Positions 1-64,000 are shown, counted from the stretch's first letter. The stretch: DNA of 64,000 bases from Psammoneis japonica (GCA_008632985.1 QPGO01000054.1:124001-188000); one strand, 5' to 3'. Notes: generated from the letters alone by a model not told the origin. Numbers and translations: made by a program.

Positions 1-536
1 CGACGTGTTCGCACTCACCGCTTGGAGAACTGTGCGAGTTTGGGCTGCAGAGCTGTTCTGCGTAGCATCTGGTACAAAATCAACGCATCTTGATTTGAGC
101 TCAGAGCCTGGAAAAGTGGTAAGCGGTAAATGAGTGACGTCCAGACACCCCGTGGAAATCAGTACGAAGTCTACGTAGCTTTCCGAGAAGTGCCTCCGCA
201 CCGCTCGACATCTCGCATTGTGCTTGAAATAACCAGACTGTCAAGGTGAGAACGATGGCCAAGAAACAAAAGAGCGCAACTGCGGTGCCAGGAATTTTGC
301 GATACGATAGCATGATCATTCGAGTTATATGGTGGATTCAAGAGTGCAAAGAGTGGTTGCTGTCGACAACGTTGCACACCGGCGTCATGTTCATGGTCAC
401 CGCTCCTCCTCCCACCGCAATCGTTGTCGTGATGATGCGCGTATCGCGCGGACTTGCTCCTTCTCACATTTTCAACACACAACACGAGCCTCACACATTT
501 TTGTGTACTTTGACGTTCCTCTTGTTTTTGTTGCAG

Positions 537-1192
537 ATGGTGCGCATGTCAGTACTAGCGGATTGTCTCAAGACAATCTCAAACGCCGAAAAACGCGGAA
601 GGAGGCAGGTTCTTATCCGTCCATCATCAAAGGTGGTGATCAAGTTCCTTCAATGCATGCAGCAGCATGGTGAGTACTTTATCTCTCAAACTTTTTCCCA
701 ATTGATCACTTTGGGGATCATCTCTTTCTGTTTCGGCCAGCGCCTGCATATTGTTGTACGAGCTGCGATTACCCGATGCAAGTAAACTCCCCACAAACTG
801 AAATGCGCGCATGTCGCTTTTCACACTCACGGGACCTTGCATGTTTCGTCAAGACTCCTGCCGTATGACATGCCACAATTAATTGTTATTTTTCTTACAC
901 ACGCTCGTGTCTTTTTCGCAAATGGTCTGTAGGTTACATTGGGGAGTTTGAAATTGTGGACGATCACCGTGCCAACAAGATTGTGATTGAACTCACTGGG
1001 CGTCTCAACAAGTGTGGCGTCATTTCGCCCCGATTCGACGTGGCATACGACGAAATTGAGAAATGGATTGTCAATCTGTTGCCATCTCGTCAGTTTGGTC
1101 ACGTTATTTTGTCTACTACCTACGGTATCATGACTCATGAAGAAGCCAGGCGTAAGAAGACGGGTGGAAAAATCCTTGGCTTTTTCTATTAA
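537..1192 (+). CDS. RPS15A: 40S ribosomal protein S15a (uS8); exons 537-669 and 933-1192
   Basis: Reads [33 protein letters not shown]...[37 protein letters not shown]...[14 protein letters not shown] intron at 670-932 gives a 130 aa product. The ATG follows a pyrimidine tract plus CAG, suggesting a 5'UTR intron. Confidence 0.97.
710..880 (+). ncRNA. candidate intronic H/ACA-like snoRNA
   Basis: Two hairpins lie in the 263-nt RPS15A intron: TGGGGA(712)/TCCCCA(788) followed by ACA, and GCATGTC(809-815)/GACATGC(867-873) followed by ACA(875-877). No clean ANANNA H box is visible. Confidence 0.4.
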
Positions 1193-2899
1193 AACAAAAC
1201 AAAGTAAAAACAACCAGTCTACACGATACAGAATGCTTGTGATAATTCGTTGTGCCTAATGGATGTAGCTGGGGCTGTGTTGTGCGCTGTGTCTTTCGCT
1301 TTGCTATTCGTGTCGCTCGCTTTGACATGCTGTATGAAACTGAAAGTGGCATCAAGAATCGGTGTGGCGTGAGACAAAAGGAGGGATTTTGCTCTCTTAA
1401 CTTTGAAAAGTGGCGCAGCAGCTTTGTAGAGTAGGTCACAGACACAATAAGGAAGTGAGAAGGCATCAGCATGCACGGTGCTGAATGTCTGGTTCTCGCA
1501 ATTGCTGTGTTTCTGTCAGATCTCGATGTGACCAGCTGCAACGTCATGTCTCTCTGACTTGATTGCTCAACCTTGAGCTTCACAGAATGCCAACGCACCC
1601 CTTCTTGAATCACACCACCAGCCTGGGAATCCTCTCTCTCCCAACTGTGCGCAAGTGGCTGTGGGGACACACCCTCAGCACAAAAGCACAATTTTTGAAG
1701 GTTGTGGCTCTGGCGACACTTTCCTGCAGTCACACCACTGATGGTGTGAGGCTGCTTCTGTTGGTTTTGTGTGCACCACAAATTTTGAAAAGCACTCCTC
1801 TGCAGCAGCAGCAGCACTGGCATCTCTTTATCCCAGATCCTTTCCCTTCTGCACTTCTGAGAAACTCTTTGTCTGATTGCAGCCAGATGGAGGAACTCAA
1901 CAGATTGAACTCAGAGGTGACCACTGGGCTTGGAATTTGAAATGAATCACAGCCAAGACACAGGCCCAATCATCAGAGAATGACACAATTGAGTGCTCTT
2001 GGAGTTGTCAGCATGTGACAGCATTTCAGATTTGGAGGATGAACGTGCTGTGCCATGGCTTGACAACAAGACAACAAGGCCAGCCTGAGTGATGCTGCCA
2101 TGCCCCATGGCTCTGGTCTCAGCTTGCACTTGTCAGACTGCTGATTCTTGCTCAATTTTCTGCTTTTGTCACAATTGTTTTGCCATCTTTGGCTGCTTTG
2201 TTTGGTCTCATGAGTCAACATTTTCCTCAGAGCAGCTCTTGCAAAGGTGCTTGGGTGGTCTTTTGAGCAAGAGCATGCAGAAATCTTTCAAATTTCTTTG
2301 CGTGCAACTTTCTCTCTCTCAACTCAAGCGCTGCTCCTCTGTTTTTTTTTTTGCTTGCACAATCCATCACAGCTTTGTCATCCATTGTGGCCAACAATGC
2401 TGCAATTCTTGCTGCAGCTGAATGCAACAAAGCTTTCCTGGCTGCACAGCCCTTCTCCCAGGCAGGTGCCAGGGCCAAGGCTGCTCTTTGTGCCAGCCCA
2501 GCATGCTGCTGCTCTGACACATTGCAATCTGTGCCACATCAGCAGCTGAGCCTGTGTCAGCAGGGCAGTGCAGACAATGATGACCACCATTGCACGGGCT
2601 TGTGGCAGCCAGAAGATGATGCAGCTCAGTGCTGCATCTGTCAAGACATGCTGACCAACATGCCAGCCATGGATGTGCATGATTGTTGGTCGTCATGCTG
2701 GCATGATGCATGGCTGCACAACATTGTCCAGATTGTGCAACAGGAATGTGTGCAATCATGCACACAGTTGAAGCACAGTTAAAAATCCATTCAAGGTTGT
2801 GAGTGTCACAAAACACATGAGGAACAAGCAAGAGCCAATTGTGGTGCAATCAAATCAGCCACACCCAGCCACAGTGCAATGGCAACAACACCAACAGAG

Positions 2900-3440
2900 T
2901 TCCATCAGGGACCAGTTTGCTTGACAATGAGAACCCTGAGTGCACGAGACAGTTGACTGTGGTTGATTGTTGCCAGTCCATGTGGAAATGTGGTTCAAAA
3001 GTGCAAAACCATGTCACAATGTTGGAGCCAAATTTCAGCACCCAAGCACAACTCTTTTGTTGCCATGATGCCAACAGGGAACATTTTTAGGAACCATCTT
3101 TGCAAGAACCAACTCAGCTGGTTCTTGGTGGAATGCAGAACCTGCTCTTTCACTTGCCAGGTCACAGAGACATCATGTTGTGTCAGAGTTTTTGCAACAC
3201 TGTCATCAAACAAGTTGTCGCAATGACCAAATCTTGTGCTTGCTTCAAGGGCTCCTTCTGCTCCCATGCACCCCAAGCCCATGGTGTCTCTGCCTGCAAT
3301 CTTCTTTGCCCTTGGCTCCTGCAAATGACACCAATGGTCTGTCACTCACTGACAGTGGCAGCAGCCCAAGCATCCTTTGAATGTTTGCACTTTGGTGTGC
3401 CAGCAGCACTCACAGAACAGCCTGCTGTTGCCACCTCTTT
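2900..3440. repeat. left part of dispersed repeat, copy A (homologous to ~19650-20155)
   Basis: AACCCTGAGTGCACGAGACAGTTGACTGTGGTTGATTGT...CATGTGGAAATGTG (~2931) matches AACCCTGAGTGCATGACAGCTGGCTGTGGTTGATTGT...CATGTGGAAATGTG (~19674). Similarity ends at GCCACCTCTTT. Confidence 0.8.
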
Positions 3441-5082
3441 GTGTGCAACATCTTCTTGCTCTCAACAAAATCCATTGACAAGAATCAAAAGCACTGCACC
3501 TGTGCAATTGCACCATCCACATGTGTCACAGTTTTTCAAAAATCAACATGTTTGTCCCTGCAGTTGTGACTTTGAATGATGTTCTGACACTGGCTCATTT
3601 TCAGACACAAATCTTGCATTGCCAAAGTTGTCATTTGAGGTTGCTTGACAACTGGTTTTTCCAGCAGTGTCATGATGGATTTGTGATGTTTTGTTTTGCT
3701 TTGTTTTGCGGCCCAGCATCTTGTTCAAAGTTGCTTGGTTCATTTGTTTGGAAGAGCTTTGGTTTGATTGCCTGCTGTGTTGTTTTTAGAGCTTGTGCTG
3801 CATTGGTCTCTTTGTTGCATTGGACACACCACAGCTCAGCCACTGACCCATCATCATTGAACCAGACCCCACCTTTTGACAGACAATGCAGCTGCAAAGT
3901 TGCACCTTTTTCTTCTGTCCTCCACCAGCATCAATTTGCTCTCTAGAGCCCAACTCACAGTGTCAATCAGCCCCAGCAATGGCCATGTTGTCATTTGATT
4001 TTGACAAATTCTAACATCAACCCAGACTGCAGTGTGTCAATCTAATTCTGCATTTTGTTCAACACCAGCACTTTGAAGCTGTCAATTGACAATGAATGAT
4101 GTGCCACAAACACTTTTTGGGGTGCCAAGGCAACTGGACTGGTGCATGTTTGCAACTTGATTTTGTGTTTTTGTTTTGGTCTGTGCTTGCACATTGCACT
4201 CTGTTTTGGCTGCAGCAGTCATGGATTTGTGTGGGTGAGCACCAAATCAACATGTCTACTGTCTGTGCAGCTCTTCCTCGTTGCTCTGTAAATGCACCCA
4301 TTTTGTCTGTTGCAGTGCAGAGGGCTGTTCAGATGCCACATGCTTTTCCAAATGCCGGCACAAATTTGCTTGTTTTGGAGAAAAGAGGATGAGCATTCTC
4401 TGTGCACCTGATGCCAGGACCCAGACTGCATGAGTGGGGCAGTTGCAAAACCCAGGTTTTGGCAACAGTCAACTGTTTGACATTGAAACTTTGTGCAAAG
4501 GTCAATGCAGACAATTTTGGTGCTGCATTGCAGCAACTGTGTCATCAGAAAGATTGGTCACAAAGACTCACTCTTGACAACTCACGGAGGCAGGAAAGCT
4601 TGACAATGCTGAGAGACAATCTTGCAGTTTTCCTTTTTTAATCTTCTTTTTAATTTGCACTTTGGGCATTGACCCAAGACAAAATGGCCACAACCCTTGG
4701 CAACAGCCATGACCTCTTCAGCAACAGCCATGACACCTTGACAGACTGGCCACAACCCATTTCGGGTGAGGGTCAATGGCTCTCATTGCAAAACAATGAT
4801 GACTTGTGTCCCAAATGGTTCTCTGACAAGATCCATTCTTGCTTGAGCTTCAGATCAGGATGAAATGGAGGAAGTCTTGAATGTTCATTGCAGTTCTCTT
4901 GGTTGCTTCTGACAAAGAGCAACTTGTTTCAAAAAGAGTGCCTCTTGCAAATTTCTCCATTCTCCTCCTCTCAAGCCATTTTGCCACAACTCCCACATTT
5001 TGGTGGCATTCCCAGTGCATTGCTCTTTGAAGTTTTACACCTTGTCCACTGCCATTCAGCAATCAAACCTTTGAACCAGCAA

Positions 5083-6570
5083 CTCTGGAGTTTGGAAATT
5101 CAAGTCTGCTGTCATTGGGGGAACAAGATCCATGGGGCCACAACACCACAAAATCAATTTTTCAATGCAAAGCCACAGTTCTCAAAGTGTTCACTGGGGT
5201 GCACCAGGCAACACCAGCAGGGTTCTCAGCTTGCTGTTGTCAAGTTGGTTGGCATTGTCATGGGGTCATTTGACTCTAGAGTTTGGAAGCTCAAGTCTGC
5301 CACTGTTGAACACAACATGACATGGGGCCAGCAGGACACTTCAGCATCAACTTTGCAATGCCCAATGCCAGCTCTTAATTAAAGTCCCACCTGGGGTGCA
5401 CCAAAAACCATCAATGCCCTCTGCTGGCAGTTGTCAGGCTGATTGGTCATGGTGTCATGGGGTCCTTTCACTCTGGAGTTGGGGAGCTCAAGTCTGCTCC
5501 TCTCCTCCTGTTGGGGACAAGGTGACATGGGGCCACAACACCACAAGATCAACCTTGCAATGCCCCCAATGACAGCTCTTGCAGTCTTTCCCTGGGTCCA
5601 CCAGACACCACCAGTGTCCTCAGCTTGCAGCTGTTGGGTTGGTTGGAACTGTCATGGGATCCCTGCAATCTGGAGCTGGGAAAGCCAAAAGTCTGCTGCT
5701 GCTGCTGGGGACAAGGTGACATGGGGCCACAATGCCCTAAGATCATCTTTGCGATGCTCAACTGCAGCTCTTAAAGTCACACCTGGGGCCCACCAGACAC
5801 CACCAGGGCCCTCAGCTTGCAGCTGTCAGATTGGTTGGTGTGCCATCATGGAGTTCTTTCACTCTGGAGTTTGGAAATTCAAGTTTGCTGCTGTTGGGCA
5901 CAATGTGACAGGGGCCACAATCCACAACACCACAAGATCAACCTTGCAATGCTCAAACACAGTTCTCAAAGTGTCACCTGGGGTGCAACAAATGCAGCTG
6001 GGGTCCTCTGCTTGCTGTCGTCAGGTTGGATGGCACTGCCATGGGGTGCTTTCACTCTGGAGTCAGGAAATTTAAGTCTGCTGCTGTTGGGCACAATGTG
6101 ACATGGGGCCACAACACCACAAGGTCAACCTTGCAATGCCCAACTGCAGCCCACAAGAGTCCACCAGTGTCCTCTGCTGGGTGGCAGTTGTTGGGTTGGT
6201 TGGCACCACTGTCATGAGATCTCTTTGTGCTGTGGAGCTGGGAAAGTCAAGACTGCTGCTGTGAGGGACAAGGTGATGTGGGCCCACAATGCTGCAAGGA
6301 TCAACTTTGCAATGCTCAGCTGCAGTTCTTAAAGTCACACCTGGGGCCTGCCAGACACTGCCAGTGCCCTCAGCTTGCTGCTGTCAGGTCAGTTGGCACT
6401 GTCATTGAGTCCCCTCACTGTGGAGTTTGGAGGTTCAAAGTCTGCTGCTGCTGCTGCTTGGAACAAGGTGACACGTGGCCACAAGACAAAAGATCAATCT
6501 TTCATTGCCCAACAACAGCTCTTGAAGCATTGCCTGTGGCCCACCAGATGCTGCCAGTGTCCTCAGGCCA
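5083..6570. repeat. diverged tandem array, about 8 units of ~190 bp
   Basis: The anchor CTCTGGAGTTTGG...AAGTCTGCTG...ATGGGGCCACAACACCACAAGATCAA recurs at ~5083, 5274, 5471, 5668, 5862, 6055, 6230 and 6418. Confidence 0.9.
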
Positions 6571-6876
6571 GAGTGCAAATGCCCCCCACTTTGTTGCCAA
6601 TTTGTTCATTGGCCAATGCCTTTGCACCCACAGTTGTTGTGCTGTGGTTGAGCTCAAAACAAATCCCCATGCACTGTGACACCAATTTTCCTCAAGTCTG
6701 GGTTTCCTGCTTTGCTGATTTAGCCAGTTTGTCAAAATGAATTTGTTCACCATGAGTGCACACTTGACAAGAACACAGACTTCTTGTCTCAAGCAAAAAT
6801 TCAATTCTGAACAAGAGCAACTGCATTTTCCAGATGTTTTGCATGTCAGGTCTTGGTGCTCCTGTCACTGATCATC

Positions 6877-7700
6877 CCCAAATTTCAAAGATTTCATTCC
6901 CAGCAGCAGCAGCAGCAGCAGCAGCACATCTTTCTCCAAGGAGTCAAGTTGGCATCAAAATGGTGGGCCTTTCAAAAGAAGCCACATTTGGTCTGCAACA
7001 ATGCCACACCATGACCAGAGAGCTGTGTGGCATGTGGCTGTTGGCAGCCATTTTGTTTTTGCTCGGAGCTGGTGCTTCACCCTCCCTCAATGACACACAA
7101 AGGAGCTGCACACATGATTTGGGTTTGGAGTGTTCTCACATCAGTTGTCCTGCTGCCAAGATGTGTCCTTTCAATGACCACAAATCATTGTTTTGAGAAA
7201 CATTGCTGCTGGCATGTGTGCTTCTTGGCAGGATCTCTGTGCTGTCACAGACATTTTCCCAGGCTGGGGCAAACTTTGACAATGTGCCCAACTCTTGTGT
7301 TTCTCTGAACAGGTGCATGAAGTCAAGCTTGTTGGCGCCAACTCTCCCAGCACTCATTTTTTATGCCCCTGATGTTGTTGAGAGTGCCACCACATGACAA
7401 GAAGCCTTGTTGCTTGAGTTGTGGCTTTTTCACCTCCACCTGCTTCCAAGATGTTCCTTGCTCCATTTGTCAAAGCACCGCTGGGCTCTCCAAGTGCAGA
7501 TCAGACATTGTTCTCAGCAGGTGGTTGGCAATGCGGGGCCAGTTGCTTGCAAGAGTGGGCCAAGACAGCATCCTGAACATTTGCTGAAAAATGCACTCCT
7601 CTCTCCCTGTCTGTTTGCACAGTGTCAGGAGGAAACACTCTCTGCTTGGATGCAATGCCCCACAGAACTCCTGTGGATTGGTCTAGTCAAATCAAGCATG
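6877..7700. repeat. right part of dispersed repeat, copy A (homologous to ~20157-21000)
   Basis: CCCAGCAGCAGCACATCTTTCTC, AAAAGAAGCCA, GCAAACTTTGACAATGTGCCCAAC and GGCTTTTTCACCTCC are shared with 20160-20760 in the same order. Confidence 0.8.
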
Positions 7701-9559
7701 TGAGACACATGTTGTGGTGTTGTGCCTGCTGGTGTGTTCACTGCCAGCAAAAATGTCATTGTCTCTCATTGACTTCTTTGGCAACAGTTGGAAGTGAAGC
7801 GGGCTTGAGGGGATGGCTTGGCGTGGCTTTAAAAGTTGCACCTTTTTCATGCAATAACTCAATTTGCCCCCCCCCCCCCTCCCCTGCAGATTTCCACATG
7901 TCAAGCCCCAGAGGAAAAACAACATGTCTCTGAATCCATCAACAACACATCAAGCAGCACCATCCACTGACAGCACCAATGATCCCCAACCAAACTGCTG
8001 TGATTAAAAATGACACTGCAGTCCAAAAAAAGCAAGAAACCCTTGGCTGTGTGGCACAGGAACTTCTCTTTTCTGACCACCATGATCACAGAGCAAAGAG
8101 CTGGTTGACCATTTGCCACCATAAAGCCCATCATGGTCCAGAGAATGTTGGGTGCTGTGAGTGACAGCGGTCTTGGCATCACAGCAGTGTTGGATCCCTC
8201 AGCTGCTGTGACTTTCTTGGTTGAGTGATTGCCCCACCAACTTGCTGATTTGCATTGTTCCCCACCTCATCATCTGCCATGAGTGAGTGCTCAGGATGCT
8301 TCATCTTGCATTTTGTGGCATGGCCCCATGCTTCTTTTTTTTGTTCATGTTTCATTTCCCTGCTTGTTTGGGAACATGGCCTCCTCAACTTTTTCCAAAA
8401 TTCTGCTCCTGCCAATCCATGGAAAAGCCTTTGTGGGGCATTTTTGGCTTTGACTTTGTTGACACACCAATTTGTCAACATGGGAGGTGACCAGATCCAC
8501 CTTTGGATTGTTCTTCAAATGCAACAAGTGATGCAGCCTTTTCCACAGGTTTTTTCATGCAATTTTGGAATTTGGTTGGCAATGTTGACAAAGTGACAGG
8601 GGGAGCCAATGGAATGTTTGTTGTTGCTGTTGACACCACAAGAGGAAAGCACTGGCAACAAAGCACCATGGGTTGAAACTGCAAAGGATTGGAAGCTGCA
8701 GATGCCAACTTCTTCACATGGGAAACAAAGACCAAATTAGTGCTGTGGTGACAATTGGTTGGCTGCTGCAACACTGGCATCAGAACACAAAGCTTCAAAT
8801 CAAGAAGCGTTGTGTGACTTTGTGGGAAGAGGAGTGATGATGTGTGGTGTGTGTGTGTGTGTCTCTAAAACAACTGCACACTGCATGACACAGGGGCAGT
8901 CTTGCAAAGAACTGTCAAGTCTTGTTTTCACTCTCAAAGGTGCAAACAACCATGTTCGACAGCACAACAGGAAGTGAAAGAACGTTGAAGCACCCAAATC
9001 CAAGCAAAAACAGAATGTCTTCTCATTTTTTCATCATTTTGTTGATTGACTCAACACCTTGTGGGTGAAGCAAGGACTCAATTCAGCCACAAGGAAGGGC
9101 TCAAAATGGTTTTTGCTGGCAGTGCATGTCTGTGCCTTGCTTTTGTGCACACGCCCCTGGGCATTCTTGAAGCTCATCTGTGTCCCATTGAAAGGCAGCC
9201 ATGTCACCATGAAATGTCATTGGAGCAGCCAAACTGAGGCAGTGGCAGGGAATCTTTGATCCCAGCATTTTGTCTGGGTGAAGTGGAAATGCACATGACC
9301 ATGCTTCAGAGCAGGGAACAATTTACCCGGGGGGCAATCGAACAATTTGGGCCACCTTTGATTTCCAATTTGGGTCTCAGCCAAATTGCAATGAATGAAG
9401 TGACACACACGTGCTTGGTTTTTAATTTGTTGCCTTCATCAACAATGTGTGTCCATCATGGATGATTCCATTCTGCTGCAGCCTCATTTTTGGTTCAACC
9501 TCCCCCAATGCATCAGTGTTCCCTGCTCTTCATTTTTGATGCACCCGTTCCATCAACTC

Positions 9560-10480
9560 CATTTGTTTTCAATTTGCCAACATGACACAAAACATCAAAA
9601 CTGCTGCCTCTTGTGGTGGGTCCATCACCCACAAATCCATGTCTTTGATGTTCTCCTCTTCTTCATCTGCTGCTTCCAACTGCTTGCTTGCATTCTCTTG
9701 GCTGTCTTCCGTCCCATCCACACACTCCCAGAACTGTTTCAACCAAACCTCGTTGCACTCGTCTGCATCTTTGCTCAATCTCTTTTGGTCAATCTTGCTT
9801 CCCAATTGTTTTCATCTCTCCAGTCCCTTCTTGTTCCAACCCTGTTGACTCTTTTGCATTTGATTCATTTGATTGCCCTGCTTCTTGCTGCCTTTGCTGC
9901 ACTTTGCCTCCGGAATGCACCCCTCCTTCTTTTCCACCTTCAACTCCTCCTTTGTTTTGCCATGCATGTGCGCCCACTTGTCCCAATTGTTCTCCAAGAT
10001 TGACAGGCCAAATGCCTCATTGCTCACAGATGACAACCTGTTCAAGCAATGTCTTGATTTGAGCCAATGCTTCCACATCATTTTTCCCACCACTGTTGGC
10101 AGGAAGTGCAGGGTGAAGTGGCTGTGGGCATCCATGTCATCTCTCCCCTTTAGCATGTCACCCAGCAATGACATCTTGGCATTTTCATCAGCTTGTGCAT
10201 TTCTCTTGTCATGATCCATGCACCCTGTTCACTCACGCAACACAAAGCAACAATGTGTGGGCATTGTTCCATTGTCCCATGACCTCTTGGACCAGTTTCA
10301 ATGCAGCACTTGCGGAAGAACTCTTTCTTGAGTTCCCCACACTTTTTGTTCCTCCTTCTTGTTGTCTGCCTTCACACCTCGTCCTTTGACAATTTCCAGA
10401 ATCAACCCTTTTTTCTTGGGGCACATTGATTTCAGACAGCACAATGTCAGCTGCTCTTCCGTCGCAACACTTCATTGCCT
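9560..10480 (-). pseudogene. decayed transposon-associated ORF (SDEAF...LENNWDRW...GWxxxG family)
   Basis: FLPTVVGKMMWK...SSVSNEAFGLSILENNWDKW...KCSKG...GWNKKGLER resembles, from recall, a repetitive diatom ORF family that accompanies Plavaka-type transposases. It is broken by frameshifts and stops. Confidence 0.55.
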
Positions 10481-11474
10481 TTTTGTTCAGGAATTTGTGC
10501 TGTCAGAACGACGTGTTCTCACAGCAGCTCTCCAAAACAATCTTGTCCCTGTCACCAACAAGTTCGTTGTGTCACTTCTTCCTTCTTTGCTTGCTTGTCA
10601 TGTCATCTTCTGCACAGGACAAGGTTGGAGTCCCACCCATCACAACTCATCCACCTTCTCCTGTTTGCATCATGGTTCTCACCAGCACATCCTCCTGTGT
10701 TGCGGCTGACCCGTCCTGTTCCTGTTCTTGCTGCGACGAGCAAAAATTTCAGTGAGTCCTTCGCAATCGTCACTTGTGTCACTCCAATGTCTCTTGCCTC
10801 ATCTCTCTGTGGGCTTTGGAATGGCACTCTCCCTTCCCTCACGTTGGGCATGGTGGAGCAAGCATTTTGACTGCTTTGCAAAAAAGTGACATTTTTCTGT
10901 GCTGTGCTGTGAATCGTCCAGCACTGTGGTGCCCCACGATGGTCCACTCATGCGCCTGCACTGCGCGCACCTGTTTCCACAGGTTCTCACGTGCACCTCT
11001 TCTTTTCAAAATCCTGGCACATGTTCTCATTGGTCAGATCCATCCAATGTTTTTGCAGGTTCACATGAATGCATGTGTGGCAGATGTGGTTCACGCAACG
11101 ACTCGCTTGATTCATCTCTCCCAGCGTCTGCCCTCCTCCCCCACCATGGTGTGTCCACTCTGGTCCCTGCCAAAAAACAAGAACTGTGTGTGATGGAGCC
11201 ACTGCATTCCTAATTTGCCCTCTGTGCCAGAGCCAATGTCCACACCTTCACAGCAAATGCACCAACACACAATGCCATTTCCTGATGGATCCTGTTCAGT
11301 CTCCCAGATTGCATTCATCTGGCATGTTGGGACAGAAGTTCATGACATTGATGCACCCTGCCTTCCAGCCATTCCCATGCCTTTCATTCCTCTTCCAGCA
11401 TGGGTTGCCTGTGACACCAACGTGTCCACTCTTTCACTGTTTTTACATGGGACCAGTCTCCCTTTTTGCATCTT

Positions 11475-11690
11475 GGTCTTGCTTGACACATTCAGCGCTT
11501 CACCTCCAATTCACATTGGTTGAATTGTCCGGCACAACAGATGTTGGGATGAGAAAGCATGTGATCATCGTCTCCTCCCCATGGGTCTTGCTTGACACAT
11601 TCAGCGCTTTGCCTCCAACTCACATTGGTTGAATTGTCCAGCACAACAGATGTCGCAGTGAGAAAGCATGCAATCATCGTCTCCTCCCCA
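11475..11690. repeat. direct tandem duplication, period 109 bp
   Basis: GGTCTTGCTTGACACATTCAGCGCTT...ATCATCGTCTCCTCCCCA occurs at 11475-11581 and 11584-11690. Confidence 0.95.
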
Positions 11691-13544
11691 CACAAGAGAT
11701 GGACCACGTTTTCCCACTCATTCCCCCATTTTGCACAGTCATTGACAACACATTCTCTGTCTTGGCACTTTGAGAAGATCTTTTTCAATGGCAGCCTGGC
11801 CGCATGTGTTTTGCAGTTGTGTGCACATCCTCATGTGCAGTGCCGCTGACGGTGAATGGGGGTGTGCCATGTTGCTTCCACATGCCTGCACAGGTCTCCA
11901 AATGTCTCCATGCTGCAGCCAACATGAATGGTTTCTTCTTCGACCACAAGATTCAACAGCACAAATTTCAGCGCACCTTCACAAACCATTGTCCTGTCTC
12001 TTTCTTTGCTGCATTGACTGGCTGTGACAAGTTCAGGCCATTGTTGCAGATGTTTTGAACTCTGTTCAGCTTTGCAAGAACAAGGCTGAGCTCAAAAAGC
12101 TGGGCAACCCACCACCCTTCAATTGGTCACTTTGGCACAAGGAGCATTCAAAGATTTTGGTTGACAGTTGGGTTGCCTGCATTTCAAAGGTGAGGACTGC
12201 ATGATGCAGGGCTTGTGCATCTCTTGTGGCCAATGTTGTGTGGGTCATCATGACATGAACAACTGCAGCTGGTGATGACACAGGATGATGTTTGCCGGCT
12301 GTTTTTTTGTCTTGGATGTGTTTGGTGAGATTTGGTCCTTTAAGTTGGGCTGGTGTGCAACAGCCCGGAAGGCCGTTGGTCTTTGCTGCAACAACAAATT
12401 TGACACACAGCCAATGCTGACATGGGTGCACCACAATTGTGCTCAACTTGGCTGAGTGCTGCAAGATGTGGTGGACCTTGAACATGACAGTCCCTCCCAT
12501 CCTGATGTCATGCTCTCTGCCAACACGCTCAAGCATTTGTCACTGGATGATTGTCATTCTTGGAATGATGCGTTGCCAGGTGGTGACTGGGCCACTGGTC
12601 CACCCGCAGCACACAGGGACTGTTTGAAAATGCCCGCTTGTCCTGTGAGTTTGGTTTGCTGTGGACCTGCTTGAGGGGCACAGTGAACAGCACTTTTTTG
12701 CCATCTTTGTGTCAATTGAAGTTACAAATGCAGGCATCTCCACAACTTCTTTGCCGCAGGTTAACTCAACAACAATTTAATCTGCGTTTCTTTTTGAATT
12801 GTTGGAAATGGTGATTGTTGCTGTTGTTGGCAACATTGCTGAAGTTGGCAAAGTCGTCATTTCCATTTGGAGCACTCTCAGTGTAGTGTCACCAACCTCA
12901 ACATGAAGCACAAGAACTTGCAGTCGACAGCGACGCTAAAGGATGGCTCTGTCATGTTGGCAGAAGACACCGCATTCTCCGAAAAGACCGACACTGTTGT
13001 TGCTTAAGTCGATTGTTGAGATGACATCATTTGTGTTCATGCAAAAGTGAATTTTGGCTTTGCCACACTGAATTTCCGTTTCATTTGATGCAGTTGAGTT
13101 AGCCTTGCAATGGTCTAAGATTCAAAATGTGTTCTCGATCTTTGTCTTTGGTCGCATCGCCATTTTCAACCTTGGCATTTGCCAATGAATCACACATGGA
13201 ATGGATTCCTTCCCAGCCTTTTTCCACACAAAGGAGAGTTGTTAGCCTTTTTCGTTGCTTGGGAGGCATTGCCACAATCACCTTGCACGTTTCATCACCA
13301 AGTTGGAAAGCCGTGTGTTTCAAAGATGCACCACACATGCGCCCCATTTCAGGTTTTGTTGTTTGGGTCAGGGAAACTGCAGCACCTCTGCTCCAGCCAG
13401 AGCACGTGCGCGTGAGGAGTTCACGTGCAACGTCACCTCTAGAGTGGCGCGGGGGAAGGGACAGATGCGGAGCAAGGGTGGAACTGTGCAACACAGGCAG
13501 GGAAAGGGATGGGGTTGGAGCCAGGGTCAGTGAGTTGGGACTTT

Positions 13545-14115
13545 AGTTTGGTGGAACAATGGGTGAGTTGGTCAGCAAGTGTGACTTGGTCATCATGAAG
13601 CTGAGGCTTTGGAGGCTCCATTGTGATGGAGTTGAAGTGTGATGGGTTGAGCCAAAAAGTGCGGAACATCTGTGTTTTTCCAGGTGGCAGTGGGGGGTGG
13701 GAGGATGGAAGATGGGGACTGCTGTGCATGGGTGCATGTGGAATGGGTGGCGGGATGTTGGTTGGAGGATTTGGGTGTTGCTGATTGGATCCAAAGAGCA
13801 GGCGGTGTGCAAAACAGCCGGGGGCACTGAAGTGGTCAATGGTGAAGGGGACAAGGTGGATTCCGGCATTGTTGAGGGCAGATGTTAGGGTGGCTTTGTG
13901 TTGGGTTTCATGTGTTTTGTTGAACTTCCGTTTGGTGCTCACATGGTGTGCCTTGGCAGAAGGGTTGAGAGCAGGGGCAGGCAAGCCAGGAGCAGGCAGC
14001 GGAGGAGGTTTGGGGACAGCGACGTTGATTGCAAGGCATCAGTGTCCAAGGGGGGAGGCAGCAGAAGTGGCTGGGCTGAGTTGGATGCCTGTGCCAGCTG
14101 GCTGCTTGAGAGGTG
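13545..14115 (-). mobile_element. non-LTR retrotransposon relic, C-terminal restriction-like endonuclease region (CRE/Ambal-like)
   Basis: QPAGTGIQL...LAINVAVP...SAKAHHVSTKRKF...GIHLVPFTIDHFSAPGCFAHRLL resembles the RPAD..AIDVT..K..LIPFTxDxxGxxG pattern of RLE-type LINEs. Confidence 0.55.
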
Positions 14116-14199
14116 AGTGAGGTTTGGATCGTAAATTTCCTCTTCTTGGCGCCTTGCTGTGTTCCTTTGTGAACAAATCGTGGAGAAGCTTGCGGGAAC

Positions 14200-14600
14200 T
14201 CATCTCTTGCCACTTCCAAAACAAAAAAAAAGCAGAAGAGGGCTGCAAAGAAGAAAGCATCAGCAGCAGAGACAGACAAAGATGAGATCAAGACTGCTGC
14301 AACAACAAAGAAAACTGAATCTTCGTCTTCCAGTCGAAAGAAGAAGACAACCAAACAGACAGAAAAAGCAAAAAGCAGTGAACAGTGAACACTTGGATGT
14401 CAAGCTGAGTCACAAGAGCCCCAATTACAGAATTCAATGTGAGCTCAAGGAATTCATCATGAATCCACCACCCAATCTCAAAGTCAAGGTTGGATCCAAC
14501 ATTTGCATTTGGATCGCAACACTGACCGGAGCCAAGAACATGACCATTTGTGAGGATGAAGTGTGCAAGCTTCACAGGTCCCTTGGTCCCCCCCTTGTTT
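14200..14600 (+). pseudogene. fragment of a ubiquitin-conjugating enzyme E2 (UBE2W/UBC16-like)
   Basis: SPNYRIQCELKEFIMNPPPNLKVKVGSNICIWIATLTGAKNMTICEDEVCKLH matches the E2 N-terminal pattern RIQRELxxFxxNPP..W..xG..xTxYxGxxYxL. The match is lost before the catalytic Cys. Confidence 0.75.
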
Positions 14601-14679
14601 GGATTTCCCAGTGCAAATGTTGCCAGACTTGTCTTCTGAACCAAGGCACAGCACGTTAACACCCGCGTTGCACTCCAAG

Positions 14680-17520
14680 AATGAGAGACATTTGTTGGAA
14701 CTGCTGCAAATGTGCGATGACATGTGCGCTCCTAAAAAACACTTCCAAGATGTGTTGGATTGGGCACACAATGAGCAAGACAACCAATTTGATTTCATGC
14801 ACTTTTCGGGCAACAAAGACACATTTGTAAATCAGCTGCAGGAAATGTTCTGCCTTCCTCCACCCACCACCATTCGCAACGCCCAAGAACATGTCGGCGG
14901 AATGCCACCACATCTTTGCTTAGTTGATGCAGCCATTTGGAATGTGGCATCCCAAATGCAGTGCCTGCTGTTGGCCAACCGAGAGTTGATGTTGCCCGAA
15001 AACGTCATTTGCAACAATTAATTTGTGGAATCCGTGCCAATGGTGCCATGCCAGCCCTCGTGCGATGGAGCTGCAGGATGGATTTGTGTTCCAGAGCACA
15101 GATGCATCTTTGCCAAGATGCCTCACTGGACTTCATCATTGGTGTCTTGTTGTGCATTGACAAGATGTGGGTGATGCAAAATGGGAGATTCACTTGCAAG
15201 CCGGTGGTTGGCACATTGTCTTGCCTCACACTTGAAGCCAGGAACCCACCCGAAGCCTGGTTTGCACTGGATTGCATGACTTCAATTAGACTTTCATCTT
15301 CGGAAGTCACACAATTGGGGAGCACCAGGGCAAAGGCCTTGACCAGTGTCCAGTGCAGGAACTGCCACACACAATTGGAGGCAATGCTCAGAAGCCTCCA
15401 TGTCACCCAATGGGGCACAAAAATGAAGGTCAGTTTGTGTGGCATTAAAGCCATTAAGAACGTAAAACTCCCCATTCCACTCTGCTGCTCTGACAGACTT
15501 GGATCTGATGCCTTGACACAATGATGCAAAGTGTGCGGAAGGAACCAAGCAAGCTGACTTCATTGGTTGGGCGTGTGACTGCCCAAGCAACCGCGCACAC
15601 AACCCCATCCACAAATGCCAATTTCTGACTCACGAAAAGTGGGAGCCCATTGTGTGTGCAGCATTGGGTCTAACCAACCACACAGAAGCACACTGAGATG
15701 AAGCAAAACAACCCCTGTCATCAATGTCGCTGTGTCTTTAGCATGACACCAACTGACCTGATGCACGCCTTTGATGAGGGTGTCATCAAGAAGGTGCTAG
15801 AGGTCTTCTGTGAAAGTCTTGGCAACAGCAGAAGGGCTGACCTCAACAGAATGATGCATCTTGTTGTCAACCAAAATCACAAATGGAATTGTCCGGTTGC
15901 CCAAAAGCGGAGTTTACGACAGGTGTGACAAATCTCAGTTGCCCAAGGGCAACCGAGCATGTCGGTGTCCTGTTCTACATTGCCGTTGTCCTGAGAATGG
16001 GAATCAGGAAGAGACGATTCACCAATGTTCTCAACAAACTTCATGGCAAATTGTGCAAGAAGGCCAAAGACTTGAAAGAGTCATCTCCAGAGGAACATCA
16101 AACACTCAAAGCAACTTAGATGGATTGTGATGACAAAGACCGTCTTGCCACAAACAACTGGGCACAACTGATGGAAATGCTTCTGTGCTTCCATGCCTGG
16201 ACAAAGAGGAAGGATGGCTTCTGGAATGCAAACGATGCAACGGACAAGGAAATTTGCAAGGAGAGGGCAGCGGAGTCAATTTCCATCATGCTCAAAGGCA
16301 TTCTTGGAATGGCCCCACGAATTAAAGTCAGCAAAAAAAGTGGCAAGTTGAAGATGAAGGGAAGTGGATGGGACCTCCCAAAAATTGAATGTCCGAAGCA
16401 CTTGCCAAAAAACACATCCAGGTGTGGATTGCCAGATGGCTGCAGAGCTGATTGGATGGAAAGCAACCACAAGAACTTTGTGAAGGACCCGGGCTCACAA
16501 GCCCAGAAGCGACACTTGTCTTTTGCAATCCAAATGGCCAAGAACCTGCAAGGAAAGATGCCAGCCTTGACCGCCCGGTCCACTTGCGGTCTCTGCCCAA
16601 ACGAGTTAAAGTCGAAAAGCATGGAGAAAGGGAATGATGCCAAGTTCCAGGCAGTCTTCCAGGGTCCCGTGCGAGCAGTTTCAGTCGAATTTCGTGTGGG
16701 AACAACGGAGCAAGCTGAAACCTGGGCCCACGCAACCCAGGAATGGTTCTCAAAAACTGAAGGACTGGAGCTTCCTCCATCGGCAACAAAACATTTGTGC
16801 CGCGCTGTTGGGAGGTGATGCCCGGCTGCCACATGCGTGATGGGGTCCACAGAAGCCCACATGGATGGCATCGGGATGGTCAAGGCACACCCAAGGTGCC
16901 ATTCTGGAAAACCAGTTTACAACTGGGTAAAATTTGCTCAGAAATGCTGAGGGAGGGAGAGTCTTGTTTCAGGGATGGCAGTGTGTTTTTGAATTGCATT
17001 GGCAATGGGGAACTTAAAGATCCACTTGCATTGGTGCAACAATGCAGCCGCCATCTGCAGAGAGACAGCAACCAATTCAAGTCAACCATTTTGGAGTGAC
17101 ACACAAAATCATGCTTGTCAGTTGGTGAGCCGATGTTTGATCTTGTCCTGGTTTCATCAATGCAACAGAAGGCACTGGTGTTAAAGGACAACCCTTCTTT
17201 GAAAGAAGAAGAACCAAGATGGAACGTGAAAACCCAAGAACAAATGGGAAACCCTCATTGCAAATTGTTGGCACAGGATCCACTGAATCTGTACAAGGGG
17301 GTGAAGCTGAGGGTTGCACACTTGGAAACCGCAAGATGACAGCACTGTAGAAAGACAAGCAATGCCTCAAGACTGGGCATGTGAACTTCACAAATGCTCT
17401 GAATGGATGGAACTGTTCACAGATGCTCATGTGCTGACTGGCACTCAATTTCACCCAGCGAATGATGAGAGTGCAACATTCCAGGAACAATTCACGCAAA
17501 TGTTCTGGATTGATTTTTAA
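14680..17520 (+). mobile_element. decayed Plavaka-type (CACTA/EnSpm-related) transposase
   Basis: Ordered motifs LLCIDK..GRFTCKPVVGTLS..EAR..AWFAL, RNCHTQL, TPTDLMHAFDEGVIKKVL, FTTGVTNLS..ATEHVGVLF, CFHAW, GWDLPK and HKNFVKDPGSQAQKR, split by frameshifts and stops. Confidence 0.75.
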
Positions 17521-18504
17521 AAATAGATTTCCAAGTGGACCAAAGACGCAGTTCGTCTTCTGCCTCACGAAAGCAACAGAGCAACCACCTGTTTTGCCTC
17601 CCGAGTGCCGGCATGGTGTGGGGACAGACAGGCCTGCCCTCCCTCCTTGGATTTGTCAGTTTCTCACAGAATTTGTTGTTAAGTTGCCAACGTGACCAGG
17701 ACCCTGCACTTCCAACAAATGTTTCTTTTTCACATCAACAATGGAAGTGCACTTTCCACTGAATGGAGTGGACTGCTGAAGGCTGCCTTTAACATGGACG
17801 ACCACTCCCAAGCTTCCATTGTTGGTGGAAGTGACTTCAATGAAGCAGCCCTTGGCTGCGCAAACAGGTTTTGACCAAGTCGAGCCATGTCATGCCAGTG
17901 ATTGTCGGAGGTGGTGCAATTGATGTGTTGACCCTTGCAGATTTGGTTTTCCCCTCCACGGCAACCAACTTCTTTGCCAGAGTGCGAGTTGTGAATGCCG
18001 CACAAATGTTTTTCATCACTTCATCCACTGCTCTGTTGCTGACAAATCTCGTGGAAGCATTGGCAAAATCCAGTCTTTCATCGCCTTTGTTTTCTTGTCA
18101 ATGTCTGCAAGACACACAAAACAGAAAGGGAGGCAGCCGACAGTTGTGATGAGTCCCATCATGTGGTTTGCACCCAGCTGTGCAAAGTTGGCGATGAGGG
18201 GAGTGATTGCCAACATGCTGTCTGGTGTGCTCTCCCATTTTGGCTCCGTGGGAATGTCCTGCATCATTGGTGTCATGACTGGCAAGAAGGACATCGCACA
18301 TGCAAAAACACTTGTTGTGCCAAACATCACATGGCGGTCAGATCATCTGGTGACACCAAGCATGCCATGAAGGTGGAAGACTCCCGTTCTTGCCTCCAAT
18401 CAAAACAAAGATCAACACCGTCGCAAGTGCCGCAGGAGGTGGCATCATGATGATCAACCATGCCTGGAATGGAACAGCCTCCAAAAGCTGCACCCCTGCA
18501 ACAG

Positions 18505-18780
18505 GCAGGGGGCATGGGATGAACCCTGGCATCACACTCTCTGGCTCGCAAGCCAAGAAAGTAAGATCCGGTGGCTGTGCCCCCAAAGTGAGGAGGGAGC
18601 TGGGGACACAAACTGACAAAATCAGTGCAGGGAGCATCCACTGACATTGCTGCACCCCCAATTGGAGTGAGGGCCATGGGATGAACCCTGGCAGTGACAT
18701 CAGATGAGCCGCCAAACAAAACAGGACGTCCGGCTGTGCACCCCCAACAACAATGGGGGCCATGGGATGAACCCTGGCAG
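18505..18780. repeat. three degenerate copies of GGG(C)CATGGGATGAACCCTGGCA
   Basis: The motif occurs at ~18509, ~18671 and ~18758. Confidence 0.8.
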
Positions 18781-19499
18781 CACATCGGACATCTCTGGTG
18801 CCATCCAAGCAAGGTGGCATTGCATAAATCCGAGTGGACAAAGATGGTTCTTGACTCAGCAGTTTCACTTCCCAGTCCTGGGCGGCACTGTTGTGAAGCT
18901 TCTTTGACAGTTGAGAGTGTCAGGTGCCCCTCCTTGCCTTTGAGGAGCCTGGTTGGGATGAATGGTGACCCATGGCACCAGTGAGGATGTGTTGTTTGCA
19001 TGGCAAAATGAAACTGGATGGCAACAATGTGGGCACGGTGCAAAAAATTGTGAATGAAAATTTTGGGGCAGGGATGTAGGAGAGCCAACAAAAATTTGGG
19101 AGCAAACAAACATGCAGAGTGAACAGGACATTGACACAATTAAAGGCTGAAGGTTGAAATTTTTGCGTTCGTTAGAAAACAGCTTCACTGTGGGAAAGAC
19201 AGAGGTGATGGATTGCGCAAAAAATTAGAGCATCAGTTAAAAAGAGAAGAAGAATTTTGCATGGGAAGTCCATGTAGAAAACACACACGAAGGAAGCCCT
19301 CTGGGAAACATTGAGTGATGCAGTCTGCTTTGAGTGGGCAAGACAAATTAAATCAAGCAAACATCAATTAAATTTGTCTGGGTGCTGGGGTCAGGTGGGC
19401 GCCGCTGGAATCATGAGGGGTGGTGTGAAATCAATGAAGACTGTTTAAATTAAATGAACTTCACCCCTCATTTGAGGAACCAAAACCCAACGGAACAAT

Positions 19500-21140
19500 T
19501 TGACCCCCTCATTGAACTGGCCTCTGATGTGCACACAGTCAAGACACAATTGAAAAGCCAGCCAAGGTTGATGGTGTCACAAAACATGTGAGGGGCAAAC
19601 AAGAGCTCCTGATTGTGAGGACATGTGACAAAAAAACAAAGCTCTGTCTGGCATCAGTGTGCTTGACAATGAAAACCCTGAGTGCATGACAGCTGGCTGT
19701 GGTTGATTGTGGCCAGCATGTGGAAATGTGTCTCAGAAGTGCTGGGCACAATGTCAAAGTCATTGAAGTGCCATCTTTGCAGCCAACTTTGCTGGCCCTT
19801 GGTGGTTTGCAATGGCAGACTCTGCTCTTTTCATTTGCTGCTGGGATTGTTGACACACCATCTTGTGTTGGCTGCAAGTTTTTGGATGACAACTTGGTTG
19901 GCAAACAAGTTGTTGTCACAATGACCAATCTTGTGCTTGCTTCGACAGCAGCTTCCTTTGCTCCCACACACTCCAAGCACCCATGGTGTCTCCACCTGCA
20001 AGAATCTTCTTTGCTCTTTGGTTCTCCTGCAAACAATGCCAACAGGCTGTCACTTGTGGACAGTGACACAGTGGCCCAACAAGCATCCTTGGAATGTTTT
20101 GCATTTTGGTGTGCTGGCAGTGCGCCCACAGCACAGCCCATCATTGCCACCTCTTTCCAACTCCAAATGTTTCCTTCCCAGCAGCAGCACATCTTTCTCT
20201 AAAGAGTCAAGTTGATGTCACAACAGGCCTTGCAAAAGAAGCCATGGCTGGTCTCCAACAGCAGCACACTGCATGACCAGAGACAGCACAGCTGTTTTTC
20301 TCCTGAGTTGGAGCTGTGCTGCTGCACCCTCTGTTGATGGCACAAATGGCAGGCTCAACATTTGGATTTGGAATGTTCTTACATTGGCTTTCATGCTGCC
20401 AAGATTTGTGTCATTTCAACAGCCACACTGTGTGTGTGTGTGCCAGGGGGGTGGGGGGAATGCTTGCCTTGAAGGAGGGGGTGCTTGCCACTTGCCATGC
20501 ACATCATCATCCAGAAGAACAGTTCTGGCAGGACCTGGGCCATCTTGGACAAGTCTCCCAGACCAGAGCAAACTTTGACAATGTGCCCAACCCTTGCATT
20601 TGGGTGGATGCATGAAGTCAAGCATGTCAGCACCAACTCCCCCCCCCCCAGCACTCATCATTTCTCATGCCCGCCATGTTGCTGCCGAGAATGCTGGCAT
20701 CACAAAAAGCCTTTTTTGTTTGAGTTTTGGCTTTTTTCACCTCCTGCCACTTCCAAGATTGCTCCATTTGCCAAAGTGTTGCTGGGCTCTTCAAGAGCAG
20801 ATCACTCTCATTGTTCTTCGCAAGTGACAGGCAACATCATGTCACAAAATGTTGGGCCAGTTGCAAGCTGCAGGAGCGCACAGCCCGAGGTGCGTGTGCA
20901 CCTCCAAAAGAGCACTCTCACTGAAATGACATGCCCTCTCCCTGTCATTTTACACAGTGTCAGGAGAGACACTCTCTGTCTGGGTGCTGCACTCCAGAGC
21001 TGCAAATCAGGTCCAACAATCCCCTGTGTGCCAGTTGCTGCCTCCTCAGCACAGCGTTGTGTGTTTGTCCCAACATGCCCCACACGTTCTTCTGCCTCAT
21101 CTGCTGCCAATCGAGAGGCAGCACTGTCACTGTGACATGC
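19500..21140. repeat. dispersed repeat, copy B (uninterrupted)
   Basis: Contiguously homologous to 2900-3440 plus 6877-7700. Confidence 0.8.
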
Positions 21141-21471
21141 CATCTTAGTGCATCGCAACCAAGTCGGTGGCAGGGATTCTTCGATTCCAACATTGCTCGC
21201 ATTGTCTCCAAGTTTCGTTTTATGCACCTCTTCTGCAAGGCACCGAAAGCATGTCAGTCGAGCTTGGCATGCAGGCTCCTCGTACAGGACACGTAGAATT
21301 GAACACAACGTCAATTCGATGTGGAGTTTGAAATTTTGGCGCATTTTGTTGGTGTCACGACGGCCTGCAACTAAAACAGATGTTGTTTCAGATTTTTGGA
21401 TGAGAAGGCTTGATTGAGGTTGTTGAATGTCACCCTGGCTCTGGACGTGGTCGCTTTGAAAGTTAACAAGC

Positions 21472-22758
21472 ATGTACAGTGGAGCCAAAAGAGGAGATAA
21501 GGAGATGCGCACGTCAAGGACGCCACGGTGGTTTGTACCCGCGATGGTTTCTCTTGTCGTCACCGCCGTGGCGAGACTTTACTCGAACGAACTGAGTATT
21601 GTAGAACGTAGTACGAATGGTCTCCCCCTTGACGACGGACTCTTTTATGATCTTCAGAGCCGCAATCCGAACCAACTTACCGTGAGAGCTGCATGTGACC
21701 TTGTCGATGACGAGGAATTAGCCGCGCAACAAAAAGATTCAGGTAGCACAGCTCTCTACGAGGATTGTATGAACGCCCTCAAGGATACATACCGGCTAGA
21801 TCGAGCAAGTCATGGCTCGTGCAAATCCCCAGATGCCTTGTTTCACGCATTTTGGGCATCTAAAGAACCGCTTCCTGATGACGTCAAACTTGGTATGTTG
21901 TCGACTGTTTACTCGCAGCAGAAATGCGCCAAACTTCAAGTCTGGACGACAAGCGATGAATCTCGGATAATTCTTAGGGATGCACTGGCGCCCTATGGAT
22001 CTGACGAGTACTTCTCGGTCGAAATTCTTAATCTGACCGACATTGTTGAAAAGATTCGAGCCAACTTTCCGTCGTTGAATGATGTTCTCCACGCCAAGCA
22101 AAATCTCATTTCAGACTTGGATTCGTCAGTTTCTTCCAGTGACGATTCCAACGATGGAAAAGAGAGGCAAAATCAACAAACGCGATATTCCGATATGCTT
22201 CGCGTGTTCCTGCTGGCAGCGCATGGAGGTGTTTATGTTGAAGTGGAGGATGTCCTGTTGCTACGGAATTTGAAGCCATTGCTGCAGCGTGATTTCTACT
22301 ACCGTTGGTCGACTCTACCCTTTGCCAACACGGCAGTGTTTCATTTACGTTATCAAAGTCCTAATGCGGAAAAGCTTGTAAGGTATGGCCTCGTTGCATC
22401 TGACACGGTTCGTCAGCTTTGCCACTCTTATCATCCAAAGGCCGTCTACGAAATCATAACAGAGCATGGCGGCGATGTTGAGTTGTTGCCATCTACGTAT
22501 ATGGATCCTCATTGGGTACTTGTTGATACGGACAATAATCTTGGCAAGAACATGACTTTCTTTTCAAGCGGATTGTACGATTGGTCGTATTTCTTCTCAA
22601 CCCATCCAGCGCCTACAACTTCCGTTGAGACTTTCTTCCCTGGAGTCTTTGCTTACCATTGGCATTCTCAAAACAGCAAAGCAATCGGTAAAAACAGCGT
22701 TGCAGATATCTTTCTAAAGAAATGGGAAGAGGTTCGTGAAACTGGCCGTTTTGCGTAA
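21472..22758 (+). CDS. type II membrane glycosyltransferase, GT32/alpha-1,4-glycosyltransferase-like
   Basis: 428 aa ORF with an N-terminal hydrophobic anchor, FHAFW, YSDMLRVFLLAAHGGVYVEVEDVLLLRNL, ANTAVF and FAYHWHSQ. The start may be at 21505. Confidence 0.8.
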   Translation: MYSGAKRGDKEMRTSRTPRWFVPAMVSLVVTAVARLYSNELSIVERSTNGLPLDDGLFYDLQSRNPNQLTVRAACDLVDDEELAAQQKDSGSTALYEDCMNALKDTYRLDRASHGSCKSPDALFHAFWASKEPLPDDVKLGMLSTVYSQQKCAKLQVWTTSDESRIILRDALAPYGSDEYFSVEILNLTDIVEKIRANFPSLNDVLHAKQNLISDLDSSVSSSDDSNDGKERQNQQTRYSDMLRVFLLAAHGGVYVEVEDVLLLRNLKPLLQRDFYYRWSTLPFANTAVFHLRYQSPNAEKLVRYGLVASDTVRQLCHSYHPKAVYEIITEHGGDVELLPSTYMDPHWVLVDTDNNLGKNMTFFSSGLYDWSYFFSTHPAPTTSVETFFPGVFAYHWHSQNSKAIGKNSVADIFLKKWEEVRETGRFA

Positions 22759-23125
22759 TGAGTTTGAGATTGTCTTTTGTTTTGGCCATGAGCCTGTCAT
22801 GAAACATTGTAGATGGAGATATGTAGCCTCTACTTACCTGTATGGTACTTAAAAACCCAGGGTTGATTCTACTAGCTAGTCTTCTCTCAAGTGTCGGTAT
22901 TTTCATTGGGAGAGTTTCTAAGTACCTGGACAAATAAGCAAGGTGGGCCGAGCCTAGCAGCCACTCGGATCGGCCTTCAACTTGAAACTAGTGATCTATC
23001 TACAGAGATCTCTACTCTAGAATGTACTAGCTCGGAGCGAAAGAGAGAGCTTGTCGGGTCAAGGACTTTTGGTGCGGGTCTAACTAACTATGCCTCTACC
23101 GGTAGGGCCTACTCTCTAGAGAGAG

Positions 23126-23150
23126 TAGAGTAGAGTAGAGTAGAGTAGAG
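23126..23150. repeat. (TAGAG)5 microsatellite within a TpA-rich island
   Basis: Directly visible. Confidence 0.95.
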
Positions 23151-23547
23151 TAGGGCCCTAAAATTTACTGTCACTGCACTGCCAGCCGAAACACACTTTT
23201 CGCAAATTGAAAATATGTTTTCTAATGACTCAATAACCTTTAGCAATGACCTTACGTAGCCCCTACAGAGATTCATAGTAGAAAAGCCTTTTTCAACGGT
23301 CGAATCGCGCACCTCAACGGACCATTTTTCAAAATTTGGTTTGAAAATAACCAAAACGAAAGCAAAAAATAGCAGGAACACGATCTTTGGCATTCTTCGA
23401 TTATAATCATGCACGAATATTTTGATATACCAGTACTGCAACTGTCGTAGGATCTTACGTAACCCGCATTGGGTTCCCGCTCCGCCGGTCAACGCGACCA
23501 CACAAAAACACATTCATTCGTGACGATTGCAAAAATAACAAAGCACC

Positions 23548-24571
23548 ATGGCAGACACTCAACTTCGCGCCGTCCTTGCATACCGTATTGAACCAGGGAC
23601 ATCAACTCCAGCTTTCGGTGGAGACGCTCCCGCTAGCGGCGGCAGCGTGACGGCTACGGTTCTCGCCAAGTACGACCATGCCTCTCAGTACGAGACACAC
23701 GGCGGCACCTCCGCCGATCAAGGCACTCTCTACGGAGGCCGCGACAAGCAGTTCGCCGACGCTGTCTCTATGGTAATTGGAAACGATCCTCCTGCAAAGA
23801 CTTCGGAACCGAATACACTTGGCGGATTCAAAGTCGTTCAATCAGACCTACATCAGATTGTTTACGGTGCGGATTCAAATGGACTTTGTAAGTACAACCT
23901 GTATGGAATTTGAATATGGAATTCGTCGAATTTAGTTATTCAGATGTTCTTCGAAATACAAGAATTCTTGTGCACGTTCCCACGATCTCACGACCGCTTT
24001 CTCATTCTTGTTTCGTTCTGCAATCGCGGTTGCTGTTTCTCTTTCTTGATGTATTGTTGCATTGCTTCTGTACGAACCATGACGACTATGCTTATCGAAT
24101 TCAGGCTTGGGAGTTATTACCGGCCTAGGTTTCCCGTCTCGAGTTGCCATTCAGATGTTGACTGGATTGTACACGGACTTCTCGGCCAAGTTTGGTGAAG
24201 CGGCCAAGACTGCCGAAACCAACTCCCTCAGTAAGAAGGCCAAGTCGATGCTGCAGACCCACGCCAAAAAGTATGAAGATTTGGAGAAGGTTGATAAGGC
24301 CTCGGCACTCTTGGGCAAGGTCGATGAAGTCAAGGTCCAGATGTCTTCCAACATTGCCGACATTCTAAAGGGAATGGAAAAGGCCGAGGACCTTGCTGAG
24401 CGTTCCGAGCAGCTAAATGAGCAGGCGTCTGTCTTTAAGAAGCGAAGTACCGATCTTAAGCAACAGATGAAGTGCAAGAACTTGAAAATGACTCTACTAC
24501 TTACCGGACTTGTTGTGGGAATCCTTGTGGTGATTCTCGTTCCTCTCATTGTTCGCGCAAAGAAGAACTAA
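23548..24571 (+). CDS. longin-type R-SNARE (VAMP7/synaptobrevin family); exons 23548-23887 and 24105-24571
   Basis: SNARE motif KVDEVKVQMSSNI...AEDLAERSEQLNEQASVFKKRS and a C-terminal TM helix. A GT-AG intron at 23888-24104 joins the two frames. Confidence 0.9.
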
Positions 24572-24789
24572 GTGATGGACAGGCTGATCGATGGTCTTTT
24601 CCTCAATGAGTTTGGAATGCCGGCATGTTTGTAATGACACAGATCCTGCAGTTGCCTTCATGTTCTGTACTTCCATCAAGTAAAATCTAGAGAATATTCA
24701 TACACTCAATGTTTAGGATCTAGTCTAGTTGACGACTTGATGTGATGATTTCATGAGTAAACCGTAGTTCCAAGATCACCATATGCCTG

Positions 24790-25779
24790 CTAATCTCCTG
24801 AAAATAACGTTTGCAAGAGAACCTCAATTGCTTTTTCCTTGCTTCCTCCGACACTCGATACTAGATCTTCAAGACCCTGTGGCTGACGAATTTCGTTTGC
24901 CCACCATTCAATGGCTCGTGACTGTGTCGGCAACCCATGCAATGTAACATTGGAAATTTTCAATTCCTCGTCACCAGATCCATGCCAGAAGCAGTTCCAT
25001 TTCCAAGAAACGACCAACGTCAATGACTTGTCTGTTGCATTCTCGGCTGGCTCAGCATGTTCATTCCTGACGTGTATTGAAAATGTTTCTGCTGTCAATC
25101 GTTTAATCGCATCATGTCCATACTGTTCTTTCCAATTCTCGATCACGCTCTTTCGTCGTAAATCGAATTCGGCCCAACGCAGCAGCTGTCTGTACAATAA
25201 AGGAAGGTCGAAGGTTTCCGATGATACCTTTGATATTTGATATAATTCTTCCTTGGCCGACAAGGTAGTATCATGCGGTTCAAAAAGACTCTCAATGGAA
25301 ACGACACGGGCCTTTTGGTGGTCTGTATTTTGTTTCTCGGTATTGTCTTGATTGTCAAACGCAATCGTTGTCACGACGGTGAACCCCGTAGGTGTTGTGT
25401 TGCTGGCTACAACGTTTCCCTTAAACTCATATGCTTTTTGTGTCTGATCGTGACTGTTGCCCAAAGCGCGTGGTAAAGCAGAAGTGAATGCAATCCCTGA
25501 TACCAATGGCAAGAGTCGATACATTGCCGGATCGTCATGCCAACGTGAGTTTAATTCGATTTTTTCATCATGATCCGTGGACTGTTGAAGGGCCTCTAGT
25601 GTCTCGGACCAATCATGTTCCATATCCGTAGCAGAATCATCATGTGCTGATGCGGGGTTAGTCCATTGCTGCTTCCTTCCTGACTCAGCGTGCATCAAGC
25701 TCAATTCTGCTTCATAAATACGAATCAATCTTTCTTCCTCCGCAATCTGAATCCTCAAATCCTCTTCACTTTCCTCCAT
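24790..25779 (-). CDS. conserved hypothetical protein, CENP-P-like (coiled coil plus tandem RWD-like region)
   Basis: Intact ORF from ATG 25779. It has an N-terminal coiled coil, and DLPLLYRQLLRWAEFDLRRKSVIENWKEQYG, LVVSWKW and LEDLVSSVGGSKEKAIEVLLQTL recall CENP-P C-terminal motifs. Confidence 0.55.
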   Translation of the reverse strand: MEESEEDLRIQIAEEERLIRIYEAELSLMHAESGRKQQWTNPASAHDDSATDMEHDWSETLEALQQSTDHDEKIELNSRWHDDPAMYRLLPLVSGIAFTSALPRALGNSHDQTQKAYEFKGNVVASNTTPTGFTVVTTIAFDNQDNTEKQNTDHQKARVVSIESLFEPHDTTLSAKEELYQISKVSSETFDLPLLYRQLLRWAEFDLRRKSVIENWKEQYGHDAIKRLTAETFSIHVRNEHAEPAENATDKSLTLVVSWKWNCFWHGSGDEELKISNVTLHGLPTQSRAIEWWANEIRQPQGLEDLVSSVGGSKEKAIEVLLQTLFSGD

Positions 25780-26130
25780 AATTATCACTTATCGCAACGC
25801 TTCCAATATCATTCCAATTCACCAGTGCTTTCCACTAGCTACTAGAGTAGATGTAAACCCTCTCCAGTGGTATCCAGAGAGCCATTGCCTCGCATGGTGT
25901 GCTTTTGGTTGGTTGTTGGTGTCGAGTGTCGAAGTCGAAATGCTTGTGATGAAGGCGGAGCAAAAAATGGCGGGAGAATGTTGATAATGAACAACATAAA
26001 TGCGGTCATTAATACAACATAATGTATCAACGGAAAGAAATTATTAAAATCTGTATGAATTTTTATTGAAATTTCAAAATGCGCGTTTGACCCTCGCGGC
26101 TAGCTGCAGTGACTGCAGTGACATCATGGA

Positions 26131-26625
26131 GTGATGGATAGGAAGCGACAAGCGACGTCTCCTTGTCTAACGACGATGATGTTTTCTCTCCACCTGATCG
26201 TTGTTGCGGTTACCTTTGCCGGCCATAGTGTTGCGGACGACTCTAAGAATTTGGTGTATGTTCCTGCGCAAGGAGGTTTCAGCTGCGACGGGACTGTTGG
26301 AACACCGAAAACCTGCTTTGTCAACACGACGTGTCTCGTGGGTCAGAACTGCTCGGAGGTTGCCAATGTTGCCACCACGACGTTTGCATGCAACCCAGTC
26401 CAAGATGGATTCAGTTGCACCGTCACTGGATCTGATAATCTCCTTCAGGTTTTTGGAAGCACAGGCATTACTACCTGTAGCGAAGGCTGCCAATGCGAGG
26501 AGCTCAACGGCAACGCCGTCAACTGCAAGCTTTTGGTACCAGGCGGACGAAGCGGTGCTGGATCCCTTGCGGTTTCGTTTTTATCCATTACAATTGTTGG
26601 ACTTGCAGCGTTGCTTATGGTGTAG
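26131..26625 (+). CDS. small secreted Cys-rich protein with hydrophobic C-terminus (possible GPI anchor)
   Basis: Signal-like MMFSLHLIVVAVTFAGHSVA, many Cys, and SGAGS followed by a hydrophobic tail. The start may be near 26176. Confidence 0.75.
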   Translation: MMDRKRQATSPCLTTMMFSLHLIVVAVTFAGHSVADDSKNLVYVPAQGGFSCDGTVGTPKTCFVNTTCLVGQNCSEVANVATTTFACNPVQDGFSCTVTGSDNLLQVFGSTGITTCSEGCQCEELNGNAVNCKLLVPGGRSGAGSLAVSFLSITIVGLAALLMV

Positions 26626-27201
26626 AGTGCCAAATCGACGGATGCGCTAAACCGTATCCAAAAATAGAGGAAGAAGGAGAAGGAAGACTCTTGCCATCAA
26701 CAATGATAACCGATGAGATCTATGTTGCTCTCTGTTAACAGTTCTTGCCCTTTACGTATCGAGTTGCAAAAGAAGAATTTTTGTAAGCGTTCAGTCCGAT
26801 AACATCGTCCACAGAGGTGCATCAACAAGAAGTGTTGTTGTGCCGTTTGAGTTCTAGTTTTCTCGTTGCGACAGTGCTGTACATCAGCTGCCATGCCACA
26901 TGACGCGGGACAAAGACGCTGAAGTATTTTCTTGCACAATCCACTCTGTACTCTAGTATTGTACCTGTAGTGTCGGAGTAAGTCGTGATTGGCATTTTTA
27001 GTTCGAATAGGTTTACGCTAACGGTGCTCTACGACTGCTTATGTCCCAGCCTGTATGATGAGATGTGACTGAATCGCTATGAATCATAATTTGTCATGCC
27101 ACACACACACACCCCGGCACAAGATTGAGCGTCTGCAAAGGGCTTCATAAATTCCCGAGGGGAAAAATCCAAAGCCTATCCTTTCACAACAATTGGAAAT
27201 A

Positions 27202-27570
27202 ATGTCAGACTCATCGTTGGTATCAGGAACGACCATCAGGATCATTGATGAATTTGAAGATGATGCAATCAATGAGATTGTCAGCATCGGGGCAATCATG
27301 CGAAACTTGGAAGGGAGTGATGAAGAATCGATGGCACCGTCAACAATGACAGAGATACTTCAAGAACTAGAACAAAACCGCTCTTCGTCGCAGAGCGGTA
27401 AAGCAAAGACGAAGCGCAAAGCCTCGTATACCACAGAAGAAATCCTTCGAGATCTCGAGTTGAGCGGTAGTCTTCAGCCTCGTGGAAAAGCCGCCGTGGC
27501 AACGATGAGTGTCGCAGAAATACTTCGTGACCTGGAATCAAGCAGCACTGTTCAACTCAGCGGCTCATAG
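27202..27570 (+). CDS. hypothetical protein with repeated EILxxLE motif
   Basis: About 122 aa ORF containing EILQELE, EILRDLE and EILRDLE. Confidence 0.5.
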   Translation: MSDSSLVSGTTIRIIDEFEDDAINEIVSIGAIMRNLEGSDEESMAPSTMTEILQELEQNRSSSQSGKAKTKRKASYTTEEILRDLELSGSLQPRGKAAVATMSVAEILRDLESSSTVQLSGS

Positions 27571-27775
27571 CTCGTGAATTCGGAGATGTGCTCGTGGATG
27601 ACGAAAGTCTAAAGAATCATATTTTAGGAGCACATACTGCAGCCCAGATATTGTACGGCCCGTATTGTTGAGTTTGCATCCAAACTCGTCCATCAGCGCA
27701 AGAGAAACATGCTGGATGCTTCCGTTGTAGTGTCTCGCACCGACTAGAGAGGCAAGCGACGAGAGCTCAAGGTCC

Positions 27776-29203
27776 CTAGGCACTTTCTTCAGATGTAGTT
27801 TCTTCTAAAGCGCATACCTTCAATTCTTCTGGCATCGACACGAATTGCTGTCGACAGCACGGACAAAGCATTGGAAAGTTGAGAGCCTCCTTGACGGGGT
27901 CGTCGATGGGGTTGGAGTCGCGATTTCGTCTCTTTCTCCCAACAGCCAAGAGCCAGTTCAAGATACAGTCATCGTGGAATGCATGAGAGCAGTTTGAATT
28001 TGCCGCCCACGTAATGACCTCTCCCGCAGCGAAACTGCTCAGGCACACGGCACAACCATTTGGAACCTCTCGTTGCGGCAAATCGGATTCTGCGTTTTCG
28101 CTAGCTGCGGCAACGCACACACCACCAGGAGGGATTGAAATAACAACATTGGAATCCTCGACGATGTCATCCGGTAAGGTGTCGCTGACGTCTTCTTCGT
28201 TGGCATCATTCTTTTTTCCCATCTCGATATCCAACGATTCGTCAGGTTCTTGGGTGGAAATTGGCTGCAGGCTTATCGGCTGGGAGTCAGCCTTCGCTAT
28301 AAAGTCTTTTTTCGTAAGGGAGGTGCTGCTGACGTCTTCTTCATTGGCATCGTTCTTCTTTCCCATCTCAATATCCAACGATTCGACAGGTTCTGGAGTG
28401 GAAATTGGCTGCAGGCTTACCGGCTGGGAGTCAGCCTTCTCTATGAAGTCCTTTTTCGTAATGGTCTGAATAGATAGATGGAAAGTGTAAGACACCTCTC
28501 AGTTTTACCTGCTAAACATGAAAACCATTGTTCTCGCTGCTTACCGAAGAGTACTTGCTCAACTGTTCCAGCAGAAAGTCTTGTCGTATTTCTTCCTCTT
28601 CTCTCCTCGAAAGAGCTGAACTAGTGGCATTGGGATTCTCCAGTTCCTCTGCTCTTCGCCTGGTCAAAAAAAAGTAGTAACAAAGTCGAAAAATGTAAGA
28701 ATCAATGCTCTACATTTCTCTCTAACTAGCTTGAATCTAGCTCTAGCTACTACTACGGTAGCTTAGATAGAGTAGAGACAAGGCAAAAGCTGCTTGTGCC
28801 AAAAACTTGTGCGACCAAATATCGCGCGATTGAATAGCCACGTCATTCACGATTATTCATGCGAACCCCAACTCACGAATGAAACTGCATGACGATGGAT
28901 GCCTGATGTGTTTTTTCTCATGGCGAATGGCGAAACAGACAAGATGCAACGTAACATGGTTACTCACCGAGCAGCCTCATATCGCTCTCGAGCAGCAATA
29001 TACCACGAGGGCTCTTCTCTTGGTTCAATATGAACATGCCATCTTCTTTCCTTGAGGCGTGTCAACCAAAGTCGTCGCTTTCTCTCGCTGAAACAACAGG
29101 GAAGCACCAAGAAAAGAATCAAGGCAACCAACCACACTGCAATAAATCCTCCACTTCTTTGTGCAAAGCTTTCGGCGCCGTTGTCGTTTTGGTCTCGATC
29201 CAT
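27776..29203 (-). CDS. membrane-anchored RING-H2 E3 ligase-like protein; exons 29203-28968, 28659-28545 and 28465-27776
   Basis: TM segment FIAVWLVALILFLVLPCCF and RING CAVCLSSF...CSHAFHDDCILNWL...CPCCR. Two GT-AG introns keep the frame. Confidence 0.85.
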
Positions 29204-29510
29204 GATTGCTTGTTGCGGCAATGAGTTGTTGTGTTTTTGTGTCCGACGCCGGTGTTCGCGAATTTAGTTCTTCGGAGTTCGCGATTTCTGGTAGAAATGT
29301 CACGTAGATTTCTCGTAGAATTGCTTTGTACCAGCCGCGTGTAGATCCTACACGGAAGGTCGAAATACGTAAAAGTACCCGGATGTGCTGAAACGTACGG
29401 CTGTCGTCGGTCGTCGGCACTGCTCCAGCCCCACCATTTTTTTTCTTTCATTTCGGCACAAAATTCCAAGAGGTTGAAGAATTGAAGAGAGCTGCAAGGA
29501 AAGGTCAACC

Positions 29511-32500
29511 ATGGCGTCTCTTCCACCGACCATCGACTTCTCCAAGGCTGAAGAAGAAATCTGTGAGACATGGACCAAGGAGGAAACTTTCAAGACGCAG
29601 GATAAGCTCAGTAAAGAGCGAGGCGACGAGGTATGTATTTTTCTCGTTGTTGCGTGCTACCCCACACCAACCTTTTTCTTTTCTACACCACGCGTCTCAA
29701 ATCGAATCGTGCTATATGCTTGTATGACAGGAGTTTACCTTTTACGATGGTCCTCCGTTTGCTACGGGGCTTCCTCATTACGGTCACATTTTAGCCGGAA
29801 CGATCAAGGACACGGTGACTCGGTATGCTGTCATGTCTGGAAAACACGTGGAGCGCCGCGCTGGATGGGATTGTCACGGCTTACCCGTGGAGTACGAGAT
29901 TGATCAAAAGCTAAACATCACGCATCGAGATCAAGTGCTCGAGATGGGTATCGACAAGTACAATGCAACCTGTCGATCCATTGTAACGCGGTACACCAAG
30001 GAGTGGGAGACAACCGTGAACCGTCTGGGACGCTGGATTGATTTCGAGAACGACTACAAAACCATGGACCCCACCTTTATGGAGAGCGTATGGTGGGTAT
30101 TCAAGCAGCTTTTTGATAAGGACTTGGTCTATCAGGGTTATAAGGTTATGCCTTATAGTACGGCTTGCGGAACGCCTCTGTCTAACTTTGAAGCTGGACT
30201 GAATTACAAGGATGTTAGGGACCCGGCGGTCGTTGTAAGCTTTCCCATCAAGGAACTCGACGGTGTCTCCTTTGTTGCGTGGACTACCACCCCTTGGACC
30301 CTTCCTTCCAATCTTGCTCTGTGCGTCCATCCCGAAATGGAGTACATCAAGATTCTTGACAAAAGCTCCAACAATCGCTTCATTCTCGCCAAGAGCCGTC
30401 TTCCGCAGCTCTATCCAATCATGAATAACAAAAAGAAGTGGAAACCCGCCAAGGCTGCTGAGATTTACGAGATTGAAGAAACCATGAAGGGCACAGATCT
30501 GGTGGGAAAGACGTACGAACCGCTCTTCAACTTCTTTGCCGACAAACCCGAGTCGGCCAATTATTTCAAGGTGGTTTCGGATACCTATGTGACTGACGAT
30601 GCCGGTACTGGTATCGTCCACCAAGCCCCTGCCTTTGGAGAAGACGATTACCGTGTCTGTCTTGCGCATGGAGTCATCATCAAGGGTGGTGATATCCCCT
30701 GTCCGGTAGATGCCAACGGTATGTTTACGGACGAGGTTGATCCGGTCAAGGGCAAGCATGTCAAGGAGGCGGACGACACTCTCATTGCTCTCATCAAGGA
30801 AACCGGTCGTTTGGTCCAAAAGGACAATCTGGATCACTCTTATCCATTCTGCTGGCGGTCTGATACACCTCTCATCTACAAGGCAGTCCCCTCATGGTTT
30901 GTCCGTGTTGAAGAAATCCGGGACAAGATTGTCGCCAACAACAAGGAAACTTACTGGGTTCCTAGTCACGTCAAGGAGGTTCGTTTCCACAACTGGCTTA
31001 CGGATGCAAGAGACTGGGCTGTCTCGCGAAACCGCTTTTGGGGAACGCCCATTCCCATTTGGGCCTCGGAGAACATGGACGAGGTCGTTTGCATTGGAAG
31101 CATTGAGCAACTTGCTGAACTGAGTGGCGTCACTGTGGATGACTTGCACCGTGAAACCGTCGACAGTGTGACCATTCCGTCAAAGAAGAATCCGGGTCAG
31201 GTTCTACGCAGAGTGGACGAGGTATTTGATTGCTGGTTTGAGTCCGGATCCATGCCTTATGCTCAGAAACATTACCCCTTTGAAAACAAGGAGCGATTCG
31301 AGAGCGGCTTCCCGGCTGACTTTATCGCGGAGGGTCTCGATCAGACTCGTGGTTGGTTCTATACCCTCATGGTGCTCTCAACGGCGCTCTTTGACAAGCC
31401 AGCATTTAAGAATCTCATCGTGAATGGGTTGGTACTCGCTGGGGATGGCAAGAAAATGTCCAAGCGACTGAAGAATTATCCTGATCCCACTCTCGTCATT
31501 GGCAAGTACGGTGCGGATGCACTTCGTATGTACCTCATCAACTCTCCGGTTGTTCGCGCCGAGTCCCTCAAGTTTCACGAGTCGGGTGTGCTCGGTGTCG
31601 TGAAGGAAGTCTTTTTGCCTTGGTACAATGCCTTTCGGTTTTTCCTTCAAAACGTTGAGAGGTGGGAAGGTCGTGGACACAAGTTCTGTCCATCAGTGGA
31701 GAAGGTCAAGGCGACAAAGAATCCGACCGACATTTGGATCTCTGCAGCCACTCAGAGGTTAATCAAATTCGTTCATGATGAGATGGAGGCCTACCGGCTG
31801 TACACAGTCATGCCTGCATTGGTGAAATTTGTTACGCAGCTGACCAATTGGTATGTGCGTCTCAACCGCGACCGGCTCAAGGGCCTCGAAGGTGAAGATG
31901 CGGACGCCGAGGCAGAGACTGGTCTTCAGGTCCTCTATGACGTGCTCTTGGATGTGACTATGATCATGGCACCTTTCACGCCGTTCATTACTGAATTCTT
32001 TTACCAACATTTGCGCAAGATGCAGCCATCGTTCAAGGACGCTGTGAATGGCGGTGGCAAGTCGAATCCGGTCATGCCTGGCAAGAGCGACTCGGTGCAC
32101 TTCCTGAAGCTGCCTCTTTACGATGAATCGCGACTGAACGAGGATGCCGTTGAGGCAATGGAAGCCCTCCAGACGGTTGTGGAACAGGGTCGCATTGTCC
32201 GTGAGAAGCGCAACATTAGTCTCCGTACTCCCATCAAATCGGTTGTCGCCATTTTGCGAAACCCAACCAAGAAAATCGTGGAGGGCATTACTGGTCCCCT
32301 GAAGAACTACGTGCTTTCGGAGTTGAATGCTTGGGACTTTCAGGTTGTGCCGAAGGAAAATGAACACGACTGGGTGACCCTTTCGCTCGCTCCTGACTTT
32401 TCTGTTTTGGGAAGGAAGCTAGGCAAGAAGATGAAACCTGTCCAAGCTGCCATTACGGCCTTGTCACATGAGGTATGGTTCCGTTTCTGGTGAAAGCCTC

Positions 32501-33197
32501 CTCTCCCGGTTGACTGTCATTTTTCTAACATTTCTCCTCTTCTTTTCACCTATCGTAGGAGGCCGTTGAATGCCTTCAAAAGGGCGAACTTGTTGTGGAG
32601 GATGTTACAATCAATGCTGCAACCGAACTTATCTCCAAGTTGTCCTTCTCAAAGGAAGGTGACAATTGGGAATCTTCTTCTACGCAGGACGGCTCTCTTG
32701 TCGTTGCGGTGGACTGTACTCAGGATGAGGCTATTTTGAGTGCCGGAAGATCCCGAGAGCTCATCAATCACATTCAGCAGCTTCGAAAGGCGGCAGGGCT
32801 TGACTTGAAGGATGTAGTTGAAGTCTTCTTTGAAGACGAGGAAGGCTCTTCCACGGCGGAAAGTGCAGTAGCGCAGAACATTTCTCTTTTCGAAACCAAA
32901 TTTAAGGGGTCCGTTCCTGTTCCCAAGAGGTATGCACCGGAATGGAGTGTCGTTCTTGGTAGTGGAGTTGTGGATGTTGGCGGATTCAATGTTGATATTT
33001 GCATCTGTAGACCATCGTTGGCGGTAAGAGATTCCCTGGAAGCGCCAGTTGCGAATTTCCTTTCAACCCTTGAACCATCAGGGGTGAACGGTAGTGATGA
33101 GATCAAGTGCTCGGTAGATGGGACTGACTTTGTCTTGAAGAAGGGCACAGACTTTTGGCTTAGCACCGCCGATAAGGTTCGTGCGACTCAGTCGTAA
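29511..33197 (+). CDS. IARS1: isoleucyl-tRNA synthetase, cytosolic type; exons 29511-29630, 29731-32472 and 32559-33197
   Basis: Contains YDGPPFATGLPHYGH, GWDCHGLP, WTTTPWTLPSN, AEGLDQTRGWFY and KMSKR, with canonical introns. Confidence 0.97.
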
Positions 33198-33773
33198 GGA
33201 ATTCAATTGATTTAGCATTTTGCTCCGTTGCGTCGTCGTGGCAAGTCTCCCTGTTTCATTGTCGTTTCATGTAGTATGAGTATCTAGTGATTTACCTTAA
33301 TATTCAAAGTGCGGCGACACAAGTCCGACTCTAGCTAGTAGAAACGAAATTGAGGGAGATATGAATCAGCATGTACAAAGTAGGGTTCCATATAGTTTAC
33401 GTTATGATGCCACCAACCTGACCTGGAATACGTTTCGAGCCTCTTCATGATGTGTATCAAACAACTTAACCCAACTCTCTGCCGAAACCGTACTCTCTAC
33501 TCTAGAGACTAGACTCTAGCTACTCTAGTACGGTAGGAGAGAGATACTACTACCGATAAAACTTACTCCTCTACTCTACTAGCTCTATTAATACTAGAGT
33601 AGCTAGCTAGTAGTACGGTAGAGGGAGAGTAGAGAGTAGAGGTCGGTAGCTAGTGTAGCTTGCCCCAGAATCGGAGGTCTGTACATGGTACGATGCCGCA
33701 GCAGGCATCGCGCTTCGAACAACATGCATCCAACATCTCGCATTCTGAGCCTGTGTCGCATCCGAACCCAACC

Positions 33774-34217
33774 ATGGCATGTCGGCGTCAAAAACAACGC
33801 GTGCACCGTTTCCTCGTCGTTCTGTTTTTGCTGCTGCTTTGCTTGTTGATGCAGTTTTCGGGAGCCGAGACACAAATAAAGTGGACGCCTGGAGCAGATA
33901 CGAAGGACAATGCAGCTGCAACCGCACCAAGGTCGCAGAGATACTGGGACGAAAACAACATTGAAAGGCCGGACTATGCAAAAACTGACCAAGAGATCGC
34001 AGCGGAGAAAAGAGCGGCAGGGAAGGAAGATGCATCATCGTGGCGAATTTGGGGCGTAGCGCTTGTTTGCGTAATTGGTGCGATTGGTTACTATGCGTTC
34101 CCAATCCTCACCGGCGGCAATCGATTGGGTGGTAACAGACACCTTTTTGTCTGGAACACTGATACAGCCGAAGAGGCGAGGAAAGCTCGCCTAGAAAAGT
34201 TTGAGAAAAATAGATAA
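33774..34217 (+). CDS. small membrane protein of unknown function
   Basis: Signal/TM segment, TAPRSQRYWDENNIERPDYAKTD, a second TM, and C-terminal EEARKARLEKFE. Confidence 0.7.
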   Translation: MACRRQKQRVHRFLVVLFLLLLCLLMQFSGAETQIKWTPGADTKDNAAATAPRSQRYWDENNIERPDYAKTDQEIAAEKRAAGKEDASSWRIWGVALVCVIGAIGYYAFPILTGGNRLGGNRHLFVWNTDTAEEARKARLEKFEKNR

Positions 34218-34307
34218 GGACGATACACGTGTATCATATGACTCTCGCTACTATGCACCCTTGCAGTGATGTATGCAGAAATGGATGTAATGAACAGAAA
34301 CCGTTCA

Positions 34308-36402
34308 TCAACAATTGTCGCAGCAGCTGCAAGTTACCTCATCGCAGTCGACTTGAATTGTTTCGAGACTTGCTCGACTGCACATGGCACCAGGAATACT
34401 CCCACCCAAGTTGTTTTCGTCCAAGAAAAGCTGCTCCAATCGTTCCAAGTTGGCCAACTCACCTGGAATAGGACCGGAGAGCTTGTTTGACGATAAATCG
34501 AGGTACTTCAGTTCCGTGAGAAGCCCCAACTCAGAAGGAAGGTTACCAGACAAACTATTCTCCGACAAATCAAGGAGCACTAGCGTGTTCGACAAGAGAG
34601 AAATCTCTGGTGGAATGGGTCCAGTAGCGTTGTTTTGGGACATTTTGAATTCAACCAATGCGCCGTCATTGCACTCATTGGAGTCGACGCCACGCCACCT
34701 GCATTCGTGTGAGTTGCTCAACCAGCCCCGTTTAAAACGCCAATGGCTTCCTCCGGTACTATAGAATAGAACGGCGTACACATAACGTTGCACGATGCGT
34801 TCTTTTGAATACTCGTCGAGGTTACGGTCGTTGGACAGCCACGTGTATGCCAGATACTGAGGTGATTTTTCATCTTGAAGAGCAGCACCAGAATCCGGCG
34901 AAACAGAAACAAGCAATGGCTTCAAACAAAAGGCACCACAGCAATTGCAAGTCACTCTCTCGCAGTCGACTTCAATCCTCTCCAAGGTCTTCAAATCGCA
35001 AATTCCATCCGGAACGCTTCCGTCCAACTCGTTGCCATGCAGTATCAGCGTTTTCAGCTTAGACAAGTTAGAAAAGTCGCCTGGAATATCACCCGAAAGG
35101 CCGTTTGACGAAAGATTCAACGTCTGGAGCTTTGCTAGCTGGCCCAACTCGGGAGGAAGTGCCAGCGACAGCGAATTCGAGGAGAGATCCAAATGAACCA
35201 AGCTGCTTAACAAGCCAAGTTCTGGCGGAATGGGACCAGAAATAGCATTGTTTGTAAGATTGAGCACCTGAAGGTGTGAGAGCAGAGCTATCTCTGGTGG
35301 TAGTGGACCCGACAAATTGTTACCATCCAAGGAAAGCTCAACGATGTTCCCGTCGTTGTCGCAAATAGATGCTGGATCGGGAGCACTCGTGTACCATGCA
35401 CACTCGTCTTCCCCACTCAACCAACCCTCTTCCAGCTTCCTGTTGAAAGAGGCGGTGTTCCATTCTGGTCCTGATGTACTATAGAATAGAGTGGCAAGTG
35501 CGTGTCGCTGAACCACCTTTGCTACCGGATAAGATTCGTAATTCGGGTCCTGTGCAAGCCACAAGACAGCTTGATACTGTGGCGATGTCTCGTCCGAAAG
35601 AGCCACACCTGAATAAAGGGCGAATTGAAATAGAACCTGCTTTATTTCTTCCGGATCATGGAGAAATGGAATCGCTGTAGTCAGTGGTATTGTTGGACTA
35701 GGTGTGGCAGGCTGTTGAGTCGTTGGCTCCAGAGTTGTGGGCACTACAGTTGAGGGCTCTGCGGTTGACGGTGGTGTGGTCGGTGTTAATGATGTAGGCT
35801 CAGTTGTTGTTGGCTTCTCTGTGGGGCTTAGAGTTGCGGGTTCTTCTGATATTGGCGGTTCCGTAGGTGTCAAAGTAGTTGGCTCTGGGGTGGATGGCCT
35901 TACGGTCAGAGTTGTATTGTTGTTATCGTCTGATGATGACCCAGTCGTAGCGACGACGATGCTGACAACCACGATAGTAACGAGAAGTAAGGCTACTCCT
36001 CCTGCAAGAATGAGTCGCTTACGTCGTTGCCGGGACTGACTCCTCATTCCTGCCTTGGGGGCTTTCTGTCCCGGTGGTATGCTCTGTTCAGGCACCACAA
36101 CTGCCTTCGGAACACGCTTACGGTCGCAAGACGACGAATTTATATCATCTTCAACATACACAGACTCAAGTATGCTCGCGTCGTCCTGTCCAACAAAGAG
36201 ACGTGGTGGCTTTGGCTGGAAGCGACTGACACCTGCATTTTTTGATGCTGTCTGTTCGGCTTGCAGGCCTTGTTCGACATCAGGCATCATGACTGACGGC
36301 AAATAAGACTCAAGCTCGTCAAACGAAGAGTTGATATCATCGTCGATAGACACAGACTCAAGAAAGCTCGAGTCCTGTCTATCCAAGGTGGATTGCATCA
36401 TG
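34308..36402 (-). CDS. type II membrane leucine-rich-repeat protein
   Basis: TM helix, Thr/Pro-rich stalk, and two modules SPQYxAxxWL...QRxxLAxLFYSTxG..W...EC.W followed by LxLxxNxLSGxIPxELG repeats. The exact start is uncertain. Confidence 0.9.
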
Positions 36403-37171
36403 GTGTTTTCTTTTTTTCTTCTTTTTGAAGTTTTGGGATGAGTTCGCGTTCGCATCCGCCATCACAAATCAGTCGTGAAATGCTCCTCAAATTCGCCACC
36501 TCTCGTGAATTCGTGAATCAAGGTCGCGCAAAATGATTCGTTCGTTCCCATCCTCGCGACCCCCCTTCACTGCTAAGGGTTACAGTTCACTTTGGACTTT
36601 AAAGAAAGGACGAAAGCACACATGGAACTTCATATTGCATCTGGGGGAAGGTTGGAGATGATGTAGCTATGACCACATCATGCTGTAGCTCATTGAGAGA
36701 GATTGTCTGCTTCTCATTCGACGTGACGCCACCAAAACGAGTCGCGCTTGGGGCACGTGGCGAAGAGGAAGAATCTTCCTCACGATTGATGAAACTTCAT
36801 TCGGAACGAGAAGGGCCAATCGATGTCATCACAAATAGTGTCCCAAAAAAAAGAAGAGAGTTCTCATCAACAACTGCAAGTCAAACTAGAGCATAGAATT
36901 CCTCTTGGTTTGTGTTTAAAATTGTTCGGGCGTTACCATCCCGATCGTTGACAAGCCTGTCTCACGCTTGCCCATTCACCGCCGTGCTTTCTCGTCTTTC
37001 ACCCCTCTGCCAGAAGCAATCCCGCGGTAAAGACCTTTTTGCGCACCTCTCTTTCTAAATGATACTCCAAGATGAAATCCTCAAACGTCTCAGTCACCAA
37101 AACCGTCCCTGCGCCCAAAAGCCGCTGAGACCGACGAGCTTCATGATTGGGTTACCGAGCCAGGATTAGGG

Positions 37172-37513
37172 TTGACTAGCACAGGTGCCTTCGGAGGTGC
37201 TCGTGATTTCAATGCTATTGCAGCTCATGTGCAATCCTCCGATCGCACCAACTGCTGCGAGATTTGGTGCTACCGCGTTGGCTCCGCCTGTTGCTTTGGC
37301 ACCTGTCCCGACCTCTGGCCATGCACATGTTGCATGGAGAGCAGATCCCGAGCTCTCAAAGAACAATACGAACAAAAGCACCAGCTCAAACATCGTCCTA
37401 TTCCTTGTCACAGCTGCAACAAAGCACTCTACGCTGATTATTACTTCACCGCGCAGGTGATGCGAGAACATGAAGCTCGCTACGGTGTTCCCATTGTGAT
37501 GGAACGCGAATGA
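37172..37513 (+). CDS. possible Cys-rich (PLAC8-like) protein or terminal exon
   Basis: CCEIWC..ACCFGTC..PCTCC..RALKEQY..PC..C..QVMRE. There is no clear ATG start. Confidence 0.35.
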   Translation: MTSTGAFGGARDFNAIAAHVQSSDRTNCCEIWCYRVGSACCFGTCPDLWPCTCCMESRSRALKEQYEQKHQLKHRPIPCHSCNKALYADYYFTAQVMREHEARYGVPIVMERE

Positions 37514-37969
37514 TTTTGTTGACAAAACAGAGTGCGCGTGCATCAATTGGAATGGGAAGGGTTAAAAGAAGAGTGCGAAGACCGAGGAAACGTGCATTAT
37601 AAATTAGATTACCCATTAGCACATAGCTAGAGTCAGCTATCGCTACATATCGTTGTAGGGAAACTTGAAGGGTTCCTCTATTAGTCACAGCTGCGCGTTT
37701 CTAAGGTTTCTTTGCAAGACTGGCCTTTGTCGCGCAAAAACGATCGTTGCGAACGGCCGGCGATGAGAACAAGTGATCCGTATATGGGGCTACTTCGTTG
37801 GAACAAGGGCACGGACCGCTGGCCTGGCAAGGGACTTGCTCTTCGTAGTATGTTTCTAGAGTTTACTTGTTTCATTCATCTACTTGTACTTAAATTTTTT
37901 CATACGGCTTTTTTATTCTGTATGGCGTGTGGCTGAAGCGAGGCGGCATAAATTGATGCAATCTTGCAA

Positions 37970-38278
37970 TTACGACGAGTTTTTCGGTGGCGGTTTCGGC
38001 ATGGGATTCTCCTCCATGGTTACTGACCAGTTTGGGCTTGTTTTATCTCCGCCCGTCATGACATATTCATCGAATTGTCGCAGCTGATCTAAGCCTTTGT
38101 ATGCAATACCGATCTTCTTTTTTGTTTCTTCGTCGTCAGGATTGAGATGTTTGTTTTCTCTAAACTCTTCTCGAATTGCCTGATAAATACCGAAACGGTT
38201 CTTTGATGGGTATGTCGCGCAGGACCGGAGTAAGCGTCGGTACAAGAACAACAGGGATTTTCCACCAGCTTCCGCCAT
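37970..38278 (-). CDS. LYR-motif (Complex1_LYR) mitochondrial protein
   Basis: LFLYRRLLRSCATYPSKNRFGIYQAIREEFRENK. Confidence 0.85.
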   Translation of the reverse strand: MAEAGGKSLLFLYRRLLRSCATYPSKNRFGIYQAIREEFRENKHLNPDDEETKKKIGIAYKGLDQLRQFDEYVMTGGDKTSPNWSVTMEENPMPKPPPKNSS

Positions 38279-38829
38279 TGTTAAAATACAAAAAGAAAGC
38301 AAGAGAACAAAAATGGGCGGCTCAAACGTTTATCTTTGTGCTTGCAACTCGTGAACAGCGACCGCGACGCAACGAATTGAGAATGCGACAACGACACAAC
38401 GCTGATGATGCGATGAGCGATGATGCGTCAAATAAAACAGCAACGCGACGAACGATAAAATGCGACCTCGGACCTCGACTTCGCGGTGCTTGTTCAGGAT
38501 CACAAATCGCAAGGCACATTTGGTTTATTGCTGTGTTGTTTTGTTCTTGTTAGCCTGGAAGACACTTTCATCCAATTTTTCCAATCCGGTGAGACAAAGT
38601 AGCATGCCGACGTGTGTAGTACACTGAAGGCTGCGTTGGGCCCAGAATGTTCAACAATTGACTCCGTGGAGATCGGGAACAGGAAACACAAAGTTGGAGG
38701 CTGCACGCGAGTGCATTTTTCTATTCCGACACCAACCCGCCGCACACCGCGCGCCATCATCACTGTTATCTTCGCCTTTCACTCTAGAAACACACTTACA
38801 AGCAAATAGGAGTGCTACTGTGCGGAACC

Positions 38830-40789
38830 ATGACAGGAATACCGGATGAAGTCACTCTGGAAGTCGACCTTGCGCCGCTGTTGGCTCATTCGGTGAGGCT
38901 GCTCCGGACAATCCAAGGATTGCTGTTGAATTGCTCCTCCGATAATGTTCGTGCGCATTTGCGGACTCATGGTGTTTCAATCGTCTATGACGTGAGATTG
39001 CCACGAAACGATACCACCTTTACTAAGAAAGACGTTCTTGAGTCTCCTTTCTTTGTTATCCAGGATTTGAAACCTCTCCCCAACGTGCAGAATCAAGGGC
39101 GGCGTCTGTCTGGGAACGTCTCGAGGACTAGGAGAAGAGTTCTGGATGACTTTTACGGCTTTGACGTCACTTTCAGGGAGTGGAACGATTTTGAACACTT
39201 AATTGAGCAAGACATTGATGCGCTTGGCGAGTTACCTGAACAATTCCGAAATTGGGGAGAGCTGCTAATACTAGTGCTTTCGAGGTCATCGGACGTGGAA
39301 ATGGGGAAGTCGACGTCAGCAGTACAAGAACTCACAATTTTTCACACCATTATCCGACCTGTTCTGCGAGCTTTTGATTTCCTCGCGAACGTCAACAATG
39401 GCTCTGATGATGATGTTACCTTTCAAACTTTGTCGGCAAACAATACTTTTCTCTTTTCAGAAGGCAAAGAATCTACTCACTTGCCTCGGCTTCTCACAAC
39501 CGACGGGCACCACCTTTGTACCTTCGGCTTTGCAACCAAGGTGGCCAGAATTCAATGGAAGCAGGCCGAAACGGCAGCAGAATCGAACGGAAAAACTGAA
39601 ATGGCAGAAGGAGACAGCGGAAAACAATGCACGACGAGATGCGCTTCAAACCTATTTGAAAGTTGGGACTACCAAGTCGAGCTAGAATGCTTATACGTCA
39701 GTGCCTCCTTCGGATAGAACAAATTCCATTCTCCGTAAACCCGAACTTATTGCTGCTGACGTAAGAAAGGTTCACAGTCTATTCGATTCTAATAAAATTG
39801 AGCCGCTGGATGCTGTGAAGTTGTGGGCAGCTGTCATGCAGGCATGCATATACAGCGTGAAGGAAGGACGTGTGATGACAATCGTTCAGTCGGCTAGAAT
39901 GTGGTGGTTCATTCGGCTCGCCGACAATGATTGTACGGTACACGTTAGCACCGCTTGGAAGGTAGGGTGCCGTAAGTTCTTGGAAACTGTCGTATAATTC
40001 CTCTTGTACGCTCGGGATTGTCACCCCATGAGCATTGGTTCGAGACGACGCTGGGAAAAAGCCATTGTCACAACACATAGAAGAGGAGCAAAGGCATCAA
40101 CGAAGTCTGCGTCGGGGACTAGTACTGATGACAGGCGAAACTCTGGAAATGGCCCAAGAAGAAAGTAGCGGCCACGTGTGTCGGGGGGAACCTCGCGAGG
40201 GGCGATGTTTGATCAAACTAGTATTGGGGACTGCACAGTGGTCTCGTTCGGCATAGAAGACAATCATGAAGAAACTCCTACCTGTTTTAGATACGACAGA
40301 TTTGGTATGGCCATCCCGTGGTTCGACCAGATAGGCGACAGCTTGGAAATGTTGGGGCGTGGACGAAGTTCGGAAGTCACAAAGGTACTTTGGCAATCTC
40401 GTCATGTTGCCCTGAAGACTTTCATTCTGCAGTCCGATGACGACAGCAGCCTTCGAGATGTCTACGAACACGAACTTCAAGTGCTCTGGTCATTGCGTGA
40501 TCTCTGGAGAAAGCACGTACCTGAACTTCTTTTCCACAAGCCTTGGCCGACATCGCCAATGATCGGACTTGAACTTGGTGAAAGTCTCCCCGAGGACATG
40601 TCCGAATGGACTGATGTAGATCTACAGAAGGCCGAAGAGACGATCCAAAAGATTCGTGACCTCGGATGGTGTCAGGTCGATGTGAGAGGGGCCAATTTCG
40701 TGCGCCTTGGAGGCACAACTCGAGGCAGCGAAGGCTACATTGCAATGATAGATTTTGAGAGCATGGAAAGGGTGGAAGACGCAGTATGA
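38830..40789 (+). pseudogene. disrupted gene: nuclease-like region plus C-terminal kinase-like domain
   Basis: Kinase-like LGRGRSSEV..VALK..E..DVRGANF..IDFE. There is one frameshift near 39530, then a single frame with premature stops at 39683 (TAG), 39995 (TAA) and 40166 (TAG). Confidence 0.7.
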
Positions 40790-41199
40790 GCATTCAGGAT
40801 ACCTCAACGAAAGGTCCGCCAAGGAAGAACCAACGAAACGGCACGCATTTGAATTTTTGCTTGTATTATAATTCTAATAATGACTTTGCTTCCCAACTCT
40901 GTTCTACTGTATGGGCGTCCTTTTGGAGTGGTATGTGAATGGGTATTTAGGAAAAGAAACAACATTTTAGCTTGCCTTAGATCAACAACAACAGCTTGGG
41001 TTGATCGGTTCGGGCTCCGCTTGCTTTATGTGTGACCAGAAATTTGTCATCACGTGATTTCTCACGACAGACGACGAGCGAGAACGGACCTCTATCTTTC
41101 TTTCCCTCTCTTCATGTTTTTTTCCTTGTCCAAAACGCCACACAGGCAACAATTGATTGATCGATCGATTGATTGAGACACCTTTGATGTCGACGCAAG

Positions 41200-43740
41200 G
41201 GAGAGAGAAACACATCCTTGTTCAACAGTGTCAGACTTCACCTGGGAAATGTTGGCGAACGAAATCTTTTCCCATGAGGAGGATGAATTCTCATCATTTG
41301 CGGACAACAAGAAAAACAACCCAAGCATCCTCACATTGCTGCCCTTCTTTCTGTCTCAGCCCATTCCAAGAATCATCCTGTAGACAGAGACTCCATCATC
41401 TTTGTTGCAAGCTGCGGGTGATGCGACATCACCTCATCCCCTGTCTGGGTGCTTTCCTCCTTCTTGCTGCGCACGGCTGGTGACAAGACAATCATGATGA
41501 GCAATGACAACAACAGCTCTGATGGAGCTCCTTTTCATGTCAAGTCCATGTGTCACAGCAAGTGGAACAATGAAAGAAAGGATGTGTTGTTCGTGTTGGA
41601 ATCCTGCGACCAAGACTTTGTGATGCATTGCCGCCAGATTGAAGCCAATGATCTGAGTGTGACATCATTTGAGATTGACAAGGACACCAGTTTGACCCCA
41701 GTGTGGCCAAAGCATTTGGTCATGCCATGCAACACAATGCCTTCATTCAATGCATTTGTTCACCCCTGCAGCACCTGGCAACAACAAAAGGCATGGCAAC
41801 AATCGTCAACTTGTGCGCGACCTTTTTGATGCACAATCTGTCACTTTGTGCCATCCAAATCATCATGTCAACAAACAATGAAGCACCCTGCCAAGCAAGT
41901 CGAAAAAATGAGGAGATGATGCCATCATTGAATGTGCAGAGCAAACATGGCCAGAGTTGTGATGGCTTCTTCATGGTCCAGAGGGTGGTTGCCACGCAAA
42001 GGGTGGGTGGTGCACATTGCAGCTGCTGCAGGAGGGCAACAGCATGACACTGAGAGTGTGCTGCCAAGCTCTCAGGGCCAGCAGCCCAGTTTGGTTTTGA
42101 GAGCCAAGAAACCCAATGAACACAAAGCACCAGCAGCTCCCCTGCTCCAGATGCTCCAGTGACGGCTTGGTTGTTTGAGCACCACATTGACTCAAATGCT
42201 GCATTTGGGGTGGGCTGGAGAGAAGAAAAACTTGTCAGCTTGTCCACCACTTGCTTCACATGCTGCATTGTGAGCAAGCTCTTCAAAAAAGAGTGAGAAG
42301 TGCTGGAAACAGTGCTGCAGTCATTTTGGCAACTCTTGGGCCACCCACTCAGCATGCTCAGTGACTCTTCTTGTGCCCAACCTTCTTGCATGGAGTTTCT
42401 TCACTTTTTAACCATCAAACCACAAGCAGGGTCATCACCAGAAATGATTTTTTACCACTGACCAGAAACACTTCTCACTTTAACACTGACCAGAAACATT
42501 TCTTGGCACTGGCCAGGAAGCTTTTTCTCTGCTGGCCAGAACTGTGTCTTGCCACCATCTCTCTGGAAATGTTTTTTGCCACCATTGGCCAGAAATGTTT
42601 CTCACCACTCACCAGAAACAGTTTCACCACTGCTGGATAGAAACTTTTCTTGCCAGCAACTTGCAAGAAATGTTTTTTGCCACTGGCCAGAAACATTTCT
42701 CACCAATGGCCAGAAATGTTTCTCTCACTCACCAGAAACGATTCTCTCATCACTGGCCAGAAATGTTTCTCACCACTCCTTGCCAGAAACATTTTTCATC
42801 ACTGGCCAGAAACGTTTCTCACCACTCCTCACCAGAAACATTTTTCACCACTGGCCAGAAACATTGCTGCCAACCAGCAATGTTTTCAGCCAATGGCAAG
42901 AAACATTTCTCACCACTTGCCAGAAATGATTTTTGCCACTGGCTGGCCAGAAATGTTTCTTGCCACTCACCACAAATGTTTTCACTGCTGGCCAGAAACA
43001 TTTCTTGCTGCTCAACAGAAATGTTTAGTGTGTTTTGCCATTGGCTGGAAATGTTGATTCTCACCTCTGGTCAGAAACAATGTTTCTTGCTGCTGGCCAG
43101 AAATGCTTTTCATTTCTTTCCACTTGCCAGAAACATCTCTTGCCTCTGGCCAGAAACCTTTCTCACCACTGGCCAGCAATGCTTCTCGCCACTGGCAAGA
43201 AACGTTTCTCACCACTTGGACTCACCAAAAACATTTCTCACCACTGGCCAGAAACGTTTCTCATCACTCGCCAACAGTTTCGCTTGCAGCCACCTCAAGA
43301 AACTCCCAACTCAGCCACTTTGGCACATGGGTGAATTCAAGCAATTGGACCACTTCCATGTGCTTGGCATGTTTGGCACTCCAACCCCTCATCCCAGATG
43401 AGGCTGTGATTGCCCTGTGACCCCATTGGCAATGTGATGTAAAAACAGACGGAACCTGTTGTTCCTGATGCCACTGCAATGCAGGTCATGCCCGCACGGC
43501 TCCTGTGGACGACCACTTGATTCCCACCGGCTGCAATCGACTGTTGCAGGAGGTGATGCGGGACAAGCATCAAGAATCCACCTTTTCTTCCATGTTGACA
43601 TCAATGCATTGAAAGTGGAACATCGTCGAAGGAAATCAAAGGAAGATGTGCAGACAGATGACGGAGAAGAAACAAAAGAGGAAGAGAAGAAGCAGTGTGC
43701 TTTTCATTTTTTGTGCTGTGCAATGCACCAGTGACTTGTC
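41200..43740. mobile_element. small hypermutated repeat block, depleted of CpG and TpA
   Basis: Same TG/CA-rich composition as 1435-21145, with no intact gene. Confidence 0.75.
42430..43270. repeat. minisatellite with ~20-25 bp units, consensus about CCACTGGCCAGAAA(CA/TG/CG)TTTCTCA
   Basis: Dozens of CCAGAAA-anchored units are visible. Confidence 0.92.
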
Positions 43741-44109
43741 TTATCCTAAGAGATGATAATCTACGATGGCTGTTTGCGCCACTCAAAAATCAAACTACCT
43801 CAACAAAATGTTTTTCGTTTGGATCCACTCTAGAGCAGCACCGACCAGTCGGTCGATGGTCGAAACGGTTGTCAAGGGTCTGGCCTTGGCACGGTGCGAC
43901 AGCGAGCGACAGCGAGCGACAGCACAGTGCAATCTTTACTACACAATAGGGCCCTAACCGCCCGCAACCCGCAAAGAGAGAGCTTGTGAAGACGCGACGT
44001 GGCTGATTGCTGAGCATCGAGGAAGAAAACAAGGATTGGGATAGTGTACTGTATCCACGACGAGCGAAGCAAACATTGAGTACCAGTACGAGAGATTGCT
44101 CTTTCAGAG

Positions 44110-44403
44110 ATGGTTCAACCGAACGACGTGGTGAATCTCTGGCTGTATGTTGATGAATGGACCAGATGCATTGGATCACGCTATCAAAGAGACCATTTGT
44201 ATCGCCATGGAAGCTTTGATTCCTGTACAGCTCGGTGGAATGACATCAAGATAGCCTTTCGTGCAAAGTCACTGAGCGATCCAGAAGAAGCCAAAAAAAT
44301 GTTAGAAGACACGCACTATAAACAAAACCTCGGAAGTGACCCAACAAAGTCTCCCACTGCAGGTGTAATTTGGGAGCTGAAAGAAACACCCGGATGGGAA
44401 TGA
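44110..44403 (+). CDS. DUF3128 / EMI1 / C22orf39-like small protein
   Basis: DEWTRCIGSRYQRDHLYRHGSFDSCTARWNDIKIAFRAK...VIWELKETP. Confidence 0.75.
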   Translation: MVQPNDVVNLWLYVDEWTRCIGSRYQRDHLYRHGSFDSCTARWNDIKIAFRAKSLSDPEEAKKMLEDTHYKQNLGSDPTKSPTAGVIWELKETPGWE

Positions 44404-44600
44404 ACGTGCTGATAAATTGCCTGCTAATAACACAGTACTCCTGCTTGCAACAAGTGTGTACTGTATAGTATGCGTATAGAAAGGACCCAGAACTACAAAC
44501 AATGTTTTATAAGCAACTACAGCTCAAGATGCGTCGCCCCAATAACGTCATATTACTGGCCAGATTTTTCACTCCAAAAGCATGAGCTACGAGTCCGTCA

Positions 44601-47600
44601 TTAGTAGCCGGGCTGCTGCATTTGCGGCGGAGGCATTCCATTTGGTGGCATGCCATTCGGAGGCATACCGTTTGGAGGCATCATCTGAGGTTGGCCACCG
44701 ACTCCGAATCCCGACATGTCGATTCCACCACCTGGAGTGGGCTGCGGCATCGACATACCACCGTTCTCAATCATAAGCATACCAGAGCCAAATCCTCCGA
44801 GATTCCCGTAGGTCTGAGCAATTCCATCTTGAGCAGTCTCAGACTCCTTAGGCGGCGCAGTGCGTTCTTCCAAATTCTTCAGACGGATGTGGGTGTTTCT
44901 GAAAGTCTGGATGAAGAACGGCATGATAAAGTTGTGGTATCCATTGAGCCATCCAAGCTCGAGAGCAACATCTGGGCTGATATGCTCAAAGCATGTGTAA
45001 AGAGCAGCGCAGAAGCATTCCTTCTCTGAAGTTTCGCAGAAGAAGCGAAGAAGGTTCTCGATAATTTCAGCGTCAGCAGATTCATTAGCAGTGTCGATGC
45101 AGTCCTTCCACATACGATCACCCTTCGAAAGCTCAATAGATTGAGACCACTTCTTGTTGCATCTGTAGACATAAGCAGAAATTCGGCGGAACTCCAAAAG
45201 CTCGTGTGTAGAAAGCTTCGAGGCAAGTGCAATCATATTGAAGTTCTTGAAGCTATCAATAGATGAACGAAGCGATTCGTAATCTTCGTCTTCGACGTAA
45301 AGCTACAGTAGAAAATAAAAGGAAACGGGTCAGTCTCAATTCCTCCGTAAGTAGTCGCACACAAGAAACCATTGGAACATATATACGTACCTCGTTAAGC
45401 GCCTCATTGACAGGACTCAAGTTACGGTTCTGCACGGACTTCATGTAAGGCTGTCCGAGCTTCAGGGCCGAGTCACCCATACGTCTCAACTGGCCAACAA
45501 CTCGTGAGTGGTCGATATTCTCCTCGAGAACTTCCATCAACCTTGTAAAGAGCATGGGATGCGTGTTGACGTAGTAGTTCACAGCTTTGTACATGACTTC
45601 TTGGTTGCGAACCTTCACAATAGAATCCAAGAACAAGTCGTTCTCCCAAGCAGGAGCGCGCTCCATCATTACCTTGACAGCACTGTCGTGTTCCTTGTTC
45701 TGCATGTAAAGGTACACAGCCGGTGGGTAGAGCCTGGCACGTTCGCAAGCACGAACAACCTTGGAAACGTTGAGCTTGCTGAAGAATACCTTGCAATGCT
45801 CCATCACCTTCTCCGGCACGTGCTTGGTGTAGAGGACACCCAACTCCGTGAAGATACCAATGTGTGCATCCTCGAGACCGATACCTTGTTCAAAGAGCGA
45901 GACAAGGTGGGTGAAATGCCCCAAGTCGGAGTAGTAGGTTACAACCTCGTCCACGTGATCGGGGTACTTGATGACCTCCAAACCACAAGTGGCAGCAAGC
46001 CTGAATTCCTCGGCTCGCAAGCAAGCAAAGCACACCGCCTTCCATGTCGAGACGTTGTTGGCTTTCTGCGCAGCAGCAACGGCCTCTCGGTACTCCTCGA
46101 GATGAATGTGACACAGAGCAAGCTTTGAATTGTTGTTGATATTGATGAACAAAATCTTCGCTGCATGGTAGAGACCTTCCGAGAAACATCTGTCACCAAT
46201 TCCTTGAATGTTGGCAACGTTGGGTCCGTTGACAAAGACTTCCAATTCGGTAAGATTGTCGGTCTTGGCATACGCGTAGATGAGTTCCGTGTCGAGAAGG
46301 TTCTCCTGCAGCGTCTTCCTTGCCATTTTGAGGTAAGGAATAAGCTCGGTCCAGATTCCAGCCTCGTTCGCCTGATCGCAAACCATGACATATTCGCTCG
46401 GGTCCTCGGCGTTGATGAAACTCTCAATGGCGTCCGCCGGGAATTTCTCCTCGAGTTGAGCCTTACCGAGCCTGGACCAGACGGGCTTCTCGTCGCACTG
46501 AGTCGCATAGGCCTTTGCACGATCGAGATCCTTCATGTGGTCCACAAGCACACCAATGGCGAGAACCTGGTATTCAGTCTGCTCTTCCTGGTCGGGAGTG
46601 TGCTCCGGCTTAGAAAACTTGACGTAAATGCTGAAGGCTTCCTCGAAAAGTTCGTGGCTTTCGGAAGCACAAATAAGGGCGATATCCTTCGCATCAAAGT
46701 TATCGAGTTGGTCAATATATCCAGCAACACGGGACGGATCAGCACGAATGGCGGTAAGGATGAGCAAGTTCTGAAGATTCTTGTTGTCCGAGAAATCGGA
46801 ACCCTGGAGGATGATCCTTTCGAGCAAACTAATAAGTTCACCGGGGAGGTCAGCAGCCATAAACGCCTTGACAGTACAGGAAACCTCGTCGGCGTTGGTA
46901 GATTCGGGCAACGCCCACTCCACAATCTGGTCGATAAGCTGTCGGCGCTTGGGATCCTCTTCCGTCTCTTCCTCTCCTTCTGGCTTGTTCAGAACCTTGG
47001 CCCAAAGATCCATGTCTTGCCGCTCCACAAGGTACTTTGCAAGATCACGGTAGAGACCATGCGTGTGACTGACCTTGATGAGTTCATCGTCACATTCGCC
47101 GGCACCCTTCTTGTACGCGATAAAAGCAAGCTGGGGGTCGAGGGCTTCGCAGTATGGGCCAAGAACCTTCGGGTCGTAGAACATGTTGTTCACAAGGAAC
47201 GCCTTCGGGTCGCGGTTGAGCGTAATGTAAATCTTTCCGAGGGCATTGTGCGTGCCCGGCTCGGTGCTTCCGGTAGCGACACGAGCTTCAAGCCACGGCT
47301 GCAAAAGACGAAGGCGGTTTCTGGTCTCGGCCATCTCGACGAGTTCGTCAACGGGGCAGGCGGTACCCACAGCCATAAGGATACGCTTGATAAAGTCCTC
47401 GTTGGCTCCAAGGTCGAAAAGCTTTCCAACAACCTGAGGGGTCTTGGTCGGCGACACCTTTGTGACATAAACCTCAATGTACTGTAGGAGGCTGTTCAGG
47501 TACAAGTACTCGGTAAGCTCGTCAACATAGTCGAATCGATCACAAACATGGATAAGCGGCCTAGGATCGGGGAGCTTGGCGCCCTTCAAGTACTCCTTGA

Positions 47601-50321
47601 CTTCTTCCGGCACGTAAATGTTAGAATCACGGCACACGCGCTCAGCTTCCTTGAACTGTCCAAGCATACAAGACGCCTGAATGTACTTGAAATGAACATA
47701 GGCATCCTCAGAAACGTTGACAACGGCTCCAAGATAGTAATAGAGACCCTCCGTGGCCTTGGCGTTCTCGAAAACGGCGATAAGGTCCTCAGATCCAAGC
47801 TCGTCGTGGTACTTCTTCGCAACCTCGACGCACACTTGCATGTTCTGTGGTCCACGGCTCATCATGTCCTTGAGCAACGAAATACTCTGCTCACGGTTGA
47901 GCTTGCCAAAGTAGTTAACCACGAATTCAGGGTTCATTTGATGACTATTCTTGAACACACGCTTGATATCCGCAATCTCGGTGTAGTGCTCAGCAGCACG
48001 TTGCCACATACCGGCACGCTCGCACAGCTTACCAATGTGCGGACGATCGTAGTGGGTGAGAATTCCCTGCTGCATAATAGCGTCGGCAACTTGGGGAGCG
48101 CCGCCAATCAAGTTAATTTCCAAAAGCTTTGTCTGCAAGTACGCGTGCTCCGGCTTGTTGTCCTTCAATGCCTCGAGAAGGAAAGCAGTGGTTTCTTGAA
48201 CACGGTTGCTGCTGAGGAATGCCTCCGCGGTGGCTTGAATGTCAATAAGAGGACCACCCTCGGCGTTCACAAGACCCTTGGCAAGGTCAAGAGCACCTTG
48301 AGGGTTGTTGAAGAGAAGCTGGCTCAACATTTGAGAGTAATCCATCTGAAATCCCACACTCGTCGTGTACGGGACAATCTTGTCGTATTCTCCGCGTTGC
48401 ACAAAACACTGAACAGCCTTGGCGTGGCATTCGGCACGAAGGTAAACGCTGAGCGCCATTCCAGCGTCGCTCGGCATAATGAGGTCACCAAGCTCCTCGG
48501 AGCACTCGAGCTTGTCGTCTTTGAGCCACTTCTCCATGAGCTGCGGACGACCCTGCTGAAGCACGGGCTTAGCCAACTCAATACTTTCTTGTCGGTTGAG
48601 CTTGCCTGACTCTAGCAACGTTGAAAAGTACTGAAACACCGGCTGAGGCGCACCAGGCTGGGCGGGGATTTGCTGGAAACGGGCAATCGTGGCAGGTGTT
48701 CGGAGCGTGTTTCCACTGGCAGCCACAAGCTTGGCAGCTTCCACAACCTGTCCGGCTCCCATTAGACGCTCAAACTCCGCGGTGTAAAGGTTCTCTGCAC
48801 CAGGCAAATTCAGACGTCCAGCAATCTTGATTGCAAGATCATTGTCGCGAAGAGTCGACGTGATGTACGGAACTAGTGCCTGTCCGTTGAGCATGATACG
48901 GAAGACCTGTCCCTTACGAACGGTAATACCAAACACAGAACCCGATGACGGCTGGTCGCACGTGACAAATACAGTGTCCTGCGTAATTTTGGCACGGTAC
49001 AGGGTCTTTCCGGTGTGAATGTCGAACATGTACGTGTATCCCTGCTTGGTAAGAAGGAACGCGATATCGTCCTTTGTGTCGACAACCAAACTGACTGGAA
49101 AGTCGGCGGCTGCATCGGCGGGAACCGGAATTGTCGTTGGTGGGAGACGGAAAGGTGCACCCTTGGTTGCGTCGCGACCGACTTCCATCACAAAGAGCTT
49201 GGGCGGTTCGGCCGGGTTTTCCGCCTTCTTTTCGTGAAAGACAAGGACCTGTGCGGGATCCTCGCGTCCAGCAAGCTTGATGGTTGCAAAAGACGCGGCG
49301 TGACCTTGAAGCGGTTGAGACACCTTCTTCTCAATACTGTACAGCTGCATGTTTCCGTTCACAGAACCTGCAGCTCCAGCAGAGATTCCACCAAGGACGC
49401 ACCACTTGCCGTCTGGAGCGACCTTGTAATTGATAATCTGCGTACCCGGTCCAAGAGTCTGATGACGATCAAACATCTTGACAGGCGCTGCAGTACCCTC
49501 CAACGCCCAGTGGTAGACAGACGTTCCAGTAATAAGAGCCAAGTTGGATGGGCTGGTCCACTTCCAAAAGACCAGCGGCTCCGGCATGGTATGTGACTTG
49601 ACCTTGGCCTTTGCGTCTAGGTTAAAGATCTGAAGCGTGGTACCGGATCTCAGAGCAAGGATATTCGACGCCGGGTTCATAATCGCGGCCTCAGCTTGAA
49701 TAGGACGACGCGTGACTTGCGCTCCGTTTTGCAAGTCGACCATGGTGACATTCGAGGGCTCCACACAGACGATCCATTTGTCTGATTCCATCGTTGTAAG
49801 CCCATGCTTGATCGACGCCTCGGGAACCCCGAGTTGTTGGAGCTAAACACAAAACAGAAAAACAACACAGAGGTAAGATAACATTACTTGGAAAGCACAT
49901 AAGTCGCTCTCGGGTACATTCTACAGAATCGCCCATCGCTTATCGGTCTAAGAACAGTCAGACGTCTCATAAAATAATCGCAAAATACCAAAAACGTGCC
50001 GTGCCGACTACGAGGGTCACGCCAATGATTCGTGTGAACTGTTCGGTAGCTCAACGAAAAGACTTCTCAACACTACATTCATCCCACAAGTGCGTCGAGA
50101 GTGTTGTACAATCCCTGTTGACCGCCACCGACGAGTTTGCATGGTCACCGATGCCATTGGAAGCGAATAGAGCTTCGCTGTATCTTTTTCGTGTGCGTTG
50201 ACCAATGCCTACGTATCCAGCACGTAGAAAAGGTACCGTCGGCACCATGGGCCAGCAGCACGCGACAGTCATGACTTACATTGAGCGCCTCCTGGAACAC
50301 AACCGGAACCTGCGCCGCCAT
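44601..50321 (-). CDS. CLTC: clathrin heavy chain; exons 50321-50280, 49842-45391 and 45302-44601
   Basis: MAAQVPVVFQEALN|LQQLGV...TMESDKWI, RRPIQAEAAIMNP, CHCR repeats and LNE|LYVEDEDY, with canonical GT-AG introns. Confidence 0.97.
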
Positions 50322-50875
50322 GGTTCTATGATACTATCTCTCTATATAAACAACGTCAACAACAAGTAGACAGCGTTGCGCTAACGTTTTCTTGTGTAAT
50401 TGAATGCGGCACACGGATTGGCCTCTTTGTCAGCGTGAAAAATGATGCGTGTTGGCGGTCATGAGGCGTGCTGCGTAGACGGCAGTACAAGCTCCTCGTA
50501 GGAAGAAGATTTGTGGCATTGACTCGTGAAACAATGACCTACCGCCAGGCATGGTACGAGATAATCGTAGATTTGTACGTACACGGAGTTGCACGTGTGT
50601 TTTCATATACTCATAAATTCATGTCATGTGAAAGACATTTGAAAATAAAAAGCATTATGAATGAATACTACATCAATGCGTTCAACGGCTCTCTCGCTAT
50701 TTGATCTGTAATTTGTGATCACAATTTCGGATACTAAATTGCTTCATTGAATTCTTCATGAAATATATTCGAAATGCCTCGCTTTCCCCGCGCTTCTGCG
50801 TGCGCGAGCTACGTACAGTAGTTCACATGACGACCACACAGGACCACAGACCGCCACTAACCAGCTGATCCGACC

Positions 50876-52376
50876 ATGAGATTTCATCGATATTTTCGAA
50901 GGCTTGTAATTGTTGCATGCGTCTCCTTGCTCTTCGCTAATCATGCTTCACTTGGATTTATGAGCTCCCCGTCATTCATACCAAAATCAAACAGAGACAC
51001 TGTTCAAAGCCATTCGTCAAAAGCCGACAACAATCAAGAAGATCCTCCGCCAAAAAGGTTAAAAGGAGACGAGTTGTTTCGCACATTGCAAGAAAAATTT
51101 GACTACGAGGGACGTCTACCCACCATTGATGAGTTTCGCTGTGGCTTTGTCTGTATCGTTGGGGCCCCAAACATGGGCAAGAGCACACTCATGAATGCTT
51201 TGGTTGAAGAAGACTTGTGTGTCGCGACGCGACGACCACAAACCACACGACACGCCATCATGGGGGTTGTCACAACCGAATCTTGTCAATTGATTCTGGT
51301 TGACACGCCAGGAGTGATTGAAAATCCAGCTTATAAGCTGCAGGAGGGCATGATGGAAGCGGTGATTGGAGCCTTTCACGATGCGGATGTGGTATTGGTT
51401 GTGACGGATCTTTTCAGCACTCCGATACCGGACGATGATTTGTTTCAAAAAGTAAAAAGAAGTCGAAAGCCTGTGATTGTTGCAATCAACAAGATTGATT
51501 TGGCAGACAAGGTAAATCCGGATGCTGAAGTGAACCAACAAGAGGGACGTACTGTTTCCGTTCCCGCGGCTGTGGCCAAGTGGAGATCGCTTCTGCCGGA
51601 TGCCATTGCAATCTTGCCAATTATTGCTTCTGATGGTGCTGACAATGTGGGAGTAGTGGCACTGCGTAAATTATTGATGGGTGGAGAGGATGTACCGGCC
51701 GCGATTCGGGATCTCGGGAGACCGATCCCTGGCATGTTTCAGACGGGCGTCAAGACGATATCCGATAGTGAAGCCGAAACTCTCCTACCTCCTAGCCCGC
51801 CTCTGTATGATGAAGAGACGCTGACCGATCGACCCGAGCGGTGAGTATTTCTTATGTTACCTGGTACTTTTCTTTTATAAAGAGTTTCTTCTTATTCCCA
51901 TAAGTTGATATTGTCTCTCGATGCAGGTTCTTTGCTTCCGAAATTATTCGTGCTTCCTTGTTTCGCAAGCTGAAGAAGGAACTCCCCTATTGCTGTGAAG
52001 TTCGCGTCATGGAATTCAAAGAACCAAAACCAGACGCAAAAAAGCAATTAATTCGAATGAAGGCTGACGTTTTGGTAGAGAGAGACTCTCAGAAGCTAAT
52101 CGTTATCGGGAAAGGAGGAGCGCAAATTAAAGCGATTGGGACGGATGCAAGAAAGGAGCTTGAAGACTTTTTTCAAACGCAGGTGAGTCGTTTTGGTGTT
52201 CGAGCTAGTGGTAGCCTTGTGGGATTCTGTTATTTCTTCCTGTCATCATTTTTAATTTCTTTCGGCTTTCAATGCTTTTCCGACAGGTGCATCTCGATCT
52301 GAACGTAAAAGTTGATTTGAACTGGAGGAAGAATGAAAAGAAGCTGAAAGAATACGGATATTTGAAGCAGAGGTAG
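50876..52376 (+). CDS. era: GTPase Era, probably plastid-targeted; exons 50876-51840, 51927-52182 and 52287-52376
   Basis: GAPNMGKST, PQTTR, DTPG, NKID, KELPY and the KH-region VIGKGG. It has an N-terminal signal peptide followed by an F-initiated Ser-rich transit-like segment. Confidence 0.93.
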
Positions 52377-52384
52377 CAATATCC

Positions 52385-52860
52385 CTTCTCCCTTTCTCCG
52401 GATTGCTCGCAGGTGGAACTTTAAGCTATTGGCAATGACGAAGTGGTTTCAGCAGACGGCATTCTTACAGGACAGACAATTCTCGGTGTAATGCCCCTCT
52501 AGATTTATCAACGAGGACTACACTCGCGTCATCGACATGGGTCTGAAACTCTGTTTGCAACCAGCAGTAGTGCATCGAAGTAGACAATGAATTCGACCAC
52601 AACGCAATCGCATGATGATTACTTTTCGCTCTTCCCTTTTCGCATCGTTCGACGTTGGAACTTTACTCCAAAATAGCAATGACGAAATAGTTTCAGCAGA
52701 CGAAAGCTTTTCACAGAATAGATAATTTCGGTGTAATACCCCGTTAGATTTAACAACGAGGGCTACACACGCGTCATGGCCGTGGTCTGAACAGTGGTTG
52801 CCGACCGGTTGTAATCTCTATGTAGCCGAACTTGGCCACAACGCAATCCCATGTTACCTG
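52385..52860. ncRNA. tandem pair of diverged ~235-nt structured elements (ncRNA candidate)
   Basis: Blocks GGAACTTTA, GCAATGACGAA, GTTTCAGCAGACG, AGAYAA, TCGGTGTAAT, CTACAC, CGCGTCAT, GGTCTGAA and CCACAACGCAATC occur in both copies, with a period of ~244 bp. Confidence 0.55.
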
Positions 52861-52898
52861 GTAATGATATTTCTTGTTCCCCCATCGCTCTATCCCCG

Positions 52899-54425
52899 TT
52901 ACGCGTATCGCGCTCGTTTGGCATCATGACCTTCAGGTACGCCGTTCATACCATGAGGGGCTTCTGTCGGATGCTCAATCGCTCCGTGTGGTGGAGCTGT
53001 CCCCTGTGGTAAGGCGGCGTAAGGATGTTGCTGAGCCTGGGGTGGCATTTGCTGTTGCCCGGGTGCCCCCTGCTGGGGCTGCTGCACCTGTTGCTCATAC
53101 ACCTGCTGCGGATACATCATTTGCCACTGGCGATTCCCGTGCTGTTGCTGTTGTTGAGCAGCTGCTGCTGCCGCCCCGGCGGTTGGAGCTTGCCCGTGTT
53201 GTGGCTGAGGGACAGGCGGCGCAACAGCTGCGACACCTGGAGCCACACTCTGGCCCTGTTTCTGTTGTTGAGCTGCAGCTTCTCCCGCTGTTACAGGAGC
53301 CTGTACTGCTGGATGGCCGTTAGGAACGCCCGGTTGCGCCGCGTTTGGAAGCGCGGCTGGAGCTTGTCCATCTGCTGGCGGTCCAGACTGGTTGTATTGC
53401 GCTTGCCAGGCAGCTTGAGCGGCATACTGTTGTTGTTGCTGTCGTTGCTGCATCTGGAAGAAATACTGTTGGTGAGACTTGAGAGCTTGATGGTGGTTGT
53501 TCACTGCGTTGTAACCCACCGATGTGAAGTATTGCGTTTGTTGATCCAGGGCCGCCTGAAGGTGAGACTCCGGAACGACGAGCCCATGAGCGACAGTAGC
53601 ACCGGAATCTGTCGGATCAAACTCAGCTAGCTCAAGCCAGTGAATCGAGCTCGCATGACAAGATACTTTCGCAAGGAATGTGCGGCTCTCGGCGATATCG
53701 TTGATGTCATCGCCGACGTCGTCCGTATACTCAATAGTCTTATCCTTTGACATGCTCATCTTGGGCATGGTATCATCACCCTTCTGTGAGGCTGTTTCAT
53801 CCCCAGGTTCCTTCGCTTCACCGACTTTGGCTTCGTCAGGAGATTGCTTTTCTGCCGGGGAATCGGATTTCTTTTCTTCTGGTGAAACCGAGGCCTTCTC
53901 GCTGGAACCCGGATCGTCCCCATTCTCTTCTTTCTCATCCCCCTCTTCGGCTAGCTTGCTCGGAGCAGCCACCAAGGTGCTGGGATCGGCGCTATCCAAC
54001 GCACTCAACAGAACGTACACTGTGCACCAGGGAAGTTGACGGTGCCTGTGCCTTTCTCTACAAAATGATCTTGTGCGGTTAGTCTTCTTGCATGCAGAGC
54101 AAACGGGAGTCGATTTATCAAAATATTTCTTTACGCAAAAGGGTTGCCACTGAACCATCCGAACCGTGAGAGGTTTGTCAATATACTTGCCGTCTTCGCC
54201 GGTACATGTATCGTCAAGAGTAATACATATAAACGCCGTGGTCCATGGTTCAGCTGTGTGGTTGTTGCGCACGCGGCACATGTCTCTAGTTTTGTAGTTC
54301 TTTTTGCATTTTTCGCAGACAGCAAGGCGACAGTCCGGGAATTTCACATTCAATGTCTGCTTGAACCCGGGAGGAGTGAACGTCAGGATGTTTCCATGTG
54401 ATATAGCCTGTGGATACATCATTTG
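52899..54425 (-). CDS. protein with two Cys/His zinc-binding-like motifs and a Q/P/A-rich C-terminus (possible transcriptional regulator); 5' exon unresolved
   Basis: CEKCKKNYKTRDMCRVRNNH..PW and CSACKKTNRTRSFCRERHRH..PW. A likely splice acceptor lies at 54427-54426. Confidence 0.75.
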   Translation of the reverse strand, partial: QMMYPQAISHGNILTFTPPGFKQTLNVKFPDCRLAVCEKCKKNYKTRDMCRVRNNHTAEPWTTAFICITLDDTCTGEDGKYIDKPLTVRMVQWQPFCVKKYFDKSTPVCSACKKTNRTRSFCRERHRHRQLPWCTVYVLLSALDSADPSTLVAAPSKLAEEGDEKEENGDDPGSSEKASVSPEEKKSDSPAEKQSPDEAKVGEAKEPGDETASQKGDDTMPKMSMSKDKTIEYTDDVGDDINDIAESRTFLAKVSCHASSIHWLELAEFDPTDSGATVAHGLVVPESHLQAALDQQTQYFTSVGYNAVNNHHQALKSHQQYFFQMQQRQQQQQYAAQAAWQAQYNQSGPPADGQAPAALPNAAQPGVPNGHPAVQAPVTAGEAAAQQQKQGQSVAPGVAAVAPPVPQPQHGQAPTAGAAAAAAQQQQQHGNRQWQMMYPQQVYEQQVQQPQQGAPGQQQMPPQAQQHPYAALPQGTAPPHGAIEHPTEAPHGMNGVPEGHDAKRARYA

Positions 54426-55408
54426 CTGCAACGTTGGGATGAGAAAGAGAAAAAAGTTAGTTATACGCACCACGGGATAGAGTGTAGTTTGTCAAGTGAA
54501 GATATATAAAACAGCCAACAGCGCAACAATAATTTCGCAGTTCAAACTCTAGGAACCTAGCTAGTAGTAGAGGTTCAGCAACAATGAGAAAAAGGGGATC
54601 AAAAACTCGGGTCCGCAGCGTCATGGACAGATGACGTCGACGCGTAGTCGCGCCGTAGAAACATAGGAAAGTTGGAACTGGTAGAATCGTACGACAGAGG
54701 CGCGTAGAGACTAAGCGGCCACCGGACAACATCCGACGTCTTTCGCGAGAAACAAGATCTGTGGCCATGACGTCGAAATAGAGCCTTCGGAGTGGTTTTA
54801 AAACCAATTGAACGACGCTACCCGACAGCACCCTATCAGGGCTGCATGTCCGCGGTTTTTTGTGGTGAGAATCACTTCAAAATCGCCCTGAATCGGTAAA
54901 AAACACGGAGGTGCGAAGATGCTTTTTCGCCAACGAGAATAACGCTGAACTCGAGCGAAACGACGGTGCCGGTTTCGTACTGTCATACTGTAGTTCCTGT
55001 TATCGTCAATTATCGGAGGCTTACCTTATTATCGGTACGATACGTCGAGTAAGGCGGAAGGCTCGACATGGTTGCTTCTTGATTATTTCCAGGATCCTTT
55101 CCTTGAGGAGAGAACGCCCGGCGTTTATGACTGCAACGCAAAAAAGAGACCATCGATTTTTTTCACCACGTTGCTATATACATGTTTATTCATTTACTAA
55201 TAATATCATTTATCGACCGATCCACGACTTTTCTGGTAGTTACAGATGTATGTAGAATCAGTACGAAGTTGGACGATCAAAGATACCAGCGTTTACAGCA
55301 CATGCACCTGTTTCGGTTTCGTGCTCAACTACCCATTTTCATTTTATTTTCAATCTGCAACTGCAACCTGCAACCTTCTCTTGCCCATGACAGCGGGTCA
55401 TAGACAGC

Positions 55409-56260
55409 ATGCAACGGCGTACAAATAGGTCGTCAAGCGCTGAAACTCGTGCGTCAGACGTTGTTGGAAGCGGTGGCGTTGATCATGGTGAAAAAGATGG
55501 CAAACAACTACGAGATTCGAGGAAGCAAACCACGATGGCTCTCCTGTTTATCGCGGTGTGTTCCTTTGTTATGCTGGTGGGCATGGTAAAAACAAAACAT
55601 AACAAGTACCGAGGTCGAACAGCGTTGCGACCAAATCAGCATGATTTTTCAAAGCATGCGTCATCGCCAGCTACATTTCTGCCACCAAACTCGATTTATC
55701 GATTGTCAGTTGCCGATGCAAATGATGAGAACGTGTCGCTGCAGCAGTTTGCCGGAAAAGTTAGCTTGGGTGAGTCGAGCATATAATACGTTATGAGTGA
55801 CATCAATTGGATCGGTTATTCTTACAAACTTCCGTTATTGAAAGTCGTAAATGTAGCGTCTAAATGAGGCAAAACGGAGGTATCTTATACACAACTGGAA
55901 GAGTTGCAGGAAATGTACGGAGAACAAGGGTTCACCGTCTTAGCTTTTCCTTCCAATGACTTTCGACAAGAGTTTGAAGACAACAAAGACATTCAAGAAT
56001 TTGTGGAAGAACACTTTAGCGTAACATTTCCAGTGTATGGTACCTCCTCATTGCAAGACAATCCTGTTTACAAACAATTGAAACGACACCTTCCGCACGA
56101 TTCCGTCAAGCATAACTTTTTCAAGTACCTAGTGAATCGACAAGGACTGGCGGTTGCTCTTTACCACAAGAAGCAGGACCCGCTCGCCCTTTCTGATGCC
56201 ATTGAAGAACTGCTCGAGCAACCGAAACATGACACATCACACCACTATACAACACATTGA
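55409..56260 (+). CDS. GPX: selenocysteine glutathione peroxidase with N-terminal TM anchor; exons 55409-55769 and 55845-56260, Sec TGA at 55865-55867
   Basis: The spliced reading gives GKVSLVVNVASK-TGA-GKT..YTQLEELQEMY..GFTVLAFPSNDFRQE..NFFKYLV. The TGA sits exactly at the GPx catalytic position, and a SECIS lies downstream. Confidence 0.92.
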
Positions 56261-56278
56261 TCCCTGGCTTTCAACGAA

Positions 56279-56336
56279 GTGCTGAATGACAGTCCTGTGC
56301 CAATGCAAACTGCACGCAGGGGGCTTGAGAAAGCAC
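56279..56336 (+). promoter_or_regulatory. type II SECIS element
   Basis: Helix I GTGCT/AGCAC; core ATGAC(56286)/TGAG(56326); helix II AGTCCTGTGC/GCAGGGGGCT; apical AA; minihelix TGCA/TGCA. Confidence 0.88.
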
Positions 56337-56424
56337 GCCTGATTGAAACTTAAAGAAGAATATAATCTTTGTAGCGCTCCTCTATTTTATCCTATTTGCA
56401 CAGCTTTCGACGAGCCACGTCCTC

Positions 56425-59400
56425 TCATTTAGTTGGACGGTCGCAACGTGGGCAAGCACATTGGAACTGCGCCGCGAACGCGCCAGGAAGAAACATTGAA
56501 ACTCCAACCTGGGGTTCTGGTACGGTCAGTTCCGAAGAGCTTGAATCTGCCGTGAACGCCTTGCAGAGCTTCTCTTCAGGTACAGACTGGACATTGGTCC
56601 AGCCGCGACTTGCAAAGTACTCGGCAATCTCATCCACTTTGTTTGTGGGACACGTCACGGCGAGGTTGCTCTTGGGATCGAAGAGAGGTATCAAATAAGT
56701 TATCAGCGCATGTTTTGCATCTTCGTTGGTGACTTCGGCAACCTTTGCCAGCAACCATTGATCATAATCAACTTTCTTTCCTTCATAGTTGGAGACCCAC
56801 GAATTGATCGCGGCGCTAAGCTTGGTACTCTTGCCAGAGATAATGTTGTACGCGAGTGAACTCTTGGCGCTTTCAAGACCCACTTGGGGTATTTCAGCCT
56901 TTCCAGAAGCATACTCTTCCAGAATCTGACTTGAGGCTTTGAACGCAGCTCTCACGTCCGTACATTTGAATAGGCCAAACTTTAACAGCTTCGACTCTGT
57001 CATGTTTGAGATGCTTGATCCATAAGTTAAGCCTGCACCGCGGAGCTTCACCCAAAAGTCCCCTTCGAGTGCAGTGAGGTACTCGATTGCGACTAGTAAG
57101 GATGCGTGGTTCGTATCATAGGCACCGACACCTGGGGAAGTGATGGATAAAAAGGATGACTCAATTGCAGATAGCGAGCAAACGGCCGCCCGCCCAGTAT
57201 CCTTGGATCGGACTGTGGTTGCCGAGACACCAGAGATTAATTCTGCTTTGTCGGCCAGATGGCTAACACCGGGAGGCGTCAAAGCGTCAACAATAGCTTG
57301 CATCGGGTGATCCATATTTTTGAGATTACCTGTAACAAAGACTTGCATGTTCTTTGGTTGAGCGAGTTCGCGTCGGATTGCATTCAATTCCTTCAATACC
57401 TCTTTCGCCCCGGTCGGATCTTCCATTTGTTTGGTGAGATCGTCTAGAAAGGGCCATTGACGCAGAGCAGAAGAAGCAACCTTGTTGGCCTCGTCTGCCT
57501 TAAAGTTCAATTCATTCGAGACGGCACCGCAAATGGTAGGTCCGGAGCGGATTTGTGGAGCAATCTCGGAAAGTAGTTTATGCACCGTCATTTTGACCGC
57601 TTCTGTAGTCAACGTTGTGAGATACAAAACACGGCGGATCCATTTCAGTGAAGGACGCAGTCCTTGTCCGCCTTCTGGATTTTCCATCTGAATAGACACA
57701 GATATCATTTGCGGAATACTTGACCCAGCGAGTCCACATCGTGCTCCATAGGAGACCGTGTCGTCCTGTAGCTGAGACACAAAGTCGTCCTTTGACAACT
57801 CGGTTCCGTCGTCAAGTGTGGCTGGGAGCTTAAAGGCAAGTTCTAGCAGAAGCGGGAGGTAAAGCCTCTGTCTGGGGGTGAGATTCTTGGTGCTCAATCC
57901 GATTGAAGAATACAGAAAAGCGCTTTCAATGTGACTCCAGTCGACGTGGAATGCTTCCCCGGCATCCGTATTGCTGGCACTCTCCACTAGTTGAGAGAGC
58001 ACGAGGTCAGCGTCTTCTTTGGCGATGCCTCTTCCACTATTTTCGGCAACGTCGATGGATTTTCCAACTCCACGAATAGTAAGAACTGGGACCGCTTTGA
58101 CCTTATCCAAACTGGGGATCGGTACATTTGTCAGAGTCTCTTCCGGAATCGATCGCTCGTTGAATTCAATGGCTTTTTCCAAGGCCTCGCCAAGCTCTTT
58201 TAGCTTCTCCGGTCCAAGGTCTTGAGCTTGTTTGGCTTCTCGCTCTTTTTCGTCCTTTGCCATTTTCTCGGCGAGTGAAGCGGAGGGACTTCCAAGCACT
58301 AGAGCATAGGGCCTGGAAAGGATATACTCATTGATAAGACTGCGCCAGTAATCTTCATTTAGCTCCAATGCTTCCCCGAGATATGGTAGACCGTCTACAT
58401 CATTTTGGAGATCCTTCACCTCCTGCTCAGGATTGCCACGTGACCCGTACATGAAATTGCGAACCACTCCATCAATCATGGCATAAGTGGGCCGACGCTC
58501 ATTGTACTCTAACAACTGGCGACGAGTGCGACGAATCACCATTCGCATTCGATCCATATCCAATGTTTCGCTGGCTTGCTTGACAGATTCAAACAGCTTC
58601 GGGGCCACTTGTTCCATTTTCTCAACCTCGACTTCCTGAAACCACAATTGATGATAGCCTTGAGTAAAAATCTCGTGCGCCGGTCCTACGTCTGCGCAAA
58701 GCGGCTCATCGCATTCGACAAAGGCCTTTTGAAGAGGAGAAGCGGGTGAGTCTGTCAAGTACGTCCACAACAACTCCAAACGCACCCACGTTGCACGATC
58801 TTGATACGTCGGTCCTCTCCACGCAACGGAAATGGTGCCACGACTCTCGTCTTCGGAAGGAAAGGATATTTCCAAGGCTTTGTTCGTGTCGGCGCTTTCG
58901 GAATTTGGCTGAAGAATACCCACAGCGCTCAAGTCCAGATCTGGAACAGGGTCGTTCACCCATGGCCTCTCTGGACGTTGTTTCAGCTCTGGCTTGCTTA
59001 GAATGCGCTGCTCCACCTCGTCGAGCTTTTCAAAGAACTCACTCGCGCCCACATTGCCACTCAGGACAACCATCACATTGTCCGGCGTATAATTCTCAGC
59101 ATGATAGCGTTGAACCTGATGATTGGCAAGGGTTCTCAGGTTTTTAAGCTTTCCACCCGTCTCTGAGCTGTATCCACAATTGTTTGGATACAAAAGATCG
59201 AGAATAGCTCGGTCGACGAGAGAACCGACAGAGTTCTCGCGTCCCTGCATCTCACAGTAGACAACGCCCTTGTCTTCGCCAGTGGAGGTAATGTGATGCA
59301 CTTCGGTGAGAAAGCTCTCGTCTGTAAGGGTTGGAAATAGTACATGATCGGCATAAATTGGTAAAAGATTAAGAGCCCCCTCTTCTCCGGCTGTCGTGAG

Positions 59401-59757
59401 TGTGTAGGCTGTATGATCCGTGGCGGTCCACGCGTTGGTTCCATCGGCAAGACTGCGATTGGCAAGCTTGTCGAGAATCCCCTTGTACGGATACAACTCG
59501 CTGCCGAGAAAGATTGCGTGCTCCAGAGTATGCGGTAAACCATCGTCCTTGTGAGAATAGGAATCAGTGGTGGCACAGGTTGAAATGATTATGTGCAAAC
59601 TGCAAAGAGGCTCTCCGGTGTTTACCACGAGTCCTCTCAAGCCCGTCTCTGGCGAATGCAATAGCGTTGCCTTGTTGGAGGAAAGTAACGTGTCCTGAGA
59701 GATCCATTTCGTCCCGCTAGAAGGACCAGTAAAAATAATAGTAACAGCTTCAGGCAT
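56425..59757 (-). CDS. M16C (insulinase/presequence-protease family) zinc metallopeptidase
   Basis: DDGLPHTLEHAIFLGSELYPYKG (inverted HxxEH), NAWTATDHTAY, GVVYCEMQG and LRGAGLTYG. The likely ATG is at 59757. Confidence 0.92.
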   Translation of the reverse strand: MPEAVTIIFTGPSSGTKWISQDTLLSSNKATLLHSPETGLRGLVVNTGEPLCSLHIIISTCATTDSYSHKDDGLPHTLEHAIFLGSELYPYKGILDKLANRSLADGTNAWTATDHTAYTLTTAGEEGALNLLPIYADHVLFPTLTDESFLTEVHHITSTGEDKGVVYCEMQGRENSVGSLVDRAILDLLYPNNCGYSSETGGKLKNLRTLANHQVQRYHAENYTPDNVMVVLSGNVGASEFFEKLDEVEQRILSKPELKQRPERPWVNDPVPDLDLSAVGILQPNSESADTNKALEISFPSEDESRGTISVAWRGPTYQDRATWVRLELLWTYLTDSPASPLQKAFVECDEPLCADVGPAHEIFTQGYHQLWFQEVEVEKMEQVAPKLFESVKQASETLDMDRMRMVIRRTRRQLLEYNERRPTYAMIDGVVRNFMYGSRGNPEQEVKDLQNDVDGLPYLGEALELNEDYWRSLINEYILSRPYALVLGSPSASLAEKMAKDEKEREAKQAQDLGPEKLKELGEALEKAIEFNERSIPEETLTNVPIPSLDKVKAVPVLTIRGVGKSIDVAENSGRGIAKEDADLVLSQLVESASNTDAGEAFHVDWSHIESAFLYSSIGLSTKNLTPRQRLYLPLLLELAFKLPATLDDGTELSKDDFVSQLQDDTVSYGARCGLAGSSIPQMISVSIQMENPEGGQGLRPSLKWIRRVLYLTTLTTEAVKMTVHKLLSEIAPQIRSGPTICGAVSNELNFKADEANKVASSALRQWPFLDDLTKQMEDPTGAKEVLKELNAIRRELAQPKNMQVFVTGNLKNMDHPMQAIVDALTPPGVSHLADKAELISGVSATTVRSKDTGRAAVCSLSAIESSFLSITSPGVGAYDTNHASLLVAIEYLTALEGDFWVKLRGAGLTYGSSISNMTESKLLKFGLFKCTDVRAAFKASSQILEEYASGKAEIPQVGLESAKSSLAYNIISGKSTKLSAAINSWVSNYEGKKVDYDQWLLAKVAEVTNEDAKHALITYLIPLFDPKSNLAVTCPTNKVDEIAEYFASRGWTNVQSVPEEKLCKAFTADSSSSELTVPEPQVGVSMFLPGAFAAQFQCACPRCDRPTK

Positions 59758-59929
59758 CTTGATTGAAATGGGATTGTAAGTTGTAAGGTCACAACTCACC
59801 ACCGCAGATGTATATCGGCTATCGGCTCTATCGTCGGCCGGCTCTCGCTCAGTCAACACGCGACGCGCACCGAGCGCATTTTGAAAGTTTGAAACGGAAA
59901 ACTCCTCCCACCTCATCGTTGTCTCTGCA

Positions 59930-62900
59930 CATGTGTTAGCACACGGGTTTTGCCAGTTGGCACTGTGTTTTTACTTACGAGAAAATAGATGTTATGACAT
60001 TATGCTATGACCTCTCGTGTCAGGGGTTGGAGTGTTGGACCAGAGCTTGAGAATGGAATGAATCATCCGCAGCGCCCCAAGAATGACAGCAGTGTTGGGG
60101 GCAAGGAATGAACACAAACTTGTTTCAACCCCAACACTCTACACTGATTTGCCAAATTGGTTGAACCAGAGGTCACATGGCTTTGTCACTCTTTGTTTTT
60201 TGTTCTCATAGATTGTGTTCCATTGTCTCTTTGACCTCTCACACCACTGGACAAATCGTGTGGCAGTGCAAACACAGATGCAATGCACATGGTGTGAAAA
60301 GGCGGCTTGTTGCACCTCTCGCTCCGCATCTTTTTCACACCAAGGGGTGCAGACTTTCATGGATTCTCATCTCTGTCAATCTCTGTTCATTCTGCTTTCA
60401 TGAGTTCTTTCTGCTTGTTGGACGACGACATCCCGTTGACCGCAACAAAAGCGACAAAGTTCATCATGGCAACCGTCCAGTCAGAAGGAAGTGGCATCAA
60501 ATGACAGGGGTCATCTGTTGGGACCAAAGGATCAACTCCACCAAACATCCCAAGACAGCACAGGTGAAGTGCACCAGCACATGCATTGGCCAGGAATCTC
60601 AAAAGATGGATGGGTGCTCGATCTTGAAAATGCACGAACAACAAACTGCAGATGCTTGCAAACCAAATGGCACACCATGCCATGACATTGATTTGGAAAT
60701 TAATGAGAACAGCCATGGCAAGACATTTTTTATGTTGCCTCCCCACTTGACCACATCTTCAAGCAGAGCCCATCATTCCTGCGTCCCACTCCTCCAAACG
60801 AATTGCTGGTGTCCAGTCCACAGCCAATGGACAGCATGAGCAGTGTGACAAATGAGCCACAAGCAAGACACTTGCCAAATGGGAGACAGTGTTGATGGTG
60901 GATTCTTTCATGGTGTGAATCTCATTGTGTTGTGGTTCTGTCAGGTTGTGGTTTTTGGTTGTCCTGTTAGACAGGGCCCTGGGTGAGCGATGATGTCATT
61001 GGAGGGATGCCATGTCATGCAAGGCATTGCACAGACCCAAGTCAAAGTGCAAACTTGCAAGACAATGGAACACTCATTGCACACATGTGCACGTGACACA
61101 TCCTGTTGTTGGACCAGTGCATGATTGGGACAGAAAGAATTCACCTGTGGATCTGACATTTCCTTGCAGCAACAAGTCAAGCACAAAACTCTGAAATTGT
61201 CTCATTTTTCGTCCCATTGTCTCTTTGTGTCCACAGGAGACTCCTCTGCTGAAGCACTTGTGGCTGAGCCATGACAGCAGAGGATGTGGGAAGAGAGGAG
61301 CCAATCTGCTGCACAGTCTGACAAAGGACTCAATCTCAGTGAGTTGCCACTGCAGAAGCTGACTCCATGGAGTCACACCGTGACAAGCATGCCACTGTGC
61401 ACCCGATTGAGAGCCAGCAGAGCTGGGCTGCCACATGAGAGACAGGGTGGCAACAACCAGCAGTGCAGCAGCACCTCCCTTCAGCAGGATCTGAGTGAGA
61501 CCAGAGGATGCCTGGAGAAAGTGGTGGTGTTGCCACCTGCATCAAGATGACAGTGAACAAGAACTTCCTCATCACTGGTGCTGGTGCTGCATTTCAAAGA
61601 GGAGCACTGCCACATCATCTTCTGATCCAGAGTCAGTGCCCAGCAAATGACCCAACAAAGATGCCTCTGGGCTGCAGCAGCAAGCAGCAATGACAATGCT
61701 GCAGCTGAAACCACACAAAACTTGGTTGCAAGAATGGGCATGCCACAACCTTCACCATGTCACACACAACATGTTGGCAAACAAAGAAACACTTGTGAAA
61801 ACCACCAAAGCCACAGCTGCGTGCACAAGACATGAGCACATTGTTGAGAAAATCTGTGGTGTCAAGGAGACAAAGCAACTTAACTGCAGTTGTGCAGCCC
61901 AACTGCTGGTGTTTGCCACCAACATCACATGAGAGCAAAAGAAGAGTGCACCAAGACATCTTGTCATGCACCTCAAGCAGCAGACATGGGATGGCATCAT
62001 CAAAGGCTGAGGCTGCACCAGTGGGAGAGAAAACACAGTGTCTTTGGAAGGCCAAAGAAGAGATGTCAGCACTGCAACCAACCAAGCTCTGCTCCTGTCC
62101 TCAGTGATGGGTGCCAGGAAAGATGAGATGTGATGTGATGGTTGACACTCCTGGAGTGTCCATGCACTTGGATAGGATGAGCTGCTTTGCTTGCATTCAG
62201 AAGGTGAGGTGGCTGAGCCACTCTGTCAGATGGTTCCCAAAAAGTGCAGAAAATGCACTGTGATGGAGAAAAGAAATCTTGTGCAACTGTGTGCTGAGCT
62301 GGGGCTCTGCAGAACAACTGTCCTTCTTCCTCTGCAAGGATTTGGGCATCAAGGTCAACTCCTCAGCACATGTGCTGGCTGATGTGTCACTGGGTGAGCT
62401 GAGCACTCTGGTGGATGGCACTGCTCCCCTGCCCAACTCAAAAGGTGAGAGGCAGTGCACAACATCTCCAAGACCATGAGCAGTCACACACAGGAGTTGT
62501 CATTGATGTTTGGCCAGTGCATCCAGCTGTTGAAGAGTCACTTGAAAGGGGGAGTGATGTCTGGACTGAGATTGCAACATGACCACCAATGTGGATGGCC
62601 AGACAACTGGAGCTAATCTGAAACTGTGTGGTGCAAAAACAAGTCTGTCAGAGCTCAGTGCACACCATCATTGATGCCAAACTTGACCCACTCACCTTCT
62701 GTCAAAAGCCTGTCACATGGCAGATGTGGGCAACTGTGACTGACAAGGCAAAAGATCTGATTGGGCAGGCATTGTGTCAAGCAGTGCCCAGCTGGGCAGA
62801 TCAAGGCTCACCCTGACAGGGTGATGGTGACCTCCCAACCACATGAGAGCAAGAAATCTAAGCCAAAACAGCTGCAAAAAACAAGTGTGTCACAGCCCCA

Positions 62901-64000
62901 TGTTCTCCTCACTTGGCAGTGGTTGGTGTGCCAATGTGGCAACCTGGTGGCTGATGTCAAGAACAAGCACACCAAGGTTTAAAAGACAAGTGCCCAACAA
63001 CACTCAAGAGGGCCTTCAACTGCATCTTCTTCTTTGTCCCACCCAAACATGGCTCTGCAGTTCAAAGCTGCAGCAGCCTTTCTTGCCACCAAACCCACCA
63101 AAAGAACACTGTGATTTATGCCAGGATGCAAAACAGGTCAAGGAAGGTGAGTGCAGTGGAGGAGGTGACCACAGTGCTGTTGTCAGAGCACTGGACAAGG
63201 CAGAGGATGACCAAGCCAAACAACCAGGGATCCAATCATGAAAAGAGAACACAGATGTGTGGGCTGCCCAGCCAGCTCCTTCCAGATGGCTTAGATGGTC
63301 TGGAGGAGAATCTGAAGGCTGCTCACTCACCCCCCTCTTGAGAGGCAGTGCTGCCATCTCACCTGCACAGTGCCCAGCCATGCCTCACAAGCAACAACAA
63401 GAAGCTCCTGACAGATGTCCATGACACACCTCCTCATTGGCTGTGCATGATGTGCTGCAATGCTTGCACCAGTCAGGACTGCCAAACTTTGAGGCTGGCA
63501 TTGGGATTTCCCCATGGCCAGCAGTTTGGGGTGTCATTTGACAGTGCTGAGGACAATGCCCCTGTGCCCCACATGATGCCAAAGGGCATGTGCAACACAG
63601 CTCAACCCCACTGGCTGAGCATGGCATGTGCACATTGCCTTTGTCCCACCCCACAAAGACTTGATGGCTCTCATCAGCCAAGTCTCTGCCACAACCCAAC
63701 TCACTGCACCTGTGCATGCAGGTGCTGTCAAGGCCTGCTGCCACCACACACAAAACATTGCGATGTTCCCCTCTGACAGGATGCCCAATCACACAGCAAA
63801 CAAGAGCCAGCGCTGCTGAGCTGCCCAGTTGCCTGGCACAATGTTGCAAGTGCACACAGCAAATTTGTGTTTTTGGCCTCAACATCAGTGCGCTGGAAGG
63901 AAATGTGGCACATTGTCAAGGGCTCCCAGCTCAAGGCATGTGTGGTGGTGTGCGCTGCTCATCAAACCTGCAGACACATGCACCAGAACCTCACTCTCTG
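59930..64000. mobile_element. hypermutated repeat block running off the window end; possible Ty3/Gypsy integrase relic near 60490-60760
   Basis: Depleted of CpG and TpA. HQHMHWPGISKD...CRC resembles the integrase zinc-binding YWPGxxKD motif (weak). Confidence 0.75.

Follow-up and report, generated by a model that had tools for sequence, protein, structure and literature searches.

TpA and CpG are jointly depleted in repeat blocks of a diatom-like genome, and the loss of TpA depends on the flanking bases

Fungal RIP converts C to T mainly at CpA, creating TpA and lowering the G+C content. A hypermutation confined to TpA, which yields TpG or CpA, has been reported on the integrated viral DNA of Bigelowiella natans (Mettrop et al., bioRxiv 2026, 10.64898/2026.01.13.699255): in the hypermutable viral regions, 230 of 231 mutations were A-to-G or T-to-C, all of these on TpA, and the observed rate was ~1000-fold over the genome background. 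The genome of the diatom Cyclotella cryptica is divided into binary methylated and unmethylated domains, in which repeat blocks of tens of kilobases adjoin unmethylated gene-rich DNA and the methylation is mainly CpG (PMC5124317). Diatoms also possess RID-related DNMT4 enzymes, described as of unknown function (PMC9998398), which could bear on only the CpG half of the signature presented here.

We analyzed one 64-kb stretch of DNA, called the window throughout. Its host genes are closest to those of diatoms, and the fungal framing of the original prediction was therefore wrong. Three domains are depleted of both TpA and CpG:

1449..21145, no strand: block A, depleted of TpA (except in TTAA-type contexts) and of CpG, with an excess of TpG/CpA; it harbors repeats and a satellite along with a transposase relic and a gene fragment
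41094..43741, no strand: block B, a second TpA/CpG-depleted domain, mostly a 23-nt tandem array
60007..64000, no strand: block C, a third depleted domain, which continues past the window end

Blocks B and C, which are of the same kind as block A, were absent from the original prediction.

The 20-kb block had been described as poor in TA and CG, with normal flanks and sharp borders, and the composition bears this out. In the pooled blocks, the observed/expected ratio (o/e) is 0.06 for TpA and 0.20 for CpG, compared with 0.58 and 1.00, respectively, in the flanking genes. TpG and CpA rise equally on one strand, to an o/e of 1.80 each versus 1.13 in the flanks, while the other twelve dinucleotides are nearly the same in blocks and flanks and the G+C content is 0.487 and 0.485, respectively. 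Positions 1435–21145 (19,711 nt) carry 91 TA, 246 CG and 4394 TG+CA, as against 1305 ± 28, 1156 ± 26 and 2461 ± 38 expected from 200 mononucleotide shuffles, and the earlier hand count of 0 TA and 2 CG in the 240 nt of 2521–2760 was reproduced exactly. Within the block, TA is missing from up to 1060 consecutive nt, as against at most 270 in the flanks. Six-frame stop codons follow the same trend, with block and flank counts of 109 and 308 for TAA, 42 and 376 for TAG, and 914 and 743 for TGA. The final ordinary TA before block A lies at 1448 and the next one at 21146, and the borders of the three blocks are sharp to ~100 nt. When xTA, xCG, xCA and xTG are summed per kb for each 5′ base x, blocks and flanks give similar values (115/119, 114/106, 124/115 and 129/138), in agreement with a redistribution by transitions. 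Fungal RIP was rejected as the process operating here, TpA being depleted instead of gained and G+C being the same.

The dependence of TpA loss on the flanking bases is new in this analysis. With the gene-rich flanks as a proxy for the ancestral repeat composition, the density of TA contexts in the blocks relative to the flanks is 1.15 for TTAA, 0.45 for CTAA/TTAG and 0.12 for GTAA/TTAC; it is at most 0.09 for the remaining contexts, with ATAT and ATAC/GTAT at 0 and GTAC almost absent. An additive half-site model with four parameters, c(A)=2.95, c(G)=2.19, c(C)=0.98 and c(T)=-0.08, fits 10 of 10 context classes and is favored over uniform loss with a likelihood-ratio chi-square of 218 (3 df). 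In each of four sub-blocks, 25–36% of the TA that survive are in TTAA, versus 3.2% in the flanks. The model predicts that TTA changes to TTG and not to TCA; the gains per kb are +21.7 for TTG and +10.0 for TCA.

Two adjacent protein-coding relics in block A reveal the direction of change:

14177..14590, + strand: relic of a ubiquitin-conjugating (E2) gene, N-terminal half (PDB 2h2y_A, E=1.3e-8; relative P0121)
14593..17427, + strand: Plavaka-like (KDZ/CACTA-type) transposase relic of ~870 aa with frameshifts and stops, used for polarizing the changes

The E2 relic lies directly upstream of the transposase relic, in a segment of about fourfold depth. Its match to the E2 core sequence is restricted to the N-terminal half, and a search for the catalytic half did not find it. 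The relic has no direct Pfam match, but its intact relative P0121 carries UQ_con (PF00179), and four metagenome loci (L001–L004) provide E2 relatives with DNA. At the position where the relic has TGT, Tyr is present in 5 of 5 intact relatives and in PDB 2h2y, the motif TICE noted earlier aligning with IY(E/K/D/A) in every one of them; where the relic has TGC (Cys), the same five relatives and PDB 2h2y have Arg. As for the transposase relic, a search with the ORF at 16120–16815 gave 89 homologues with E<=1e-3, led by P0122 (1.4e-38); by tblastn, the relic spans residues 8–872 of this protein. The relic itself has no Pfam match; one of eight homologues scanned (P0133) matches Plavaka (PF18759) at 26.3 bits, a score that equals the cut-off, over a part that aligns with 15135–15449.

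The polarized tests are based on these two elements, a single transposase relic plus a single gene fragment. In the transposase relic, 593 codons were each compared with the majority residue of the aligned intact homologues. Tyr is retained at 1 of 18 sites, as opposed to 279/575 when all other residues are pooled (Fisher p=1.7e-4) and 54/85 for Phe, Trp, His and Cys (p=7e-6). Seven of the 18 Tyr sites are now Cys (TGY) and two are now His (CAC), in line with the half-site model, which predicts Tyr-to-Cys to exceed Tyr-to-His; six others, now Lys, Glu, Phe, Gly or Ser, fall outside what a TpA process explains. At codon position 2, A-to-G is found at 7/18 Tyr sites, where T precedes the A, versus 8/129 sites with Asn, Lys, Asp or Glu (odds ratio 9.6, p=4.5e-4); the change is thus roughly tenfold more frequent after T than after A or G. 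Among the Arg columns, 8/33 now read TGT, TGA, CAC or CAA. The change of CpG and TpA to TpG/CpA inside repeat blocks, claimed in the original prediction, is thus visible in both relic proteins, including Arg read as Cys or His; the Cys codons of its LLCIDK and RNCH motifs, at 15153 and 15363, align with Tyr in 10/18 and 8/19 intact homologues, respectively.

These alignments bear on the idea that the elements were low in TA and CG from the outset, for instance through RNA selection or a foreign signature, with no mutation in place. It is true that CpG and UpA are both reduced in many RNA viruses and in some mRNAs (PMC3829696), but the intact relatives are ordinary: L001–L004 have a TA o/e of 0.58–0.65 and a CG o/e of 0.93–1.2, and the transposase homologues have a median Tyr content of 3.1%. 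At the 8 of 18 Tyr columns covered by at least four homologues, the 105 homologue residues include 1 Cys and 4 His, whereas the relic has Cys or His exactly at the Tyr positions of its homologues. Moreover, the signature is common to satellite, gene fragment, transposon and edge sequence, and the stops and frameshifts throughout the relic make RNA selection implausible. We consider a native composition hardly credible.

The same codons weigh on an error-prone repair scheme, raised in the original prediction as a Pol-eta-like WA-to-WG activity, by which T:G mismatches from 5mC deamination would recruit patch repair with misincorporation opposite T at WA, as in phase two of antibody hypermutation. 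It would account for the shared domains of both depletions, TA being a WA motif, but the other WA motif, ApA, is untouched: the block o/e of AA/TT, 1.22, is close to the flank value of 1.15, and A-to-G after A occurs at 5/52 Asn and Lys sites compared with 7/18 sites after T. In addition, the loss of TA exceeds that of CpG, its supposed trigger, and B. natans shows TpA mutation without C-to-T (10.64898/2026.01.13.699255). This scheme is therefore very unlikely.

The repeats inside the blocks provide a second view of the process:

2700..3460, + strand: 1.3-kb direct repeat, left copy part 1, 70% identity to 19470–20175
5068..6590, no strand: satellite with a 194-nt unit, 8 monomers ~70% alike, with the top copy number in the block (depth up to ~2000)
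6890..7560, + strand: 1.3-kb direct repeat, left copy part 2, 70% identity to 20150–20860
19470..20860, + strand: 1.3-kb direct repeat, right copy
42438..43285, + strand: tandem array with a 23-nt unit, ~28 copies

The left copy of the 1.3-kb repeat is split by the satellite and other DNA. The two copies share 190 TG or CA sites and differ by 39 TG/CA double differences, which show change after duplication and further weaken the case for an inherited composition. The satellite has 14 columns with mixed TG/CA and one with TA in three monomers, CA in three and TG in two, while the palindromic core of the 23-nt array, GAAACGTTTC, is present in CG, CA and TG variants. The repeats also speak to a route through RNA, in which repeat transcripts hyperedited from A to I by an ADAR-like enzyme would be returned to DNA by the reverse transcription of a retroelement. 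The 5′ U preference of ADAR-type enzymes before the edited A fits TpA (10.64898/2026.01.13.699255). However, the sole recognizable element is the relic of a DNA transposon, a Pfam scan of 242 block ORFs revealed no reverse transcriptase, the satellite and the 23-nt array are affected equally, TG and CA rise equally on one strand, and the signature extends past element edges, all of which leaves this route with scarcely any likelihood.

Independent short reads reproduce the block: Logan contigs (run X1) include two pieces, of 1533 and 1243 nt, that match it without a difference and, across the block, show 0–3 differences from the window per 1–1.8 kb piece. Nothing was found in favor of an assembly or sequencing artefact, the probability of which we regard as negligible. 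The short-read depth is ~60–70 in single-copy parts and 200–2000 in repeated parts. Among the 34 listed events, which cover 40 of the 81 differing places between copies, 13 are of the CpG type (CG versus TG or CA) and 4 are of the TA type; few TA differences are expected if TA is exhausted. These between-copy differences give no sign of current TpA mutator activity, and the TpA process could be old and extinct.

Taken together, the blocks probably represent silenced repeat DNA of a diatom-like alga in which two context-specific transition processes have acted in place on DNA, near to completion. In one, methylated CpG would have decayed to TpG/CpA in the ordinary way, the CpG loss then reflecting 5mC. 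The other would be a hypermutation of TpA to TpG or CpA (A:T to G:C), of the kind known from mutation-accumulation lines of B. natans, whereby either base pair of the TpA step mutates at a rate dictated by its outer neighbor. The order of rates is 5′-ATA > GTA > CTA for T-to-C and, equivalently, TAT > TAC > TAG for A-to-G, with TTA and TAA close to zero, which renders TTAA immune.

A single deaminase of dual specificity, acting at silenced DNA on C in CpG and on A in TpA, could instead convert each to TpG on the strand hit, and the CpG loss would then not be spontaneous 5mC decay. The two depletions do coincide in their domains to within a few hundred bases, and amphioxus ADAT2 has been reported to edit A and C in DNA and trypanosome ADAT2 to deaminate C in DNA (as cited in 10.64898/2026.01.13.699255). 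Their extents are nevertheless uncoupled: CG survival differs ~4.4-fold, from 30 in the 7.5 kb at 1.5–9 kb to 211 in the 12 kb at 9–21 kb, while TA survival is about equal in the two sub-blocks, and the TA-free zone extends ~100–450 nt past the CG-poor zone at each of the 5 borders. Furthermore, the CpG methylation documented in diatom repeats suffices for the CpG loss (PMC5124317), and the B. natans process has no C-to-T component (10.64898/2026.01.13.699255). We hold a single enzyme to be decidedly unlikely.

Under the two-process reading, what is targeted seems to be a chromatin domain and not a particular sequence, since the changes extend over a satellite, a gene fragment and a transposon relic as well as a few hundred bases at the edges. 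The cause of the TpA loss would then be an enzyme recruited to silenced chromatin. The foremost candidate, which we put forward tentatively, is a TadA/ADAT2-like adenine deaminase acting on DNA, and TET/JBP-type thymine oxidation comes second as an unlikely one. In tRNA editing by TadA/ADAT2-ADAT3, the edited A follows U (U33-A34); both these enzymes and ADAR act on RNA. The 3′ preference seen here (T > C > G, with A excluded) is not the one known for TadA/ADAT2-ADAT3 and ADAR.

With fungal RIP, this locus has in common sharp borders and context-specific transitions that irreversibly inactivate repeated or selfish DNA, but TpA is lost here about tenfold and G+C is 0.487 versus 0.485. CpG decay of the C. 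cryptica type would explain the signature's CpG half, the methylation being extrapolated from other diatoms; the methylation study itself makes no mention of TpA (PMC5124317). The closest counterpart is the TpA hypermutation of B. natans (10.64898/2026.01.13.699255), a described system that matches, contrary to the original prediction. The two are alike in the target dinucleotide and its TpG/CpA products, in their restriction to delimited foreign or selfish DNA beside normally evolving genes, and in a lasting low-TpA, high-CpA+TpG signature, enriched in genes for reverse transcriptases and DDE transposases. They differ in that new mutations were seen in culture in B. natans, whereas here the process is deduced from sequence. 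B. natans is a rhizarian with integrated NCLDV and virophage as targets; the present host is a diatom-like stramenopile in which a transposon relic, satellites and a gene fragment are hit, with no virus recognized. The NCLDV region retains many TpA (rho 0.45), while the blocks are near saturation (o/e 0.06), and the main text of that report contains neither a flanking-base rule nor a CpG component. By analogy, we read the window as a second lineage with a TpA mutator of the B. natans kind, alongside ordinary CpG decay. It is conceivable, as a tentative extension, that diatoms and chlorarachniophytes share an old TpA DNA-editing system directed at silenced chromatin, with a VTA/TAB rule that exempts TTAA. 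Such a system would, together with 5mC decay, erase both self-complementary pyrimidine-purine steps, CG and TA, from silenced DNA; its flank rule would serve as a fingerprint for tracing the enzyme, and it would give the SAR group an irreversible means of defending its genomes, similar in role to fungal RIP and opposite in chemistry.

Three stretches of the window (1.5–21.1 kb, 41.1–43.6 kb and 60 kb to the window end) are depleted of both TpA and CpG. In 1-kb windows, the observed/expected ratio (o/e) drops there from ~0.55 to 0.02–0.16 for TpA and from ~1.0 to 0.02–0.43 for CpG, while those of TpG and CpA rise from ~1.15 to 1.4–2.2. The segment 1435–21145 contains 91 TA, 246 CG and 4394 TG plus CA, versus 1305 ± 28, 1156 ± 26 and 2461 ± 38, respectively, after shuffling. 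The hand count on which the original prediction relied (0 TA and 2 CG in 2521–2760) is exact, and the depletion is real and stronger than it reported. When the three blocks are pooled and compared with the flanks, TA, CG, TG and CA are the only dinucleotides that differ, the G+C content is 0.487 in the blocks versus 0.485 in the flanks, and TG equals CA, a strand-symmetric pattern. The depletion is not an artefact of assembly or sequencing: independently assembled short-read contigs from a public run span all 30 bins of 1300–21290 and agree with the sequence of the large left block (block A, 1449–21145), with 0–3 differences per 1–1.8-kb piece. The depth of these contigs is ~60–70 in some parts of block A and 200–2000 at 3.3–7.3, 9.3–10.6, 13.3–14.6 and 18.6–19.3 kb, so that much of the block is multi-copy.

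The flanks carry genes almost without introns, among them three large housekeeping genes, each a single ORF (921–1528 aa):
29728–32493 (+), isoleucyl-tRNA synthetase
45256–49842 (-), clathrin heavy chain
56425–59970 (-), M16 peptidase
The genome is therefore very intron-poor. The best named relatives of the M16 peptidase are Thalassiosira exigua (54%), followed by Cyclotella cryptica and T. pseudonana (52–53%), the best match overall being at 68%; this closeness to diatoms indicates that the host is a diatom-like stramenopile and not a fungus. The RING-finger gene (ORF 27776–28498), a normal, non-depleted gene, contains a 144-nt unit twice at 90% identity (28177–28464, -), a recent in-frame internal duplication.

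In 1501–21000, the stops TAA and TAG are rare in all frames and TGA alone closes them, which leaves many long ORFs open on both strands: 92 reach at least 90 aa, and they encode nothing recognisable. Pfam gave no real match in these 92 ORFs, in 150 of the 152 ORFs of 55–89 aa (the two at the right border being left out) or, at E up to 10, in 22 long ORFs. Gene callers will thus probably predict numerous false proteins in such blocks, while the relic genes within them escape Pfam, and both gene and repeat annotation of such genomes will be misled. The relics of block A were detected solely via PDB sequences and an all-against-all protein search. The recognisable contents of the blocks are as follows:
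2700–3460 and 6890–7560, split left copy of a 1.3-kb direct repeat, 70% identical to the right copy
5068–6590, 194-nt satellite
14135–14656 (+), ORF of the E2 relic, matching the ubiquitin-conjugating enzyme structure 2h2y_A (E = 1.3e-8)
16120–16815 (+), ORF of the transposase relic, with 89 homologues at E ≤ 1e-3 (best 1.4e-38)
19470–20860, right copy of the 1.3-kb direct repeat
42438–43285, 23-nt tandem array (block B, the middle block)

The E2 relic also matches an intact relative of 296 aa (P0121), whose residues 74–209 are placed by tblastn at 14177–14590; the catalytic half of the enzyme is absent from this placement. The best homologue of the transposase relic (P0122, 874 aa) aligns through its residues 8–872 to 15129–17427 in several frames, and other homologues carry the relic back to 14593. 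Its earlier naming as Plavaka is reasonable, but membership is not firm, as the Pfam Plavaka transposase domain was found in one of eight scanned homologues, with a score at the cut-off. The half E2 gene stops at 14590, the transposase relic starts at ~14593 (+), and the E2 part sits in a segment of about fourfold read depth; from this adjacency and depth, the element seems to have captured a host ubiquitin-conjugating enzyme gene, or to have inserted into one and been copied with it. The 194-nt satellite, whose contig depths reach ~2000 when summed (baseline 60–70), is probably among the most abundant repeats of the genome, and many contig joints fall inside it. In the 23-nt array, the palindromic core GAAACGTTTC occurs in CG, CA and TG variants at one position, CA being far commoner than TG on the + strand; these variants clearly illustrate, on a small scale, how CpG decays within an array.

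Polarisation of the changes calls for outgroups. Rfam and tRNA scans of the window gave no match, hence no RNA-gene relic that could serve as one, and among the ORFs at the block borders no conserved host gene extends into the depleted zone. The transposase relic, onto which 88 homologues were placed by tblastn, provided 593 codons with a majority residue. No residue is kept less well than Tyr, which is unique among the amino acids in having TA in all its codons: it persists at 1 of 18 sites, versus 279/575 for the other residues (p = 1.7e-4) and 54/85 for Phe, Trp, His and Cys (p = 7e-6). Of the 18 sites, seven now read TGY (Cys), two CAC (His) and two CAG; the proposed process does not account for six others, which are now Lys, Glu, Phe, Gly or Ser. 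TA→TG is in excess over other A→G changes at codon position 2, with 7/18 for Tyr against 8/129 (2/20 Asn, 3/32 Lys, 3/43 Asp and 0/34 Glu; odds ratio 9.6, p = 4.5e-4).

Were the native composition of the elements responsible, their intact relatives would be TA-poor or carry Cys or His at the same sites, and neither is so. In eight well-sampled Tyr columns, the 105 residues of the homologues include 1 Cys and 4 His; the homologues have a median Tyr content of 3.1%, and at the DNA level four intact E2 genes have a TA o/e of 0.58–0.65 and a CG o/e of 0.93–1.2. These outgroups exclude native composition. The individual cysteines first read as former tyrosines mostly hold: Tyr stands opposite the relic Cys in 10/18 homologues at LLCIDK, in 8/19 at RNCH and in all E2 relatives at TICE, while at VCKL 2h2y has Tyr but five closer relatives have Phe, which makes this site uncertain. 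CpG decay is polarised likewise, with 8 of 33 Arg columns now TGT, TGA, CAC or CAA, and an Arg of the E2 relic has become TGC where all relatives keep Arg. A repeat-aimed process converting TpA to TpG/CpA is thus supported by outgroup-polarised evidence, though from a small sample.

The surviving TAs are non-randomly distributed with respect to their outer neighbours (xTAy). With the flanks standing in for the repeats in their ancestral state, which is tolerable, though not exact, because the context contrasts are about a hundredfold, the density in the blocks relative to the flanks is 1.15 for TTAA (37 sites, 32 expected), 0.45 for CTAA/TTAG, 0.12 for GTAA/TTAC and at most 0.09 for all other contexts, reaching 0.011 for GTAC and 0 for ATAT and ATAC/GTAT. 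In each of four sub-blocks, 25–36% of the TA still present is TTAA, versus 3.2% in the flanks. A half-site model, in which the loss rate of each TpA base pair is fixed solely by its outer neighbour, with c(A) = 2.95, c(G) = 2.19, c(C) = 0.98 and c(T) = -0.08, fits all ten context classes (observed/fitted: 7/7.8, 0/0.9, 4/1.9, 0/0.2, 30/27.5, 8/6.5, 5/8.0, 17/17.2, 1/1.2 and 37/37.7; likelihood-ratio chi-square versus uniform loss 218, 3 df). Expressed per strand as T→C, the order is ATA > GTA > CTA with TTA immune or, equivalently as A→G, TAT > TAC > TAG with TAA immune. Under the model, TTA should become TTG rather than TCA; relative to the flanks, TTG has gained 21.7 per kb and TCA 10.0 per kb, a difference close to the amount of TTA lost. 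It also predicts Tyr→Cys over Tyr→His, since the A of the Tyr codon TAY always precedes T or C, and the observed counts are seven versus two. The two Tyr codons that survive, one in each of the E2 and transposase relics, lie in TTAC.

TpA loss and CpG loss are most likely two processes. CG survival differs ~4.4-fold between 1.5–9 kb (30 CG in 7.5 kb) and 9–21 kb (211 in 12 kb), with TA survival nearly equal in the two parts. The TA-free zone extends past the CG-poor zone by roughly 100–450 nt at each of the five borders, leaving edge strips in which TA is lost and CpG still moderate:
1449–1714, left edge of block A
20819–21145, right edge of block A
41094–41301, left edge of block B
43450–43741, right edge of block B
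60007–60474, left edge of the block that runs to the window end
TpA loss is therefore either faster or spreads further. Where present-day copies differ, it is mostly by CG versus TG/CA (13 of the 34 listed events, drawn from 40 of the 81 differing places); four of the same 34 are TG/CA doubles and four involve TA, as expected if TA targets are nearly exhausted and CpG decay continues. The 1.3-kb repeat pair and the satellite show many TG/CA double differences; the ancestral TA and CG still present there (4 and 4 sites for the pair, 4 and 3 columns for the satellite) are too scarce to tell the TA source of these differences from the CG source.

The TpA signature is alike in the satellite, the gene fragment and the DNA-transposon relic, and crosses element edges. 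Together with the strand symmetry and the unchanged G+C, these mixed targets and crossed edges lead us to conclude that the change was made on the DNA in place, across a chromatin domain. The same strand symmetry and the nature of the affected DNA speak against RNA editing with subsequent retrotransposition, and Pol-eta-type repair as the source of TpA loss is disfavoured since ApA is untouched. This leaves a putative base-modifying activity recruited to silenced DNA, which may deaminate the A after T to inosine, read as G, or equally alter the T before A so that it pairs with G; being one event viewed from two strands, these options look the same in sequence. We favour an adenine deaminase as the putative agent, as do the authors of a 2026 preprint on Bigelowiella natans (10.64898/2026.01.13.699255). 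A preference of 5-hydroxymethyluracil (5hmU) for TpA in dinoflagellates found no support in our literature search.

To our knowledge, no cellular process that mutates DNA specifically at TpA was known before that preprint, and diatoms form a major lineage distinct from B. natans, of great ecological weight. The preprint, which relies on a single species with two viral insertions, reports that 231 of 302 nuclear point mutations in mutation-accumulation lines fell in the two integrated viral regions, at ~1000 times the background rate; 230 of the 231 were A-to-G or T-to-C, every one on TpA, and the TpA-poor gene set is enriched in reverse-transcriptase and DDE-transposase domains (10.64898/2026.01.13.699255). 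The original claim that no described system matches is thus not borne out. In diatoms, repeat blocks of up to 30 kb are described as CpG-methylated (PMC5124317) and RID-related DNMT4 genes as being of unknown function (PMC9998398); our search of the diatom literature found no report of TpA loss, the B. natans preprint describing the sole TpA process found. The chemistry of fungal RIP is opposite to that of the process in the window. The B. natans process is the closest case, and the window shares its specificity and kind of target but belongs to a different major lineage, with TpA loss near saturation. Flanking context and CpG, absent from the preprint text as far as it was available, are both described here. 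We file the process in the window as another case of this very recently described kind of TpA mutator, to which it adds a host that is diatom-like, a CpG decay that coexists with the TpA process and is separable from it, and a flank rule that is quantitative and leaves TTAA immune. This rule (TTAA immune, ATA/TAT hottest) is a concrete fingerprint against which B. natans mutations and candidate enzymes can be compared. Our data suggest that a like process has reached saturation in the transposons and satellites of a diatom-like alga; if true, the TpA mutator would be widespread and a main shaper of algal repeat DNA.
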